A DNA stretch of 64,000 nt from Candidatus Latescibacterota bacterium. Its GTDB lineage: Bacteria > Latescibacterota > CBDEFO01. Positions 1-64,000 of the stretch are shown here, in pieces. Within the stretch, counting starts at the first letter, position 1, and each line of letters starts with the position of its first letter. Location of the stretch: assembly GCA_965248755.1 (NCBI GenBank), contig OZ252149.1, positions 4,252,314 through 4,316,313 on the forward strand. The letters run 5' to 3'. The translations under genes were made by a program, and so were the position numbers. Below the pieces are notes generated by a model. That model ran no database searches, was not told the origin of the DNA, and saw nothing but the letters and a program-made list of their open reading frames with translations.

Positions 1-18
1 CTAGATTAGAACCATCTA

Positions 19-255
19 TTACCTTGGCTGCACTCTTATCATTAGAACTTTCGGGACTGGTAAGACAGCTTTCGGGGAAGATGTTTTTAAGACAAGTATA
101 GAAAGGAGAGCATACGGGATGACTAAGACGCCGAGAAAATTGAGGATAAAAAAGAGAGCAAAGCAAAACGCCGCCGACAGGAGGGCTACAAGAAAGGCAA
201 GCAGAAAAAAGGTCAAAAGACAGTTGTGATTCCAAAGCCCTGCCGAAGTTGGCAA
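19..255 (-). CDS. small hydrophobic membrane protein (hypothetical)
   Basis: 78-aa ORF, strongly hydrophobic, same strand and just downstream of the thioredoxin-like gene; no recognisable motif. Confidence 0.25.
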   Translation of the reverse strand: MPTSAGLWNHNCLLTFFLLAFLVALLSAAFCFALFFILNFLGVLVIPYALLSILVLKTSSPKAVLPVPKVLMIRVQPR

Positions 256-276
256 CGCTCTCCTTTCTCTTCGGGC

Positions 277-810
277 TTATTTCCACTTTATAGTGCAGCC
301 AACAGCCTCCGTCTCAGTTACCGCAACTTCTGCTCCTGAAAGGACAGCGTCGATGGCGTTTCTGAGATCCGGGGATTTGATGCTGTCGGGGTCCTCCCAG
401 TTGTCGTCAATTCTGCCTTGATAGCGCAGTGTGCGTTGGGAATCGAACAGGAACATCTCAGGAGTCCTCTCAGCTCCGTAGGCGGAGGCGGCACTCTGAG
501 CTTCGTCTCTCAAATATGGAAAGTTGAAGCCCCTTTCCTCTGCCCGTATAACCATATTGTCGAAACCGTCTTCCGGGTGGTTCATATCCTCGTTGGGGTT
601 GATAGCTACAAGAGCCACACCATTGTCCTGGTAGTCTTTCTGTATGGCAATAATTCTCTCTTCGTATGCCTGCGCATAGGGACAGTGGTTGCAAGTGAAT
701 ACCACGATTAACACTTCTTTATCCTTGAAATCGTCCATACTGTGATTCACCCCGTCCACACCGGGAAGATCAAAAGGCGGTGCTTTGTCGCCTATCTTCA
801 GATCTGCCAT
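277..810 (-). CDS. thioredoxin-fold thiol:disulfide oxidoreductase (redoxin/AhpC-TSA-like)
   Basis: 177 aa; CxxC-type motif CNHCPY in the context VVFTCNHCPYAQ; typical redoxin length and layout. Confidence 0.8.
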   Translation of the reverse strand: MADLKIGDKAPPFDLPGVDGVNHSMDDFKDKEVLIVVFTCNHCPYAQAYEERIIAIQKDYQDNGVALVAINPNEDMNHPEDGFDNMVIRAEERGFNFPYLRDEAQSAASAYGAERTPEMFLFDSQRTLRYQGRIDDNWEDPDSIKSPDLRNAIDAVLSGAEVAVTETEAVGCTIKWK

Positions 811-892
811 GCTATTTTCCTTCCTTTATATGATTAAGCTCTGCTCGTGGCATCACTTAGGAAGAATCAGTATTAATGCTTCCGTTGCGATT

Positions 893-1756
893 TCATCTTA
901 GTAGAACCATCTTTCTTGTGGCGGTAAAGTCCCCCGCTTTCAAGATGTAGAAATAGACTCCGCTCGCCACGCTCCTGCCCTCTTCATCCAGACCGTTCCA
1001 CACTAAAGAATAGCTTCCTGCGTCTGCCTGACCCTCCATAAGCTTCCTTACTGCCTGTCCGTTGATGTTGTAAATGACAAGCTTTGCCCTTGAGTCTTCG
1101 GGCACATCGTAAGCTATGGTGGTCTCGGGGTTGAAGGGATTGGGATAGTTCTGGGAGAGAGAATAGACGGTCGGTATATCCTGTGTGTCTTTGAAGCCTG
1201 ACCGGGTCCGTCTGACGACGATCTGAACTGGATCCAGGGATTCTATCAGGTCAATGTCGTCTTTAGCGATCCCTTTAAGCTCTATTCTGGCGAGAGTGAA
1301 AGTGACCTCAGATCCTACGGGAAGTTCACCTGAAGGTATAAATGAGATTACCCCCAGAAGTCCCTCTCCAGAGGGAGCTGTCCTATGGTCGGGCTTCACA
1401 ATGGCGTTGGCTACGATGACCCTGTTCTCCCTTTGCGTCTTCAAAGAGATGGGTGTTGCACCTCCCCTGGAGGATAGTATGTTGCGCTTCCCTTCACAAG
1501 ATGCCAGCGTGGAAGGCTCGTTCCAGGAGAAAAGCTCGCTGTCATATAGGAGGTCTATGCGGTAAGCAGTCAGGTCAGATACGCCTTCTGCATAGACAGC
1601 CACATCTACAGTCTGCTGATTGGACTTATACAGATCGAGTCTCAGTGAGGCTGCGCTGTTTGTGCCTGCCATTGGCTCCGATATAGGCATCAGAGCGACA
1701 GTCAGAAGGATAGCTCCAATAACGATGACTCTGGATATCATGATTTCCTCCTCCAT
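893..1756 (-). CDS. secreted cohesin-like domain protein with T9SS type-A C-terminal sorting domain
   Basis: N-terminal hydrophobic signal segment; C-terminal about 80 aa (YPNPFNPETTIAYDV...GVYFYILKAGDFTATRKMVLLR) matches the Por/T9SS C-terminal sorting domain pattern; central region resembles cohesin beta-sandwich domains (weaker, by recall only). Confidence 0.6.
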   Translation of the reverse strand: MEEEIMISRVIVIGAILLTVALMPISEPMAGTNSAASLRLDLYKSNQQTVDVAVYAEGVSDLTAYRIDLLYDSELFSWNEPSTLASCEGKRNILSSRGGATPISLKTQRENRVIVANAIVKPDHRTAPSGEGLLGVISFIPSGELPVGSEVTFTLARIELKGIAKDDIDLIESLDPVQIVVRRTRSGFKDTQDIPTVYSLSQNYPNPFNPETTIAYDVPEDSRAKLVIYNINGQAVRKLMEGQADAGSYSLVWNGLDEEGRSVASGVYFYILKAGDFTATRKMVLLR

Positions 1757-1906
1757 TTAGGGTTGAATTGAGATTATGCTCGATCTTTGTGAGTATGTTT
1801 ACTGATTATGTTTACAGTTCTTATGCGTACAATATACAATATAATCGCTCAAAAGCCAAATCTTTTTTTTCATCAGAGAATATTTAGTCAATATACAACC
1901 GTAAAG

Positions 1907-2599
1907 CTATCCTGTTTTGCCGAAGTTATCCAGAAAAAGGACAAAGTCGGAAAGGCCTACCTCTTCATCATTATCCAAATCAAATGTAGAATCCCAATTG
2001 GTAGAACTGGACGTCGTCCCGAACACATCCAGAAAAAGGACAAAGTCGGAAAGACCTACTTCATTGTCGCCGTCGAAGTCTCCTACAAGTCGGATGGCAG
2101 CGCCGTCTGAGCTGAGGAACTGTATTTCATAAATGACAGCGCCACCGACAACCTGGAAGCTGATGTTATCAATGGCAAATTCCGGCGAACCAGGGATATC
2201 GTACCAACCGGTGACTCCAGCGGGTACAACCGCCTCATGTCCGTAGAGCGACGTCAGCCCACCTACACGAAAGCCCTCCTCAGTGAAGCCCCCTCCTAAA
2301 TAGCCGAATACTCTGTATTGGTACATCTCTCCGAGATAGACCCGGATAGTCTGAAGCCGTACAGTGTCAGGCCACGATACAGCCAACAAACCGATCCAAT
2401 CCCATACAAAAGCGGGAGCGTCCGGGTCAATATCGGGCGTGCGCCCATCGGTGAGTGAGGCTACATCGCCTGTCCAGGTGTTGTGCGTGGTGGCCATGGT
2501 AATTGCATCGGGGGTGATGTCTTTGGCAGAAAAGCTTCCTATGGTCGCGAGGATGATAGGAACTCCCACGATCACTAATATAAGGATAATCTTATACAA
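1907..2599 (-). CDS. exported protein with C-terminal dockerin-like double repeat
   Basis: N-terminal hydrophobic segment MYKIILILVIVGVPIILATIG; C-terminus has two Ca-binding-loop-like repeats DFDGDNEVGLSDFVLFLDVFG ... DLDNDEEVGLSDFVLFLDNFG. Confidence 0.6.
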   Translation of the reverse strand: MYKIILILVIVGVPIILATIGSFSAKDITPDAITMATTHNTWTGDVASLTDGRTPDIDPDAPAFVWDWIGLLAVSWPDTVRLQTIRVYLGEMYQYRVFGYLGGGFTEEGFRVGGLTSLYGHEAVVPAGVTGWYDIPGSPEFAIDNISFQVVGGAVIYEIQFLSSDGAAIRLVGDFDGDNEVGLSDFVLFLDVFGTTSSSTNWDSTFDLDNDEEVGLSDFVLFLDNFGKTG

Positions 2600-2684
2600 G
2601 GAGTTCTTATCCTATTCCCACTGACAGATTTGAGGAGGACTTTCCTGGTGCACTCAAAGAGAAAACCCTGAAGGTGAGAAAAGC

Positions 2685-3809
2685 TTATGCCTTCCACTCT
2701 TCAAGCCATTTATACTTCTCCGGCAAGTAGTCTCCCTGGCTCTCGTCGGCTGCTTGAGCATAGATCTGCAAAAGTCGGATGTCCATCTCAGATAAGCCAT
2801 CGCCCTGCGTCGCTCCTACGTTCTCTACAACTTCATCTATAGAATTCATCGCCGGGATCGTGCTGGCAATCTCCTTGGCTTCCAGGATAAACCTCAATGC
2901 CGCCTGAGGGAGACTTGACTCGATGCCCTCTAGCTCCGCTAGAAGAGGATCTGAGGGCTCCAGGTTAAGCAAAGCTCCTCCGGCAAATGGCTTGATCCCT
3001 ATGAGCCCCAGGCCGGCTTCGCTGATCCGGGTGGCAAAGTCGGGCTCGTCACAAGGCTCGAAGAAGCAGTCGACAGTTTGCTGAGCGGCTTTCGGCGCTC
3101 GGTCAGCAGTCACTCCCGCCTTGATCTGTCCCCAGGAAGAGGCCTGAGCTGAGGTGACAGGAGATAATCTCCGATGCCGGAAGTTATACGGTAGGAACAG
3201 GTAGTCCAATTCCGGATTGTCGCTAAGTAGCTCCAGCAATCTTTTCTGATCGTGATTCGTTACCCCAATGGCCCTTATCTTGCCCTGCTCCTTGGCCTGC
3301 TGCAAAATTTTGAAACGCCCGGTCTCGCCGCGCGCGTCGCGATAGAGATCGATGTAATCGGTATTGAAGGTCTTCAAGGCAAATTCGATCTCCCCCATGA
3401 GGTCGCTCTCCACGGCGACTAGAGATATTACGACATCTTGGCGCACCGGTCCCAACACCTCGCTCATCAGATCAAACTGATGATAATTGTGCTCATAGAT
3501 GTCGAAGAGGTTTATGCCTAACTCTAAGCCTTTTCTGATTACCGCTGCTCTCGCCTGGGGATCACCCCTTTTGTCTTGATTGAGATGAGATCCAAAGCCC
3601 ATCTCTGAGACGCGGATTCCTGTTTTACCCAGTGTTCTATATTTCATGTCCCCTGAAGCAGTCGTAGAGCCGGAACTTGCAACAGCAGGGGTTAACAATG
3701 CTCCAGCCCCTAAAGCAGCAGCACTCATCTTATGGATAAATTCTCGACGGGTGAGTTCTGTGGCCTTCGTTGACTGCAATCTATGATTAGAAGATCGAAT
3801 AGACTTCAT
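2685..3809 (-). CDS. aldo/keto reductase with twin-arginine (Tat) signal peptide
   Basis: 374 aa; N-terminus TRREFIHKMSAAALGAGALL fits a Tat signal; body has aldo/keto reductase character (GINLFDIYEHNYHQ etc.). Confidence 0.75.
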   Translation of the reverse strand: MKSIRSSNHRLQSTKATELTRREFIHKMSAAALGAGALLTPAVASSGSTTASGDMKYRTLGKTGIRVSEMGFGSHLNQDKRGDPQARAAVIRKGLELGINLFDIYEHNYHQFDLMSEVLGPVRQDVVISLVAVESDLMGEIEFALKTFNTDYIDLYRDARGETGRFKILQQAKEQGKIRAIGVTNHDQKRLLELLSDNPELDYLFLPYNFRHRRLSPVTSAQASSWGQIKAGVTADRAPKAAQQTVDCFFEPCDEPDFATRISEAGLGLIGIKPFAGGALLNLEPSDPLLAELEGIESSLPQAALRFILEAKEIASTIPAMNSIDEVVENVGATQGDGLSEMDIRLLQIYAQAADESQGDYLPEKYKWLEEWKA

Positions 3810-4021
3810 ATCAGTACCCTTTCATTTGGGTTTATGTGATGACGGAACTAATGGACTTTAAGATACGAACAAGCAGGTCAAAGTCAATTCCTTTTTCACG
3901 GCGAATGACGACCATTATCGAGCGAACTGCGATTATTTGTATAACTTCATAATGCAAAGGATACTATCTGATTAAGATCAATTTCCTTGTCTGTACGGAT
4001 CCATCTGCTTTCGATCCATAC

Positions 4022-4915
4022 TTAGTTGGAGAAAGTTGACTTCATGCGGCCCCAGGTGTCAGCTTCGACCGATGTTGCAGGTACCCAGATGCTGGAATCA
4101 AAGGGGGCCAGGAGATAGTCGACGCAGTTGTCGGCATGATTGTCCAATCTTGTGGCCCCGCTGTTCGTCCAGAAGCCGTTGTAGCCCCCAACTTCGAGAT
4201 CGTCATCGTCCATAACAGCAAAGCCTATTCCGATGATGGCCCCCTCTTCATAGGTATGTATTATGCTATCATCTACACTATTAAAATCTATATCGTCAAA
4301 TCCCATGAAGTATGTCTCCACATTCAGCGTGCCCGGTCCACCAATTACACCAGCAAAGGTCCAGGTAAGGTCGGCATAAGGAGGCAATCCTGCCCATGCG
4401 GCCGCTCCCCAAAACCAGATGGGATTCTCTCTGTTCAGAAAATAGTGATAGTTTTGCGCCTGAGCTGAGTTGTACCTGTCGGGATCCAGATCGAGATCTT
4501 GCATGACCTGGTACTGTCCTCCGCTGTGGTCAGCATCGATGACCCACTCGATCATCTCCCGAATGTCCACCCCTGCGAAGGAAAGAGAGACATCGTCGTA
4601 CCTATCTTCCATTGTATATATCAGGTTAGTCACCGGACTCCATCCTACGATTATCCGTTCGGCAAGGTTAGAGGAGTCCGGATCCCCCAGGCCTCTGACA
4701 GTCTCTATCAGATCGTCATGCGTCACCCAGAACTCTGAGGGAACGTTAGCCCACTCGCTTAGATCGCTGTCTACTTCAATGTTCTGGAACTCATCGGTGC
4801 CAATCGGCACCTGGACAGCAACGAAGTTCCTATCCGACCTCAAATGAGCAGAACCCGTACTTATAGCAAAAAGAACAAATCCCAGGGCTGTAAATATCGC
4901 AAATATTGTCTTCAT
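4022..4915 (-). CDS. secreted hypothetical protein
   Basis: 297 aa; N-terminal signal peptide MKTIFAIFTALGFVLFAISTGSA; acidic, Trp-rich; function not recognisable. Confidence 0.5.
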   Translation of the reverse strand: MKTIFAIFTALGFVLFAISTGSAHLRSDRNFVAVQVPIGTDEFQNIEVDSDLSEWANVPSEFWVTHDDLIETVRGLGDPDSSNLAERIIVGWSPVTNLIYTMEDRYDDVSLSFAGVDIREMIEWVIDADHSGGQYQVMQDLDLDPDRYNSAQAQNYHYFLNRENPIWFWGAAAWAGLPPYADLTWTFAGVIGGPGTLNVETYFMGFDDIDFNSVDDSIIHTYEEGAIIGIGFAVMDDDDLEVGGYNGFWTNSGATRLDNHADNCVDYLLAPFDSSIWVPATSVEADTWGRMKSTFSN

Positions 4916-4953
4916 GGCGCTATCCTTTCATTGTGAATAATTAGACTCCGAAA

Positions 4954-7900
4954 TTATTGTGTCCTTCCGAAGTTATCCAGAAAAAGGACAAAGTCAGAAA
5001 GACCGATCTCTCCATTGCCGTCTAAATCAAATATAGAATTGGCTGAAGTGGTCGTTGTCCCGAACGCATCTAGAAACAGGACAAAGTCGGCAAGGCCTAC
5101 TTCATTGTTCCCATCGAAATCTGCTGCAAGGTCTGGGGGAACAGCAGATATATCAGAGAGATTCAACAACACTGATACATTATCGCTGTTCCAATTAGCC
5201 ACAGCCAGGTCATTTGTCTCATCGCCATCTAAATCTGAAATAAATACGGAATGGGGACCGTCTCCAGCATCAAAGTCCAGCTTATCTTCGAATGTCCCAT
5301 CTCCTTTATTCAAGAATACTGACACATTATCGCTGAAAGAATTAGCGACAACCATGTCATTATCCTCATCACCATCTAAATCCGCGATGAAAACTGAGCG
5401 GGGAAAACTTCCGGCGTCGTAGTCTATCTTAGGTGCAAATGTCCCATCGCCATGGTTCAACAACACAGATGCGTTGTCGTTGAAAAAATTTGCCACAGCT
5501 ATGTCATTATCTCCATCAGCATCTACATCCGAAACGAAAACGGATATGGGACCATTCCCAGTGGGATAGTCCACCTTGTCTGCAAATGTCTCATCTCCAT
5601 TATTCATCAGCACTGATACGTTGTGGCTGGACGTATTAGCTACAGTCAGATCATTATCTCCATCCCCATCGAGATCCGAAGCGAAAATCGAATGAGGACC
5701 AGCGCCAGCGGCGTAGTCGCTCCTATCTGGAAATATTCCATCTCCTTTATTCAGCAACACTGACACACTATTGCTGAGCTGATTTGCCACAGCTAAATCA
5801 TTATCTCCATCGCTATCTATATCCGAACTATAAACCGATATAGGACCATCACCGGCAGCATAATCTATCTTAGGCGCAAATGTGCCATCGCCATTATTCA
5901 ACAGTATTGATACATTGTCGCTGCTGAAATTAGCTACAGCTAAATCGTTATCCCCATCGCCATCTAAATCACCAATGAATACTGATTGAGGAACATCTCC
6001 AGCGGGATAGTCTATCTTGGGCGCAAACTTCCCGTCTCCATCATTAAGTAGCACAGAAACAATATCATTGCTCAGATTAGCTACAGCTAAATCGTTATCC
6101 CCATCGCCATCTAAATCTCCACTGAATACTGATTCCGGTTTTTCCCCGGTGGCGTAGTCAGTCGGAAGTCCGAAAAAGACAAAAGCAAACGCAAATCCAT
6201 TCTCAAGTGTGTCTGCCTTACCGTCAGCATTTGCAACTATCACATCGACAGTACCGACAGGGTGTGCGGGAGGCAGAGCGGTAATTCTATTGCTGGCCAC
6301 TACGACTACATCTATGGCTGCCATATCCCCGAAAGTGACAGTCGCTCCGATCCCGAAATTACTCCCCGTAATCGTCACAAGCGTACCGCCCGATTCTGAG
6401 CCGACACCGGGCCTGATAGATGTCACAACAAGAGGGGGAGGAACAATAAACTCAAAGGCGTTAAAGAGCGTGTCTGTCTGACCGTCTGGATATGTGAGTA
6501 TCACATCCACAGTACCAACAGGATGACCGGGAGTCAGAGCGGTAATTCTATTGCTGGCCACTACGACTACATCTGTGGCTGCCATATCCCCGAAAGTTAC
6601 AGTCGCTCCGATCCGGAAATTACTCCCTGTTATCGTCACGGACGTACCGCCCAATTCTAGGCCGGAAGTGGGACTGATAGATGTTACAACAGGAGGAGGA
6701 GGAACAATAAACTCAAATCCGTTAAAGAGTGTGTCTGTCTGACCGTCGGGATTTGTTACTATCACATCGACAGTACCGAGAGGATGAGCAGGAGTCACAG
6801 CCCTAATAGCAAGGGAGGATAGTACGGCTACGTCTATGCCTGCCATATCCCCGAAAGTAACGGTCGATCCGATCCGGAAAGTACTCCCTGTAATCGTCAC
6901 AGGCGTACCGCCCGATTCTGAGCCGACACCGGGCCTGATAGATGTCACAACAAGAGGTCCAGTAAGGACAAACTCAAAGCCACTAAAGAGCGTATCTGCC
7001 TGACCGTCGGGATTTGTTACTATCACATCCACAATACCGAGAGGATGAGCAGGAGTCTTGGCAGTAATAATACCCAGAAGTCCTACAGCTACATTTGTGG
7101 CTGCCATATCGCCGAAAGTAAGAGTCGCTCCACTCTGGAAATTGCTCCCCGTTATCGTCACAGGCATACCGCCCAATTCCGTGCCAGAGGTAGGACTAAT
7201 AGATGTCACAACTGGAGAAAGCGGCACATTAGACCGATTCAACAACACTGATACACCGTTGAGATGAGCCGTAACCAGGTCATTATCTCCATCCCCATCT
7301 AAATCTGCAATGAAGACTGATATGGAACCATCCCCAGCGGTGTAGTCCACCTTAGGTGCGAATGTACCATCTCCATTATTCAACAACACTGACACATTAG
7401 CGCTTTCCAAATTAGCCACAGCAAGGTCATTATCCCTATCACCATCTAAATCTGCAATGAAGACTGATATGGAACGATCCCCAGCGATGTAGTCCACCTT
7501 AGGTGCAAATGTACCATCTCCATTGTTCAATAGCACTGACACAATACCGGGCCTGCTACTAAAGCCTCTCGCATTAGCCACAGCAAGGTCATTATCTCCA
7601 TCTCCATCTAAATCCGCACTGAATACTGACCTGGGATCTTCCGTTGCGTGATAGTCCACCTTAGGTGCAAATGTACCATCCCCATTATTCATCAACACTG
7701 ATACAGTATTGCCGGGACGTCCACTAGCCACAGTCAAGTCATTATCTCCATCCCCATCTAAATCTGCACTGAAGACTGAATTGGAACCAGACTCAGTGGT
7801 ATAGTCCACTTTGTCTGCAAATGTCCCGTCTCCATTATTGAACAGTACTGATACAGTACCCACCACATTAGCCACAGCCAGATCATTATCCCCATCCCCA

Positions 7901-8634
7901 TCTAAATCAACACTGAAAACTGATTGGGGACTATCCCCAGCGGGATAGTCTACCCTAGGTGCAAATGTTCCATTTCCATTATTCATCAACACTGATATAC
8001 TACCGATGTCAACAAATGAAAATAAAGCAGAATTAGCCACAGCCAGGTCATTATCCCCATCTCCATCTAAATCTGCACTGAATACTGAATTGGGAACACG
8101 CCCAGTGGGATAGTCCACTTTAGGTGCAAATGTACCATCTCCATTATTCATCAAGACTGATACAGTGCTGTCGGGGGTGGGGGTGAAACCCCCGAAACCC
8201 CCATTGGCCACAGCCAGGTCATTATCTCCATCTCCATCTAAATCCACGCTGAATACTGACGAGGGTTTATGCCCAGCGGGATAGCTTGTCGGAAGTCCGA
8301 AAAGGGTAAAAAGAAACTCAAATCCATTCTTAAGTGTGTCTGCCTGACCGTCGGGATTTGTGACTATCACGTCCACAGTGTCAGCAGGATGAGCGGGACT
8401 CACAGCTCCAATAGCGAAGGAGAATTTACGGTTTACATCTGTGGCCGCACGATCTCCGAAAGTGACAGTCACTCCGCTTTGGAAATTGCTCCCTCTTATG
8501 CCCACAGCCGTGCGCACGAATTCCGGTCCGGAACTGGGAGTAATAGATGTAACGACAGGAGGTTCCTGTGCATAGGCAGTCGCATTCAAAGCGTACAGCA
8601 GTGCCAGCGCAGTGTAGAGTATGGTTAATTTCAT
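4954..8634 (-). CDS. giant secreted surface protein: FG-GAP/VCBS repeats + four IPT/TIG domains + C-terminal dockerin-like module
   Basis: 1226 aa; signal peptide MKLTILYTALALLYALNATAYA; more than 15 repeats of the type SVFSADLDGDGDNDLAVAN...SVLLNNGDGTFAPKVDY; four modules VVTSISPTSG...TITGSNF...TFGD...VTNPDGQ (IPT/TIG-like); dockerin-like tail DFDGNNEVGLADFVLFLDAFG...DLDGNGEIGLSDFVLFLDNFG. Confidence 0.85.
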   Translation of the reverse strand: MKLTILYTALALLYALNATAYAQEPPVVTSITPSSGPEFVRTAVGIRGSNFQSGVTVTFGDRAATDVNRKFSFAIGAVSPAHPADTVDVIVTNPDGQADTLKNGFEFLFTLFGLPTSYPAGHKPSSVFSVDLDGDGDNDLAVANGGFGGFTPTPDSTVSVLMNNGDGTFAPKVDYPTGRVPNSVFSADLDGDGDNDLAVANSALFSFVDIGSISVLMNNGNGTFAPRVDYPAGDSPQSVFSVDLDGDGDNDLAVANVVGTVSVLFNNGDGTFADKVDYTTESGSNSVFSADLDGDGDNDLTVASGRPGNTVSVLMNNGDGTFAPKVDYHATEDPRSVFSADLDGDGDNDLAVANARGFSSRPGIVSVLLNNGDGTFAPKVDYIAGDRSISVFIADLDGDRDNDLAVANLESANVSVLLNNGDGTFAPKVDYTAGDGSISVFIADLDGDGDNDLVTAHLNGVSVLLNRSNVPLSPVVTSISPTSGTELGGMPVTITGSNFQSGATLTFGDMAATNVAVGLLGIITAKTPAHPLGIVDVIVTNPDGQADTLFSGFEFVLTGPLVVTSIRPGVGSESGGTPVTITGSTFRIGSTVTFGDMAGIDVAVLSSLAIRAVTPAHPLGTVDVIVTNPDGQTDTLFNGFEFIVPPPPVVTSISPTSGLELGGTSVTITGSNFRIGATVTFGDMAATDVVVVASNRITALTPGHPVGTVDVILTYPDGQTDTLFNAFEFIVPPPLVVTSIRPGVGSESGGTLVTITGSNFGIGATVTFGDMAAIDVVVVASNRITALPPAHPVGTVDVIVANADGKADTLENGFAFAFVFFGLPTDYATGEKPESVFSGDLDGDGDNDLAVANLSNDIVSVLLNDGDGKFAPKIDYPAGDVPQSVFIGDLDGDGDNDLAVANFSSDNVSILLNNGDGTFAPKIDYAAGDGPISVYSSDIDSDGDNDLAVANQLSNSVSVLLNKGDGIFPDRSDYAAGAGPHSIFASDLDGDGDNDLTVANTSSHNVSVLMNNGDETFADKVDYPTGNGPISVFVSDVDADGDNDIAVANFFNDNASVLLNHGDGTFAPKIDYDAGSFPRSVFIADLDGDEDNDMVVANSFSDNVSVFLNKGDGTFEDKLDFDAGDGPHSVFISDLDGDETNDLAVANWNSDNVSVLLNLSDISAVPPDLAADFDGNNEVGLADFVLFLDAFGTTTTSANSIFDLDGNGEIGLSDFVLFLDNFGRTQ

Positions 8635-8688
8635 TTTAGATCCCCCCTCAATTTTTGGTCGATCCGGTATAACTGCTCAGAAGCGGCT

Positions 8689-8880
8689 TCATAGAAAAGA
8701 AATTATAATATATGTAAGCAACGCTAACACCAAAAATCCGATCACGATTCTTATGACGAACGCTCCGATTTTCATCGCTATCCACAGAAGGACAAGGACT
8801 GCTATCGCGGCTATTATGATTTCTACTTGCGTGAGTTCGCCTGTGGAGAATCTTTCGACTATCGTATCGAGAAGCCCCAC
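8689..8880 (-). CDS. small two-helix membrane protein (hypothetical)
   Basis: 63 aa; GTG start preceded by AAGGAGGA about 8 nt upstream; two hydrophobic helices. Confidence 0.4.
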   Translation of the reverse strand: MGLLDTIVERFSTGELTQVEIIIAAIAVLVLLWIAMKIGAFVIRIVIGFLVLALLTYIIISFL

Positions 8881-9463
8881 TTTGAAGGATCCTCCTTACT
8901 TTCTTATTGACTTTATCCCAAGGTATATCTATATTACTCCTTCGTTTCGGCAGAATATAATCAAGTTTCTTTTCAAAGTCAAGCGGATTTAGTCAACGCA
9001 AAACAGTCGGGGAATTTTGATAAATGAAGCATCATCAACAGCAAACAACGTTAAGCTCCTCATCGCAGACGTGGATGAAGTCCCGACCCCACGCAGCAAA
9101 GACGATACATTGTTGGTACTAAGGGCATGTAGGCCATGTACAGAAGAAATTCAACTCCAAGGACGGAAGTGGGATTTTATTTCTGAGAGAACTCGCAAAG
9201 CTCGAGGCTATGCTTTTCTCCCAGGATGGCACGCAAGTTATCTCAAAAAAAGCAGAATGGCTAAATATACGAGGGCTTCATCAGGGAGTGGAGCACAAAG
9301 TCTCGTATGAAGAAGGTCGGATTCTCGGTCGCAGTCCATGACGTTGTTACAGCCGTAAGACAGATCGTCCGCTATGTGACCTCGCGCTCGTGTAGCAGAT
9401 GGAGCCTTCTGCGAGGTCTGTGAGATAATACTCAAAGCCAGAGGCGTAGGCCTAACGTGAGCA

Positions 9464-10273
9464 TTGCTGGCATTTGATCGTAGTTCACAGGAATCAGATC
9501 TAGAGATGACAATTGGTTATGTAATAAAAGGTGCGCTTAAGAATCTGAGACATCATAAGATCGGGAAATGTAATATATGTGGCAACTTCACAGTCTTTAT
9601 CTGCACAGACTTGATGACAGCGACCAACAACATGTACTGCCTTTTCTGCGTCAGCTCATCCCGGAAAAGACATGTTGCAAAAATGATCATTGAAGAGGTT
9701 ATTCAGGGTATCTCCTCTATCTCCAAGATTCCGAAAGGTAAGGATATCAAGATTTACAATACAGATGTAGGTGAATCATTTTATAGAGTGTTACATAAGC
9801 ACGAGTCATATATTTGCTCCGGTCTGTTCCCTGATGTTGAACCGGGGACTCAGATTAGGAAGAGGGTATTTTGCCAAAACATAGAGAATTTGACATTCCA
9901 GAACGATACTTTTGAGCTGGTAATAAGCGAAGATGTCTTTGAGCATGTAAGAGATCACGAAAAGGGATTTCGAGAGATTTGTCGTGTATTGAAAGTCGGT
10001 GGTTATCATATTTTTACAGTTCCCTGCTATTTCGATAGACCTAGCATCGCTTATGTTGATACCTCTGGCGACGAGGATGTCCATATTCACCCACCGCGGT
10101 ACCACGGTGATAAAATCCGGGGCAAGATACTGGCTTATAGGATGTTTGGGATCGATATTTACGATCTTCTCAAATCTATCGGCTTCGAAACGAAAGTGAA
10201 TTTTCCCAGATATGTGGATCGAAAGTACGGGATTTTTGATAGTCATGTATTCATCTCTAAGAAATTGGGTTAG
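9464..10273 (+). CDS. SAM-dependent methyltransferase with N-terminal Cys-rich (zinc-ribbon-like) segment
   Basis: Class I methyltransferase-like core (VISEDVFEHVRDHEKGFREICRVLKVGGYHIFTVP); N-terminal CNICG...CLFC; true start may be the internal MTIGYV. Confidence 0.6.
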   Translation: MLAFDRSSQESDLEMTIGYVIKGALKNLRHHKIGKCNICGNFTVFICTDLMTATNNMYCLFCVSSSRKRHVAKMIIEEVIQGISSISKIPKGKDIKIYNTDVGESFYRVLHKHESYICSGLFPDVEPGTQIRKRVFCQNIENLTFQNDTFELVISEDVFEHVRDHEKGFREICRVLKVGGYHIFTVPCYFDRPSIAYVDTSGDEDVHIHPPRYHGDKIRGKILAYRMFGIDIYDLLKSIGFETKVNFPRYVDRKYGIFDSHVFISKKLG

Positions 10274-10375
10274 CATCGCGTTCTAGCGATCTCTCTTGGA
10301 GTTGACTCAAATGACTTCGGGATTTTAGATAAACATGAACTGTAATTAAGCGGTTGTGATTTCAAGAGTGAACTT

Positions 10376-11245
10376 GTGATACTTCAGATACTGATATCCA
10401 TGCGGCCCAGGCAGTGGATTAAGAACTTCTTCGTACTGGCGGCCCTGGTCTTTTCAAAGAATCTCCTCGATACCGATTCCCTGTACAAGAGCCTTGAAGC
10501 CTTTGGACTTTTCTGTCTCATTTCAAGTTCTGTATATATAATCAACGACATCCTCGATCTGGAAAAGGATAAAAGACATCCTGAAAAAAGAAAAAGGCCC
10601 TTGGCCGCCGGGAAGATGAGCGTCCCGACAGCTTGGGCCGCGGCTGTCACAATGTTGTCCCTTTCCCTATTACTTTCCTTTTGGCTTAAAACATCTTTCG
10701 GAGCCGTAAGCTCTGTATACTTGGTGCTCAACCTTGCGTATTCTGTCTACCTTAAGCACATAGTTATCGTAGATGTTATGATGGTAGCCTTCGGATTTCT
10801 GCTGAGAGCTGTTGCAGGAGCTGTCGTCATAAATGTTGATATATCATCCTGGTTTATGCTGTGCACCGTGCTTTTGGCGCTCTTTTTAGGGTTCGTCAAG
10901 AGGAGACACGAGCTTGTTATCCTCAAGGAAGGCGCATCAGATCACAGAAAGTCGCTCGAAGAATACAGCTCCCTGTTCCTCGATCAGATGATAGCCGTCG
11001 TCACCTCTGCCACTTTAATTTGCTACGCCCTCTACACCATGTCGCCTGAGGTCGTACGCAAACTCGGAACGGAGCGTCTGGACCTGACCGTTCCCTTTGT
11101 CCTCTACGGAATCTTGAGATACCTATATCTGGCCTACGAAAAGAGCGAAGGTGGTAATCCCACTACGACCATCTTACACGATGGTCCGCTTCTGATAGAC
11201 CTGGGACTCTGGCTCTTGACTTTGGTGCTTATCCTCTACACTTAG
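10376..11245 (+). CDS. UbiA-family prenyltransferase, decaprenyl-phosphate phosphoribosyltransferase-like
   Basis: 289 aa polytopic membrane protein; N-terminal RPRQWIKNFFVLAALVFS and Asp-rich YIINDILDLEKDKRH motif typical of the UbiA/DPPR-synthase family. Confidence 0.75.
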   Translation: MILQILISMRPRQWIKNFFVLAALVFSKNLLDTDSLYKSLEAFGLFCLISSSVYIINDILDLEKDKRHPEKRKRPLAAGKMSVPTAWAAAVTMLSLSLLLSFWLKTSFGAVSSVYLVLNLAYSVYLKHIVIVDVMMVAFGFLLRAVAGAVVINVDISSWFMLCTVLLALFLGFVKRRHELVILKEGASDHRKSLEEYSSLFLDQMIAVVTSATLICYALYTMSPEVVRKLGTERLDLTVPFVLYGILRYLYLAYEKSEGGNPTTTILHDGPLLIDLGLWLLTLVLILYT

Positions 11246-12605
11246 CAAGTAGCAGCATCTCTTCCCGAAAAGAAGTCAGGTTACTTTGTGTTCTTCGCGC
11301 CTTGACGCTATATCCTGTTCAACCTGGCGCGGTAGCAATGCCCACAGCGCCCGTGAGACCTGCATGACTTAGATACGTTTCGGATAACCTCAGTATAACC
11401 GAAAGCCGATCAAAAGCCTCCAGACCTGATGCGTATTGTCCTCTTTGGGCCCTGCTCCCTTTTCAAATCTGCGAGAGAACTTGTACACTTTCCCCTGAAG
11501 ATGGAGGTAAAACCTGTCACCTTCCTTGCGGCGTTTTATGTCGACTCCGATGTAATCTAATCCTTCCTCCATCCTGTCTATGCCCTCGTCTCCCGAAAAA
11601 GGCACAAGTGCCTCAGCCCTTTCACGGTCGTATTCAAAACCCACCCTAATGTCATTCCAGATCTGATAAGTCGTCCTGAAGAAAGCGTCTCTTTCTTCAT
11701 TCCTGAAGCCCTGCTCTTCTGTGCCTCTCCCGACGTGGTGTCCTACAATCCAATCCCTGTAGATATAGGGGAAGTTGCCAGCGACATCCCCGCTGTGCGC
11801 ATACCAGCCGTTCGGCGCCGAGATCCCTCTCCTCAAAAACCTACTTTCGACGACCTGAAATAGCCTTGCTAACTCTATCCTCAGATCCGCCCTTCCGTCC
11901 CTAAATAGGTCTCCAAGGTACGCACCTATCAAATAAGCACTATTGCGGCCCCAAGGTATTACCCTCCTTGCAAACCCCGGGTACCACACATCGTCTCCGG
12001 CTGTTAAACCATAGAGCTTAACGTAATCGTATAGATATACACTCCCCCCCACCTCAGCGATGGCATTGCCTCTTATATCCCCTGCTGTCTGATTAAGAAT
12101 GCTCTCTATGGGGTTCTCCTTAATGACGCCCCCGACGCTTGCTCCTACAGCGATCTTGTTTAGACCGACATTCCCCATATCACATTCATGAGGGATTGTA
12201 TTTCGATACAATCTTGTTTGTGAATGAATATTACCACTTTTACATTTTTCAACAAGTATTTTTTTCAATTAATTATAGTATTTTCCTCTGAATTATCACT
12301 TTCTTTGTGTTTAAATCCTCCAAATCGGAGACACCTCTCCATCGACTCACAAAAAAATGTGGCAGTTTAAACAGAGTAATATCGCAATCGTTCAATCCGG
12401 GATAATATTTCGGTAAATAAGCTCTTGTCTATCCCAACCTCAGCCATCTGAAACGTGATGTATCTGCTGTGCCTGACAAGCTTCGCGCCAATCTTGATCA
12501 ATGTCACGAGGAGGCTGCCAAGAGACCCCGGGATAATATCAGTGTTTGATTCTCCCTGGAAGAACCAACCGCCTTAGCCCGATTAATTCATAAACTTGCT
12601 GGAGT

Positions 12606-12628
12606 TATTGCGAGGAGCAAAGCGGTCC
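12606..12628. repeat. palindromic element copy (TCCCCGATTGAGTCTATCGGGGA)
   Basis: 7-8 bp perfect stem with 7-nt loop; member of a dispersed family (see findings). Confidence 0.8.
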
Positions 12629-12714
12629 CCGATTGAGTCTATCGGGGAAGCAATCTCAAGGTTTTATAGTGGTCTCCTATGAGAGTCGGAGAGTATTACA
12701 TCTACCACAAGTAA

Positions 12715-12738
12715 CCCCCGATTAAATCTATCGGGGGG
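12715..12738. repeat. palindromic element copy (CCCCCGATTAAATCTATCGGGGGG)
   Basis: Same stem and loop architecture, 109 bp from the previous copy in direct orientation. Confidence 0.8.
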
Positions 12739-12933
12739 ATTGCTTCGCCTTCGGCTTGCAATGACACCGAAGGTGGTTAAACGGCATAACTATAATATAA
12801 TACAATCCCTTAATTAATACACGGACTTTTTTTGTGAATTATTCGCCTCAGAAAGTTTCCAAGATTATAGGCCAGAAGAAATAACCAGAGCCTCACCTGA
12901 TCCCTTTCTGAACCCACATAGCATTGATATCTG

Positions 12934-13317
12934 TCAGGTGATATCTGACAGGCTGTTGAGATTTTCCAACTGAGTCAGTATCTCCGTTTCAAAACGTCCT
13001 ATCGTGTTGGCGCTGGCGGCGTGCTTGCCTTTGCCCTTCTTTCCGGTAATCGCTCGCATTACTGGGTCAACTGGTAAAGGATGAGCATTATTCACAGCTT
13101 CATATCCTGCAAGACGACTGTAAATCGATTGACGCATCAGTGTGGGCATATCATGTTGGATATTAAGTCCTCTTCGTAGATCGTTAAAAAGACTAGATAC
13201 TGAGTCGAATAATCCTAAAACGTCATCGAGGTCACGATACGCAAGAAGACCACCATCAGATGTCACCTTGGCACGATCAAATTCAAGCTTAATAGTTCCA
13301 TCAAATCCCATATTCAT
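12934..13317 (-). pseudogene. IS1380-family transposase, N-terminal fragment
   Basis: 127-aa ORF LEFDRAKVTSDGGLLAYRDLDDVLGL...YSRLAGYEAVNNA matches the conserved N-terminus of IS4/IS1380-type DDE transposases; the catalytic core is missing. Confidence 0.6.
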
Positions 13318-14278
13318 CCTTTCACCCTCTGGATGATCAATACTTATCCGCCATTTCCGAGTCTTATTTATTGTAATCTAACATGTTCTGGTGACTTTGA
13401 CAACCGTTTTTCGGGTCTAATATGAGGAATGGTGGTTAGATATGTCCACTGGAGCCTTGCGGTAATAAGGCTTACCTCATCTCCGGTTCGACTTTGAAGA
13501 CCGTCGATAATAGAGGTGCTCCCGGACACTGGACCCAAACTATGTTCTATCTGAATGGACCTAAGAGGAGGAGCGTTGTCTGTCAACACAAAATTTCCAT
13601 GGTAGCCCGGTCCCCACCATTGTCTGCTCTTCCCAAATAAAAAATCGGTCCTCAGAAACCTTACTTTAAGATAGACCTCGTCTAACTTTGCTACGGTTCT
13701 CTCGTCCTTTCCGAAAAGGTAAGGAGATGCAAAAAAGGCAGCATAAGGCGTAATACTTGCTCCTACATCTATTTTGGCCCCGATGCTGCCGCCCTTGGAA
13801 AAGTGATAAGGCTCAATATTATCCACATTTTTAACTGCCGCTCTGGTAGCTCCAAAGAGGGTTAACTCCCCCTTTATGTAAGGGATAAAAAGTTTTTTCC
13901 TTTTTCCCCGCTCTGCCTTTGCTATATCCTCCAATTCGAGTCGAAACTCGTGCTCAAGGTCTAAGACCCATCTTTCTACCTCCAAAGACAATGCCGGCTT
14001 ACTCTTTGACAGTCCATAAACTAAAAGAGCGGCCTCATAACGTCCGATGGGTTTGCTCTCGGACGGAGGACGCTCTAAAAGTCCCTTTGTGTTTAACCTT
14101 TCCAGGATACCGTACGCCCAGTGATGCAGGGGCAAAGCGACAGATGCTCTCCTTTCCTGGAACGGAGTCCACGTTCTACCTTGTGCCCAAACCTTACCGG
14201 CGTTAGCAGTACTGAGGTTCCCAAGCAGTATCGGAGAACTTTTTGGGGAAAAGAGGATTAGGGCAACATACGCACAAC

Positions 14279-16113
14279 TTAAGAACTTCCACTTTGATGA
14301 TTTCTGCAAAACTCCTGAAGTCCCTTCAAAAGTCCCTCTCTGTCTACCCTATCGACGTAGTCGATAATGTTTTGGATCTTCTTGTCCAGCCCATCGATCC
14401 GATTAGAAGACGTGATCCTTAGTATCTTATCGTGCACAGTAGGCTCTACCTTTTCGTCTCCGTTCCAAAGTTCTTCGTGCATCTTTTCTCCGAGCATAAG
14501 TCCTGTGAAGACTATCTGTATATCCTTGTCCACTTCCAGTCCGGAAAGATGTATCATGTCCTTTGCCAGATCCAATATTTTGATCGGGCGTCCCATGTTC
14601 AATATGAATATATCTCCCCTATTTCCTATCGCCGCTGCCTCCAATACCAACTGTGCCGCCTCTGGGATTGTCATAAAGTAGCGGGCTATATCAGGGTGAG
14701 ATACTGTAACGGGGCCTCCTTCTGCTATCTGTTTCCTGAATATAGGGATGACACTTCCGTCGCTGTCCAGGACGTTGCCGAATCTGACTGTGACAAACTT
14801 GGCCCTGCTTTGTCTGCCGAAATCCTGGATGAAGAACTCCGCCAGCTTCTTGGATACACCCATAACTCCCACCGGATTAACTGCCTTGTCTGTTGAGATA
14901 TTAACAAAGGTCTCCACACCGCCTTCCTCTGACAGCTGTGCCGCAGCTATAGTCCCAGCTAAATTGTTCTTTATGGCTTCCTCAGGGTTCAACTCCATCA
15001 AAAGCACGTGCTTATGAGCCGCAGCGTGAAAGACGATCTGTGGCTTGTGTTCGCCTATCATGGCCCTGAACTTTGCCCGGTCGTTAATATCTCCTATTAT
15101 CTGGACAATCTCCGTATCTCTTGCAATCTTTTCAAATTCAATTCCCAAAAAGTGCATATTGTTCTCAGCTTTGTCATAGAGCACAATTTTGAAGGGATTA
15201 TAAGCAGAAGTTGGCGGCATATCTCCGCACCGATAGAGCCCGCTGCTCCGGTTACTAATACAGTTTTATTTGCTATAAACGAGCGTAACTTCTTAGTATC
15301 TAAATTCACCTCCTCTCTACCTAAAAGGTCCTCAACCTTGACGTCCCTGAGTTGATTTATAGGAGATTTTCCATTTACCATCTCGGAGGATGCGGGTGCG
15401 ATCTTGAAATCGATGTTGCATTCTGAGCATATATCTACGATCTCCCTGATCTCTTGTCCACTCGCATCTGGAACCGCCATGATCACTTGCCTGATCTGTC
15501 TGCTTTGAATGATGTTTTTCATCTTCTCCACCCCGCCTAAAATCTCGATTCAGTGAATCCGCATGCCCACATTGGCGCCCGAATTGTCTATGAATCCCTC
15601 GATCTTATACTGCTCCCGATGGTTATTCTCCACCTCCCTGACGATCAGCTCTGCTGTGCTTCCTATGCCGTATATTAGGACAGGTGCGGCAGATCCTCGC
15701 GGTCTCAGCACAGACTCCAAACTCGACCGGAATCTGATAACAAATCTGCTACCCCCGATAAGCAGGATCATAGACATCCAGTCCAGCAAGAAGACACGCC
15801 TTGGGAAGTCCACCGTGCGCAGGACGTATACCAAAGCGATCAGAACTATACTCCCTATCGTAATACTCTTGCATATCTGAACTAAGTCCTCAACACTTGC
15901 ATATTTCCATAGTCTGCGATAGAGATTCGTAACTGAGAATATGCCTATCCTCACTGGGATCGCCAATACCACCATAAGCATCAGGTTATACCTCTGAGCT
16001 TCGGGGAATGAGAAGTTAGAGATCACCCCGAACGATAGGAAAACCGAAATTGCTATAGACAGCAAGTCTGCTACTATCAGGAGGATTTGGTGTCTTTTTA
16101 ATCTTATGTTCAC
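14279..16113 (-). pseudogene. capD: CapD/PglF/WbpM-type UDP-sugar 4,6-dehydratase, disrupted by two frameshifts
   Basis: Three consecutive ORFs (15550..16293, 15097..15531, 14279..15220) together encode an N-terminal membrane domain, a linker with VLVTGAAGSIGAEICRQLL NAD-binding motif, and the epimerase/dehydratase domain; frame changes near 15545 and 15100-15230. Confidence 0.7.
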
Positions 16114-16138
16114 CGATTCGTGTCCCAGAATTTCAGCT

Positions 16139-17263
16139 TCAGAACAAAGCTTTTTTATTCTTACGTATTGCCTCTTTGAGTCTTTTGCACACGTAGTCAA
16201 TCTGTGCCTGGGATATATTTCCGAAGAAAGGCAGCGCCAGGACATATCTTGACGCCTCCTCACAGACTGGAAAATCTCCCACTTTATATCCAAACCTCTC
16301 CCTATAGAAGGGCTGAAGGTGTATAGGAGAAAAATAGGGTCGCGATTCTACACCATCTGCTCTCAAATCCCTCATAATTCCTTCTCTATCAACATTTGTA
16401 CTTAATCTTATTACATACACAAACCAGCTTATCTTCACACCCTTTGCCACATACTGAGTTCCTACTTCCTCTACATCTTTAAGGTTCTGATTGTACTTCT
16501 GTGCCGCCTCATCCCGCTTTGACAGCAATTCATCTATCCTTTCAAGTTGAGCCAGCCCCAGCGCTGAGCTCATCTCATCCAGGCGATAGTTAAATCCGAG
16601 TCTTTCGTGCTCAAGCCAACTTCCATTCTCCGAACGCCCCTGATTTCCCAGACTCCTCAAGAGCCTGGCTAATGCCTCATCATCAGTGACGACAACGCCC
16701 CCTTCTCCCATGGTCATCTGCTTGTTGGGATAGAAAGCAAAGACACCAGCCCTCCCGAAACTCCCCACGAGCTTGTCACCATACTTTGCTCCTGTTGCCT
16801 CACAGGCGTCCTCTACCACCTCCAGACTATGTTCTTGTGACAATTCCATAATAGCATCCATATCGCACGGATGTCCGAAGATGTGAACCGGAAGTATCGC
16901 CTTTGTCCTTTCTGTGATCGCCTCCTCTATCCTGCTTGGATCCATATTCAGAGTCAGAGGATCCACATCTACGAAGACCGGCTTGCCCCTGGCCATAAGG
17001 ATGCAGTTGCTCGAAGCCACGAAGCTGAACGGAGACGTAATCAGCTCATCGCCTGGTCCTATCCCGATTCCTATCAAACAAAGATGCAGTCCACCAGTCC
17101 CACTCGAGGCTCCTACGGCGAACCTGCTCCCTATGTACTCTGCAAACTTACGCTCAAAATCCCTCAGCTTCGGACCCAGAGAAAGCCGCCCCGAGCGGAG
17201 GACTTCATTTACCGATCTGATCTCGAGTTCGCCTATATCGGGCGAGGAAAGGGGCACTTGCAT
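16139..17263 (-). CDS. DegT/DnrJ/EryC1/StrS-family PLP-dependent sugar aminotransferase
   Basis: 374 aa; family-typical layout; directly upstream of capD on the same strand. Confidence 0.85.
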   Translation of the reverse strand: MQVPLSSPDIGELEIRSVNEVLRSGRLSLGPKLRDFERKFAEYIGSRFAVGASSGTGGLHLCLIGIGIGPGDELITSPFSFVASSNCILMARGKPVFVDVDPLTLNMDPSRIEEAITERTKAILPVHIFGHPCDMDAIMELSQEHSLEVVEDACEATGAKYGDKLVGSFGRAGVFAFYPNKQMTMGEGGVVVTDDEALARLLRSLGNQGRSENGSWLEHERLGFNYRLDEMSSALGLAQLERIDELLSKRDEAAQKYNQNLKDVEEVGTQYVAKGVKISWFVYVIRLSTNVDREGIMRDLRADGVESRPYFSPIHLQPFYRERFGYKVGDFPVCEEASRYVLALPFFGNISQAQIDYVCKRLKEAIRKNKKALF

Positions 17264-17322
17264 AGCAAAATATGGGTTGGACTAAACACCTTTACGTCCA
17301 GAGCGATTCTCTGATTGCTCTA

Positions 17323-18468
17323 TCAGATCGCAGATGATTTCAACTTCCGCGCTATAACTATAAGCCCTATTGTCTCCACAAAGATAAGACCCAGACCTAA
17401 CTCTATCGGTAGTTCGACTACAAAGAGCGCGGAAAGACCGAAGAAGAATCCCATCCCAGAGCAGATAAGAACTGTGTGCTCCTGGGAAAATCCCATATCA
17501 ATCAGCTTATCGTAGAAATGGCTTCGATCTCCTGAAAATATCGGCTTTCTGTTTGCTCTCCTTTGCACAACTGCCAGAAGCGTGTCGAAAATCGGCACGG
17601 TCACTACCAGAAGTGGTCCCAGGATCCACCTTAGATCGAATCTCTGCGACGGCAGGAGAAGGATCAGCATAAAGGCGCACATAAATCCCAAAAATAGACT
17701 CCCAGAGTCACCCATAAAGACGTCGGCAGGGTGCCAGTTGAAAAATAAAAATCCCAGGCAGATTCCCAAAAGACATAGGGATATAGCTATACCTATTGGA
17801 GACTCAGCCATGTAAGAAAGTAGCGCGAAGAATCCGAAGGCAATAGCAGACACCCCCCCTGCAAGTCCATCTATCCCATCCAGGAGATTCATAGCGTTGG
17901 AACTCCCCACTACATAGAGCACTACAAGAAGAACTCCCAAAAGTCCCAAAGGGATAACTTTTGTCATTCCGATCAACACAATTACAGCCGTTATCTGTCC
18001 CAAAAGCTTAGCAAAAGGTGAAATTCTCTTCATATCGTCAATAAGTCCTACTATAAAGATAACTCCTGACGACAAAATTGCTGTGATATAAATCACCAGA
18101 AAGTCCGAATTTAAATAATTAAATCGATATGCACCATATCCGACAACCGCAAATGTCAAAAACATAGCGATCCCTCCTGTTCTGGGGATCGGATAAGAGT
18201 GAACGTCCAACCTTCCCGGAGTATATACGATGTTCAATCTCTTTGCTGTCTCCTTTGCCAAAAAAGTTAAAGCTATAGATAGAGCAAGGCAGATCCAAAA
18301 TAGAGCCGCATTGACCTTGATTCCTGTCAACTCAAAGCTGGCCCCGACAAGCAGAGCAGCCCATAGTGGGAGACGAAGAAAACGCCTGGAAGATAAATTT
18401 TCCGTCCTTTGTGTAAGACTTTTGCTCATAACTGTGGAATCCAGACAAGACTGACGAAGATACCGCAA
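17323..18468 (-). CDS. polyprenyl-phosphate sugar-1-phosphate transferase (MraY/WecA/WbpL family)
   Basis: 381 aa, about 10 TM segments; motifs DDMKRISPFAKLLGQ and HPADVFMGDSGSLFLGF. Confidence 0.8.
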   Translation of the reverse strand: MRYLRQSCLDSTVMSKSLTQRTENLSSRRFLRLPLWAALLVGASFELTGIKVNAALFWICLALSIALTFLAKETAKRLNIVYTPGRLDVHSYPIPRTGGIAMFLTFAVVGYGAYRFNYLNSDFLVIYITAILSSGVIFIVGLIDDMKRISPFAKLLGQITAVIVLIGMTKVIPLGLLGVLLVVLYVVGSSNAMNLLDGIDGLAGGVSAIAFGFFALLSYMAESPIGIAISLCLLGICLGFLFFNWHPADVFMGDSGSLFLGFMCAFMLILLLPSQRFDLRWILGPLLVVTVPIFDTLLAVVQRRANRKPIFSGDRSHFYDKLIDMGFSQEHTVLICSGMGFFFGLSALFVVELPIELGLGLIFVETIGLIVIARKLKSSAI

Positions 18469-18504
18469 AGCCCAGCAGAAACGAGAATTAAAATATACGT
18501 TATT

Positions 18505-18957
18505 CTACGTCAAAACACAAGCATTATCCACATAAAAAAATGTGGAGAGGGAGGGATGTTTGATTGGCCATGCGATCACTGGCCCGCTGCACCAGAGAGT
18601 TAAGGGTCTGTCGAGATTTTCGGCGATCTCCAAAGGTTCTGGGGCAGAGGGAATCTTGAAGAGTTGGCAATACTCCTTGAGGAGGTCCACAACAATAACA
18701 TCAAGGGCTGTCGCTAATCTTCTCAGTGTCCTAATGGAAAAACTGCTGTCGGATTTCTCCCACTTCGTGATAACAGTCCTGTGAACGCCGACCTTCACCG
18801 CTAACTGATACTGTTTCAGCCCGCGCTCCTTGCGAATGTTTCTGAGGTTTTCTCCTACCGTCAAACTTGTCTTCTTTGCTAACGTATGGCTGTTCTGACA
18901 GGATGTCGGATACGTAAATAAAAAGGTAATGCAGTAGAAAACTTGCACCTGGTACAT
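18505..18957 (-). CDS. XRE-family helix-turn-helix transcriptional regulator
   Basis: HTH segment LRNIRKERGLKQYQLAVKVGVHRTVITKWEKS; start uncertain (ORF track extends to 18993). Confidence 0.6.
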   Translation of the reverse strand: MYQVQVFYCITFLFTYPTSCQNSHTLAKKTSLTVGENLRNIRKERGLKQYQLAVKVGVHRTVITKWEKSDSSFSIRTLRRLATALDVIVVDLLKEYCQLFKIPSAPEPLEIAENLDRPLTLWCSGPVIAWPIKHPSLSTFFYVDNACVLT

Positions 18958-18991
18958 TGACAATTTGTTGATCTGTAGCGATATTTGGGAC

Positions 18992-19776
18992 ATGAAAAAT
19001 TGCCCTCGCTGCAGGGGAAGAAAATTTTGGTTACTGAAGACTGGTCAGTTACGCTGTCGGAGGTGTAAATTGACTAGAAAGTTGACCTCCTCCTCCTGGG
19101 AGAAAACTCGAATGTCTCCGTACTGGAAGGGGAGGTTGGTTGAGTATTTTTGTCTTGGTGTTCCTGTTTACCGGTTGCGATTCCATGTTCCATACACGAG
19201 GAAGACTATGGAGCGCTGGTATCGGATCATTCGAAAGGAAATCTACCACCTCACCTTCAAGGAGCTTGAACTCCTTGAAGGTGAGGTGGAAATGGACGAA
19301 ACTCTCTTTGGTGGTAGAAGGCCTGGTAAGAGGGATTGGGGTGCTTTGGGCAAACAGATGGTCTTTGGGATCTATCAGAGAAAGGGTAAGGTGTTGACGT
19401 TTCCTATCTCGTCAAGGAGTCGTGACTCACTGTTGCCTCTTATTACCCAACACATCAAACCAGGGAGCTTATATTACACTGATGATTGGATAGCCTATGC
19501 CTCCCTTTCTATCAGTGGCAACCACGTGGTAGTGCCGAAAGAGAAGGGAATAGCTAGAGGAAGAGATCACCTTAATGGCGTGGAAGGTTTCTGGTCGTAT
19601 GCCAAACACTGGCTTTACCAGCGATCCCCGATTGATTCTATCGGGGAGGTGTTGACAAAAACTCCTTCCACCTTTACCTTAAGGAGATCGAGTGGTGCTT
19701 CAACCATCGCCACGAAAATCTCCTTCCACTTATAAGAAAGCTACTCGATCAACAAGCTGTCAAAGAGCTAAATTAG
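18992..19776 (+). pseudogene. IS1595-family transposase interrupted by a palindromic element
   Basis: N-terminal zinc ribbon CPRCRG...CRRC and DDE core with HLNGVEGFWSYAKHWLYQ; the family-typical C-terminus (KNSFHLYLKEIEWCFNHRHENLLPLIRKLL) is encoded in a different frame immediately after the palindrome at 19626-19648. Confidence 0.7.
19626..19648. repeat. palindromic element copy (TCCCCGATTGATTCTATCGGGGA) inside the IS1595 transposase gene
   Basis: Same family as 12606; sits exactly at the frame break. Confidence 0.8.
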
Positions 19777-19971
19777 TGCAACTTTAGTTATGCATTACCA
19801 ATAAAAATAACATATTTCTAGCGGCATTGGCAACTATTTTCTTGCACATGTAGAGATAATTTGTCATCTTGTGTGCCCAATATAGATTTTTTATTGCTTT
19901 TAACTCTAAAAAAGCTTATATTTTGACGTTGATTATCATCTGCCGATTTAACCTTAAAAGAGGCGTCCGTA

Positions 19972-21279
19972 ATGTTTGACCAGCTCACAGACAGCTTGGA
20001 GCAAGTGTTCAAGAAGCTAAGAGGACGCGGCAAGCTTTCGGAAAAGAATATAGAGGAAGCGCTGCGCGAGGTAAGACGCGCCCTTTTGGAGTCAGATGTC
20101 AATTACAAGGTAGCCAAAGACTTCATCGAGAAGGTGAAGCAAAAGGCCACAGGTCGGGAGGTCTTAAAGAGCCTTACTCCAGGTCAACAGGTCATAAAGG
20201 TAGTCCATCAGGAACTTGTACACCTTATGGGCGGGGATGAGAGAGCTGATATAAAGTTCGCTGGTTCTCCTCCCACTGCGATAATGCTCGTCGGGCTTCA
20301 GGGATCAGGCAAGACCACAGCCGCTGCCAAATTGGCAAGACACTTCAAATCTAAGGGCAGCTATCCCTTGCTGGTAGCTGCTGATGTGTATCGCCCCGCA
20401 GCTATAGATCAGTTAGAAACACTAGGCAAGTCCATAGACGTTCCCGTCTATAGAGCCTCGGAGGGGACTGACCCTGTGGACATCTGCCAGGACTCCCTGC
20501 GAAAGGCGAAGGCTACAAACCGAGACCTTATCATTCTGGACACCGCCGGTAGACTCCACATAGACGACGAGATGATGCGCCAACTTGAGAGGATAAAAGC
20601 GGAGACTGTTCCGGATGAGATCCTCTTTGTAGCTGATAGCATGACAGGTCAAGACGCAGTGGGCGCCGCCACCGAATTTAGAGAGCGTCTCAACTTTGAC
20701 GGTGTCTTTTTGACCAAGCTCGACGGAGACGCAAGGGGTGGAGCCGCTCTTTCTATAAGGGCTGTCACAGGTGCACCCATCAAATTCGTCGGAGTCGGAG
20801 AAAAAACAGATGCCATAGAACCTTTTTATCCCGACAGAATGGCGTCCAGAATTCTCGGTATGGGGGATATTCTGTCTCTTGTTGAGAAAGCGGAAAGATC
20901 TATAGATAGAGATAAGGCGCAGGAGCTTGAAGAAAAGCTCAAAAAGGATGCCTTCTCACTCGAGGACTTTATGGATCAACTCAAACAGATAAAGAATATG
21001 GGCCCTTTAGAGGAACTTCTGGGCTTAATCCCCGGAGCGGGTAAGGCTATGAAAGGGCTAAAGGTGGATGAAAAGGCCTTCATAACTATAGAAGCAGTAA
21101 TAAACTCGATGACCCCACAAGAGCGCAGAAAGCCCAATATAATAGACGGTAGAAGAAAAAAACGCATAGCAAAGGGGAGCGGGACCACAGTCCAGGATGT
21201 CAACAGGCTCCTCAAACAGTTCGGGATGGTGCAAAAGATGGCTAAGAATATGAATAAGGCCAATCTGTCGTGGATTTAA
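19972..21279 (+). CDS. ffh: signal recognition particle protein Ffh
   Basis: 435 aa; SRP54 N, G and M domain order with GTPase motifs; classic gene order with rpsP-rimM-trmD-rplS downstream. Confidence 0.95.
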
Positions 21280-21329
21280 GAAAACTATTTGGATATTGAC
21301 AAGAGAATCGATCTAAAAGGGAGGACAAT

Positions 21330-21722
21330 TTGTCAGTAAAACTAAGATTGATGAGGCTCGGAGGCAAAAAGAGGCCGTTTTACAGAGTCGTCGCAATGGA
21401 CATCAGAAGTCCCAGAGATGGCAGACCAATAGATACGCTGGGATACTACAATCCAATTCCGGAAGAGTCTGAAACAAAGATAGACGAGGATAAGGTCTTC
21501 CTCTGGCTTGAGCGCGGAGCTACGCTCAGCCAGACGGTCAAGAGCCTACTTAAAAGCCAGGGGATCCTTCAAAAGTGGAATCTGATGAAGTTCGGTTCTG
21601 GAGAAGTCGAAACACCGCCGGAGGAGCCTTTCGAGGGAGTAACGCTCAAGGGGAAGGACTCCACAGAAGAATCGTCGCAATCCGAAGAGACTACCGAAGA
21701 CGAATCTGACTCTTCCGAATAG
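21330..21722 (+). CDS. rpsP: 30S ribosomal protein S16 with acidic C-terminal extension
   Basis: TTG start after AAGGGAGGA; MSVKLRLMRLGGKKRPFYRVVAMDIRSPRDGRPID matches the S16 N-terminus. Confidence 0.9.
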   Translation: MSVKLRLMRLGGKKRPFYRVVAMDIRSPRDGRPIDTLGYYNPIPEESETKIDEDKVFLWLERGATLSQTVKSLLKSQGILQKWNLMKFGSGEVETPPEEPFEGVTLKGKDSTEESSQSEETTEDESDSSE

Positions 21723-21740
21723 TAGCTTCAACAGCAATAT

Positions 21741-22277
21741 ATGGCAGATACAGACAACGAAGTTTCTAGATTCGCGTTCGTCACGATAGGGGAAATAACA
21801 AAGACACGGGGCGTAAAAGGCGAAGTTAAAGTGGTTCCAGTTACGGATTGCCCCGAGAGGCTCTGCGATCTAGAATCTGTCTATGTCGAAGCGAAAGACG
21901 GGACGGTGCAGATCGCCCAGATAGAACGCGTGCGTCTTCATTCGGGCTTTGCGTCGTTCAAGTTCAGGGGCATAGAATCTCCTGAAGCCGCGGAAAAACT
22001 GCGCGGAGCTTTCATAATGGTTAAAAGAGAAGACGTATTCCCGCTTAAAGATGGGAAATTCTACGTATTTCAGCTTTTGGGCCTAGATGTTCAGACTGAG
22101 GACGGTACATTTGTTGGTACAGTGCATGAAGTCATACATTCTCCCGCTAACGATGTTTATGTCGTAAGAAACGGACAAAGGGAATACTTAATTCCCGCTG
22201 TTCGCCAGATTGTAAAAGACATAGACCCCGAAAGGGGGAAGATAACTATAGATGCCATAGATGGACTTTTGGGTTAG
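21741..22277 (+). CDS. rimM: 16S rRNA processing protein RimM
   Basis: 178 aa; position between rpsP and trmD; VKGEVKVVPVTDCPERL. Confidence 0.85.
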   Translation: MADTDNEVSRFAFVTIGEITKTRGVKGEVKVVPVTDCPERLCDLESVYVEAKDGTVQIAQIERVRLHSGFASFKFRGIESPEAAEKLRGAFIMVKREDVFPLKDGKFYVFQLLGLDVQTEDGTFVGTVHEVIHSPANDVYVVRNGQREYLIPAVRQIVKDIDPERGKITIDAIDGLLG

Positions 22278-22280
22278 AAG

Positions 22281-23030
22281 ATGCGTATAGATATACTCAC
22301 TATATTCCCAGGAATGTTCAACGGCCCCTTCGGTTGTGGCATAGTCAATAGGGCCCGGGAAAAAGGCCTAGTGGAGATAAATATAAACAATCTGAGGGAC
22401 TTCTCCCAGGACAAGCACAAACGGGTGGACGATTACCCTTATGGCGGTGGAGCCGGAATGGTCTTCAGACCCGAACCCATAGTTGGGGCTTTGAATTCCC
22501 TGAACTCCGATCAGGAAGGTTCAAGATCAAGGGTCATCTTCCTATCCGCCCAGGGGCGCACACTCAATCAGGCGCTTTTAAATGAGCTGTCCCTGGAAAA
22601 TCACCTTGTTCTTTTGTGTGGACACTACAAGGGTGTGGACGAAAGGGTCATAGAAAAGTACGTCACAGATGAGATTTCAATAGGAGACTACGTCCTTTCA
22701 GGGGGGGAGCCGGCGGCCGTAGTCATAACTGATGCTGTAGTCAGACTTATCCCGCAAGTGATAAGCGACTTTGAGTCTGCAATGGAAGACTCATTTCAAG
22801 ATGGCCTGCTGGACTGTCCCTGGTACACCAGACCGGTCGAATTTGAGGGCATGAAAGTTCCCCAGGTGGTCCTTTCCGGCGACCACAAAAAGATAAAAGA
22901 GTGGAGGAGACGGGAGTCCATCAGAAGGACGCTCCAAAGGAGACCCGATCTCCTTAAAGGGGCGCGCCTTTCGGATGAAGACAGAGAAATTCTGCAATCT
23001 CTAACTGAACAAGAGAACTTGAAAGTATAA
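22281..23030 (+). CDS. trmD: tRNA (guanine37-N1)-methyltransferase
   Basis: MRIDILTIFPGMF...YPYGGGAGMV motifs; 249 aa. Confidence 0.9.
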   Translation: MRIDILTIFPGMFNGPFGCGIVNRAREKGLVEININNLRDFSQDKHKRVDDYPYGGGAGMVFRPEPIVGALNSLNSDQEGSRSRVIFLSAQGRTLNQALLNELSLENHLVLLCGHYKGVDERVIEKYVTDEISIGDYVLSGGEPAAVVITDAVVRLIPQVISDFESAMEDSFQDGLLDCPWYTRPVEFEGMKVPQVVLSGDHKKIKEWRRRESIRRTLQRRPDLLKGARLSDEDREILQSLTEQENLKV

Positions 23031-23048
23031 GGCTATTAAGGAGGGAAA

Positions 23049-23390
23049 ATGGACGTTTTGCAAACCGTAGTGTCTCAACACCTGAAAGACAATGTTCCTG
23101 ACTTTGGCCCCGGCGATACGGTCAGGGTACATGTCAGAGTCATAGAAGGTGAAAAGGAGAGGACACAGATCTTTGAAGGGACAGTACTGCAAAGGAGAGG
23201 TGGGGGTATATCAGAGACATTCACAGTCCGAAAGGTATCCGCAGGTTACGGCACCGAAAGGATCTTCCCGCTCCACTCTCCTGGAGTAGCCAAGATCGAA
23301 CGCATCCGAAGAGGGAAAAGCAGACGAGCGAAACTCTTTTACCTCAGAAAGCTCAAAGGCAAAGCCGCCAGAGTTGCAGCAAGAAGGTAG
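23049..23390 (+). CDS. rplS: 50S ribosomal protein L19
   Basis: 113 aa; typical L19 sequence; last gene of the operon. Confidence 0.9.
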
Positions 23391-23433
23391 GTGGCGCACC
23401 TCTGCTAAGCGATGTTTCTTGCTCTTTTCCATT

Positions 23434-23470
23434 GCCCCATCACAGCTGTCCGATGGGGCGTTTTATTTAT
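23434..23470 (+). terminator. Rho-independent terminator of the ffh-rplS operon
   Basis: Stem GCCCCATC / GATGGGGC with 10-nt loop followed by GTTTTATTTAT. Confidence 0.6.
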
Positions 23471-23499
23471 CCGTCAAAGTGGTGCGACCGCTCCGTGAT

Positions 23500-25143
23500 A
23501 TGAAGAAGATCACACCTTTCCATATATTAGCGATCGTTCTTACAGTATTCTTCTGCGCCGTAAGATACATTAGATGGCAGGAGCCTATGGGACTTGACCA
23601 GGGTCTCTTTGCCTACTTCGGAAGACACATCCTCACCGGCAGTGTCCCCTACTTAGACATCTGGGACAGCAAACCTCCCGCTATATTCTATATATACTCC
23701 ATCAGCTTTGCTCTACTGGGGGACTCCTTTTTCAGCGTCTTTCTTAGCGAAACCCTATTCTTGGCTCTCACGGCCCTCTTGATCTATCTTCTGTGCGCAG
23801 AAGTTTTCGATAAGACAGTCGCCCTATTTGCCGCGGCCATCTACGTTCTCTTTTCCAACGCTTCTATATTCGACGGATTCTGGTCCACAGCACAGGCTGA
23901 GGTCTTCATGAACTTGCCCATAGTCGCAAGCTTCTACATCCTCACCAAGAACTTAAGGAGATGGCACTTTTTCGCCTCTGGGGTTCTTCTCGGACTGTCA
24001 GCGATGTTCAAACTTACCGCCCTATTCCTGCTACCCTCTTTTATCCTGTATCTCTACCTATCCTGCAAAGAGAGATCCCCGATTGAAGCTACCGGGGATG
24101 GGATTCACAGGTACACATATTTCGGCATCGGACTTATCATCCCCCTGTCAATCTGCGCCTTCTACTTCTGGATGCAGGGAGCCCTGGACGATATGATTTA
24201 CACACTTGTCTCTTACAGCTACCGGTACTCGCAAGCCATAAACCAGGGACATCCTTTTCTCAAGACTTCCCTTGGACAGGTCATAAGGTTTGTCTATTTC
24301 AACCCCACAGTATCCATTTTATCCCTCGTCGGACTTATATATCTCCTTGTAAAAAGACGTTCTAAAGAAACGTATCTTTTAATATCCTATCTTGTGCTAT
24401 CCTTTATTTCGGTCTGTGCGCAAAGACAGTTTGCAGGGTACCACTTCATCGTGCTCTCTCCTCCGCTTGCCGTTATCTGCGGCAGTGCATGCCCCGTTAT
24501 ATTCAACTGGATAGTCCAAGTCGTGCGACCACTCCGTAGTGCAAGGACGATCCTCCGCAAAAGATCCTCAAAGCCTCTGCTCAGGTCATCGGCAGCTATT
24601 ATGACAGTTGTATTATTAGCCTCCCTTCTTTACGCGGACATTTCCCGTTATTATCGGTACTACAAACCCGACATCGCCTATGCTCTTGGAAAGATCCCCG
24701 AAAGACAATATCTAAAGACCTTTGACAGGGGGGCAATATCCTTTCTGAATAACAACTCTGTAGCTGACTATATAAAAAATAGGACCGATAGTGACGACTA
24801 TGTCTTGGTATGGGGATTAGCTCCTGCTATATATTATCTGTCAGACAGAAAATCTCCCACAAAATACGTCTTCCACCACGTTCTGTTGACCGACGCTCCG
24901 CTGTCCCTCACTCTTGGCGGACTTGAAGAAAGGAGGAGGGAATTCATAGATAAAGTAAGTGAAAGCAAGCCCCGTTACATCGTCATAGGCATCAACGACA
25001 GGAACGGCTTTGAGCCGCAGGACTCCTACACTCAGCTTCTCAATTTCAAAGAGCTCAAGGACTATGTCTTTACAAACTACGATAGAGAGAAAAGAATCGG
25101 GAATTTCATCCTTATGAGGAGAAAAGACCAGAAAGTACTTTAA
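23500..25143 (+). CDS. polytopic membrane glycosyltransferase-like protein (GT39/GT83, ArnT/PMT-like)
   Basis: Start moved to the ATG after the terminator; multiple TM helices; family assignment tentative; contains an in-frame palindromic element at 24076-24098. Confidence 0.5.
   Translation: MKKITPFHILAIVLTVFFCAVRYIRWQEPMGLDQGLFAYFGRHILTGSVPYLDIWDSKPPAIFYIYSISFALLGDSFFSVFLSETLFLALTALLIYLLCAEVFDKTVALFAAAIYVLFSNASIFDGFWSTAQAEVFMNLPIVASFYILTKNLRRWHFFASGVLLGLSAMFKLTALFLLPSFILYLYLSCKERSPIEATGDGIHRYTYFGIGLIIPLSICAFYFWMQGALDDMIYTLVSYSYRYSQAINQGHPFLKTSLGQVIRFVYFNPTVSILSLVGLIYLLVKRRSKETYLLISYLVLSFISVCAQRQFAGYHFIVLSPPLAVICGSACPVIFNWIVQVVRPLRSARTILRKRSSKPLLRSSAAIMTVVLLASLLYADISRYYRYYKPDIAYALGKIPERQYLKTFDRGAISFLNNNSVADYIKNRTDSDDYVLVWGLAPAIYYLSDRKSPTKYVFHHVLLTDAPLSLTLGGLEERRREFIDKVSESKPRYIVIGINDRNGFEPQDSYTQLLNFKELKDYVFTNYDREKRIGNFILMRRKDQKVL
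24076..24098. repeat. palindromic element copy (TCCCCGATTGAAGCTACCGGGGA) inside a coding sequence
   Basis: 19 of 21 identity to the family consensus; 6-bp stem; read-through in frame as RSPIEATGDG. Confidence 0.6.
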
Positions 25144-25287
25144 GTAACACCTAATTTTTCATATCAAAGAGGATTCTGGGTATTTAATCCTTGCGCCATA
25201 AGATGAAAATCGCTATTTTCTGGTGTCGGTCTGCTGATATTAGGAATAATCGTTCAATGTCCACATCAAAAAAGGCGGCATTCGAAG

Positions 25288-25971
25288 ATGAAAAGAGAAC
25301 TCATAATCTTGTTGGCAGGATGTGTGCTCATTCTTTACGGCTGCGGCGAAGATGGAGGTCCCACCTCCGGGACAAAGAGCGGACAGGTTCTATACCAGGA
25401 GGACTTCGATTCATACATCGAAGCAACTCTGCCCGATTCCTGGGTGTGGACCGGTGACCCAACAGGTGGAGGCGCTTTCACTGTTGAGGATAAAGTGTTC
25501 AAACATACCGTGGAAGGGGACGTGTACTACTTCTATCAACGGCAGACGTTCGGCAGCGGGACATATGAGTTCGACGTGGATAGCGATGACACCTCGTGGA
25601 TCTTTGCCTGGAGGATTACGTCTTCAGATCCTTCGGAAGGGCAGGCGCTGCATCTCCAGTATAATATTCCGGTCGGCAGCAACAACCTGATCTTCTCCCA
25701 GTCGGATTGGTCCACACTGGAGCAACATCCGCACGGTCAATTTATGTGGCACAACGCATCCTTCACGACCCTCGCGGAAGCTAAATTACCCTTGTCCTCC
25801 GACGAACATCACATGAAAATCGAGGACAACGGAACAGGCGCTACCTTTCTCATTGACGATCAGATCGTATTGGGGGCCACACACGAGCTGGATTCTGAGG
25901 GATTTATCGGACTCGGGAGCCAAGATGCCTTAGGCATCGAATACGACAATATTTCGGTAAAGGCCCTCTGA
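25288..25971 (+). CDS. lipoprotein (hypothetical)
   Basis: Signal peptide with lipobox LILYGC; 227 aa. Confidence 0.5.
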   Translation: MKRELIILLAGCVLILYGCGEDGGPTSGTKSGQVLYQEDFDSYIEATLPDSWVWTGDPTGGGAFTVEDKVFKHTVEGDVYYFYQRQTFGSGTYEFDVDSDDTSWIFAWRITSSDPSEGQALHLQYNIPVGSNNLIFSQSDWSTLEQHPHGQFMWHNASFTTLAEAKLPLSSDEHHMKIEDNGTGATFLIDDQIVLGATHELDSEGFIGLGSQDALGIEYDNISVKAL

Positions 25972-26064
25972 TTCTAAAGTGAATTCAGGCTGATCCTGCG
26001 TCTTGTTTCTCCCTATCGCCAGCAACCCACCGATAGGGAGTCTTTACATATCCAAGACATAAAG

Positions 26065-27564
26065 ATGAACTACACAAAGAACATCGGTCTTGAGATACAT
26101 TGTCAACTCGACACGGAAAGCAAGCTGTTCTGCGAGTGTAGTGCCAGATATTTCCAGAAATACCAAAGGACAGGGACTTCCAAGATAAAACCAAATATGG
26201 AGATATGTCCTATCTGTCTCGGGTTTCCGGGGATACTCCCTGTTCCTAACTTTGAGGCGATAAGGCTCTGCGTTAAATTGTCTTTAGCCCTCAACTGCGT
26301 AATCTCAGAAGAAGTGATCTTCCACCGCAAGAGCTATACGTATCCAGATCTTCCAAAAAACTATCAGATCTCGCAGTTCAAAAACGCAATAGGCAGTAAC
26401 GGATACATGGACCTGGACCTGAATGGAGAGAATAAGAAAGTAACAATAACCGAAGTCCATCTGGAAGAGGATCCCGGAAAGCTCGAACATGAAAAAAGCG
26501 ACACGGGGATAGACTTCAACAGATGCGGCATACCGCTTGCGGAAATCGTCACTGACTACAGAGATATAACCACGTTCAGGGAGGCCCAGGCGTTTGTTCT
26601 AAAGCTCAGAGATATAGTCAGAGACACAGAAGTATCCAACGGAGATATGGAGAAAGGATCCTTACGGGTGGACATAAATATCTCCGTCCTCCCCCAAGAC
26701 GAAGGAAATTACGGCACCAAGACCGAGATCAAAAACCTGAACTCTATAAGAGCCGCAGGAGACGCTATTGACGCCGAATCTGAAAGACAGAGAAATCTCC
26801 TTGAATCAGGGGATAGAGTCAGACCGGTCACTTTAAGATGGGATGGTCACGGATTAAGCCTCCTCAGAGTTAAAGAAGAGGTCTCAGACTACAGATATTT
26901 TCCTGATCCTGACTTAGCCCCTATCAAATTAGACCTGGAACTTATAGAAGAGATAAAAAGCCAACTGCCGGAGGAAAGGGACGAGCTTTTCAGGCGACTT
27001 GTGGAAGAATATGCCTTGACGGAAGATCAGGCGGAAATCCTGATCTTCGAGAGGAGGCTTGCACGCTTCTTTGAACTTGGGGTCGCTGGGACAAAAGATG
27101 CGGAGCTTACTTATAACTTCCTTACATCCACGCTTCTTCCGAACCTTCAGAAGCGCAATTTGGAGCTTAAAGACGTTTCTTCTGAAAAGATAGCTCAATT
27201 CTTAAGGTACGTCAAAGATCACAACACTGATAAGACCCTTGTCCACCAGGCACTCAATCAGTCTATAGACCAAAAGACAGATCTTGTCGAGACTATAAAA
27301 GTAAAAGGCCTATCCTCCAAAAGAATAGGAACAGATGAGACCGAACGCATAGTGGATAAGACCATACAGAGTCTCAAGAAGGATGCCTCCGACGACAAGG
27401 GAAACGTAGTTGACAATGCCGTTGCGGAGTTTAAGGATATAGGGGAGTCCAAAGCCGTAAACGTTATAATAGGCGCCATAATGAGAGAATACGGCAGGAA
27501 GGTCGATCCCAAAGACGTAGGGAAATTGGTCAACCGGAAGATACAAGAGATGGTCGAAGCATAA
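26065..27564 (+). CDS. gatB: aspartyl/glutamyl-tRNA(Asn/Gln) amidotransferase subunit B
   Basis: 499 aa; N-terminal GLEIHCQLDT..., CPICLGFPGILPV and FHRKSYTYPDLPKNYQISQ motifs. Confidence 0.85.
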   Translation: MNYTKNIGLEIHCQLDTESKLFCECSARYFQKYQRTGTSKIKPNMEICPICLGFPGILPVPNFEAIRLCVKLSLALNCVISEEVIFHRKSYTYPDLPKNYQISQFKNAIGSNGYMDLDLNGENKKVTITEVHLEEDPGKLEHEKSDTGIDFNRCGIPLAEIVTDYRDITTFREAQAFVLKLRDIVRDTEVSNGDMEKGSLRVDINISVLPQDEGNYGTKTEIKNLNSIRAAGDAIDAESERQRNLLESGDRVRPVTLRWDGHGLSLLRVKEEVSDYRYFPDPDLAPIKLDLELIEEIKSQLPEERDELFRRLVEEYALTEDQAEILIFERRLARFFELGVAGTKDAELTYNFLTSTLLPNLQKRNLELKDVSSEKIAQFLRYVKDHNTDKTLVHQALNQSIDQKTDLVETIKVKGLSSKRIGTDETERIVDKTIQSLKKDASDDKGNVVDNAVAEFKDIGESKAVNVIIGAIMREYGRKVDPKDVGKLVNRKIQEMVEA

Positions 27565-27570
27565 GGATTA

Positions 27571-28530
27571 TTATGTTCGCTGGTCAGCCGTGTAGACATC
27601 TACTGTCTCCACAGGGCGGAATTTTCTCTTAAACTGTCTTAAGCCAGCACTTCCCAAATCGCTCGCATCGTTTACAAGCTCGAACTTTCTCATTTCACTA
27701 AAGAAACAATATCTCGTATATTCTGATAGTCCTTTTATGTCCAGATCACCTTTGGAGACGAAGAAATTAGCCATCTCCTCCCACATCCTTCCCCCCATCC
27801 AGAATCCCCTTATCTTCCCATCTATCTCGGCAACCCACCCGGAAAGATCTGGAACTTTTGCATAATACTCTAAAGCGGATCTCGTATAAGCCCAGTCCAA
27901 GAGCCTCAGTGAACGTCCCTCTCTCCCATGTCTTTTAGCCTTTCTCCATGCACGCATAATTTCCATGCACCCGTCCACATCTTCTTTCCCCATCTTTCTA
28001 CATAGGACTTTATAATCCTTTTCAGTCCGACGTATTCTCTTCCTCAGGTCACTGTAAGCGCTCCCTTCCATCTGCACAATCTTCTTTGGGTCATATATAT
28101 ACTCCGCCTCCTTCCACCTGAGATAGCAGACGCCCATCTTATCCATCGCCACTTTGTCACACCTGTCCACCCACAAGATTCTCCCCTCTTTATCTTCGTT
28201 AAAAGAGTTCATCAACTCTGTGCACTGCACAAGAGCACTATCTGAAAAGGGCAGGGGAGGGAAAAACATATTCATCCTGACGCCCTCAGGTCTGTGATTT
28301 ACCACAAAGACACAGAGACACCCACTTATCTTCATCCAGAATATGTCTCTTGAGGGGGAGGCCCCGTAGCAGAAGATAAACGGAAAGTAGTAACACCAGG
28401 TCTTCTTTCGATTCTCGCTAAATGTCTCTCTGAACAGATCCGCATCCTCAAGCGTCAGGCGCTTTAAGTGTGTCTCAAAGAGGGCTATTTTACTATCTGC
28501 AGTAAGAAGGGCACTATCCGCGCTCTGCAT
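27571..28530 (-). CDS. DUF2156-like (MprF C-terminal domain-like) acyltransferase-fold protein
   Basis: 319 aa; C-terminal GLRQFKRKFRP motif and overall layout recall the aminoacyl-phosphatidylglycerol synthase C-terminal domain; overlaps speH by 17 nt. Confidence 0.45.
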   Translation of the reverse strand: MQSADSALLTADSKIALFETHLKRLTLEDADLFRETFSENRKKTWCYYFPFIFCYGASPSRDIFWMKISGCLCVFVVNHRPEGVRMNMFFPPLPFSDSALVQCTELMNSFNEDKEGRILWVDRCDKVAMDKMGVCYLRWKEAEYIYDPKKIVQMEGSAYSDLRKRIRRTEKDYKVLCRKMGKEDVDGCMEIMRAWRKAKRHGREGRSLRLLDWAYTRSALEYYAKVPDLSGWVAEIDGKIRGFWMGGRMWEEMANFFVSKGDLDIKGLSEYTRYCFFSEMRKFELVNDASDLGSAGLRQFKRKFRPVETVDVYTADQRT

Positions 28531-28903
28531 CGAACAACCTCGTCCTTGAAGGCTTCAGCACCTTCTTCAGATGATCTACAATTACCGAACTGTCCATCCC
28601 ACCTGGTGGCTTGCTGCCGCCCCTGAAAGAATCATTCGGGGACTGTTCGTCCCTCCCGTCACAGGTCAGAATATCCACAGCCATAAATCCCTCCTCAGCC
28701 CAGGTGTGGACGCTCACGTGCGACTCGGAGATCATGACAAATCCGCTGAATCCGTAAGGCTCGAACTGATGAAAGTGATGGTGCACGATCCTGGCACCTG
28801 AAAGCTTCACAGCCTCTATCAATACGCTCTTGACAGGCTCTACCTGCTTCAAGAGGTCTATGTTATCAAACCACATATCCAAAAGGATGTGGCTCCTTGT
28901 CAT
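28514..28903 (-). CDS. speH: S-adenosylmethionine decarboxylase proenzyme (small bacterial/archaeal type)
   Basis: 129 aa; processing-site motif in FVMISESHVSVHTWAEEG. Confidence 0.8.
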   Translation of the reverse strand: MTRSHILLDMWFDNIDLLKQVEPVKSVLIEAVKLSGARIVHHHFHQFEPYGFSGFVMISESHVSVHTWAEEGFMAVDILTCDGRDEQSPNDSFRGGSKPPGGMDSSVIVDHLKKVLKPSRTRLFDAERG

Positions 28904-29943
28904 CTTTTCCTTTTCTCCCTCTTTTTCACCTGTAATGTGTACAGTTGTCCTTCATAGACGCTCCTTACAGAAGAGCGAGCTGAAGGCGTAGTCAGGGCGT
29001 GGATCAACTGACTCGATCCCGCCAGAATCTGAGACCCTTCATATCTATTGAACCCGGGAATAATCTCTCTTATAAGTAGACCCATAGAAATAGCGCTCTT
29101 GTGTATCCTTATCATCTCGTTCCACCCTTTATGAGCAAATGAAATGAACATCTGCTGTCCTTGATCATCTTTTAGTCCCTCAAGTCCTCGCGATACGAAA
29201 AGCTCAAACCCTTCCAGGGTATAAGGGGGATCTGTCGCAAGGACATTGAAACTGTTTTGGAATCTTTTGGGAAGAGGCGTCCTCAAGTCGTGCTGCACAG
29301 CCTCGATCATCAGATCCTCTTTTTTTGAAGTGTGCGATATATAATCTACTATCCTTCCATCTACTTCCAGGACGCATATACTCCCCTTCATATTCTCACT
29401 TTTGCAATATAGCTCCCTTTTCAAGAGTCCCAGAGCCAAAGACGCCAGATCGTCATCTCCCAGGATCAGAACATCCCTGCCCTCTACAGCATCGTTTTCA
29501 TACATATACAGAGCCCTGTTCAAGGCCGTCTGTGGAGTATCGTGTGACTGATCCAGGGACCTGTCCACAGATGGCCTTTCCCTGCAATAGTGAGTCAGGG
29601 TTTCCAACAGCGGCTCTAATTCAGAAGACGCCAGGATTCCTCTCGCTTGGCAATGTGGGCAGTTAAAACGCTCTCTGCTCCATATCCCCATATCCTCCTT
29701 CAAAATATCATTTCCCACCTCCGAAAGACATAATCCGCTTTTTCTAACTAATATGCCCCTCTTTTCTAATTCTCTCCTCACAGCCGACACCACGGGCAAA
29801 GGGAGGTGGACCGACTGAGAGAGTTCCCAAAGACTTACGTTTCCCCTCCTGTAGACCTCCCTTAGAATGCGCCTTATAGCCTCAGGCCCTTCGTATATTT
29901 GTGTTGCTGCTGAAACCTCCGAAAGGAGATCGTCGCCTGTCAC
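28900..29943 (-). CDS. DUF43-family aminopropyltransferase-like protein (branched-chain polyamine synthase BpsA-like)
   Basis: 347 aa; ILGDDDLASLALG and ATDPPYT motifs; 4-nt overlap with speH. Confidence 0.55.
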   Translation of the reverse strand: MTGDDLLSEVSAATQIYEGPEAIRRILREVYRRGNVSLWELSQSVHLPLPVVSAVRRELEKRGILVRKSGLCLSEVGNDILKEDMGIWSRERFNCPHCQARGILASSELEPLLETLTHYCRERPSVDRSLDQSHDTPQTALNRALYMYENDAVEGRDVLILGDDDLASLALGLLKRELYCKSENMKGSICVLEVDGRIVDYISHTSKKEDLMIEAVQHDLRTPLPKRFQNSFNVLATDPPYTLEGFELFVSRGLEGLKDDQGQQMFISFAHKGWNEMIRIHKSAISMGLLIREIIPGFNRYEGSQILAGSSQLIHALTTPSARSSVRSVYEGQLYTLQVKKREKRKR

Positions 29944-30056
29944 TATTTTCTCACTTTCTTGCTTACGGCTATCCTTAATCTACGACTTTCAAATAAGCCT
30001 ATTTTATCAAAGTCAGCTTCCTCGTCTGCACAAATTCATCCGCCTCTAACTGTAAA

Positions 30057-32622
30057 CTATCCTGTCGTGCCGAAGTTATCCAGAAAGATCACAAAGTCAG
30101 ATAGACCTACTTCTCCATCGCTGTCCAAGTCATACGCAGAATCCCAATCGACTGAACTGGTAGTTGTTCCGAACACATCTAGAAAACGGACAAAATCGGA
30201 GAGACCTACTTCATTATCCCCGTCGAAATCTCCTACAAGGTCAGGGACGACAGTAAAGTCAGAGATATTCAACAACACTGACACACTGTCGCTCCATCTA
30301 TTAGTCACAACAAGGTCATTATTTCCATCTCCATCCAAATCCGCACTAAAAACTGACACGGGACCATTCCCAACACTATAGGCCGCATTAATTTCAAATG
30401 TCCCATTTCCATCATTCAACAACACTGACACATTATCACTGTTCTCATTAGCTACAGCCAAGTCATTATCCCCATCCCCGTCTAAATCCACACTGAAAAT
30501 TGATATAGGACTGTCCCCAACAGCATAGTTCATCTTAGGAGCAAATGTTCCATTTCCATTATTCAACAACACTGATACACTATCGCTGCCAATATTAGCT
30601 GTTGCTAAGTCATTATCTCCATCTCCATCTAAATCTGTACTGAATACTGATGCGGGTTCATTTCCAGCGTCATAGTCTGCCCTAAATGGAAATGCTCCAT
30701 CTCCACTATTCAACAACACCGATACATTTTCGCTAATAAGATTAGCCACAACTAATTCATTATCCCCATCCCCATCTAAATCCACACTGAAAATTGATAT
30801 AGGACCCTCCCCAACAGCATAGTCCACCTTAGGTGCAAATGTGCCATTCCCATTATTCAACAACACTGATACATTATCGCTGTTCCAATTAGCCACAGCC
30901 AAGTCATCATCCCCATCTCCATCTAAATCTGTAATGAATACTGACTCGGGACTACCCCCAACTGCATAGTCAGTCCTGGGTCCGAAAAGGACATCGACAA
31001 AAGCAAATCCGTCAGAGAGTGTGTCTGTCAGACCATTGGGATTTGTAACTATTACGTCTACAGTGCTAATAGGATGAGCGGGAATCACAGCGGTGATCGT
31101 ACTGGAGGATACTATGACTACGTCTGTGGCTGCTCTATCTCCGAAAGTAACAGTTGCTCCACTTTGGAAATCGCGGCCTTTTATCGTCACAGATGTACCA
31201 CCCAATTTCGTGCCGAAAATAGGATCAATAGATGTCACAATAGGGGGAACCCCAATAAAAGCAAATCCATTAGACAGTGTGCCAGCCTGACCGTCGGGAT
31301 TTGTGACTGTCACATCCACAATGCCAACGGGATGAGCGGGAGTTGTTGCGGTAATGGTACCCCAAAGTCCTACAGCTACATTTGTGGCATCGCTCTCGCC
31401 GAAAATAACAGTCGCTCCACTTTGGAAATTGCTCCCTGTTATCGTCACAGACGTACCCTCTAATTCCAGGCCAGAAGTGGGATTGATAGAGGTTACAGCC
31501 AGAGAAGGTATCACATCGGAGAGATTCAACAACACTGATACATTATCGCTACCCAAATTAGCCACAGCCAAGTCGTTATCACCATCTCCATCTAAATCCA
31601 CACTGAATACTGATTCGGGACGACTCCCAGCGGCATAGTCTACCTTAGGTGCAAATGGTCCCATTCCCATTATTCAATAACACTGATACATTATCGCTGA
31701 GGAAATTAGCCACAGCTAAGTCGTTATCTTCATCACCATCTAAATCTGCAATGAATACTGAATAGGCATGATCCCCAGCGGGATAGTCCACCTTAGTTAC
31801 AAATGTCCCATTCCCATTATTCAATAACACTGATACAGTACCGTCGAATACAGAATTAGCCACAGCCAAGTCATTATCCCCATCTCCATCTAAATCTGCA
31901 ATGAATACTGAAGAGGGACCAAGCCCGGCGTTATAGTCTGTCTTAGGTGCAAATGTCCCATCTCCTTTGTTCAACAACACTGATACATTATAGCTGTTCC
32001 TGTTAGCCACAGCCATGTCATTATCCCCGTCTCCATCTAAATCTGCGATGAAAACTGAAACGGGATTATCCCCAACAATCAAGTCTACCTTAGGTACAAA
32101 TGTTCCGTTCCCATTGTTCAATAATACTGAAACGCTATCGCTCCCTGCATTAGCCACAGCGAGGTCATTATCTCCATCCCCATCTAAATCTGCAATGAAT
32201 ACTGAACGGGGGAAAACCCCAGTGCCATAATCCACCTTATGCCCAAATGTTCCATCCCCATTATTTAACAACACTGATACAGTACCTGGGGGGATGTTAT
32301 TAGCCACAGCTAAGTCATTATCCCCATCTCCATCTAAATCCGCACTGAATACTGAACGGGGATATTCCGTAACACCATAGTCCACCTTAGGTGCAAATGT
32401 ACCATCGCCATTATTCAACAACACTGATACAGTACCTGGGGAGATGCTATTAGCCACAGCTAAGTCATTATCCCCATCTCCATCTAAATCCGCACTGAAT
32501 ACTGAACGGGGTTTATCCCCAGTGGCATAGGAAGTCGGAGGCCCCAAAAGGGCTTGTGCATAGACAGGCGCATACAAAGCGACTAACAGGATCAAAGCAG
32601 TATATAAGATTGCACACCTCAT
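30057..32622 (-). CDS. secreted FG-GAP/VCBS + IPT/TIG + dockerin-like surface protein, second paralogue, with apparent 1-nt frameshift near 31650
   Basis: ORFs 31645..32622 (signal peptide MRCAILYTALILLVALYAPVYAQA plus FG-GAP repeats) and 30057..31670 (FG-GAP, three IPT/TIG, dockerin-like tail) overlap; the frame break lies inside a conserved NNGNGTFAPK repeat. Confidence 0.7.
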
Positions 32623-32653
32623 TTTATTATCTCTTAACGGAAAGATCCGAGAG

Positions 32654-33976
32654 TTAAGCGACTCGCTTTAAGACTCGTTCGAAAGCGCTGATAGCCTCGT
32701 CTATATTTTCTCTACCGGTCGGGATGGAGATACTGTGCATTGTCAGACCGGGATTTGTGTGAACGCCCTCCTCAAGGAGTCCGAGATATAGCCTGTATGA
32801 CAGCGCTCTATCACTCGCAGCGCCGGCGCGATAGTTGAGGATCTCCTGATTAGTGAAATAGATGCCGAATAGCGGCCCGATACCGATCACACAAGTTGCA
32901 ATGCCGACCCGGTCTGCGGCTTCTTTTAATCCTCTTCGGATTCGGTCGCCCAGTGTTTTAAGGTGAACGTACATCTCATCTGTCAGGAGCCGCAGAGTGG
33001 CAAGGCCCGCGGTGGTCGACATGGGGTTGCCCGCAAATGTGCCGCTTTGAAAGAAACCCTTACCGGTCCTTGCGTCCAGAACGTCCATAAGTTCAGCTCG
33101 TCCGCCGAGCGCGCCGCCGGGGAATCCGCCCGCGATAATCTTTCCAAAGAGTGTAAGGTCAGGTTCAAAACCGTAGAGTTCCTGGACACCTCCGGGGGCA
33201 ACAGAGAAGCTGACGACTTCGTCAAGGATAAGGTAGAGGTCGTACTTGTGAGTGATGTTCCGAACAAAGCGCGAAAATTCAGGACCTACTGACATAACGC
33301 CTGCCCGGACATCAAAAAGTACGCCCGCCAATTCATCCCGGTGTTCCGCCAATATGCGATCTACAGATTCAGGGTCATTCAGCGGCAGGACAACAGTATC
33401 CTCAGCCACGTGGCACGACACTCCTTTGACTGTCACGACAGGTTCAGGTGAATCGGCCGGACCTGCCATATCGGTCGGCGGAGCTACGCTGACCTCAACA
33501 GCGTCGTGGCTGCCATGAAAGGCCCCCTCAAATTTCGCGATTTTCTCCTTTCCGGTCAGGCCGCGCACCAACCTTACTGCGTTGAGGCTTGCTTCTGTGC
33601 CTGAGTTAGTAAACCGGACCCGCTCGACGGATGGGACCCGCCGACATATCTCCTCGGCAAGTTCAGCCTCTACACCGACTTGGCGGCCAAGGGCAAAGCC
33701 CCTGCCAATCTGGCTTTGCACAGCTTCAACGACATTCGGATGGCGATAGCCCGCTATAGCCGCCGTATGGTGATTAGCTACATCCAAGTAACGATGGCCG
33801 TCAACGTCATAAAGGTAACATCCCTCGCCACGCTCCATATAGAGCGGAAAGGGGAAGGTATCATAAGCCCCTTTGGCGACGCCTCCCGGCATAGAGGACA
33901 GACCTTTTTCGTAAAGGGCCAAAGACCTGGGGTTGTTCTTGAGATATCGAGATTCCAGGGTTTCGATAGATTCCAC
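32654..33976 (-). CDS. class-III PLP aminotransferase, glutamate-1-semialdehyde 2,1-aminomutase-like
   Basis: 440 aa; ILDEVVSFSVAPGG...FGKIIAGGFPGGALGGR pattern resembles HemL. Confidence 0.65.
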   Translation of the reverse strand: MESIETLESRYLKNNPRSLALYEKGLSSMPGGVAKGAYDTFPFPLYMERGEGCYLYDVDGHRYLDVANHHTAAIAGYRHPNVVEAVQSQIGRGFALGRQVGVEAELAEEICRRVPSVERVRFTNSGTEASLNAVRLVRGLTGKEKIAKFEGAFHGSHDAVEVSVAPPTDMAGPADSPEPVVTVKGVSCHVAEDTVVLPLNDPESVDRILAEHRDELAGVLFDVRAGVMSVGPEFSRFVRNITHKYDLYLILDEVVSFSVAPGGVQELYGFEPDLTLFGKIIAGGFPGGALGGRAELMDVLDARTGKGFFQSGTFAGNPMSTTAGLATLRLLTDEMYVHLKTLGDRIRRGLKEAADRVGIATCVIGIGPLFGIYFTNQEILNYRAGAASDRALSYRLYLGLLEEGVHTNPGLTMHSISIPTGRENIDEAISAFERVLKRVA

Positions 33977-34076
33977 GTTGTATTCTCCTTTGCACGCTGT
34001 GACGGACGCGGCTGGACATGCCTCATTCTAAAATAACCTGATAAAGATGGAAAATCAAGTCAAATCATTTTTTTGG

Positions 34077-34099
34077 TCCCCGATAGATTCAATCCGGGA
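34077..34099. repeat. palindromic element copy, inverted orientation (TCCCCGATAGATTCAATCCGGGA)
   Basis: Reverse complement matches the family consensus with one mismatch; intergenic. Confidence 0.7.
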
Positions 34100-34197
34100 A
34101 AAGAAAATCCTTGCTTTGTGTCTCGATCTGCATTATCATATTTCAATCTGCTACGTTCCTTGCTATCTTAGGCTACTTTCAATCAGAGAATATTCAA

Positions 34198-35214
34198 ATG
34201 GAAACTCCCCTTTTTCCCGGCAAACTGCCGCCCGGTCTCCTTAAACGCCTGACAGAGACGTACACAACATCAGACGAAAGAGTAGTAATAGGCTCAAAGT
34301 TAGGGGAAGACGCCACAGTCATAGACTTCCATGATACCTATCTTGTTGCGAAGACAGATCCCATCACTTTTGCGACCGACCAGGCAGGCTGGTACGCTGT
34401 CAACGTCAACGCCAACGATATAGCCGCAATGGGTGCAAGACCCAAATGGTTTCTGGCAACAGCTCTCCTTCCTGAAAGAGACGCTACGCCGCAACTTGCC
34501 GAAGAGATCTTCAGGCAGATCAGTCAGGCCTCCTCATCTTTAGGCATAGCCTTCTGCGGAGGACATACGGAGATAACTTACGGCCTCGACAGACCCATAC
34601 TCATAGGCTGCATGCTCGGCGAAGTTCCGAAAGAAGGGCTCGTCAGATCGTCCGGCTTGATTCCCGGAGATAGGATCATCCTGACGAAGGGACTCGGCAT
34701 AGAAGCCACATCCATCATTGCAAGAGAAAAAGAGGAGCAACTAAAAGAAAAGTGGGGGAAGGAATTTGTTCAAAGATGTAAGGACTACCTCTACAAGCCC
34801 GGTATAAGTGTAGTCAAAGACTCAGAGATAGCCTGCGCCACAGCCCGAATAAAGGCCATGCACGATCCGACCGAGGGCGGAGTAGCCACAGGATTGTGGG
34901 AACTTGCCCAGGCATCACAGGTTGGGATCGAAATATATGGTGAAAGGCTCTATATTTCAGAAGAATCCAAAGCCCTCTGCGAGGAATTCGACATCGTCCC
35001 TCTAGGGGCTATCTCATCAGGCGCCCTCCTGATAGGTGTCAATCGGACTGATGTTCAACCTGTACTTCAAGCCCTGCGGAGGGCCGAGATCGAATCTGAG
35101 GAGATAGGACAAGCTAAAGACAAGGACTTCGGATTAAGGCTGAACACAAAAGGAAAGCTTTCCGAGCTTCCCCGCTTCGACAGAGACGAAATAACGAAGC
35201 TCTTTGAGGGCTGA
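34198..35214 (+). CDS. AIR-synthase-related (PurM-like superfamily) protein
   Basis: GEDATVID...DQAGWYAVNVNANDIAAMGARPKWFL and HDPTEGG regions typical of PurM/HypE/ThiL-like folds; start taken at the internal ATG. Confidence 0.55.
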   Translation: METPLFPGKLPPGLLKRLTETYTTSDERVVIGSKLGEDATVIDFHDTYLVAKTDPITFATDQAGWYAVNVNANDIAAMGARPKWFLATALLPERDATPQLAEEIFRQISQASSSLGIAFCGGHTEITYGLDRPILIGCMLGEVPKEGLVRSSGLIPGDRIILTKGLGIEATSIIAREKEEQLKEKWGKEFVQRCKDYLYKPGISVVKDSEIACATARIKAMHDPTEGGVATGLWELAQASQVGIEIYGERLYISEESKALCEEFDIVPLGAISSGALLIGVNRTDVQPVLQALRRAEIESEEIGQAKDKDFGLRLNTKGKLSELPRFDRDEITKLFEG

Positions 35215-35347
35215 TCTTATTATATTTGATTCTCCTCTGCAGCCCTGTAACAATTTTGCATCTTTTTGGACGACACAAGTAGTTTGGAATACATATAGGT
35301 ACTGCATAGATTTAAGGATCGGTTCAGAATAGTCTGGACAAGATTAT

Positions 35348-35386
35348 GGATATCTCAAATGGATATCTCAAATGGACATCTAAAAT
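35348..35386. repeat. three tandem 13-bp direct repeats (GGATATCTCAAAT x2, GGACATCTAAAAT)
   Basis: Read directly; about 170 bp upstream of the methyltransferase gene at 35559. Confidence 0.7.
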
Positions 35387-35558
35387 AGTAGACAGCATAG
35401 AGGGAGGGGGCGGTCTAACGAGATTGCTTCGCTTCGCTTGCAGCGACATCGCGGCCTTTCGGTACAGTCATTGCGAGGAGTGAAACCATGAAGGAATCAC
35501 AAGAGATGGACAGGGCTGTCCTATTTTCTGTCTTCTACTTACTGTCGAGTTATTCAGT

Positions 35559-36407
35559 ATGGGCATTACGGTATCCTATAAATCTCTGAAAGAATCGCCC
35601 GTCCCTGATGCATTTTGGGCTCAGATCGGGCTGGCAGGTCCTGACGGGTCGGTGGATCGAGCTAAGATCAAGAAGTACCAAGAGGTTGTGGGATTCAGCC
35701 GATATATTGTGGAAGCTGTCGAGACGTTGCCCGAAGATCAGGAGATCACCATTTTAGACTGCGGCTGTGGGAAGTCGTATCTGTCGTTTGTGGTAAACGA
35801 TCTGTTGACGCGCCAGATGGGTAGGTCTGCCTACTTCATCGGCGTGGACACCAACGACGCGGTCATCCAGATGTGCGAACAGACTCGGGAGGGGCTTGGG
35901 TTCGATAATATGGTCTTTCACGTCGCCCGGACGCTCGATTTTGAGCCGGACAGAAGTGTGGATGTTGTGATCGCTCTCCACGCCTGCAACACGGCCACAG
36001 ACGAGGCCATCGCAAGGGGGATATCCCTGGGGGCCAGGTACATAATGACAATGCCGTGCTGCCAGAATCAAGTCCGGGGACAACTCAAGGATAAGCATCC
36101 GCTGGCTGACCTGACCCAGTTCGGCCTTCTGAAGTACGCCTTTGCCAGCACGCTCACCGATGGCCTTAGGTCTTTGATCCTCAAGGGAGTCGGATATGAG
36201 GTCAAGCACTTTGAAGTGGTTCCTCCCAAGTGCACACCCAAGAATGTTCTGATCCAAGCCCGAAAGATTAAGCGCAAGCGGGAGCCGAATCTGTCTGAGT
36301 ACGTGCGGGTAAGTCGTCAGTTCGGTGTGCGGATTGCCCTGGAGCATATGCTGCCTGAGGAATTGCGGGAAGTGCTGGCAAGGGCAGATATAGGATACAA
36401 TGTGTAG
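35559..36407 (+). CDS. SAM-dependent methyltransferase
   Basis: ILDCGCGKSYLSFVV (motif I-like) and DVVIALHACNTATDEAI. Confidence 0.65.
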   Translation: MGITVSYKSLKESPVPDAFWAQIGLAGPDGSVDRAKIKKYQEVVGFSRYIVEAVETLPEDQEITILDCGCGKSYLSFVVNDLLTRQMGRSAYFIGVDTNDAVIQMCEQTREGLGFDNMVFHVARTLDFEPDRSVDVVIALHACNTATDEAIARGISLGARYIMTMPCCQNQVRGQLKDKHPLADLTQFGLLKYAFASTLTDGLRSLILKGVGYEVKHFEVVPPKCTPKNVLIQARKIKRKREPNLSEYVRVSRQFGVRIALEHMLPEELREVLARADIGYNV

Positions 36408-36601
36408 GAGCGATTCACACTGCGTGCATTGCGACAGAGACGACAGCGATCTTTCGTTAATTGATTCTCCTTGACAGCCCTGCGACGAATTAGTATCTTT
36501 TAACCAAGTGCAAGGCTATTTTTTTGAAAGTAAAGGATATATCGATGAGATCTTATGGGGTATGATCCATTCTGGGAAATTACCAAGACTAAGGAACAGA
36601 T

Positions 36602-37613
36602 ATGGCAAGAGATATTAGAGACTTCATAATGAACTTGAGGTATTCACGAAAACCGGCGGACATTGTGATCGAGAATATGATTGAAGAAGTTCGTGATGGT
36701 ACGCTTATTGTCGACCACCCTTTAACGGTAAAGCAATTTCTGGAAGTCGTTGAAAAAAGGTGGGCAGAAATTTCGCCTCGTCTAATTCAATTACTCTTCA
36801 AGCTCTTACTAAGTGAGTCTGAAAAAGCAGAGCTGCCTCCATCTTCTCATGATCAAATCCGCTCTATGTTGGTGGAGATACTAGGTAAGTTCAAGACTTC
36901 ACCTCTTATTGAGGATGAAGTGGTGATAAGGAAAAGACGGGAAAAGAATCTGGAATATGCGCTGCAAGCTGTGGAGGAGATCTAAATCCAAGAAAAGGAT
37001 AGACTTCTCTTCTTCCTAGGAGCAGGAGCTTCAAAGCCAGAGCCTTCAAATATCCCGACAATAAACGAATTGCTCCCAGAGATTTGGAAAAAATCAAGTC
37101 GAATGGAATCAAGGCCTCTTGAAAAACTTCAGCTATGGTGCACTGAAAACAACATATAAAACATCGAAGAAATGCTTACCGCAGTGACCCTCTCCAATTC
37201 TATAATCAAGGACTCGAAGGTTCACGGGCTTTTTAATTCGGTACTATATCCTGACGATACTTCGGAACAGACTTCCATTAGGGACATAGACACTTGATGA
37301 TTACATTTCAAAAATGTTAGTCAAAGCAGTAGGTCAAGATCCAGAAAAACATGTAATCGCTGTTAATATTGATCACGAAGCAATCGATAGATGCAAATCC
37401 TTTATTAAACTACACGTGGAAGCTTTTGATGAAGATAAGAGGTTCTTTTCTATGCGAGGAGATGGAACCGAGCTTGTACCCAAGATAACAAGAGTGCTCA
37501 CTGAAGTCCCGAAGAAAATATCAAAAAAACGCTCAATAGACCCGTCGAACAGGAATGGAGACTCTAAACCTCCGTCAGATCTACGGGCAACCGCGGACCT
37601 CTCTACAGACTAG
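36602..37613 (+). pseudogene. degraded SIR2-like (DHS-like NAD-binding) gene
   Basis: ORF 36602..36985 ends at TAA; in the same frame follows IQEKDRLLFFLGAGASKPEPSNIPTINELLPEIW (FLGAGxS...IP...EL, SIR2_2-like); later segments in other frames include HVIAVNIDHEAIDR (TTNYD-like); at least one in-frame stop and two frame changes. Confidence 0.35.
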
Positions 37614-37638
37614 CCATAATCATCAGACGAGGCTCACA

Positions 37639-38217
37639 ATGACCCTCAAGGTCGTAATCTTCGACATGGACGGGACTATAACGAAGCCTTATATAGACTG
37701 GAAATCCCTCAGAGATGAAATAGGCATCCCACAGAATGAAATAATTATTGACTACATCGAATCTCTACCTTTCCAAGAAAGAAAAAGGGCTAACCGAATC
37801 CTTGAAATGCTAGAAGGGGAAGCCGCCCAAAACTCTGAGATCAACGAAGGAGCTGAAGAACTCCTTCAATTCCTTAAAGAAAAAGGCATAAAGACGGCCC
37901 TGGTCACGAATAACAACAGGCGGGCGATGGAACACGTCCTTGAAAGACACAGTCTGGATTTTGATATCCTGTTAAGCAGGGAAGATGGATCGGTCAAGCC
38001 CTCGGAAGAGTTGATATTAAGAGCCCTCGACCGCACAGGAGCAGAAAAAGATCAAGCCATCGCAGTGGGAGATGGACGATTTGATTTAGAAGCGAGCAAG
38101 AAAGCAGGAGTCAGATGCATTTACCTATCCAACTCTACCCCTGCGTTAGAACATAACTTCACAGCGCATACCTTACACGACGTAGTGGAAATAATAGACA
38201 AACTCACAGAGGCATAA
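37639..38217 (+). CDS. HAD-superfamily hydrolase
   Basis: N-terminal VVIFDMDGTIT (HAD motif I) and later GDGRFD; start at internal ATG. Confidence 0.7.
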   Translation: MTLKVVIFDMDGTITKPYIDWKSLRDEIGIPQNEIIIDYIESLPFQERKRANRILEMLEGEAAQNSEINEGAEELLQFLKEKGIKTALVTNNNRRAMEHVLERHSLDFDILLSREDGSVKPSEELILRALDRTGAEKDQAIAVGDGRFDLEASKKAGVRCIYLSNSTPALEHNFTAHTLHDVVEIIDKLTEA

Positions 38218-38239
38218 ACTAAGGAGTGAGGCGATCACT

Positions 38240-38413
38240 GTGCGAAAGCTTGCGCTTTTTGTCACAATTGCAGGACTTTCAGCGACGGGAGCCATTTTTT
38301 TCCTGGGAAAGAGGAGGAGGGTCTGCCCTGAGTGCAAAAGACGAGTGCAGGGTAATTGGAAATATTGTCCCCACGACGGCGCGAAGACTGAAGCCAAATA
38401 CGAATGGGATTAA
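38240..38413 (+). CDS. small membrane-anchored zinc-ribbon protein (not in ORF track)
   Basis: 57 codons from GTG with AAGGAG about 13 nt upstream; one TM helix then [19 protein letters not shown]. Confidence 0.35.
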
Positions 38414-38865
38414 GCGGGAGAATTGGCGTGCCAAAGATACTGGTCATACATGGTCCAAACCTCAATTTACTCGGCACAAGAGAGCCCGAAATATACGGTT
38501 TACAAACTTTACAGGATATAAATAAAGCTGTAGAGGACTTATCTTGTGAATTAGACGCAGATGTGCAAATATTCCAGTCTAACCACGAAGGCGAAATCGT
38601 AGACCAGATCCAAAAGGCGGGGGAGTGGGCGGACGGCATCCTCATCAACCCCGGAGCATTTACACACTACAGTATCGCAATAAGAGACGCCCTTTCCGCG
38701 GTAGATCTTCCTGCAGTAGAGGTCCATCTGTCAAACCTACACGCAAGGGAAGATTTCAGAAAGAATTCTGTCATAGCTTCCGTATGCACAGGACAAATAT
38801 CCGGATTTGAGGCAAGCAGCTATCTTTTGGGACTCAGAGCCTTAGTAGGTAAACTGAAAGAATAG
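38404..38865 (+). CDS. aroQ: 3-dehydroquinate dehydratase, type II
   Basis: [23 protein letters not shown]...[12 protein letters not shown] motifs; start may be a few codons downstream. Confidence 0.85.
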
Positions 38866-38880
38866 CTTTGGAACTTCGAT

Positions 38881-39984
38881 ATGGCCAGATCGTACACACA
38901 TAAGATAAAACCCCAGGTGAGAGGGCTAACTCCCTATACTCTCAAGCAGTACGACTACGACGTGAAGCTCAATCAGAACGAAAATCCATTCGACTTTCCG
39001 CAAGAGATAAAAGAAGAAGTCCTTCAATTTGCCCGGGAAAGATGTTGGTCGAGATATCCAGACTTCACACAGAAAGATATGGTACAAGCCCTCTCAAGGT
39101 ACACAGGATGGCCGGAAGATGGAATTTTGGTCGGAAACGGTTCAAACGAACTGGTGCAGGCTACCCTCATAACTTTTATAGACGCTCCAGACACGACCGT
39201 GCTCATACCTACTCCCACGTTCACGCTCTACAGGCTGCTCTGCAAAGCCTTGGGAGCCAATGTCCTTGAGGTCTATCTTACTGAGAACTACAGATTCGAC
39301 ATAGAAGCTATAAAAGATGCCACTGAGACAAATTTTCCCGACGTTATGATATTCTGCTCTCCCAACAATCCGACAGGATGTGTCCTGGAAAACAGCGACA
39401 TTGAAGACCTTCTAAACCTCTCTGACGGCCTGATCGTAGTGGACGAAGCCTACTATGAATTCAGGGGCGAAACCTGCTTTTGCCTTTTGAAGGACTATCC
39501 CAATCTGATAATCTTTAGGACCTTCTCAAAAGCCCTTAGTCTTGCTGGACTCAGAATCGGATATCTTATGGCACATCCTGAGCTTGTAGAGCAAATATCT
39601 AAAGTCAAACTCCCGTACAACCTCAATTTCTTCTCACAGATAGCGGCGATGAAAGCCCTCGAAAATAGAGATCTACTGCAAAAGAACATAGACTATCTTA
39701 TCGGACAAAGGGACATCCTCTACAATGCACTCAAAGACATAGAGGGCGTGGTACCCTATCCCTCCTACGCCAACTTCATCCTCTTTGAGACACAATCGAA
39801 TTCTAAAGATATATTTGAGGGACTACTTCAGCAAGGCGTTCTAATTAGGGATGTCAGCGGTTATCCGATGCTTTCTCGTGCCCTAAGATTCAACGTCGGC
39901 ATCCAAGAGGAGAATACAAGATTTCTGGATGCCCTAAAAGAGACAGTGCGCTCGGCGCTTCGAAAAGGAAGTTTAAGCGTATGA
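38881..39984 (+). CDS. hisC: histidinol-phosphate aminotransferase
   Basis: 367 aa; class II aminotransferase layout, LNQNENPF start region. Confidence 0.85.
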
Positions 39985-40577
39985 GCTCTAAAAGACAGAG
40001 TCGTATAGAAAGAGGGACTGCAGAGACACAGATAGAACTCGTGCTCGACCTTGACGGAAGAGGGAAAGCCGACATCGATACGGGAATCGGCTTTTTTGAC
40101 CACATGCTCGAGCTTTTTGCAAAGCATGGGTTCTTCGACCTTACTGTCAAATGTAAGGGCGACCTTAGTGTAGATCCGCATCATACGGTCGAAGACACAG
40201 GGATATGTCTGGGGTCCGCTATCGTTCAGGCTTCAGGGGACAAATCTGGCATCGTAAGATACGGATGCAGCTACGTGCCTATGGACGAAGCCCTTGCAAG
40301 GGTCGTTGTAGATCTTTCAGGACGCTCATCTTTCATCTTTAACGCTGAGATAAGGGACCGAAAGATAGGCCAGTTCCCGATGGAACTCTTGCCGGACTTC
40401 TTCAAAGCCGCAGCCGACAACGCTAAGATGAACCTGCATATAGACCTTATTAGGGGAGAAAATAGCCATCACTCGTCAGAGGCCATCTTTAAAGCCTTCG
40501 CCAGGGCCCTTGACCAGGCCTCGTCAATAAGCCAAAGAGTTCAGGGCGTCCTGTCTACCAAGGGGACTCTGCAGTGA
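39981..40577 (+). CDS. hisB: imidazoleglycerol-phosphate dehydratase
   Basis: 198 aa; [16 protein letters not shown] and [11 protein letters not shown] motifs; 4-nt overlap with hisC. Confidence 0.9.
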
Positions 40578-41665
40578 GTACAGAGGTAAAATACGACTGC
40601 AGATACTTCAAAGGCGACGTCCCCTGCAAATTCAATAAATTAGACGGCTCCGTCTGCGAGTGCTGTGGGCACTACGATAAGGTGGAGGGGAAGATACTCA
40701 TTATAAAGCTCGGCAGGGCCGGAGACGTTATAAGGACCACCCCTCTTTTGAGAAGACTCAAATATGTCTATCCAAAATCCCACATAACGTGGCTCACATG
40801 CTTTCCAGAATTCGTTCCGGATATAGTGGACTGCGTATTTACGTTCGATCCTCAAAACATCCTGTATCTCCAGCAGGTGCACTTTGATATCCTTTACAAC
40901 CTGGACAAGGATGTGGAAGGCTGCACCCTTGCTAACATAGTTTCCGCGGCCACAAAAAAAGGCTTCCACCTCAAAGACGGAAAATGCCATCCTATAGACA
41001 AAGACGCAGAGCACAAGTTCCTCACAGGCATATTCGATCAGGTGAGCAAAGCCAACACCAAAAGCTATCCTCATGAAATTTTCGAGATATGCGGCTTTGA
41101 ATTTAAAGGGGAGGAGTATATCCTCGAGAACTTCGCATCAGAGGGCTATAACTGGAGGATAGAGGAGCCGAAGCCCCTTGTAGGATTAAACACCGGCTGC
41201 GGTGGCACGTGGAGATCCAGACTCTGGGGCCAGGAAAAGTGGGTAGAGCTGGCACAGAGCCTCAAATCACAAGGCATAGGCGTCGTGCTACTGGGCGGAG
41301 AGGGGGAACACGAAAGGAATACATATATCTCAAAAGAAAGCAAAGCAAGCTATCTGGGATACTTCCCTATCAGGAAATTCGTCAACCTGATAGATCAATG
41401 TAACACCGTAGTGACAGCCGTCACCATGGCTACCCACATAGCTATAGGGCGTAGAAAAGGCATAGTCCTCTTAAACAACACGTTCAACCCCAGCGAATTT
41501 GAACTCTACGAATTGGGACAGATTGTAGAGCCTGACTTTGACTGTGACTGCTACTATTCTCCGATATGTCCCAACGACTGCATGCAGTACATCAGTCCCC
41601 AGAAGGTCTTTAACACATGTCTTGCAGTCCTCGAAAGCCAGGGGGAAAATCTTAATCTCTTATGA
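40574..41665 (+). CDS. glycosyltransferase family 9 (heptosyltransferase-like) with N-terminal Cys-rich segment
   Basis: [19 protein letters not shown] and GLNTGCGG...VVLLGGEGE pattern of GT9; N-terminal C-x7-C...C-x-CC. Confidence 0.7.
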
Positions 41666-42822
41666 GAATTTACTTCATAGCTCCTGCTTATCCTCTAAGA
41701 GGTGGCATAGCTCAATACACAGCTCTACTTTACAAGAAAATGCAAGAGAGAGGACACGGGGTGAAAATCATCTCGTTCAAACGGCAGTACCCGGAGTTCC
41801 TCTTCCCCGGAAAGACACAGAAGGAGAGTGGAAAACAGATCATTCGTACCGATAGCGAGGCCATAATCGACACTCTCAATCCGCTGACCTGGCTTAAGGC
41901 TTTTGCAAAGATCAAAGCCGAGCGACCTGACCTGATAATCTTCAAGTACTGGCTCCCTTTCTTTGCTCCCTGCTATATCACCATCTCACTCTTGGTGCGC
42001 CTTTTTACAGAGTATAAAGTCCTTTACATCTGCCACAACATAATCCCTCACGAAAAGCGTCTGGGAGACACTGTACTTACAAAGATAGCCCTGAGATACT
42101 CAGACTACTTCATCGTCCTATCGGACGCGGTCAAAGGTGATCTCCTCAGATTCCGTCCCGACGCTGTGTATAGAAAAGTGCCGCTTCCTGTCTATGATTT
42201 ATTCCACACAAACTACGATAAAATTACAGCCAGACGAAAGCTCAAAATCCAAAAGGAGAGGGTCATCCTGTTTTTCGGATACATAAGGGCTTATAAGGGC
42301 CTGCATCTTATTTTGCAGGCTATGCCCTACGTCCTTAAGCACATAGACATCACCCTCGTAGTTGCCGGAGAGTTTTACGATTCGAAAGAGAAGTACACAG
42401 ACCTTATTGAAGAGCTCAATCTAAATGATCACGTGGAGATATTCGACAGCTTTATACCGGACGAAGAAGTAGGGACCTATTTTGCCGCCGCAGACGCCGT
42501 AGTACTCCCCTATATATCCGCCACGCAGAGCGCAATCGCTCAGATAGCCTACAACTTCGATAAGCCGGTCATAGCCACAGATGTTGGAGGTCTTTCAGAA
42601 GTCGTAGTCAACGAAAAGACAGGCTACATCGTCTGCCCCGAAGATCCTGAGGCTTTCGCAGATGCCATCGTCAAATTCTACTCCCAGAACAAAAATCGGG
42701 AATTCGTTTCGAACGTCAAAGTGGAAAAGGGCAAATATTCGTGGGACAGGATGGCAGAGGCTGTAGAGAGCCTGTTAGCCACAGGGTCAAGCCGTTCCTC
42801 GAAGAGAGGAGAGTCCCGATAA
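41662..42822 (+). CDS. glycosyltransferase family 4 (group 1)
   Basis: C-terminal GT4-like core VVLPYISATQSAIAQIAYNFDKPVIATDVGGLSEVV. Confidence 0.75.
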   Translation: MRIYFIAPAYPLRGGIAQYTALLYKKMQERGHGVKIISFKRQYPEFLFPGKTQKESGKQIIRTDSEAIIDTLNPLTWLKAFAKIKAERPDLIIFKYWLPFFAPCYITISLLVRLFTEYKVLYICHNIIPHEKRLGDTVLTKIALRYSDYFIVLSDAVKGDLLRFRPDAVYRKVPLPVYDLFHTNYDKITARRKLKIQKERVILFFGYIRAYKGLHLILQAMPYVLKHIDITLVVAGEFYDSKEKYTDLIEELNLNDHVEIFDSFIPDEEVGTYFAAADAVVLPYISATQSAIAQIAYNFDKPVIATDVGGLSEVVVNEKTGYIVCPEDPEAFADAIVKFYSQNKNREFVSNVKVEKGKYSWDRMAEAVESLLATGSSRSSKRGESR

Positions 42823-42828
42823 GAAAGT

Positions 42829-43782
42829 ATGGATGAAAAGAAAGAGACATCACAGAACAGCGTTGCAAGTTCCGATCTGCCGTTGGTCTTTGTGATCGTT
42901 TTAAACTGGAACGGGAAAGAGGATCTGTTGCGGTGTCTGGGTTCACTTTCCGGGGTCGAATACGGCAATTTCAAAACGCTGGTGGTTGACAACGCTTCTG
43001 AGGACGGCTCCGTCCAGGCAGTCAGGGAGAATTTCCCCGAAGTTAAGGTCATCCAGAACAGCCGGAACTTGATGTTCTCCGAGGGTAACAACGTCGGGAT
43101 GGAATATGCTTTAAGCCAAAGCTCCGATTATGTTCTCCTGCTAAATAATGACATTGTAGTCGCTCCGCAGTTTCTAACCGAGATGGTCTTGGTGGCTCAA
43201 AGCGATCCTCTTATCGGGATGGTAGGACCCAAAATATACTATTATGATAATCCCCAAAGGTTATGGTTCGCAGGTGGAAAGGTGGAATTATGGAGGGGAA
43301 GGATAAGCCATTTAGGAATAAGAGAGTTCGATTCTGGGCAGTACGATTCTACAAGGGATATAGATTATGTAACAGGCTGTGCGATTCTGGTCAAAAGAGA
43401 AGTCATAGCAAAAGTCGGTATGCTCGATGCTTCGTATTATATTTACTCGGAGGATGTGGACTGGTGCTGGAGAGCTAAAAACGCCCAATATAGATCGGTA
43501 TTAGCACCAAAGGCTAAAATCTGGCATAGGATTTCAGCCTCTACAGGAGGAGAATTGACGCCGTTCAAGGTATACTGGAGGATAAAAAGCAGCTTAAGAT
43601 TCTACAGAAGATACGCAAGTTGGTATCATTGGCTGACGGTGCCTATATTCGTCTCTTTTGACACAGCCAAGTTTGCATTAAGGCAGATATTTAAGGGGAA
43701 TTTTGAGATAGTGTCCTCACTGTTGAGAGGCTTTAAGGACTCGCTTACAGGGAGCAAAGTTCCGACTGGAACAATACGATAA
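42829..43782 (+). CDS. glycosyltransferase family 2
   Basis: VIVLNWNGKEDLLRCL...VVDNASEDGS...LLLNNDIVV pattern. Confidence 0.75.
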   Translation: MDEKKETSQNSVASSDLPLVFVIVLNWNGKEDLLRCLGSLSGVEYGNFKTLVVDNASEDGSVQAVRENFPEVKVIQNSRNLMFSEGNNVGMEYALSQSSDYVLLLNNDIVVAPQFLTEMVLVAQSDPLIGMVGPKIYYYDNPQRLWFAGGKVELWRGRISHLGIREFDSGQYDSTRDIDYVTGCAILVKREVIAKVGMLDASYYIYSEDVDWCWRAKNAQYRSVLAPKAKIWHRISASTGGELTPFKVYWRIKSSLRFYRRYASWYHWLTVPIFVSFDTAKFALRQIFKGNFEIVSSLLRGFKDSLTGSKVPTGTIR

Positions 43783-43800
43783 GCGGCCGAATATAAATAG

Positions 43801-45141
43801 ATGCAACTGAGCAGGTATCTACACGAGGGCATCTGGGCGTTTCTGGATAAGTCCCTGCCCCTTATTTACGGCGTCTTTTTTATAGTCCTTGTGATTCGGA
43901 CACTGCCTGAGGAGGAATATGGACTCTTTGTTTTAACTTATAATGGCATATTCATCACACTGACGTTAATTAGCAAGACTCTGATACTACAGCCGATGAT
44001 AAAATATGTATCAGAAAAGGATGATACTAAAGCTGTAGTTACCCAAACGATATTTCTCAATTTTGCCATATTAGCGCTCTTTGTGCTTATCGTTATCCCG
44101 TCTTCGCCGATTGTAGCCAGGTTATTCCATTCATCTCGACTTGTTCCCCTTTTGAAGTTTGTGCCCTTTTTGTTAGCAGCCCACTTTATGAAGGACATAA
44201 CCTTGGGACTGCTCACCGCCAAATATCGGATGAAGGAGGTATTTTGTCTTGACGCTGTCTATTTTCTCGGCTCTGCCCTTTTGATGCTGGTCTATAATCT
44301 GATGGGCCGTATGGACAGCGCACAAGACGTGTTGACGATTACGTGTTTTACGGCACTGGCAGCCTCGATAGCAGGGACTTTCCTGTCGAGGGACCTGTTA
44401 AGGCTCGACTGGAAAATAGACTTCAACACTATAAGGACAATTCTTAACTTCGGCAAGTACACTTTGGGTTCGGGCGTTGGAAATATACTGCATACTCAGA
44501 TAGACACCCTTATGATCGGCTACTTTTACGATCCCTTTCAGGTCGCCTTGTACAACGCCGCCAAGATCTTTTTCAAGATATACAATGTCTTCTCACAGGC
44601 AATAAGCATGTTAGTTTTCCCGTTAGTCTCGAAGTTGCACGCAGAGGGCAAGCAAGATGAGATCAAAGCGCTCTTTGAAAAGATGGTCTGTTTTTATTAT
44701 ATTATTCTGATCCCCTTTAATTTAGTGCTGTTGGTACTTTCAAAAGAGATATTTGAAATTGCCTATGCAGGCAGATATCCTGACTCTGCTAAGATATTTA
44801 TAGTTTTAATTATCGGGACGTTCCTAAGCCCATTAGGAACTGTAGGTTCTAACATTATCCTTGGAATCGAAAAGCCCAAGATCAATTTTAGAATTACCTG
44901 GCTTGCGGTAGCCTCCAATGTAATCTTGAATCTTCTATTTATTCCCAGATATGGAGCCTTCGGAGCCGCGGTTGCCACTGTTTTCTCCATGGGGATCGGT
45001 TATATACTTATTGCTGTGTTCACAAAAAGGATAACCGGCGCAACCTTTACAGGTGTCCTTGTAAGAGTGAAAGATGCGGCAAACTTTGGGAGGGAGATAT
45101 TGAGTAATGTGCAAAAAAACTTTTCTGGAGAGATACGATAG
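43801..45141 (+). CDS. polysaccharide biosynthesis membrane protein (Wzx-like flippase, MOP superfamily)
   Basis: 446 aa, about 12 predicted TM helices, position within GT cluster. Confidence 0.6.
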   Translation: MQLSRYLHEGIWAFLDKSLPLIYGVFFIVLVIRTLPEEEYGLFVLTYNGIFITLTLISKTLILQPMIKYVSEKDDTKAVVTQTIFLNFAILALFVLIVIPSSPIVARLFHSSRLVPLLKFVPFLLAAHFMKDITLGLLTAKYRMKEVFCLDAVYFLGSALLMLVYNLMGRMDSAQDVLTITCFTALAASIAGTFLSRDLLRLDWKIDFNTIRTILNFGKYTLGSGVGNILHTQIDTLMIGYFYDPFQVALYNAAKIFFKIYNVFSQAISMLVFPLVSKLHAEGKQDEIKALFEKMVCFYYIILIPFNLVLLVLSKEIFEIAYAGRYPDSAKIFIVLIIGTFLSPLGTVGSNIILGIEKPKINFRITWLAVASNVILNLLFIPRYGAFGAAVATVFSMGIGYILIAVFTKRITGATFTGVLVRVKDAANFGREILSNVQKNFSGEIR

Positions 45142-45168
45142 GGATTTATCCTGACGGGGAAGTTCCGA

Positions 45169-45828
45169 ATGAAATTTAATCCTTCATATGTGGAAGAACG
45201 TCCTGATGTACTTTCACTAATCCGGCCTGGCATAAGAAATTTGCTTGACATTGGCTGTAGTGATGGAACATTTGCCCTGTCTGTGAAGAATAAATTCAAA
45301 TCTGTAGAGGTCTTAGGAGTTGAACTTGATCCTTCTATGGCTTCTGTTGCTAAACAAAGATTAGATATGGTTCATATTGCTGATTTAAACAAGGTTAATC
45401 TCAGTAATCTTTTTCCAGAGAAAACATTTGATTGTATAGTAATGGCAGATGTTTTAGAGCACCTTATTGATCCATGGAATATCATCAAACAAGCTTCATC
45501 TCTTTTGGCTGACAATGGAAGGATTGTTACAAGTATCCCAAATGTTCGTCACATTTCTACAGTTATAAGTCTAGTATTGAAAGGGAAATGGCCATACAGA
45601 AAACGTGGCATTCATGACATGAACCATCTACGATTCTTTACTCATTCAAACATTGTCGAAATGTTTGATAAAGCAGAATTGAAAATAGTTAGAGAAAAAA
45701 GGAATATGAGGATTGTTGAGCGCAGTTTTAAAAAAATAGATATATTTGCTAAGTTATTTGATATTCTAGGATTAAGAGAGTTTTTTACAATTCAGTATTT
45801 ACATGAATGTGTTCTATCTGACGAATAA
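45169..45828 (+). CDS. SAM-dependent methyltransferase
   Basis: LLDIGCSDGTFALSV (motif I) and IVMADVLEHLIDP. Confidence 0.7.
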   Translation: MKFNPSYVEERPDVLSLIRPGIRNLLDIGCSDGTFALSVKNKFKSVEVLGVELDPSMASVAKQRLDMVHIADLNKVNLSNLFPEKTFDCIVMADVLEHLIDPWNIIKQASSLLADNGRIVTSIPNVRHISTVISLVLKGKWPYRKRGIHDMNHLRFFTHSNIVEMFDKAELKIVREKRNMRIVERSFKKIDIFAKLFDILGLREFFTIQYLHECVLSDE

Positions 45829-45994
45829 AAGAATCCGTGGTTTTCAGCGGGCTTACAGCGTCTAAGAGAGTAACATCTGGATGGTCACTATTCATCATTA
45901 GACTCAGGGAATTCGCGATGCTCAAGATCGCTTTCGCCAGGAAACTTATCCAGGGGAACATAACCGTAAGACGCGTTGAAGGAGCAAAGCCAAG

Positions 45995-46927
45995 ATGGAT
46001 AGAAGGGTTAGCATCTTTATTCTTAACTACAACGGAAGAGATCTTTTAGAGGAATATCTTCCTTCTGTAATGGAGGCTGTGGAGTACGATAGCGGCGGAC
46101 ACGAGATTGTCGTTGTAGACAATCTCAGCACGGATGACAGCGTGGAGTTTGTGGAGAGGAACTTCCCTGGGGTCTGTGTCAAGAGGATGGAGGTAAACAG
46201 ACTGTTCTTTTCTTATAATCGGGTCGTAAAAGAGTGTAAAAACGATTATATTATCCTCCTAAACACCGATGTGAAGGTTGTAGAGCCCCACTTTGTAAGT
46301 CCTCTTTTAAGACATTTTTCTGATCCCGATGTCTTTGCAGTTATGCCCAAGGTCCTATCCGACAATCCTTCAGCAGAGTACCTTTGCAGATGTCCCGGTG
46401 TCTTTTGGCGGGGTTTTCTAAAGGCAGAGAAACGGGAAAAGTTTCCGGGGAGCGGATTTACACTCTTTGCGCTTGGAGGAGCAGCCGCCTACGACAGAGA
46501 GAAGTTTTTGGAACTCGGTGGATTCGATGATATTTATTACCCCGGGTATTCTGAAGACGTGGATATTTCCTATTTAGCGTGGATGAGAGGATGGAAGATT
46601 ATCTTTGAACCTGAAAGCGTGGTGTTTCACAAGAAAGGCACTACGTTCAAAAGGACTTATAAAGATGATATGATACAGGCGCAAGAGGAGAAGGTAGCGA
46701 TGCTCTTTGTCCTAAAGAATATATCTGATAGAAAGCTATTAGCAAGTTTTCTCTTTTGGTCGGTGCTCAGATTGGGTCAAAGGATTTTACAAACTAACTA
46801 CCCTAAAATAAAGGCTTATTGGAATATTATAAAAGATTTACCCAGGATTTTGTCGTCTCGAAACAGGACGAAGGCTTTCAGGAAGATTTCAGATAGGGAG
46901 ATACTTCAAATCATAAGGGATAATTAG
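45995..46927 (+). CDS. glycosyltransferase family 2
   Basis: VSIFILNYNGRDLLEEYL...VVDNLSTDDS...LLNTDVKV pattern. Confidence 0.75.
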   Translation: MDRRVSIFILNYNGRDLLEEYLPSVMEAVEYDSGGHEIVVVDNLSTDDSVEFVERNFPGVCVKRMEVNRLFFSYNRVVKECKNDYIILLNTDVKVVEPHFVSPLLRHFSDPDVFAVMPKVLSDNPSAEYLCRCPGVFWRGFLKAEKREKFPGSGFTLFALGGAAAYDREKFLELGGFDDIYYPGYSEDVDISYLAWMRGWKIIFEPESVVFHKKGTTFKRTYKDDMIQAQEEKVAMLFVLKNISDRKLLASFLFWSVLRLGQRILQTNYPKIKAYWNIIKDLPRILSSRNRTKAFRKISDREILQIIRDN

Positions 46928-47084
46928 TTTGAACGCTTGCAGGGGAGCATTTCATAGTCAGCCGGAAGTTCCTTGGAAGAGATAGTTTCTATGGCAGAGG
47001 AACTGTAGGTCCTGCCGGGGAAGACAGTGCGGTTCAGCTCCTTGCAGAATATAAAAAACTGTGTAAGGAGAAAAGGGAACAAAA

Positions 47085-48176
47085 TTGAAGATCATCTTAT
47101 CAGCAGGGGTTCGACCTAAGTTTATGAAGGTTGCACCGCTTGTGGAGGAGATTAGGAAGTTTCCGGAGAATCTTCAGGCTTCTCTCATTCACACAGGATA
47201 GCACTACGATGATCCAATGTCCAGGGTGTTCTTCTGTGATCTGAAACTTCCCAAACCGGACAGATATTTGAACGTGGGATCGGGAACTCACGCAGTCCAG
47301 ACGGCCGGAGTGATGGTGGTATTTGAGCAGGTACTTTTAGAGGAAATGCCAGATTTAGTAATAGTGGTGGGAGATGTGAACTCGACTTTAGGGTGCGCAC
47401 TTATCGCCGCCAAACTGGGCATTAAGCTGGCGCACGTGGAAGCAGGACTGCGCAGTTGGGACCGCACGATGCCTGAGGAGATTAATCGGGTTGTGACCGA
47501 CTTAATTTCGGATCTACTGTTCACACCTTCGGAGCATGCAGACGAGAACCTACTCCACGAGGGGATACCCCAAGAGAAGATATTTTTCGTGGGGAATATA
47601 ATGGTCGATTCTCTGCTTAGATCTAAGCGGATAGCGTTAAGATCCAAGATCCTGGAAGAGATAGGTTCAGCAGAAGACAACTACTGTCTGGTGACGCTGC
47701 ACCGTCCATCTAACGTCGATGTAAAGGGGGTCCTATCTGGAATCATCAATGCATTAGACAAGATTCAGGAGCAGATTAAGGTAGTCTTTCCCGCTCATCC
47801 CAGGACGCAAAAGATGCTCCGGGACTTTGAACTGCTCAGAGTCTTGGAGGGTATGGATAATCTGACTTTGATAGAACCCTTAGGCTATCTGGATTTCTTG
47901 AAGCTTGAGATATGCGCAGAGGTAGTGTTGACCGATTCCGGTGGGATACAAGCGGAGACGACAGTTTTAGGGGTGCCGTGTCTAACTTTGAGGGAGAATA
48001 CGGAAAGCCCCACGACTGTCGAGATCGGGACAAATCTGGTCGTGGGAAACCGAGAAGATGATATCGTGGTTGCAGTATATAAGGTTCTACAAAGTAAGGG
48101 TAAAAAGTGGAGCATTACAAAATTCTGGGATGGTCGAACATCAGAGCGGATCGTCAGGATATTGAAAGGTATTTAA
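47085..48176 (+). pseudogene. wecB: UDP-N-acetylglucosamine 2-epimerase (non-hydrolysing) with in-frame amber codon at 47199-47201
   Basis: TTG start after GGAG; translation LKIILSAGVRPKFMKVAPLVEE...SLIHTG-stop-HYDDPMS continues in the same frame into ORF 47217..48176; the stop sits where this family usually has Gln. Confidence 0.65.
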
Positions 48177-48234
48177 GCCTGATTTAAGTGCGCCGTTATC
48201 CAATGCACAAGATCGATACCGTCAGCATTAACAG

Positions 48235-49395
48235 GTGACAAGACAGATGTTAAAACTTGTGGTCTTTTCGGAGATCAAGTGGAGTTACCTAAAAACTCGC
48301 AAACAACAGATCATAAGTCGATTTCCAAAAGATTGGCGCATACTTTTCATTGAGCCTTTTGTCCTCGGCACACGCAATCAGTTCTTGCCAAAAAAGACAC
48401 AAAACGTCATACACGCAACAGTCCCGTTTTTCAAAATCGTTCCGGAGGGGGTTGTACGAAGAACATTAGATGAGAGAATCGCCAGAGCTATTATCAGTAC
48501 TTTAGTCTTTTTATGGGTAAAAGCGATCTTCTTATTAACCGGCTTCACCGGAAAAAAGAGGGTCTTTTTCGTATCTAATATATACTACTCTTATGTTGTG
48601 CAAAGGCTTGCCAAAGCTCTCGTGCTATACGACTGCAACGACAATCCTTTAGCATTTCCCGGCACTCCCGGGTGGGCTGAAGGTTATTTTCATAAACTCA
48701 GTCGGCTCTCCGACGTGATATTTTACTCCGCTGTGGAGCTCAGCAAAAAGGTAGATTCTTGCCAAAGGCACAAGACAGTTTTCATCGGCAACGGAGTCGA
48801 TTTCGAACTCTTTCAAGGAGAGCTAGTACACGACGAAGGGGCCCTGGAACTTAATCGCATTTCTGGGACGATTATCGCTTATGTTGGAGCTATCGATAGT
48901 CGGATGGATTTCCAGTTATTGGCTAAGATCGCCTCTGCATATCCGTCTGCTTCGATGGTATTCATAGGCCCGGTGGCTCCCAAGGTATCCGAAGAAGTCC
49001 AAGAGCTGAAGGAATACCCCAATATTTTTCTTTTAGGCACGAAGGTGCACGATGTTCTACCGTCGTATTTGAAAAGGGCTAAGGTATGTATTATCCCATT
49101 TGTAAAAAATGAGCTTACCGCCTCAGTAAATCCGGATAAGCTATATGAGTACTTAGCGGCAGGAAAGCCTGTAGTGACGTTGGATTTTTCCCCTGAAGTG
49201 TCTCAATACAGTGAGATCATTTATGTAGCTTGTGACCACGAAGATTTTACCAAGAAGGTGGGCCTGGCTCTAAGTAAGGAGCATGATACGGAGAAAATGA
49301 AGGCTATAGCCCGGGCAAACGATTGGAGTCAGAAGGCAAAGCAGATGATAGCTATTATTGACGAGTGCCTTAATAATAAGAAAGATTGCTCGTAG
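48235..49395 (+). CDS. glycosyltransferase, group 1-like
   Basis: C-terminal half has GT1/GT4 pattern (AYVGAIDSRMD...FIGPVAP...IPF...KLYEYLAAGKPVV). Confidence 0.6.
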   Translation: MTRQMLKLVVFSEIKWSYLKTRKQQIISRFPKDWRILFIEPFVLGTRNQFLPKKTQNVIHATVPFFKIVPEGVVRRTLDERIARAIISTLVFLWVKAIFLLTGFTGKKRVFFVSNIYYSYVVQRLAKALVLYDCNDNPLAFPGTPGWAEGYFHKLSRLSDVIFYSAVELSKKVDSCQRHKTVFIGNGVDFELFQGELVHDEGALELNRISGTIIAYVGAIDSRMDFQLLAKIASAYPSASMVFIGPVAPKVSEEVQELKEYPNIFLLGTKVHDVLPSYLKRAKVCIIPFVKNELTASVNPDKLYEYLAAGKPVVTLDFSPEVSQYSEIIYVACDHEDFTKKVGLALSKEHDTEKMKAIARANDWSQKAKQMIAIIDECLNNKKDCS

Positions 49396-49495
49396 GCGAT
49401 ACACTGCTCCCCATCCTCAAAGAGAGTTTCACTGGGAACTTGTCTCCTTGTGTCTTAGCTTCTTCACTGTACCATCCCCAAAGTGTTGAACACAG

Positions 49496-49717
49496 TTGAC
49501 AGCTTGCCTGAAAGAATATTACACCATACTGTTCCCCGTGGAATGCATGGGATTTAATTCTGCCCCTGAGGTTACCGCCAAAGTGTTAAAGAGGGGATAT
49601 AAAATCTACGAAGTACCGATTTCATACGGTCCGAGAGGAAAAGAAAAGGGCAAGAAGCTACGCTGGAACGTCGGCTTAAAGGCTATTTGTACTCTGATAA
49701 AATATCGTTTTCTGTAA
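49496..49717 (+). pseudogene. C-terminal fragment of a GT2 polyprenyl-phosphate glycosyltransferase (gene remnant)
   Basis: Only about 50 aa (RGYKIYEVPISYGPRGKEKGKKLRW...) resembling the tail of GtrB/ArnC-like GT2 enzymes such as the intact paralogue at 52257..53225. Confidence 0.4.
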
Positions 49718-49801
49718 GGTTTTTATCAGGAGGAGGTTGTCATTAATTCCAAAAGACAAAAAAGGGCCCAAAAAAGGAAACCGAGCGCAGGGGAGCCCAA
49801 A

Positions 49802-52279
49802 ATGTCAGCCTTCGTATTCTCCGAAAGAGGAAAAGAACTGATAGCGTGCTGTTTAATATTCGTATTAGTCCTGATATTGTTTCGCGAAGTGATCTTTCAG
49901 AATAAGAGCTTTGTCGTTCCGGACAGCAAGGCTCCCGCCGCTTTGACGGCACCTATGAGCGAGTCGTTGAACAACGATGGTATCTATCCGCTCTGGCATC
50001 CCTATATCTTCAGCGGTATGCCCTCCTTTGCAAGTCTGATATACAACCCCTATGTCTATGTACTCGGTGCCCTTATGTCTATATTCAATTTTGTTCTGCC
50101 TCCACTGAGCTGGCTTTGGATACACTATTTTCTGGCTGGATTTTTTACATTTATCTTGATGAGGTCGAAGAAGATAAGCATTTCGGGAGCTCTCCTTTCG
50201 GCAGTGACCTTTACCTTCACGCCGTACTTGGTGGCTATGGGGACGTTCGGGCACGGGAGCCAGATGATGACAGCTGCATATATACCCTTGGCTTTTTGGG
50301 CAGTCGACAGGCTCCTCGAAAAGAGGAGCATCCTGTATATCGCCTTGACGGCGTTAGCGCTCGGCCTTCAACTGCAAAGAGGTCACGTCCAGATTGCGTA
50401 CTACACCTGGATGATGCTCGGCCTCTACTTTGTCTATTTTTCGTACTTGAGGCTTCGATCCGGAGCATCGGCTACGGACGTCTTGAAAACTGGCGGACTT
50501 TTAGCCATAGCCCTGGTATGGGCGTTTGCCTTAGCCTCTGTCCTCTACCTGCCCGTTTACAACTATACTCCCTATTCCATACGGGGCGGCGGTTCAGAAG
50601 GTGGCGTGGGATTCGAATATGCCACTGGTTGGTCGTTTCATCCTAAGGAGATGCTGACCTTCTTGGTGCCCTCTTTCTTCGGCTTCGGCGGCATTACCTA
50701 CTGGGGAAAGATGCCCTTCACCGATTTCCCCAACTATATGGGCCTAATCCCGCTTTTTCTTGCAATCTTAGCGCTGATCTGGAGGAGGAACAAGACTACC
50801 GTCTTTTTCGGAATCCTCATATTCGTCTCACTTTTGGCATCCTTCGGCAGACATTTTTTCTTCTACCAGTTCCTCTACGACTTTCTGCCCTTCTTCAAAA
50901 AGTTCCGCGTGCCCGTCATGATCCTTATAATGGTTCAATTTTCCGTCGCCGTGATGGCGGGCTATGGGCTGGACAATCTGATTAGATTTTCCCGGGAAAA
51001 GATGGAAAAAACTACAAGCGAAAAGATTAAGAGGCTCACAAAGCGCCTCGCCATCGCCATCGGAGTCCTGATAGCCGCAGGCTTGATCCTGAGCCTTGGA
51101 AAGAAGTCGTTTTTCGGGACAATGTCAGAGATATATCCCCAAAGTGCCAGATACACCATTTTGGAACTTAATCAGATGAGATTCGACATGTTCTATAAGG
51201 ATACCTGGAAGATGATATTTCTCTTTGCTATCGGGGGCGGCATAACTATCGGACTTTTAAAAAGATATGTAAGGCCTCATCTTTTCGGAATAGCTCTCCT
51301 TTTTCTGGCGACAGCAGACCTGTGGTTGGTAGACTTTAAGCTCATTCGTCCCTCTGGGCGGGGAGAGATGAACCGGTATTTAGCTCAGGATGAGACGATA
51401 GAGTTCATAAAAAGGGATGAGGACATCTTTCGAATATTCCCTGTAGGCAGGCTCTTTTCGGATAACAAATGGGCCGCACATCGCATCTTTTCTATCGGGG
51501 GATACCACGCGGCCAAGTTGAAGATATATCAGGAATTTTTGAGCGAGCAAGGCATCCCCGAGGGATTCCTTGCGAAGTACCTGAAGCCCTCTCGTACCAC
51601 CGAGCAGGGCTACGTCCTGAAGGATATAGACGAAGTTTCACTCAAAGATCGCCGCGCCCACTCTGCGGCTCTGGACATGCTGAATGTCAAATACGTCGTC
51701 TCTCCATATCCTATCCCCGATCCACAGTACAGGTTAGTGGCACAGAAGAAGGGCTATATAGACCGACATGAAACTTCACTGAACATCTATCAAAAGCAGA
51801 GTGTGCTCCCGAGAACCTTTCTTGTCGGGAAAGTCAAAGTCGTCCCAGACGAAAACAAAATCCTGGATGAGATGAGATCCGGGGCGTTCGACCCCCACGA
51901 GTATGCCCTTTTGGAGGAAGTTCCCGAGTTTGAACCTGAAAGTGTCGAAAGCAGCTTTGCAAGGATCACAGATTATGGAATTCATAACATAAAGCTTGAG
52001 GCTTCCAACCTCAAGCCCTGTCTTTTGGTCTTAAGTGAGATATATTATCCTGAAGGTTGGAAAGCTCGTCTGGATGGGGAAGAGGTAAAAATATACAAGA
52101 CTAACTACCTGCTCAGGTCAATCCTCCTTCCTCCCGGTGATCACAGGGTTGAGTTTGTCTTCGATCCCTGGGATTTTAAGTTGGGGCTTTGGATAAGCGT
52201 TGGGGCATGGGCACTGCTGATAGGCTTACTTTCTCTGAAAGGGGTACGATATTATCGTGCAGAAAGAGGACAAAAGTAG
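49802..52279 (+). CDS. YfhO-family polytopic membrane protein (GT-C-like glycosyltransferase)
   Basis: 825 aa; N-terminal multi-TM domain, large extracytoplasmic domain, C-terminal TM; family assignment by overall architecture. Confidence 0.65.
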   Translation: MSAFVFSERGKELIACCLIFVLVLILFREVIFQNKSFVVPDSKAPAALTAPMSESLNNDGIYPLWHPYIFSGMPSFASLIYNPYVYVLGALMSIFNFVLPPLSWLWIHYFLAGFFTFILMRSKKISISGALLSAVTFTFTPYLVAMGTFGHGSQMMTAAYIPLAFWAVDRLLEKRSILYIALTALALGLQLQRGHVQIAYYTWMMLGLYFVYFSYLRLRSGASATDVLKTGGLLAIALVWAFALASVLYLPVYNYTPYSIRGGGSEGGVGFEYATGWSFHPKEMLTFLVPSFFGFGGITYWGKMPFTDFPNYMGLIPLFLAILALIWRRNKTTVFFGILIFVSLLASFGRHFFFYQFLYDFLPFFKKFRVPVMILIMVQFSVAVMAGYGLDNLIRFSREKMEKTTSEKIKRLTKRLAIAIGVLIAAGLILSLGKKSFFGTMSEIYPQSARYTILELNQMRFDMFYKDTWKMIFLFAIGGGITIGLLKRYVRPHLFGIALLFLATADLWLVDFKLIRPSGRGEMNRYLAQDETIEFIKRDEDIFRIFPVGRLFSDNKWAAHRIFSIGGYHAAKLKIYQEFLSEQGIPEGFLAKYLKPSRTTEQGYVLKDIDEVSLKDRRAHSAALDMLNVKYVVSPYPIPDPQYRLVAQKKGYIDRHETSLNIYQKQSVLPRTFLVGKVKVVPDENKILDEMRSGAFDPHEYALLEEVPEFEPESVESSFARITDYGIHNIKLEASNLKPCLLVLSEIYYPEGWKARLDGEEVKIYKTNYLLRSILLPPGDHRVEFVFDPWDFKLGLWISVGAWALLIGLLSLKGVRYYRAERGQK

Positions 52280-53225
52280 AGCTGAAGACGCGAAAAGAAA
52301 GAGCTTTTTTTCGATTGTGATCCCCCTCTTGAACGAGAGACCAAGCCTCAAAGAGCTCTTTTTCAGGATCAAGAGCGTAATGGGGGAGGTGGAGAAAGGA
52401 TACGAGGTAATCTTTATAGACGACGGGAGCACGGACGGCTCGTTTGAGATCTTAGAGGAATTGAAAAAAGATAACAAAGAGGTGGTAGCGATTCAGTTCA
52501 GAAGGAACTGCGGGAAAGCTGCCGCTCTATCTGCGGGATTTGAACAGGCACAGGGCGAGGTTATCGTAACGATGGACGCCGATCTTCAGGACGATCCTGA
52601 GGAGATACCCAATGTCATACAGAAGATAAACGAGGGTTATGACATCGTCTCCGGATGGAAGAAAGAGAGGAAGGACCCTATAGGGAAGCGGCTCTCCTCC
52701 AAGGTCTTCAACTTCGTCACTTCGCTTGTCACAGGTGTGCATCTCCACGACATCAACTGTGGGCTTAAGGCCTACAGATGGGAAGTGGCAAAGGACATCA
52801 CTCTTTACGGAGAACTCCACAGGTACGTCCCTGTCCTCGCCTACTGGAAGGGGTACAAAGTAGGAGAACTCGCCGTGGTGCATCACCCCCGAAAGTTCGG
52901 AAAGAGCAAATACGGAGTAAAGAGGTTTCTAAGCGGTTTCTTCGATCTTTTGACGGTTATGATGATAACCAGATACCTTACAAAGCCCCTGCACCTCTTC
53001 GGCACAGTTGGAGTCATACTCACACTGGCAGGAACGGCCATAAACTCATATCTTACGTACCACAAACTCACAACCGGTTCACTCGGTGGACGTTATCCAC
53101 TTTTGATGTTGGGAATCCTTTTGATGATAGTAGGCATACAATTTGTCTCAACTGGACTCCTTGCTGAGATAATGACGACCTCGATGGGAAAAGAGAAATA
53201 CCCCATCAGAAAGATATTGGAGTAG
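52257..53225 (+). CDS. GT2 polyprenyl-phosphate sugar synthase (GtrB/CsbB/ArnC-like)
   Basis: FSIVIPLLNE...IFIDDGSTDGS...VTMDADLQDDPEEIP and two C-terminal TM helices. Confidence 0.8.
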   Translation: MQKEDKSRAEDAKRKSFFSIVIPLLNERPSLKELFFRIKSVMGEVEKGYEVIFIDDGSTDGSFEILEELKKDNKEVVAIQFRRNCGKAAALSAGFEQAQGEVIVTMDADLQDDPEEIPNVIQKINEGYDIVSGWKKERKDPIGKRLSSKVFNFVTSLVTGVHLHDINCGLKAYRWEVAKDITLYGELHRYVPVLAYWKGYKVGELAVVHHPRKFGKSKYGVKRFLSGFFDLLTVMMITRYLTKPLHLFGTVGVILTLAGTAINSYLTYHKLTTGSLGGRYPLLMLGILLMIVGIQFVSTGLLAEIMTTSMGKEKYPIRKILE

Positions 53226-53301
53226 GACATTAGGCTTAAAGACGTATGTAAAGTTAAAGTTGCCGAAGATTCTTACTTCCAGACTCCCCATCCGTGTCCT
53301 G

Positions 53302-54003
53302 TTACGCAGCTTCTTTTTTCCCTTCGTCTTTTTTCGCTTTTCTGGCCTCTATTTCCTCTTTGAGATGGTCTATCATACGGGACGCCTTTCTCATTATTGG
53401 ATTGTCCTTGAGGAAATTACGTGCTTTTTGTCGTTCCTCCTCTGTGAAGACTTCCTCTTCGACGAGCTTGGATATGAGGTCTTTTTGCTCTTTGGAGGCA
53501 GTTTTCCCGTTCCCGTTGCTTCCGAACCCACCGTTTCTCGTGCCTGTATGTTCCCGGGGAGGCTCCTTTATCTCATCCACAGAGCACATTCCTGTGGCGG
53601 TCGCCAACCGCATAGCCCTGTTGGTAGCTCTCCTTGTCGCCATTTCGATCGGATATTCTGGGAACTTTACAAAGCCCTTCAGGTTATGAGGGCTCGCCGT
53701 GCCGTAATCTACGAAGGGCTTTTCGAATCCTTCGACCCAGACTTCCCCTTTCATGACAACGAGGGGATCTCCCTCCTTGAGAGCTATCATCGCCCTCAGG
53801 AGTCTGTACTCCTCAACTGAGGGGGGGAGTGCCTGAACAGCGAATCTTCCTGCTCCGTACTTCTGCAGCATCTTATACTGGAGGCCCGCTCCGGTTATGT
53901 AAGGTTCACCATCTATAAATACCACAAATTCCTCAACCTTTTGGATAGGGAAGCGCTCAGAATCTGCGATCTCTTTTTGCATCTCTTTCAATGTCTTTTC
54001 CAT
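53302..54003 (-). CDS. hypothetical protein with Gly-rich linker
   Basis: 233 aa, charged, no signal peptide; no recognisable family. Confidence 0.4.
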   Translation of the reverse strand: MEKTLKEMQKEIADSERFPIQKVEEFVVFIDGEPYITGAGLQYKMLQKYGAGRFAVQALPPSVEEYRLLRAMIALKEGDPLVVMKGEVWVEGFEKPFVDYGTASPHNLKGFVKFPEYPIEMATRRATNRAMRLATATGMCSVDEIKEPPREHTGTRNGGFGSNGNGKTASKEQKDLISKLVEEEVFTEEERQKARNFLKDNPIMRKASRMIDHLKEEIEARKAKKDEGKKEAA

Positions 54004-54378
54004 CTGAAACCTCCACTCTAAAATAATAATCTAAAGGAACAATTCCCGAATAGTGTCGACACTACGAATATACTGTACATTAGTGTATTTGTCAAGGAAA
54101 AAATAAAGATTTTTCCAGATATTTAAAAAAAATGGAACGATCATCCGTAACGGTTTCTTGATGCTTAATTTTGTGGAACTGATAGGGCTATAAATACGGA
54201 CTAAATCAGCTTGTAAAACCCTTACGAGATTTTGCATAGGTTTTGATTTTACTTGATTTCTGCGCATCAGATGAATATATTATCGATGTGCTCTTTGGAC
54301 GTATTTCGTTTGTGGAAGAATAGAGTTGATCTGTCATCGGTGCACTGATAGAATCCAGGTAAGTGGGAGAAAAGGTGA

Positions 54379-54990
54379 ATGGTTGAGCTTTTCAGTAAGG
54401 GCGGATCTTTTATGTATCCGCTCCTGTTCTTATTTGTCGTCGGAGTAGCTATAATTTTGGAGCGCATCTGGACACTCACCAGGGCTTCTGTCAATACGAA
54501 GAGATTCTTCTTTCGGCTCCAAACCGCCCTTGAGGAAAATGGTCCTGAAGGAGCAGCTATGGTCTGCGCTGATACAAGGGGTCCCGCTGCGACTGTCATC
54601 CATGCCGGACTTCTAAGGCTCCCAAGGGGAATTGATCACGTAGAAAAGGCAATTGGTGATTCAGGAGCTATCGAAATGGCATTTTTGGAAAAGGGGATGG
54701 TCTGGCTCGCTACGGTTGCCAACATAGCTCCCATGATAGGCTTCTTAGGGACCGTACGGGGTATGATAAGGGCGTTTCAAGCCATCGCTGAGGCGGGGGA
54801 TGTGGAGCCCACGCTCGTGGCTTCTGGAATATCCGAAGCGCTCATTACCACTGCAGCCGGACTCGCCGTGGCTATACCGATGCAGTTCTTTCACAATCTC
54901 TTCGTCTCCAGAATTGACAAGATCGTTATCGAAATGCAGGAGACCTCTACAGCCTTTGTGGATAGTCTTATCGAAAAAGAGTTTGGTTAG
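54379..54990 (+). CDS. exbB: MotA/TolQ/ExbB proton-channel protein
   Basis: 203 aa, three TM segments, IAPMIGFLGTVRGMI motif. Confidence 0.85.
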   Translation: MVELFSKGGSFMYPLLFLFVVGVAIILERIWTLTRASVNTKRFFFRLQTALEENGPEGAAMVCADTRGPAATVIHAGLLRLPRGIDHVEKAIGDSGAIEMAFLEKGMVWLATVANIAPMIGFLGTVRGMIRAFQAIAEAGDVEPTLVASGISEALITTAAGLAVAIPMQFFHNLFVSRIDKIVIEMQETSTAFVDSLIEKEFG

Positions 54991-55016
54991 GTGCGGCACG
55001 ACGCAGAGGAAACAAC

Positions 55017-55433
55017 GTGAGATTCGAGAGGAAATCGAGGATCGACCAGACAGTTCCGACCGCTTCGATGGCTGACATTGCCTTTTTATTGCTTATATTC
55101 TTTATGGTCTCGACGGTATTCATTACCTACCGGGGGCTACCTGTGATATTGCCCAAGGCCCAGAAGATAGAGGAACTCAAAACCAGAAGGAATATAGCAA
55201 ACCTGTGGATAGGAACCGACGGCACCCTCGTTATTGATGACGATAAAGTGGACATCTCATCGATAAGGTCAGTTATGTACAACAAGCTGTCGGAAAATCC
55301 GAGGATCATAGTTTCGCTTAAGTGCGATGAGGAGGCACCCTGCGGCGTCCTGTACGACGTTCTGGTGGAATTAAGAGAATCTCAGGCTCTAAGGGTCAAC
55401 TTCGCCACAGACAGGAAGAAGGAGACACGTTGA
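55017..55433 (+). CDS. exbD: ExbD/TolR biopolymer transport protein
   Basis: ASMADIAFLLLIFFMVSTVF N-terminal TM region. Confidence 0.85.
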   Translation: MRFERKSRIDQTVPTASMADIAFLLLIFFMVSTVFITYRGLPVILPKAQKIEELKTRRNIANLWIGTDGTLVIDDDKVDISSIRSVMYNKLSENPRIIVSLKCDEEAPCGVLYDVLVELRESQALRVNFATDRKKETR

Positions 55434-56089
55434 TCAGAAAGAAGAACCCCAAGGTGGATCTCAAGCTCGAATATAAAAAGGTCTTTCCAGTATGCCTCTT
55501 CGTATCGGTCCTGCTGACCTTTTTGGTATTCTTCTTCAGCAGGGAATTTGACGTTAAAGCGTACGCCAAGCCGCCACAGAGAATAATCCTGCAGATTGAG
55601 GACATACCCGAGACTCATCAGATCAAAAGACCACCTCCGCCTCCGAGGCCCTCTGTTCCGATAGAAGTTGAGGCCGAAGATCTCGTAGATGATGTGACAA
55701 TAGAAAGCACGGACCTAGACTTGAGCCAGATTCCAGCGGATATTCCTCCACCGCCCCCTCTGATTGAGACTTTTCCCGTTGAGCATTTGGCCGATGAGGA
55801 GGAGATAGTCGAGTTCTGGCATGCGGAGGTAAAGCCGAAGCTGGTTAAGTCTGTGGTCCCGGAGTATCCTGAGATCGCACGTAAGGCTGGGATAGAGGGG
55901 AAAGTCTCTCTGCGTCTTTTAATCGGTAAGGACGGTAAAGTGGAGGAAGTGGAGTTCCTGAAGGGCCCCGTAGTATTCAAAGATTCGGCAATAGAAGCGG
56001 TGATGCAATACTTATTTTCACCGGCTATGCAGAACGATAAGCCTGTGAGGGTATGGGCGGCTCAGATGATCAGGTTCAAATTGAAATGA
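55430..56089 (+). CDS. tonB: TonB-family energy transducer
   Basis: N-terminal TM anchor, Pro-rich spacer PPPPPRPSVP, C-terminal TonB-like domain. Confidence 0.75.
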   Translation: MIRKKNPKVDLKLEYKKVFPVCLFVSVLLTFLVFFFSREFDVKAYAKPPQRIILQIEDIPETHQIKRPPPPPRPSVPIEVEAEDLVDDVTIESTDLDLSQIPADIPPPPPLIETFPVEHLADEEEIVEFWHAEVKPKLVKSVVPEYPEIARKAGIEGKVSLRLLIGKDGKVEEVEFLKGPVVFKDSAIEAVMQYLFSPAMQNDKPVRVWAAQMIRFKLK

Positions 56090-56092
56090 CTG

Positions 56093-56150
56093 AATGTAGG
56101 AGCTGGGTTTCCCAGCCCTTGTGGCGAGCGAACCTCGCCCCTACATCTTA
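56093..56150. terminator. nested stem-loops between convergent tonB and exbD (probable bidirectional terminator)
   Basis: GCTGGG-TTT-CCCAGC and GGCGAG-CGAAC-CTCGCC hairpins enclosed by GTAGG/CCTAC. Confidence 0.45.
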
Positions 56151-56158
56151 TTTGGGAA

Positions 56159-56563
56159 TTACTTTATAGGAGAGGCTATAGATATTCTGGTGGCTCCCGC
56201 TAACTTGAGTTCATCTAATACATCGACAAAGGCTCTGTACGGGGTCTCCCTGTCCGACTGCAGAGATACTATAAGCTTATCATTTTCGGAGAGTCTTCGC
56301 TTTATCTCATCTGTAAGGTTAAACAGACTGATCTCCTCTCCATCTACGGCGATATCCCCGGCGGCGTTGAGCCAGATGTTGCAGATGTTTTTCTTGGGAA
56401 CGGGCTTTGTCTTACCGGCGGAAGGCAGAATTAGTCCTATACCTTTATCCCTGTTTAAAGTGGTGGTCACCAGGAAAAATATGATCAGCAAAAAGGCGAT
56501 GTCCGCCATAGCCACAACGGGGATGAAGACCGTTACCTTTCTTTTCCTTTTGGGTATCAACAT
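56159..56563 (-). CDS. ExbD/TolR biopolymer transport protein (second copy)
   Basis: VVAMADIAFLLIIFFLVTTTL. Confidence 0.8.
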   Translation of the reverse strand: MLIPKRKRKVTVFIPVVAMADIAFLLIIFFLVTTTLNRDKGIGLILPSAGKTKPVPKKNICNIWLNAAGDIAVDGEEISLFNLTDEIKRRLSENDKLIVSLQSDRETPYRAFVDVLDELKLAGATRISIASPIK

Positions 56564-56593
56564 CTGTGATGTCCTACTGTTTTCGGTGGACGT

Positions 56594-57820
56594 TCACTTG
56601 CCTGCTTTTTTCTTCCCCTTTTTAAAGAAATTGAGTTTTTTCTTCTCCTCCTCCGATATAGCTGGTCTTATAGACCATATCATCTGCTGAGCGTGCTCTC
56701 TCCATGTGGAGTCGTTCAAAGCTGATGTGAACTCCCGTATTGCCTCATCCTCCTTGCCTTTTTCCAGATAATATTCCCCGTTGAGTACCCTCAAGTGGCC
56801 ATTTTGTGGGTCAATGGACAAGCCCATATTGATCCGGGCTTCGGCGCTTTCCATGTCTCCAGACTTGAGACTTCCTTCCGCCAGTTGAATAATGGAGGAA
56901 ATATCGTGGGGCCTTATGCGCACCATCCCTTCCAATGCAAATATGGCATCCTCATCTTTTCCTAACTTCTGGGCGATCGAGCGTATCTTGGAAAATGTCG
57001 CATAGCTTGTCGAATCTATCTTTGCAATAGTTTTATATGACTCTAAGGCATCTTCATAGTAACCCATCTTGGACTGAAGACCCGCCAATTTGGTCAAGAC
57101 TGTCATATTTTGGGGATTTAGTCGTAAGAGCTCTTTATAGGTTCTGATAGCTTCATCGTCCAAGGCGAGATAGACGCAAAGTTGGCCTATACGATTTAAC
57201 ATAGTACTATCCTTTTCCACAAGTTTGGACAATTTCCGCAGGTACGCTAACTCATCCAGGTGTAGGCCTTTATAGCGGTATAGGCCGGACAAGGTCCTCA
57301 AAACAGGTTCCTGCTCCGGTTCTATAGCAAGTATCGTTTCATATTCTCTTATAGCCGAATCGTACTGAGCATCTACATGGTAGATATTAGCAAGCATAAG
57401 ATGCGCGTTAATATGCGTGGAATCTGCCTTTATCGCCTCAAGATATGCGGCTTTTGCAGCGTCGGTGTTCCCTTTTACCTTATGGTAGATACTTCCCAGG
57501 GCGTAGTGAGCTTTGGCATTATGGGGATTAAAGGATAAAGATTTTCTGTATTGCTGTATCGCGTCATCGTACATCTTATTTTGATCGTACTGCACGGCAA
57601 AGCTATAGTGTTTCCTCGCCTCAAGTACAGATACCGAATCGACATCAGCCGACCTTGCAAAAGTGGTGCTATCTGGCGTGTTTGCTGACGGAGTGGTCGC
57701 ACCACCCCAAGAGGGTTCGGCAGACAACATAAAGGACGAAAAGAGTATTAAGAGTGAAATGACCAATTTCTTATCCATCAAAATATAGTAACTTACTGAT
57801 GGGGACTTCGGGCTTATCAA
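56594..57820 (-). CDS. secreted tetratricopeptide-repeat protein
   Basis: Signal peptide; repeated A-x-x-Y-Y-x-L-G TPR-like units. Confidence 0.7.
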   Translation of the reverse strand: MISPKSPSVSYYILMDKKLVISLLILFSSFMLSAEPSWGGATTPSANTPDSTTFARSADVDSVSVLEARKHYSFAVQYDQNKMYDDAIQQYRKSLSFNPHNAKAHYALGSIYHKVKGNTDAAKAAYLEAIKADSTHINAHLMLANIYHVDAQYDSAIREYETILAIEPEQEPVLRTLSGLYRYKGLHLDELAYLRKLSKLVEKDSTMLNRIGQLCVYLALDDEAIRTYKELLRLNPQNMTVLTKLAGLQSKMGYYEDALESYKTIAKIDSTSYATFSKIRSIAQKLGKDEDAIFALEGMVRIRPHDISSIIQLAEGSLKSGDMESAEARINMGLSIDPQNGHLRVLNGEYYLEKGKEDEAIREFTSALNDSTWREHAQQMIWSIRPAISEEEKKKLNFFKKGKKKAGK

Positions 57821-58019
57821 AAATAAATCCGATTACCCCATAAAGTCAAGATATATCGGGATAGATAGAAACATAGGTAATAGTGAAGTAGTAAGGAGGG
57901 AGAAAGGCAGATGCGCTGAATTCACAGAAGGTAAAAGTCTATCGGAAGATTCTTAAATTGTCAACTTTAGAGCGCGATTCATCACTGAGATTCTGTAACA
58001 GGGGAGTCGCCTCTATATC

Positions 58020-59365
58020 GGGTCTGTCAGTTTTTTTGTGTAAATGGGATTTTCTTCTGTACCCTTTTCGGCTTATTCTATACCAAATCTCCCCTCGAAG
58101 TGGATGGAGAATTGGTGAATGGCCAAGCTCCAGTTCCTGATCGGCATCGTCCATTTTTTCTTGATATTCTTGAGTGTCATATAGAGTAACTTAATCGCTG
58201 TCTCGTCGTTTGGGAAGCTATTTCTGTTCTTTATTACTTTCCGTAGAGAGTTATTAAGCGATTCGATGGCGTTTGTGGTATAGATCACCCTTCGGATCTC
58301 TTCAGAGTAGGCGAAAAACGGGATGATCCGAGACCAGTTATTCTGCCACGATTTACTTATCATCGGATAACGGCTGTCCCAAGCCTCCTGAAAATCTCCA
58401 AGGGCCTCTTCAGCCTGTTCTACCGTGGGGGCTCGGTATATATTCTTGAGGTCGGCGGCAATCTTCTTACGATCCCTATACGACACGAACTTCAAGGAAT
58501 TCCTCACCACATGGACAATACAGAGCTGGACCTCTGCTTGGGGAAATACGGATTCAATAGCCTCTGGAAGACCCTGGAGACCATCCACGCAAGCTATCAA
58601 CACATCGTTCATCCCCCGATTCTTAAGCTCCGTGAAAACTTGCAGCCAGAACTTCGCCCCCTCGCTCTTTGCAATCCAGATACCCAAAACGTCTTTCATC
58701 CCATCCAGACCGACCCCTACCGCAAGATACACCGCCTTGTTTACGATCCGGCCTTCGTCTCTAATCTTCATCACCAGAGAATCAAAGAATACTATGGGAT
58801 ACACCCCTTCCAAAGGACGATCCTGCCACTGCTTCACCTCTGATATGATCCCATCGGTCACAGTCGATATCAAATCAGGGGCACCTCTACACCGTATATC
58901 TCCTCCAAATGAGCCTGTATATCACGTGTGGTCATCCCTCGGGCATACATAGACAGTATCTTATCATCAAAACCTGTAAATCGCCTCTGCCCCTTCCTCA
59001 CTATCTGCGGATCAAACTGACTGTTCCGATCCCGTGGCACCGATATCTCCAGATCACCATAATCTGTCTTCAATCCCTTTGTGCTCCTACCGTTGCGCGA
59101 ATTACCGCTGTTCCTCCCTTCTGGAGAACTCTTATCGTAGCCTAACTCATACGTAAGCTCTGACTCCAGAGCCCGCTCAAGAATCGCCTTCGTCAACTGC
59201 TTCAAAAGACCTTCCTAACCAATTATGTCTTCCGGCTTCTTGTAATCCTTCAAAAGCTCATCAATCAACTTCGGGTCTAGCTTGTCCATGTAAGAACTCC
59301 TTATGTAAATGGTGGACAACTAATATAACTCATTTCCCCATTTACACAAATTTCCTTACACACCC
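58020..59365 (-). mobile_element. IS256-family insertion sequence, copy 1 (inactivated), flanked by 8-bp TSD TCTATATC
   Basis: Termini GGGTCTGTCAGTTTTTTTGTGTAAATGGG / CCCCATTTACACAAATTTCCTTACACACCC form imperfect IRs; identical 8-mers at 58012-58019 and 59366-59373. Confidence 0.85.
58073..59319 (-). pseudogene. IS256-family transposase, inactivated (1-nt deletion plus nonsense codon)
   Basis: Split into ORFs 58073..58873 and 58870..59205; relative to copy 2 lacks one A near 58878 and has GAG to TAG near 59203; also a Q to R substitution. Confidence 0.85.
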
Positions 59366-59366
59366 T

Positions 59367-60374
59367 CTATATCTCCCCTTCAATCTCCTTTCTCATTAAA
59401 GAGCAGAAACTGATCGCCCTCTTCAGACATCCCTCAGCCTTCTTTTGATCTACCTTGTTCTCTTTCTCAAGCATGTCCCTCTTTTGGGGCAACCATACAT
59501 TTTCCAGATAGTCCATCTGCTCGTTCAGATTCGGGTCGTCCGCGCAGCTTATGAAGTAGTCGATGATCCCCAACAGTCCAAATTTCAAGCTTACAGAATA
59601 TGATTTCGTCTCCTCATCCAAATCTAGGCAGATGTTTTTGCTTCTGTTCTGCCGTGCCGTTGCCAGTTTCCCGGCAGAAACGGTCAAAAGTGTATTTACA
59701 AAACTGTCCTTGTTCTGTACCCAGTCCGCCAGCCCCTCTACGTAGTCCAGAAGGTCCACCTTTTCGCCTCTAGAGATAACCGAGTAGGCTCGTATCTGCA
59801 CGTTTCTGAAGAACGCCACGAGTCCAATGTTGGCGTCTATAGTGTCAGCATCGTACAGTATCCTCTTCTCCAGGGAGGAATATTCTCTCTCCACATCGCT
59901 TGGGCTTAATCTACTGGACTTGAGGTGGCCTACGATAATATCTGCTATCTTCTGACAGAACGTTTCGGGGAAATTCCTCATCCTTAATATCTCTTCTGAG
60001 ATGAAAGCACCAGATACATTATGTATTTCTCCGAACAGATTGTACTTCTCGTATAGTTGAGTTACAATATTGTTTCCTGTGGGCAGCAGAGAATCGTTCA
60101 GCCAGAAACCATGCTCATTTAGAAGCCTGTTTCCGTTTTCATCCATGCTAACAGGACCGTCGTATCTTTTTGTAATATCGTGGAGCGTAGCTGCATATTT
60201 CAACTGATCTATGTCTCCACCTTCATCTTCACCCAAGGATACGCTCAGGTTCCTTACTCTCATCGTATGATTGAAGTAATAGTGTCTCCACAAAAAGCCC
60301 ACCCGCTTTTCGTCCCACAGATTGAAAGTGGACCCTACAAGATCTTCTAACTCCTTCAATCTATTGTCTTCCAT
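59367..60374 (-). CDS. HD-domain phosphohydrolase-like protein
   Basis: 335 aa; H...HD motif region HYYFNHTMRV...AATLHDITK and later LYDADTIDANIG; stop codon lies inside the right TSD of IS256 copy 1. Confidence 0.65.
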   Translation of the reverse strand: MEDNRLKELEDLVGSTFNLWDEKRVGFLWRHYYFNHTMRVRNLSVSLGEDEGGDIDQLKYAATLHDITKRYDGPVSMDENGNRLLNEHGFWLNDSLLPTGNNIVTQLYEKYNLFGEIHNVSGAFISEEILRMRNFPETFCQKIADIIVGHLKSSRLSPSDVEREYSSLEKRILYDADTIDANIGLVAFFRNVQIRAYSVISRGEKVDLLDYVEGLADWVQNKDSFVNTLLTVSAGKLATARQNRSKNICLDLDEETKSYSVSLKFGLLGIIDYFISCADDPNLNEQMDYLENVWLPQKRDMLEKENKVDQKKAEGCLKRAISFCSLMRKEIEGEI

Positions 60375-60860
60375 TCTTTTCTCCTGAAAGTATAGAACAA
60401 AGAGTCTAAAGTTGCCTTTCTTCTCCCCGTTTCAAAAGATATTCCTGAATATACGGAAAAGTTCCCAAGGCTGCAACAAGGGTTTCCCGCATCTAGAAGA
60501 ATAAAGATACATGGTATCCACCCACACGGGACGCTCTTGCCTGTTGGGCGTAATCAGATGTTGACTGTGGAAGGTTACCTCTTGCCGTGAGAAGATCTCC
60601 AACAAGATGGTGCGGATGGGCTTCTTGGCGTTAGACCACTATGGAGTGGATCATCCCATGGATAGGGTCAGGTAGTTCCTATTGAGCCATCGCACACCAA
60701 ACAGAGATATTCGAAGGCTTTGCCCTGGAATTTCCTGTCACCACCTATGTCTAAGACCAAAGGAGTATTCCACTTGGCTGTTTTCCTCAGTTTTGCGCGA
60801 GGGACTTGACAAGATCTCACAAATTTGCTATCTTTACAACGATTAGGGGTAAGATCTTGC

Positions 60861-60938
60861 GCGCCCATGGCTCAATTTGGATAGAGCATCTGACTACGGA
60901 TCAGAAGGTTGGGGGTTCGAGTCCCTCTGGGCGTGCCA
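60861..60938 (+). tRNA. tRNA-Arg (anticodon ACG)
   Basis: Cloverleaf folded by hand: acceptor GCGCCCA/TGGGCGT, D-stem GCTC/GAGC, anticodon stem TCTGA/TCAGA with loop CTACGGA, T-stem GGGGG/CCCTC with loop TTCGAGT, discriminator G, encoded CCA. Confidence 0.8.
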
Positions 60939-60943
60939 GAAAA

Positions 60944-60981
60944 AACAACGGGTTACGACAATTAGATCGTAGCCCGTTGTT
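60944..60981 (+). terminator. stem-loop downstream of tRNA-Arg
   Basis: AACAACGGG ... CCCGTTGTT 9-bp stem. Confidence 0.4.
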
Positions 60982-60985
60982 CGTT

Positions 60986-61022
60986 TGGTGACATATTGGT
61001 GACAGAAAGCGGGCTGGTGACA
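60986..61022. repeat. three direct TGGTGACA repeats
   Basis: Copies at 60986, 60997 and 61015, immediately downstream of the tRNA. Confidence 0.6.
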
Positions 61023-61534
61023 GCTGAAAAGAGCCTGGTAACTCTTCTATGTACACGTCAGTAACAAATCATAATATTGACGGAATCTATTCCATAGCGG
61101 CTTCGGAGGAAAAAAGGCAGTTGATGCAAATACACATCAACGAACTCATCTGGACGTTCGCTGAAGTGAAGCCACGTTGAGCCACCACCTTCAGCGTGGC
61201 TCAACATAGGTACTCCGCAGAGCGGAGCTTCAAACCCCATGCTTGGGTGCTATCCCCTACACCCCCCGAGATTGCATTCATTCGCACTTACGCGCGATGG
61301 TATTCTGTCATAACTTTTGGTTCTTCTCCAAAAAGTGTAGTTATTGACGGAAGTAGTTTTTTGAGAATTTAATATTGAAAGGCATCTGTCTGTTCCTGTA
61401 TAGTTTATAGTAGTAAGAACAAACAAATACAGGAGGGGGACAGGATGCCTAGTGACATGAGAGCATAATGGCTTAACCTGCCGAAAGTAAGAGTTAATCG
61501 CGTAACGATCCATAGTGACAGCACCGAAATTTAT

Positions 61535-61819
61535 GTGGATCGAGATGCTCTCTTCGACTTTACTTGCTCTGGCTGTGGCCAGACATCCTTCTGGAGTTGG
61601 GATTGTCGGCAATTCAGGATTAGGGATCTGTCAGTTTTTGAATTTAAGGCCTACCTGATCATAGATAAATATCGCACCAATTGTCCAATCTGCGGGGTGA
61701 AGATTGAAGGACTTGACTTTGTTGATTCTTATTACCGATGCACTGCCGAACAATGGATTAAGGTAGGCAAATATGCTCTGAACTGGGTCCGGCTATCATG
61801 CCAGCGTCCCCGATTGTGA
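61535..61819 (+). pseudogene. ISL3-family transposase, N-terminal fragment
   Basis: CSGCG...RIRDLSVFEFKAYLIIDKYRTNCPICG matches the zf-ISL3 N-terminal pattern; ORF stops at the palindromic element. Confidence 0.5.
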
Positions 61820-61852
61820 TCCCCTATTGAATCTATAGGGGAGCGGGGATCA
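61807..61852. repeat. compound palindromic element (TCCCCGATTG + TGATCCCCTATTGAATCTATAGGGGAGCGGGGATCA)
   Basis: Contains the family loop TGAATCT in a nested hairpin; sits between the ISL3 and IS1380 fragments. Confidence 0.7.
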
Positions 61853-61853
61853 G

Positions 61854-62096
61854 GTGAGGCTCTGGTTATTTGTTCTGGCCAATAATCTTGGAAACTTTCT
61901 GAGGCGGTTGGTTCTTCCAGGGATAATCAAATACCGCTCTCTTGGCAGCCTCCTTGTGAAATTGATCAAGATTGGCGCGCAGATTGTCAGGCACAGCAGA
62001 TACATCACGTTTCAGATGGTTGAGGTTGGGATAGACATGAGGTTATTTGCCGAAATATTATCCCGGATTGAACGATTGCGATGTTACTCTGTTTAG
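61854..62096 (+). pseudogene. IS1380-family transposase, C-terminal fragment
   Basis: LANNLGNFLRRLVLPGIIKYRSLGSLLVKLIKIGAQIVRHSRYITFQMVEV matches the conserved C-terminus; near-identical DNA to 12368-12560 on the opposite strand. Confidence 0.6.
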
Positions 62097-62263
62097 AAGC
62101 CTTGTGAAATAGTTATCTTGTAGGCAGCGTCTGAAACGTCTATTATGGGTCAAACAGTAGCATATCGTATCGTTTTGCTATGGAATAAGCAAAATAGTCT
62201 CATCAGAGTTCTGGTCAGCAAGGAATAGAAGCTGTTTGAAGAACAGGATGCACTGTCTTTGAA

Positions 62264-63610
62264 GGGTCTGTCAGTTTTTTTGTGTAAATGGGATTTTCTT
62301 CTGTACCCTTTTCGGCTTATTCTATACCAAATCTCCCCTCGAAGTGGATGGAGAATTGGTGAATGGCCAAGCTCCAGTTCCTGATCGGCATCGTCCATTT
62401 TTTCTTGATATTCTTGAGTGTCATATAGAGTAACTTAATCGCTGTCTCGTCGTTTGGGAAGCTATTTCTGTTCTTTATTACTTTCCGTAGAGAGTTATTA
62501 AGCGATTCGATGGCGTTTGTGGTATAGATCACCCTTCGGATCTCTTCAGAGTAGGCGAAAAACGGGATGATCCGAGACCAGTTATTCTGCCACGATTTAC
62601 TTATCATCGGATAACGGCTGTCCCAAGCCTCCTGAAAATCTCCAAGGGCCTCTTCAGCCTGTTCTACCGTGGGGGCTCGGTATATATTCTTGAGGTCGGC
62701 GGCAATCTTCTTACGATCCCTATACGACACGAACTTCAAGGAATTCCTCACCACATGGACAATACAGAGCTGGACCTCTGCTTGGGGAAATACGGATTCA
62801 ATAGCCTCTGGAAGACCCTGGAGACCATCCACGCAAGCTATCAACACATCGTTCATCCCCTGATTCTTAAGCTCCGTGAAAACTTGCAGCCAGAACTTCG
62901 CCCCCTCGCTCTTTGCAATCCAGATACCCAAAACGTCTTTCATCCCATCCAGACCGACCCCTACCGCAAGATACACCGCCTTGTTTACGATCCGGCCTTC
63001 GTCTCTAATCTTCATCACCAGAGAATCAAAGAATACTATGGGATACACCCCTTCCAAAGGACGATCCTGCCACTGCTTCACCTCTGATATGATCCCATCG
63101 GTCACAGTCGATATCAAATCAGGGGACACCTCTACACCGTATATCTCCTCCAAATGAGCCTGTATATCACGTGTGGTCATCCCTCGGGCATACATAGACA
63201 GTATCTTATCATCAAAACCTGTAAATCGCCTCTGCCCCTTCCTCACTATCTGCGGATCAAACTGACTGTTCCGATCCCGTGGCACCGATATCTCCAGATC
63301 ACCATAATCTGTCTTCAATCCCTTTGTGCTCCTACCGTTGCGCGAATTACCGCTGTTCCTCCCTTCTGGAGAACTCTTATCGTAGCCTAACTCATACGTA
63401 AGCTCTGACTCCAGAGCCCGCTCAAGAATCGCCTTCGTCAACTGCTTCAAAAGACCTTCCTCACCAATTATGTCTTCCGGCTTCTTGTAGTCCTTCAAAA
63501 GCTCATCAATCAACTTCGGGTCTAGCTTGTCCATGTAAGAACTCCTTATGTAAATGGTGGCCAACTAATATAACTCATTTCCCCATTTACACAAATTTCC
63601 TTACACACCC
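62264..63610 (-). mobile_element. IS256-family insertion sequence, copy 2 (intact transposase), no TSD
   Basis: Same termini as copy 1; flanks TCTTTGAA and ACGAAATC differ. Confidence 0.85.
62317..63564 (-). CDS. IS256-family (mutator-type) transposase
   Basis: 415 aa uninterrupted; typical IS256 sequence features. Confidence 0.9.
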   Translation of the reverse strand: MATIYIRSSYMDKLDPKLIDELLKDYKKPEDIIGEEGLLKQLTKAILERALESELTYELGYDKSSPEGRNSGNSRNGRSTKGLKTDYGDLEISVPRDRNSQFDPQIVRKGQRRFTGFDDKILSMYARGMTTRDIQAHLEEIYGVEVSPDLISTVTDGIISEVKQWQDRPLEGVYPIVFFDSLVMKIRDEGRIVNKAVYLAVGVGLDGMKDVLGIWIAKSEGAKFWLQVFTELKNQGMNDVLIACVDGLQGLPEAIESVFPQAEVQLCIVHVVRNSLKFVSYRDRKKIAADLKNIYRAPTVEQAEEALGDFQEAWDSRYPMISKSWQNNWSRIIPFFAYSEEIRRVIYTTNAIESLNNSLRKVIKNRNSFPNDETAIKLLYMTLKNIKKKWTMPIRNWSLAIHQFSIHFEGRFGIE

Positions 63611-63625
63611 ACGAAATCGGACGGG

Positions 63626-64000
63626 TTAAGCAAGTTTTTTGCAATTTTGTGCTTCATACTGTGCCTCGAATTCTCCAGGCGTCAGATAACCAAGTGCTGA
63701 GTGGATACGCTGATCATTGTAAACCACATCCAGAAAGTGACTCAAATGCACCAAAGCGTCCTCAAAATGCACGTATTCTTGCTGCCATACTTCCTCATCC
63801 TTCAGATGACCAATCGCGCTTTCTACAAACGGGTTCTCCCAAGCTTTGGCCTCAGATGCCATGCTTATCTCGGCACTTACTTCCCCAAGCATCTTACGGT
63901 AGCCAGCCGCCGTGTATTGAGACCCCCGATCCGAATGGTGTATCTCCGGTCGGTGTCCTTTCTTGAATGCTTTGGAAAGTGCTTCTTGGGGCAAGGCACA
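63626..64000 (-). CDS. IS3-family transposase (integrase core), 3' part; continues beyond window edge
   Basis: HHSDRGSQYTAAGY...HSALGYLTPGEFE; rve-type integrase core; N-terminus lies beyond 64000. Confidence 0.7.
   Translation of the reverse strand, partial: CALPQEALSKAFKKGHRPEIHHSDRGSQYTAAGYRKMLGEVSAEISMASEAKAWENPFVESAIGHLKDEEVWQQEYVHFEDALVHLSHFLDVVYNDQRIHSALGYLTPGEFEAQYEAQNCKKLA

Follow-up and report, generated by a model that had tools for sequence, protein, structure and literature searches.

The IS1380 family, as described in ISfinder, comprises elements with a typical size of about 1.65 kb that produce target duplications of 4-5 bp. These elements have a transposase of the DDE_Tnp_1_4 type and short inverted repeats starting with CC, and their deletion derivatives keep both ends while the catalytic core is absent. 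The MITEs of the Tc1/IS630 type, such as the Correia elements of Neisseria, duplicate TA on insertion, have terminal inverted repeats (TIRs), and contain no ORF. In Rickettsia, palindromic elements are tolerated within protein-coding genes. REP and REPIN sequences, for which we rely on the general properties given in two published accounts (PMC3116915, PMC3337134), are short imperfect palindromes that occur in many, mostly extragenic copies, are lineage-specific, have a covarying stem, and leave no target duplication.

Here we report a detailed analysis of a 64-kb stretch of DNA (the window). The mobile pieces analysed in it all fall into established categories, namely a deletion derivative of IS1380, a MITE that duplicates TA, REP-like palindromes, and IS fragments beside a tRNA gene (Table 1). 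Two sites within it, referred to below as copy A and copy B, are very probably decayed copies of one IS1380 lineage that were separately hit by short palindromes of the host lineage. Copy B is like the IS1380 family in its transposase, the CC start of its inverted repeats and a 5-bp target duplication, and it is like the IS1380 deletion derivatives in keeping both ends without the core; it differs in having been struck later by a MITE and by small duplications, and in a deletion end that is seemingly tied to a foreign hairpin. Copy A differs from the family in being an internal fragment without ends. The insert of copy B resembles the Tc1/IS630-type MITEs in its TIRs of roughly 15-17 bp, its TA flanks and its lack of an ORF, but its copies vary by the presence or absence of hairpins of 21-23 nt, and the right end is aberrant in the copy of the window. 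The hairpin shares the REP/REPIN properties listed above, but it occurs as single or nested copies instead of inverted doublets with a spacer, and it has no conserved 5' GTAG-like head. Compared with systems in which REPs are mobilised by REP-associated tyrosine transposases (RAYTs), its gain is often accompanied by a few target bases lost or changed. The hairpin-like copy that is read in frame in a membrane-protein ORF is reminiscent of the Rickettsia palindromic elements, but the hairpin is far shorter, and this one candidate case in the window is possibly a chance resemblance. What is new is confined to the palindrome family of an uncultured lineage, its nesting habit, its disabling of mobile elements, and feet that possibly serve as break points.

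Table 1. Features of copies A and B, the MITE, and the hairpins in the window.
Feature	Coordinates	Strand	Remarks
Copy B, internal-deletion IS1380 derivative	12165-13435	-	IRL CCACCATTCCTCATAT, IRR ..ATATGGGGAATGTCGG; within Wzi-like gene
MITE, about 270 bp	12575-12845	.	TIR GCCCGATTAATTCA.. / ..TGAATTATTCGGGC; in IS1380 3' part of copy B
Hairpin in MITE, site 1	12627-12647	+	missing from MITE copies L045 and L002
Hairpin in MITE, site 2	12716-12736	+	missing from most MITE copies
B-type deletion junction	12901-12910	-	CAGAAAG/GGA(TCAGG), break shown by /; about 680 nt of catalytic core gone
Copy B N-terminal IS1380 ORF, 127 codons	12934-13317	-	DDE_Tnp_1_4 profile 4-113, E 2.7e-23
Hairpin in IS1595-family transposase gene	19625-19647	+	gene interrupted
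Hairpin-like copy in 589-codon membrane-protein ORF	24076-24098	+	in-frame read-through (RSPIEATGD)
Degenerate hairpin copy	28621-28641	-	
Intergenic hairpin copy	34077-34099	-	one stem mismatch
ISL3-family transposase N-terminal fragment, about 68 codons	61535-61741	+	in-frame fusion to IS1380 sequence
Copy A, IS1380 fragment part 1	61735-61806	+	encodes ..TAEQWIKVGKYALNWVRLSCQR; 5' side of hairpin; P0010/P0039 match
Copy A, 43-nt compound palindrome	61807-61849	.	TCCCCGATTGTGA-TCCCCTATTGAATCTATAGGGGA-GCGGGGA; inner 23-mer 61820-61842
Copy A, IS1380 fragment part 2	61850-62096	+	last 82 transposase codons (..QVRLWLFVLANNLGNF..RLRCYSV); stop codon 62094-62096
IS5/IS1182-like element (IS-X), terminal 170 bp	62093-62262	-	cut off by next IS
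IS256-family element copy 2	62264-63610	-	415-aa Mutator-type transposase; Transposase_mut E 2.9e-127

Copies A and B were analysed by self-comparison of the window and by BLAST. The recurrence of an IS1380 3' segment on the opposite strand, reported in the first-pass annotation of this DNA, was borne out: 61846-62095 is homologous to 12904-12368 (88-97%), in one block of 61 nt between 61846-61906 and 12904-12844 (96.7%, E 2.6e-18) and another of 210 columns between 61899-62095 and 12577-12368 (87.6%, E 5e-60). The segment in copy B, previously delimited as 12368-12628, is in fact 12368-12904, split by the insert of about 270 bp that holds both of the hairpins seen at this site. These hairpins are of the same family as that of copy A (3 matches against 0.00 expected), and the resemblance of the two sites greatly exceeds chance. 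The insert lies at the position matching 61906/61907 of copy A, 58 nt 3' of the hairpin site there, and the hairpin loops at the two sites are oppositely directed relative to the IS. When copies A and B are aligned, the homology is confined to transposase-coding DNA and the hairpins occupy positions that do not correspond, so the earlier proposal that the hairpin and the IS1380 3' end form a repeated unit has to be abandoned; the ends of such a unit carry no target duplications, and the two sites have no common outer boundary.

Copy A is an internal IS1380 fragment, with an ISL3 piece on its left and, on its right, an IS5/IS1182-like end followed by an IS256 element. The ISL3 identity of the ORF beginning at 61535 was confirmed by profile search, which placed Zn_ribbon_ISL3 (PF14690) at residues 10-53 (E 4.1e-7); the zinc ribbon is present and the DDE domain absent, so 61535-61741 is a fragment only. 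This fragment had been thought to stop at the hairpin. Instead, IS1380 coding sequence fills about 61735-61806 before the hairpin is reached: the final 22 codons of the supposed ISL3 ORF correspond to GTAEQWIKEGKYALNWTRLSCKRFVSNRVRLWLF of full-length IS1380 relatives, and the same part matches the full-length IS1380 proteins P0010 and P0039 (..GTAEQWIKEGKYALNWTRLSCKRFVSN..). The ISL3/IS1380 junction falls somewhere in 61729-61742, and homology to an IS1380 copy from a MAG, locus L073, begins at 61735-61742. Because IS1380 sequence lies 5' of the hairpin, the hairpin interrupts the IS1380 and does not bound it. The compound hairpin itself, noticed previously, folds as DNA with -11.2 kcal/mol (z -2.4). 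It replaces about 11 nt of the IS1380 ORF (TTCGTCTCGAA, codons FVSN). In an alignment with five hairpin-free relatives (metagenome loci L079-L083, 82-88% protein identity), the native site reads ..TCATGCAAACGT-TTCGTCTCGAAT-CAGGTGAGG.., where copy A has TCCCCGATTGTGATCCCCTATTGAATCTATAGGGGAGCGGGGA. The gain of the hairpin in copy A is a replacement of four conserved codons with a frame shift (+31 nt).

On the 3' side of the hairpin, an 80-codon ORF (61854-62096) corresponds to DDE_Tnp_1_4 (PF13701) profile positions 358-434 of 435 (E 3e-13). What had been taken for the last 240 bp or so of the element, 61854-62095, corresponds to the tail of the transposase ORF, and the element is about 200 bp longer in copy B, L073 and a further locus, L001. 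Copy A is without this 3' untranslated end of about 200 bp and without the right inverted repeat; its homology to the three longer copies halts at the stop codon. It has no element ends and no target duplication, and other IS fragments stand on both sides. The adjoining IS-X end has at least 12 copies with 92-95% identity among the Latescibacterota MAG loci listed, and in one of them, L012, the element extends into DUF772 and DDE_Tnp_1_6 ORFs. The IS256 element next to it is 99.6% identical over 1347 bp to another copy at 58020-59365.

Copy B is a complete but non-autonomous derivative of IS1380, inserted in a Wzi-like gene by transposition. Its inverted repeats, CCACCATTCCTCATAT and CCGACATTCCCCATAT, match at 13/16 positions, and its ends are common to L001 and L073. 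TCTAA (5 bp) flanks it at 13436-13440 and 12160-12164, the ORFs on either side match Caps_assemb_Wzi in a profile search, and in silico excision of 12165-13435 together with one TCTAA restores a Wzi-like ORF of 547 aa. The TCTAA duplication, the presence of both inverted repeats, and the restored ORF establish copy B as a true transposition product. The IS1380 N-terminal fragment recognized here in the first-pass annotation is real (Table 1), and so is its suggestion of a non-autonomous derivative in so far as it concerns the IS1380 element with its inverted repeats and target duplication; the hairpin is no part of that derivative. A 14-bp tandem duplication (12925-12952) cuts the N-terminal ORF short, the deletion junction disrupts the frame (..VQKGIR, then a stop), and there is no intact DDE core. 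A templated insert of 13 nt is also present. With the MITE, copy B measures 1.27 kb, and the underlying derivative about 960 bp.

The same derivative exists elsewhere. A MAG protein, P0003, ends in ..VQKGIR, the same junction as in copy B, and through it we located L001, which lies in another assembly and is a clean copy of the B-type derivative without the MITE insert and without the 14-bp duplication. The protein database contains hundreds of transposase homologues of the DDE_Tnp_1_4 type, and this IS family often gives rise to internal-deletion derivatives, whose junctions vary (P0002, P0004-7, P0014, P0030, P0036, P0046, P0051). In a distant in-frame derivative among them, P0007 (..WVDRAMA/QVRLWLF.., break shown by /), the 3' break is at the same protein position as in copy B; the site may be fragile for another reason, or the search may have favoured such matches.

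The insert in copy B is a free, multicopy, TA-flanked MITE, which splits the IS1380 3' part at 12577/12844. At least 14 further copies with identical ends and 83-97% identity were found among the Latescibacterota MAG loci listed. In an alignment of 15 copies, TA is present on both sides in nearly all, and there is no ORF; the right TIR of the window copy is truncated or aberrant (..ATTCG/CCTCAG). Since the MITE copies hold 0, 1, 2 or 3 hairpins at fixed sites, the hairpins are secondary additions to the MITE. No parent IS630-like element of the MITE was identified among the loci examined.

The hairpin belongs to a REP-like palindrome family that is abundant in the host lineage. The palindrome is 21-23 nt long, with the 21-nt core CCCCGAT-TGAATCT-ATCGGGG, and the window contains five plus-strand and two minus-strand copies, seven in all. 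A scan of a genome collection with CCCCGATTRANTCTATCGGGG gave at least 77 loci; most of the matches listed are from one Latescibacterota MAG (CBDEFO01), and some are from several MAGs labelled Deltaproteobacteria or Thermodesulfobacteriota. The loci listed and the window together contain 152 unique copies, a number that, like the densities, is biased because the loci were picked for containing hairpins. The bases of the closing pair outside the core, which were not used in picking the copies, are T:A in 79 copies, C:G in 51, T:G in 13, and C:A in 2 (Fisher p 2.8e-24), and compensated variants of the stem occur as CCCCAAT/ATTGGGG (five times) and CCCCTAT/ATAGGGG (four times). Only 40 of the 152 copies (26%) lie within open frames of at least 150 codons, against 80% of the bases in the loci listed and the window. 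In at least 25 cases, one copy occupies the loop of a second one; among these compound forms is the 43-nt unit of copy A, and an identical unit occurs at an unrelated site in L071. A stand-alone variant with a YCGR loop was considered as the precursor of the compound hairpin, and no such stand-alone variants exist.

The hairpin was not found around 80 related metagenome IS1380 copies (250 kb) and therefore belongs to the host lineage and not to the IS. A host lineage rich in a REP-like palindrome that lands in dispensable DNA accounts for the presence of hairpins near both IS1380 copies. An Rfam search of the whole window returned the tRNA-Arg only, with no family over the hairpin or the MITE, and we found no paper on such repeats in the Latescibacteria literature. 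A motif scan of about 0.68 Mb of loci revealed no RAYT flanked by this hairpin. The Y1_Tnp genes in the same scan are those of L029 (E 2.4e-16) and L006 (weak), which are from another MAG and have different flanking palindromes. The hairpin-flanked genes of L007 and L037, considered as candidate transposases, are ordinary oxidoreductase genes.

Pairs of filled and empty sites taken from repeated elements allowed us to follow the gain of individual hairpins. One IS5-like copy provides a clean event with a TCGA centre (GATCTGATC^GACAC + CCCGATTGAATCTATCGGG) and a net change of +19 nt. The net change is +20 at a second IS5-like site, at MITE sites 1 and 2, and in the IS1595 copy of the window relative to its uninterrupted paralogue in L020 (..CAATATCGAGGCGTT..). 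It reaches +27/28 in clean events of a subfamily with a GCCTGT head, and +31 for the compound unit in IS1380, where about 11 nt were lost. In several pairs, one to three adjacent bases are altered, and the number of target bases lost ranges from 0 to 11; none of the pairs shows a target duplication, and most targets have TCGA or a similar sequence at the centre. Clean insertion was considered as the gain of a 23-mer, as the substitution of CG by a 21-mer, or as the entry of a 19-mer at TC^GA; none of these three rules fits every pair. The variable net change and the changed flanks also mismatch a simple peel-and-paste model of the IS200/IS605 kind.

Locus L073 connects the hairpin of copy A with the deletion seen in copy B. 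Its IS1380 3' part is 96% identical to copy A over 361 nt (61735-62095), and an identical 43-nt hairpin occupies the corresponding site. In contrast to copy A, L073 has the full IS1380 3' end; its left boundary is different, and there the IS1380 fragment adjoins a second compound hairpin. The occurrence of one hairpin allele in both loci indicates that the hairpin-bearing allele was inherited and did not arise as a local accident. The B-type junction, AAAG/GGATCAGG (the slash marks the break here and below), matches exactly the 3' foot of the hairpin in copy A and L073 (..GCGGGGATCAGG), and its GGGA equals the last bases of their compound hairpin. Copy B and L001 both read CAGAAAG/GGATCAGGTGAGG, where the hairpin allele reads ..GCGGGGATCAGGTGAGG. 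The five hairpin-free relatives, with ..C(G/A)AA(T/C)C(A/G)GG at the junction site, fit more poorly, and every full-length protein compared has N at this codon. As the hairpin-free relatives have AA(T/C) and the hairpin allele GGAT, the GA of the GAT codon would derive from the hairpin and would have been kept in copy B. From these comparisons, the source of the B-type deletion was probably an IS1380 copy with the hairpin, whose 3' foot the deletion would have entered by 3-4 nt. The link consists of one diagnostic base (GGAT versus native GAAT or GAAC) and a positional coincidence. The first-pass suggestion of a deletion end point at the hairpin thus gains plausibility from the exact match of the B junction to the hairpin foot, and is tempered by its dependence on a single diagnostic base and two coincident break points. 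The related loci did not include the true hairpin-free parent of this particular IS lineage; if the deletion did start from a hairpin-bearing copy, that parent would be expected to read ..TCGAATCAGG before TCAGGTGAGG, and B-type copies GGGATCAGG.

The two sites might also be explained by a discrete repeated and possibly mobile unit, made of the hairpin and the last 240 bp or so of IS1380 and present twice in the window. Both IS1380 3' segments are near hairpins of one family, and L073 provides a further hairpin-bearing IS1380 3' part, but the hairpins differ in position and are opposite in orientation relative to the IS, those of copy B belong to a separate multicopy MITE, and in copy A the IS1380 sequence extends 5' of the hairpin while the IS end is missing. 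With no target duplication, no common outer boundary, and a left boundary of L073 unlike that of copy A, we consider this unit very improbable. Still harder to accept is the hairpin as a functional part of IS1380, serving for example in termination, transposase binding or programmed frameshifting: the shared position that it has in IS1380 copies of two assemblies would agree with a function, but here four conserved codons are lost to it and the reading frame is displaced (+31 nt), it is absent from the 80 related IS1380 loci (250 kb), and it is present at more than 150 unrelated, mostly intergenic sites as well as in MITE, IS1595 and IS5-like copies, so we give this explanation almost no weight. 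The reading as decayed copies of one IS1380 lineage, separately hit by host palindromes, is retained here.

The link between deletion and hairpin may be a coincidence, if the B-type deletion occurred in a hairpin-free IS1380 and ended by chance where another copy later gained its hairpin. In favour of this, the IS family shows many internal deletions of various kinds, P0007 has an identically placed 3' break that apparently needed no such hairpin, and the diagnostic difference is a single base. Against coincidence, GGGATCAGG at the B junction equals the exact hairpin foot of copy A and L073, whereas five hairpin-free relatives read AA(T/C) there; a chance match to within about 4 nt across some 1 kb has a probability of about 1%; and the second IS1380 break in L073 adjoins a hairpin too. 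We therefore regard coincidence as not very likely, and deletion from a hairpin-bearing copy as the probable course. For the spread of the hairpins, an alternative to an enzymatic process is that the hairpins, instead of being transposed, represent small DNAs, present in abundance, that are taken up as filler when breaks are repaired by end joining. Such capture would suit the range of net changes from +19 to +31, the loss of 0-11 target bases with altered neighbours and no target duplication, and the IS rearrangement break points at hairpin feet, but it accords less well with the clean +19 event at a TCGA centre and the clean +27/28 events, and the hairpins strongly favour YCGR-like centres and the loops of existing copies, which suggests enzymatic site choice. 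To our knowledge, there is no source of free hairpin DNA, and we judge break capture quite unlikely. Weakly favoured over it is a spread of the hairpins in trans by a host enzyme of the REP-transposase kind. It is also conceivable, though unlikely, that the 19-23-nt palindrome is a minimal mobile DNA that enters TCGA/YCGR centres, including its own loops, disables ISs and MITEs, and offers its feet as preferred IS break points; were this so, a palindrome of the host lineage would be shaping the decay of mobile elements by a mechanism unlike that of known REP/RAYT systems.

These considerations allowed us to propose a likely order of events. A hairpin may have entered one IS1380 copy once, after which the disabled allele would have been copied, as the window and a Latescibacterota MAG share it. 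The non-autonomous derivative resulted from the internal loss of about 680 nt, which probably took place in such a hairpin-bearing copy and extended on the right 3-4 nt into the 3' foot; the derivative transposed into the Wzi-like gene with a 5-bp duplication. After insertion, copy B gained the TA-flanked MITE, which already had two hairpins, as well as the 14-bp tandem duplication and the 13-nt templated insert. The hairpins themselves may have spread in trans through a host enzyme, most likely a REP-type (Y1/HUH) transposase.

For the study of such repeats, hairpin insertions in ISs and MITEs represent dated, natural pairs of filled and empty sites, which could reveal how the palindrome spreads and whether it has any deletion-promoting effect. 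Of wider interest is the existence of a REP-like palindrome family in poorly studied MAGs of the Latescibacterota type. For annotation, the region 12.2-13.4 kb represents a non-autonomous derivative of IS1380, whose insertion inactivated a Wzi-like gene of capsule assembly, and the region 61.5-62.1 kb is an IS graveyard by tRNA-Arg, with ISL3, IS1380, IS5-like, IS256 and IS3 pieces and no new composite element. The tRNA-Arg gene is located at 60861-60938, beside the pile of IS fragments.

Copy B, the non-autonomous IS1380 internal-deletion derivative, has been modified at several points (see table for coordinates). A 13-nt insert in it repeats ATATTATCCCGG from a site 131 nt downstream, and its N-terminal ORF is truncated by a 14-bp tandem duplication; both changes are absent from L001, a clean copy of the same type of deletion. 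At the right end of the MITE held by copy B, the CGCCT of the IS1380 target is repeated and the consensus GGC+TA is missing. The MITE target site itself reads CCTTAG in L001, whereas copy A, the IS1380 fragment fused to an ISL3 fragment, and L073, the locus with its hairpin-bearing allele, have CCTCAG, with no TA. Gene conversion between IS copies may lie behind this pattern.

Coordinates of features in the window and in related loci
Feature	Sequence	Position	Strand
Repeat arrays in repeat-protein gene	window	5160-8620	minus
Repeat arrays in repeat-protein gene	window	30260-32550	minus
13-nt insert, copy B	window	12525-12537
MITE right end, copy B	window	12840-12850
14-bp tandem duplication, copy B	window	12925-12952
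IS1595-family transposase gene	window	18965-19776
Hairpin copy	window	19625-19647
Membrane-protein ORF	window	23374-25143
Hairpin-like copy	window	24076-24098
IS256-family copy 1	window	58020-59365
IS256-family copy 2	window	62264-63610
Tandem hairpin arrays	L021	about 3800-4400, 6900-7100	minus
Y1_Tnp gene	L029	4168-4860
Y1_Tnp gene	L006	6019-6387
Long palindrome	L073	4310-4362	minus

Database matches also include short IS1380 proteins that come from other lineages and are independent, with break positions matching those of the copies studied. P0007 is broken in frame between WVDRAMA and QVRLWLF, P0004/P0005 between WIDR and GTAEQWIK, the same position as at the ISL3 junction of copy A, and P0006 immediately before KGVVHF, as at the left end of L073. 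These shared positions may represent deletion hot spots, or may be an effect of hit ranking.

An IS256-family element is present twice in the same orientation, with 99.6% identity over 1347 bp and a broken ORF in copy 1. The pair brackets an HD-domain gene, a tRNA-Arg gene, and IS debris, and therefore could form a composite transposon or a deletion substrate.

Within the window, a copy of the REP-like hairpin disables an IS1595-family transposase gene, whose 84% identical paralogue in L020 is uninterrupted. A hairpin-like copy with one stem mismatch lies in frame in a 589-codon ORF for a polytopic membrane protein and encodes RSPIEATGD in a loop of that protein; it may be an insertion that the gene tolerates or may resemble the hairpin by chance.

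IS200-like Y1_Tnp genes were found in L029 (E 2.4e-16) and L006 (E 1e-3), both from a MAG labelled Deltaproteobacteria that is itself a hairpin carrier. The palindromes flanking them, GGGACACATCCC.. and GGGAGGGGCTTGTCCCCTCCC, differ from the hairpin, and these genes with their own palindromes look like separate REP/RAYT-type pairs. L021 has tandem arrays, with a 27-nt period, of a hairpin subfamily (GCCTGT-CCCCGAA-TGACTCT-ATCGGGG) whose stem is mismatched and whose 5' head is GCCTGT. A different, much longer perfect palindrome (~23 bp stem, CTGAACTCCTCTGTATCCCCCC..GGGGGGATACAGAGGAGTTCAG) is located just upstream of the IS1380 fragment in L073, and is partially matched in L021 (34 nt, 88% identity).

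Two loci of the window, 23-25 kb apart, share long arrays of 147-nt (49-codon) and 261-nt repeats, which form part of very large ORFs on the minus strand (repeat-protein genes).
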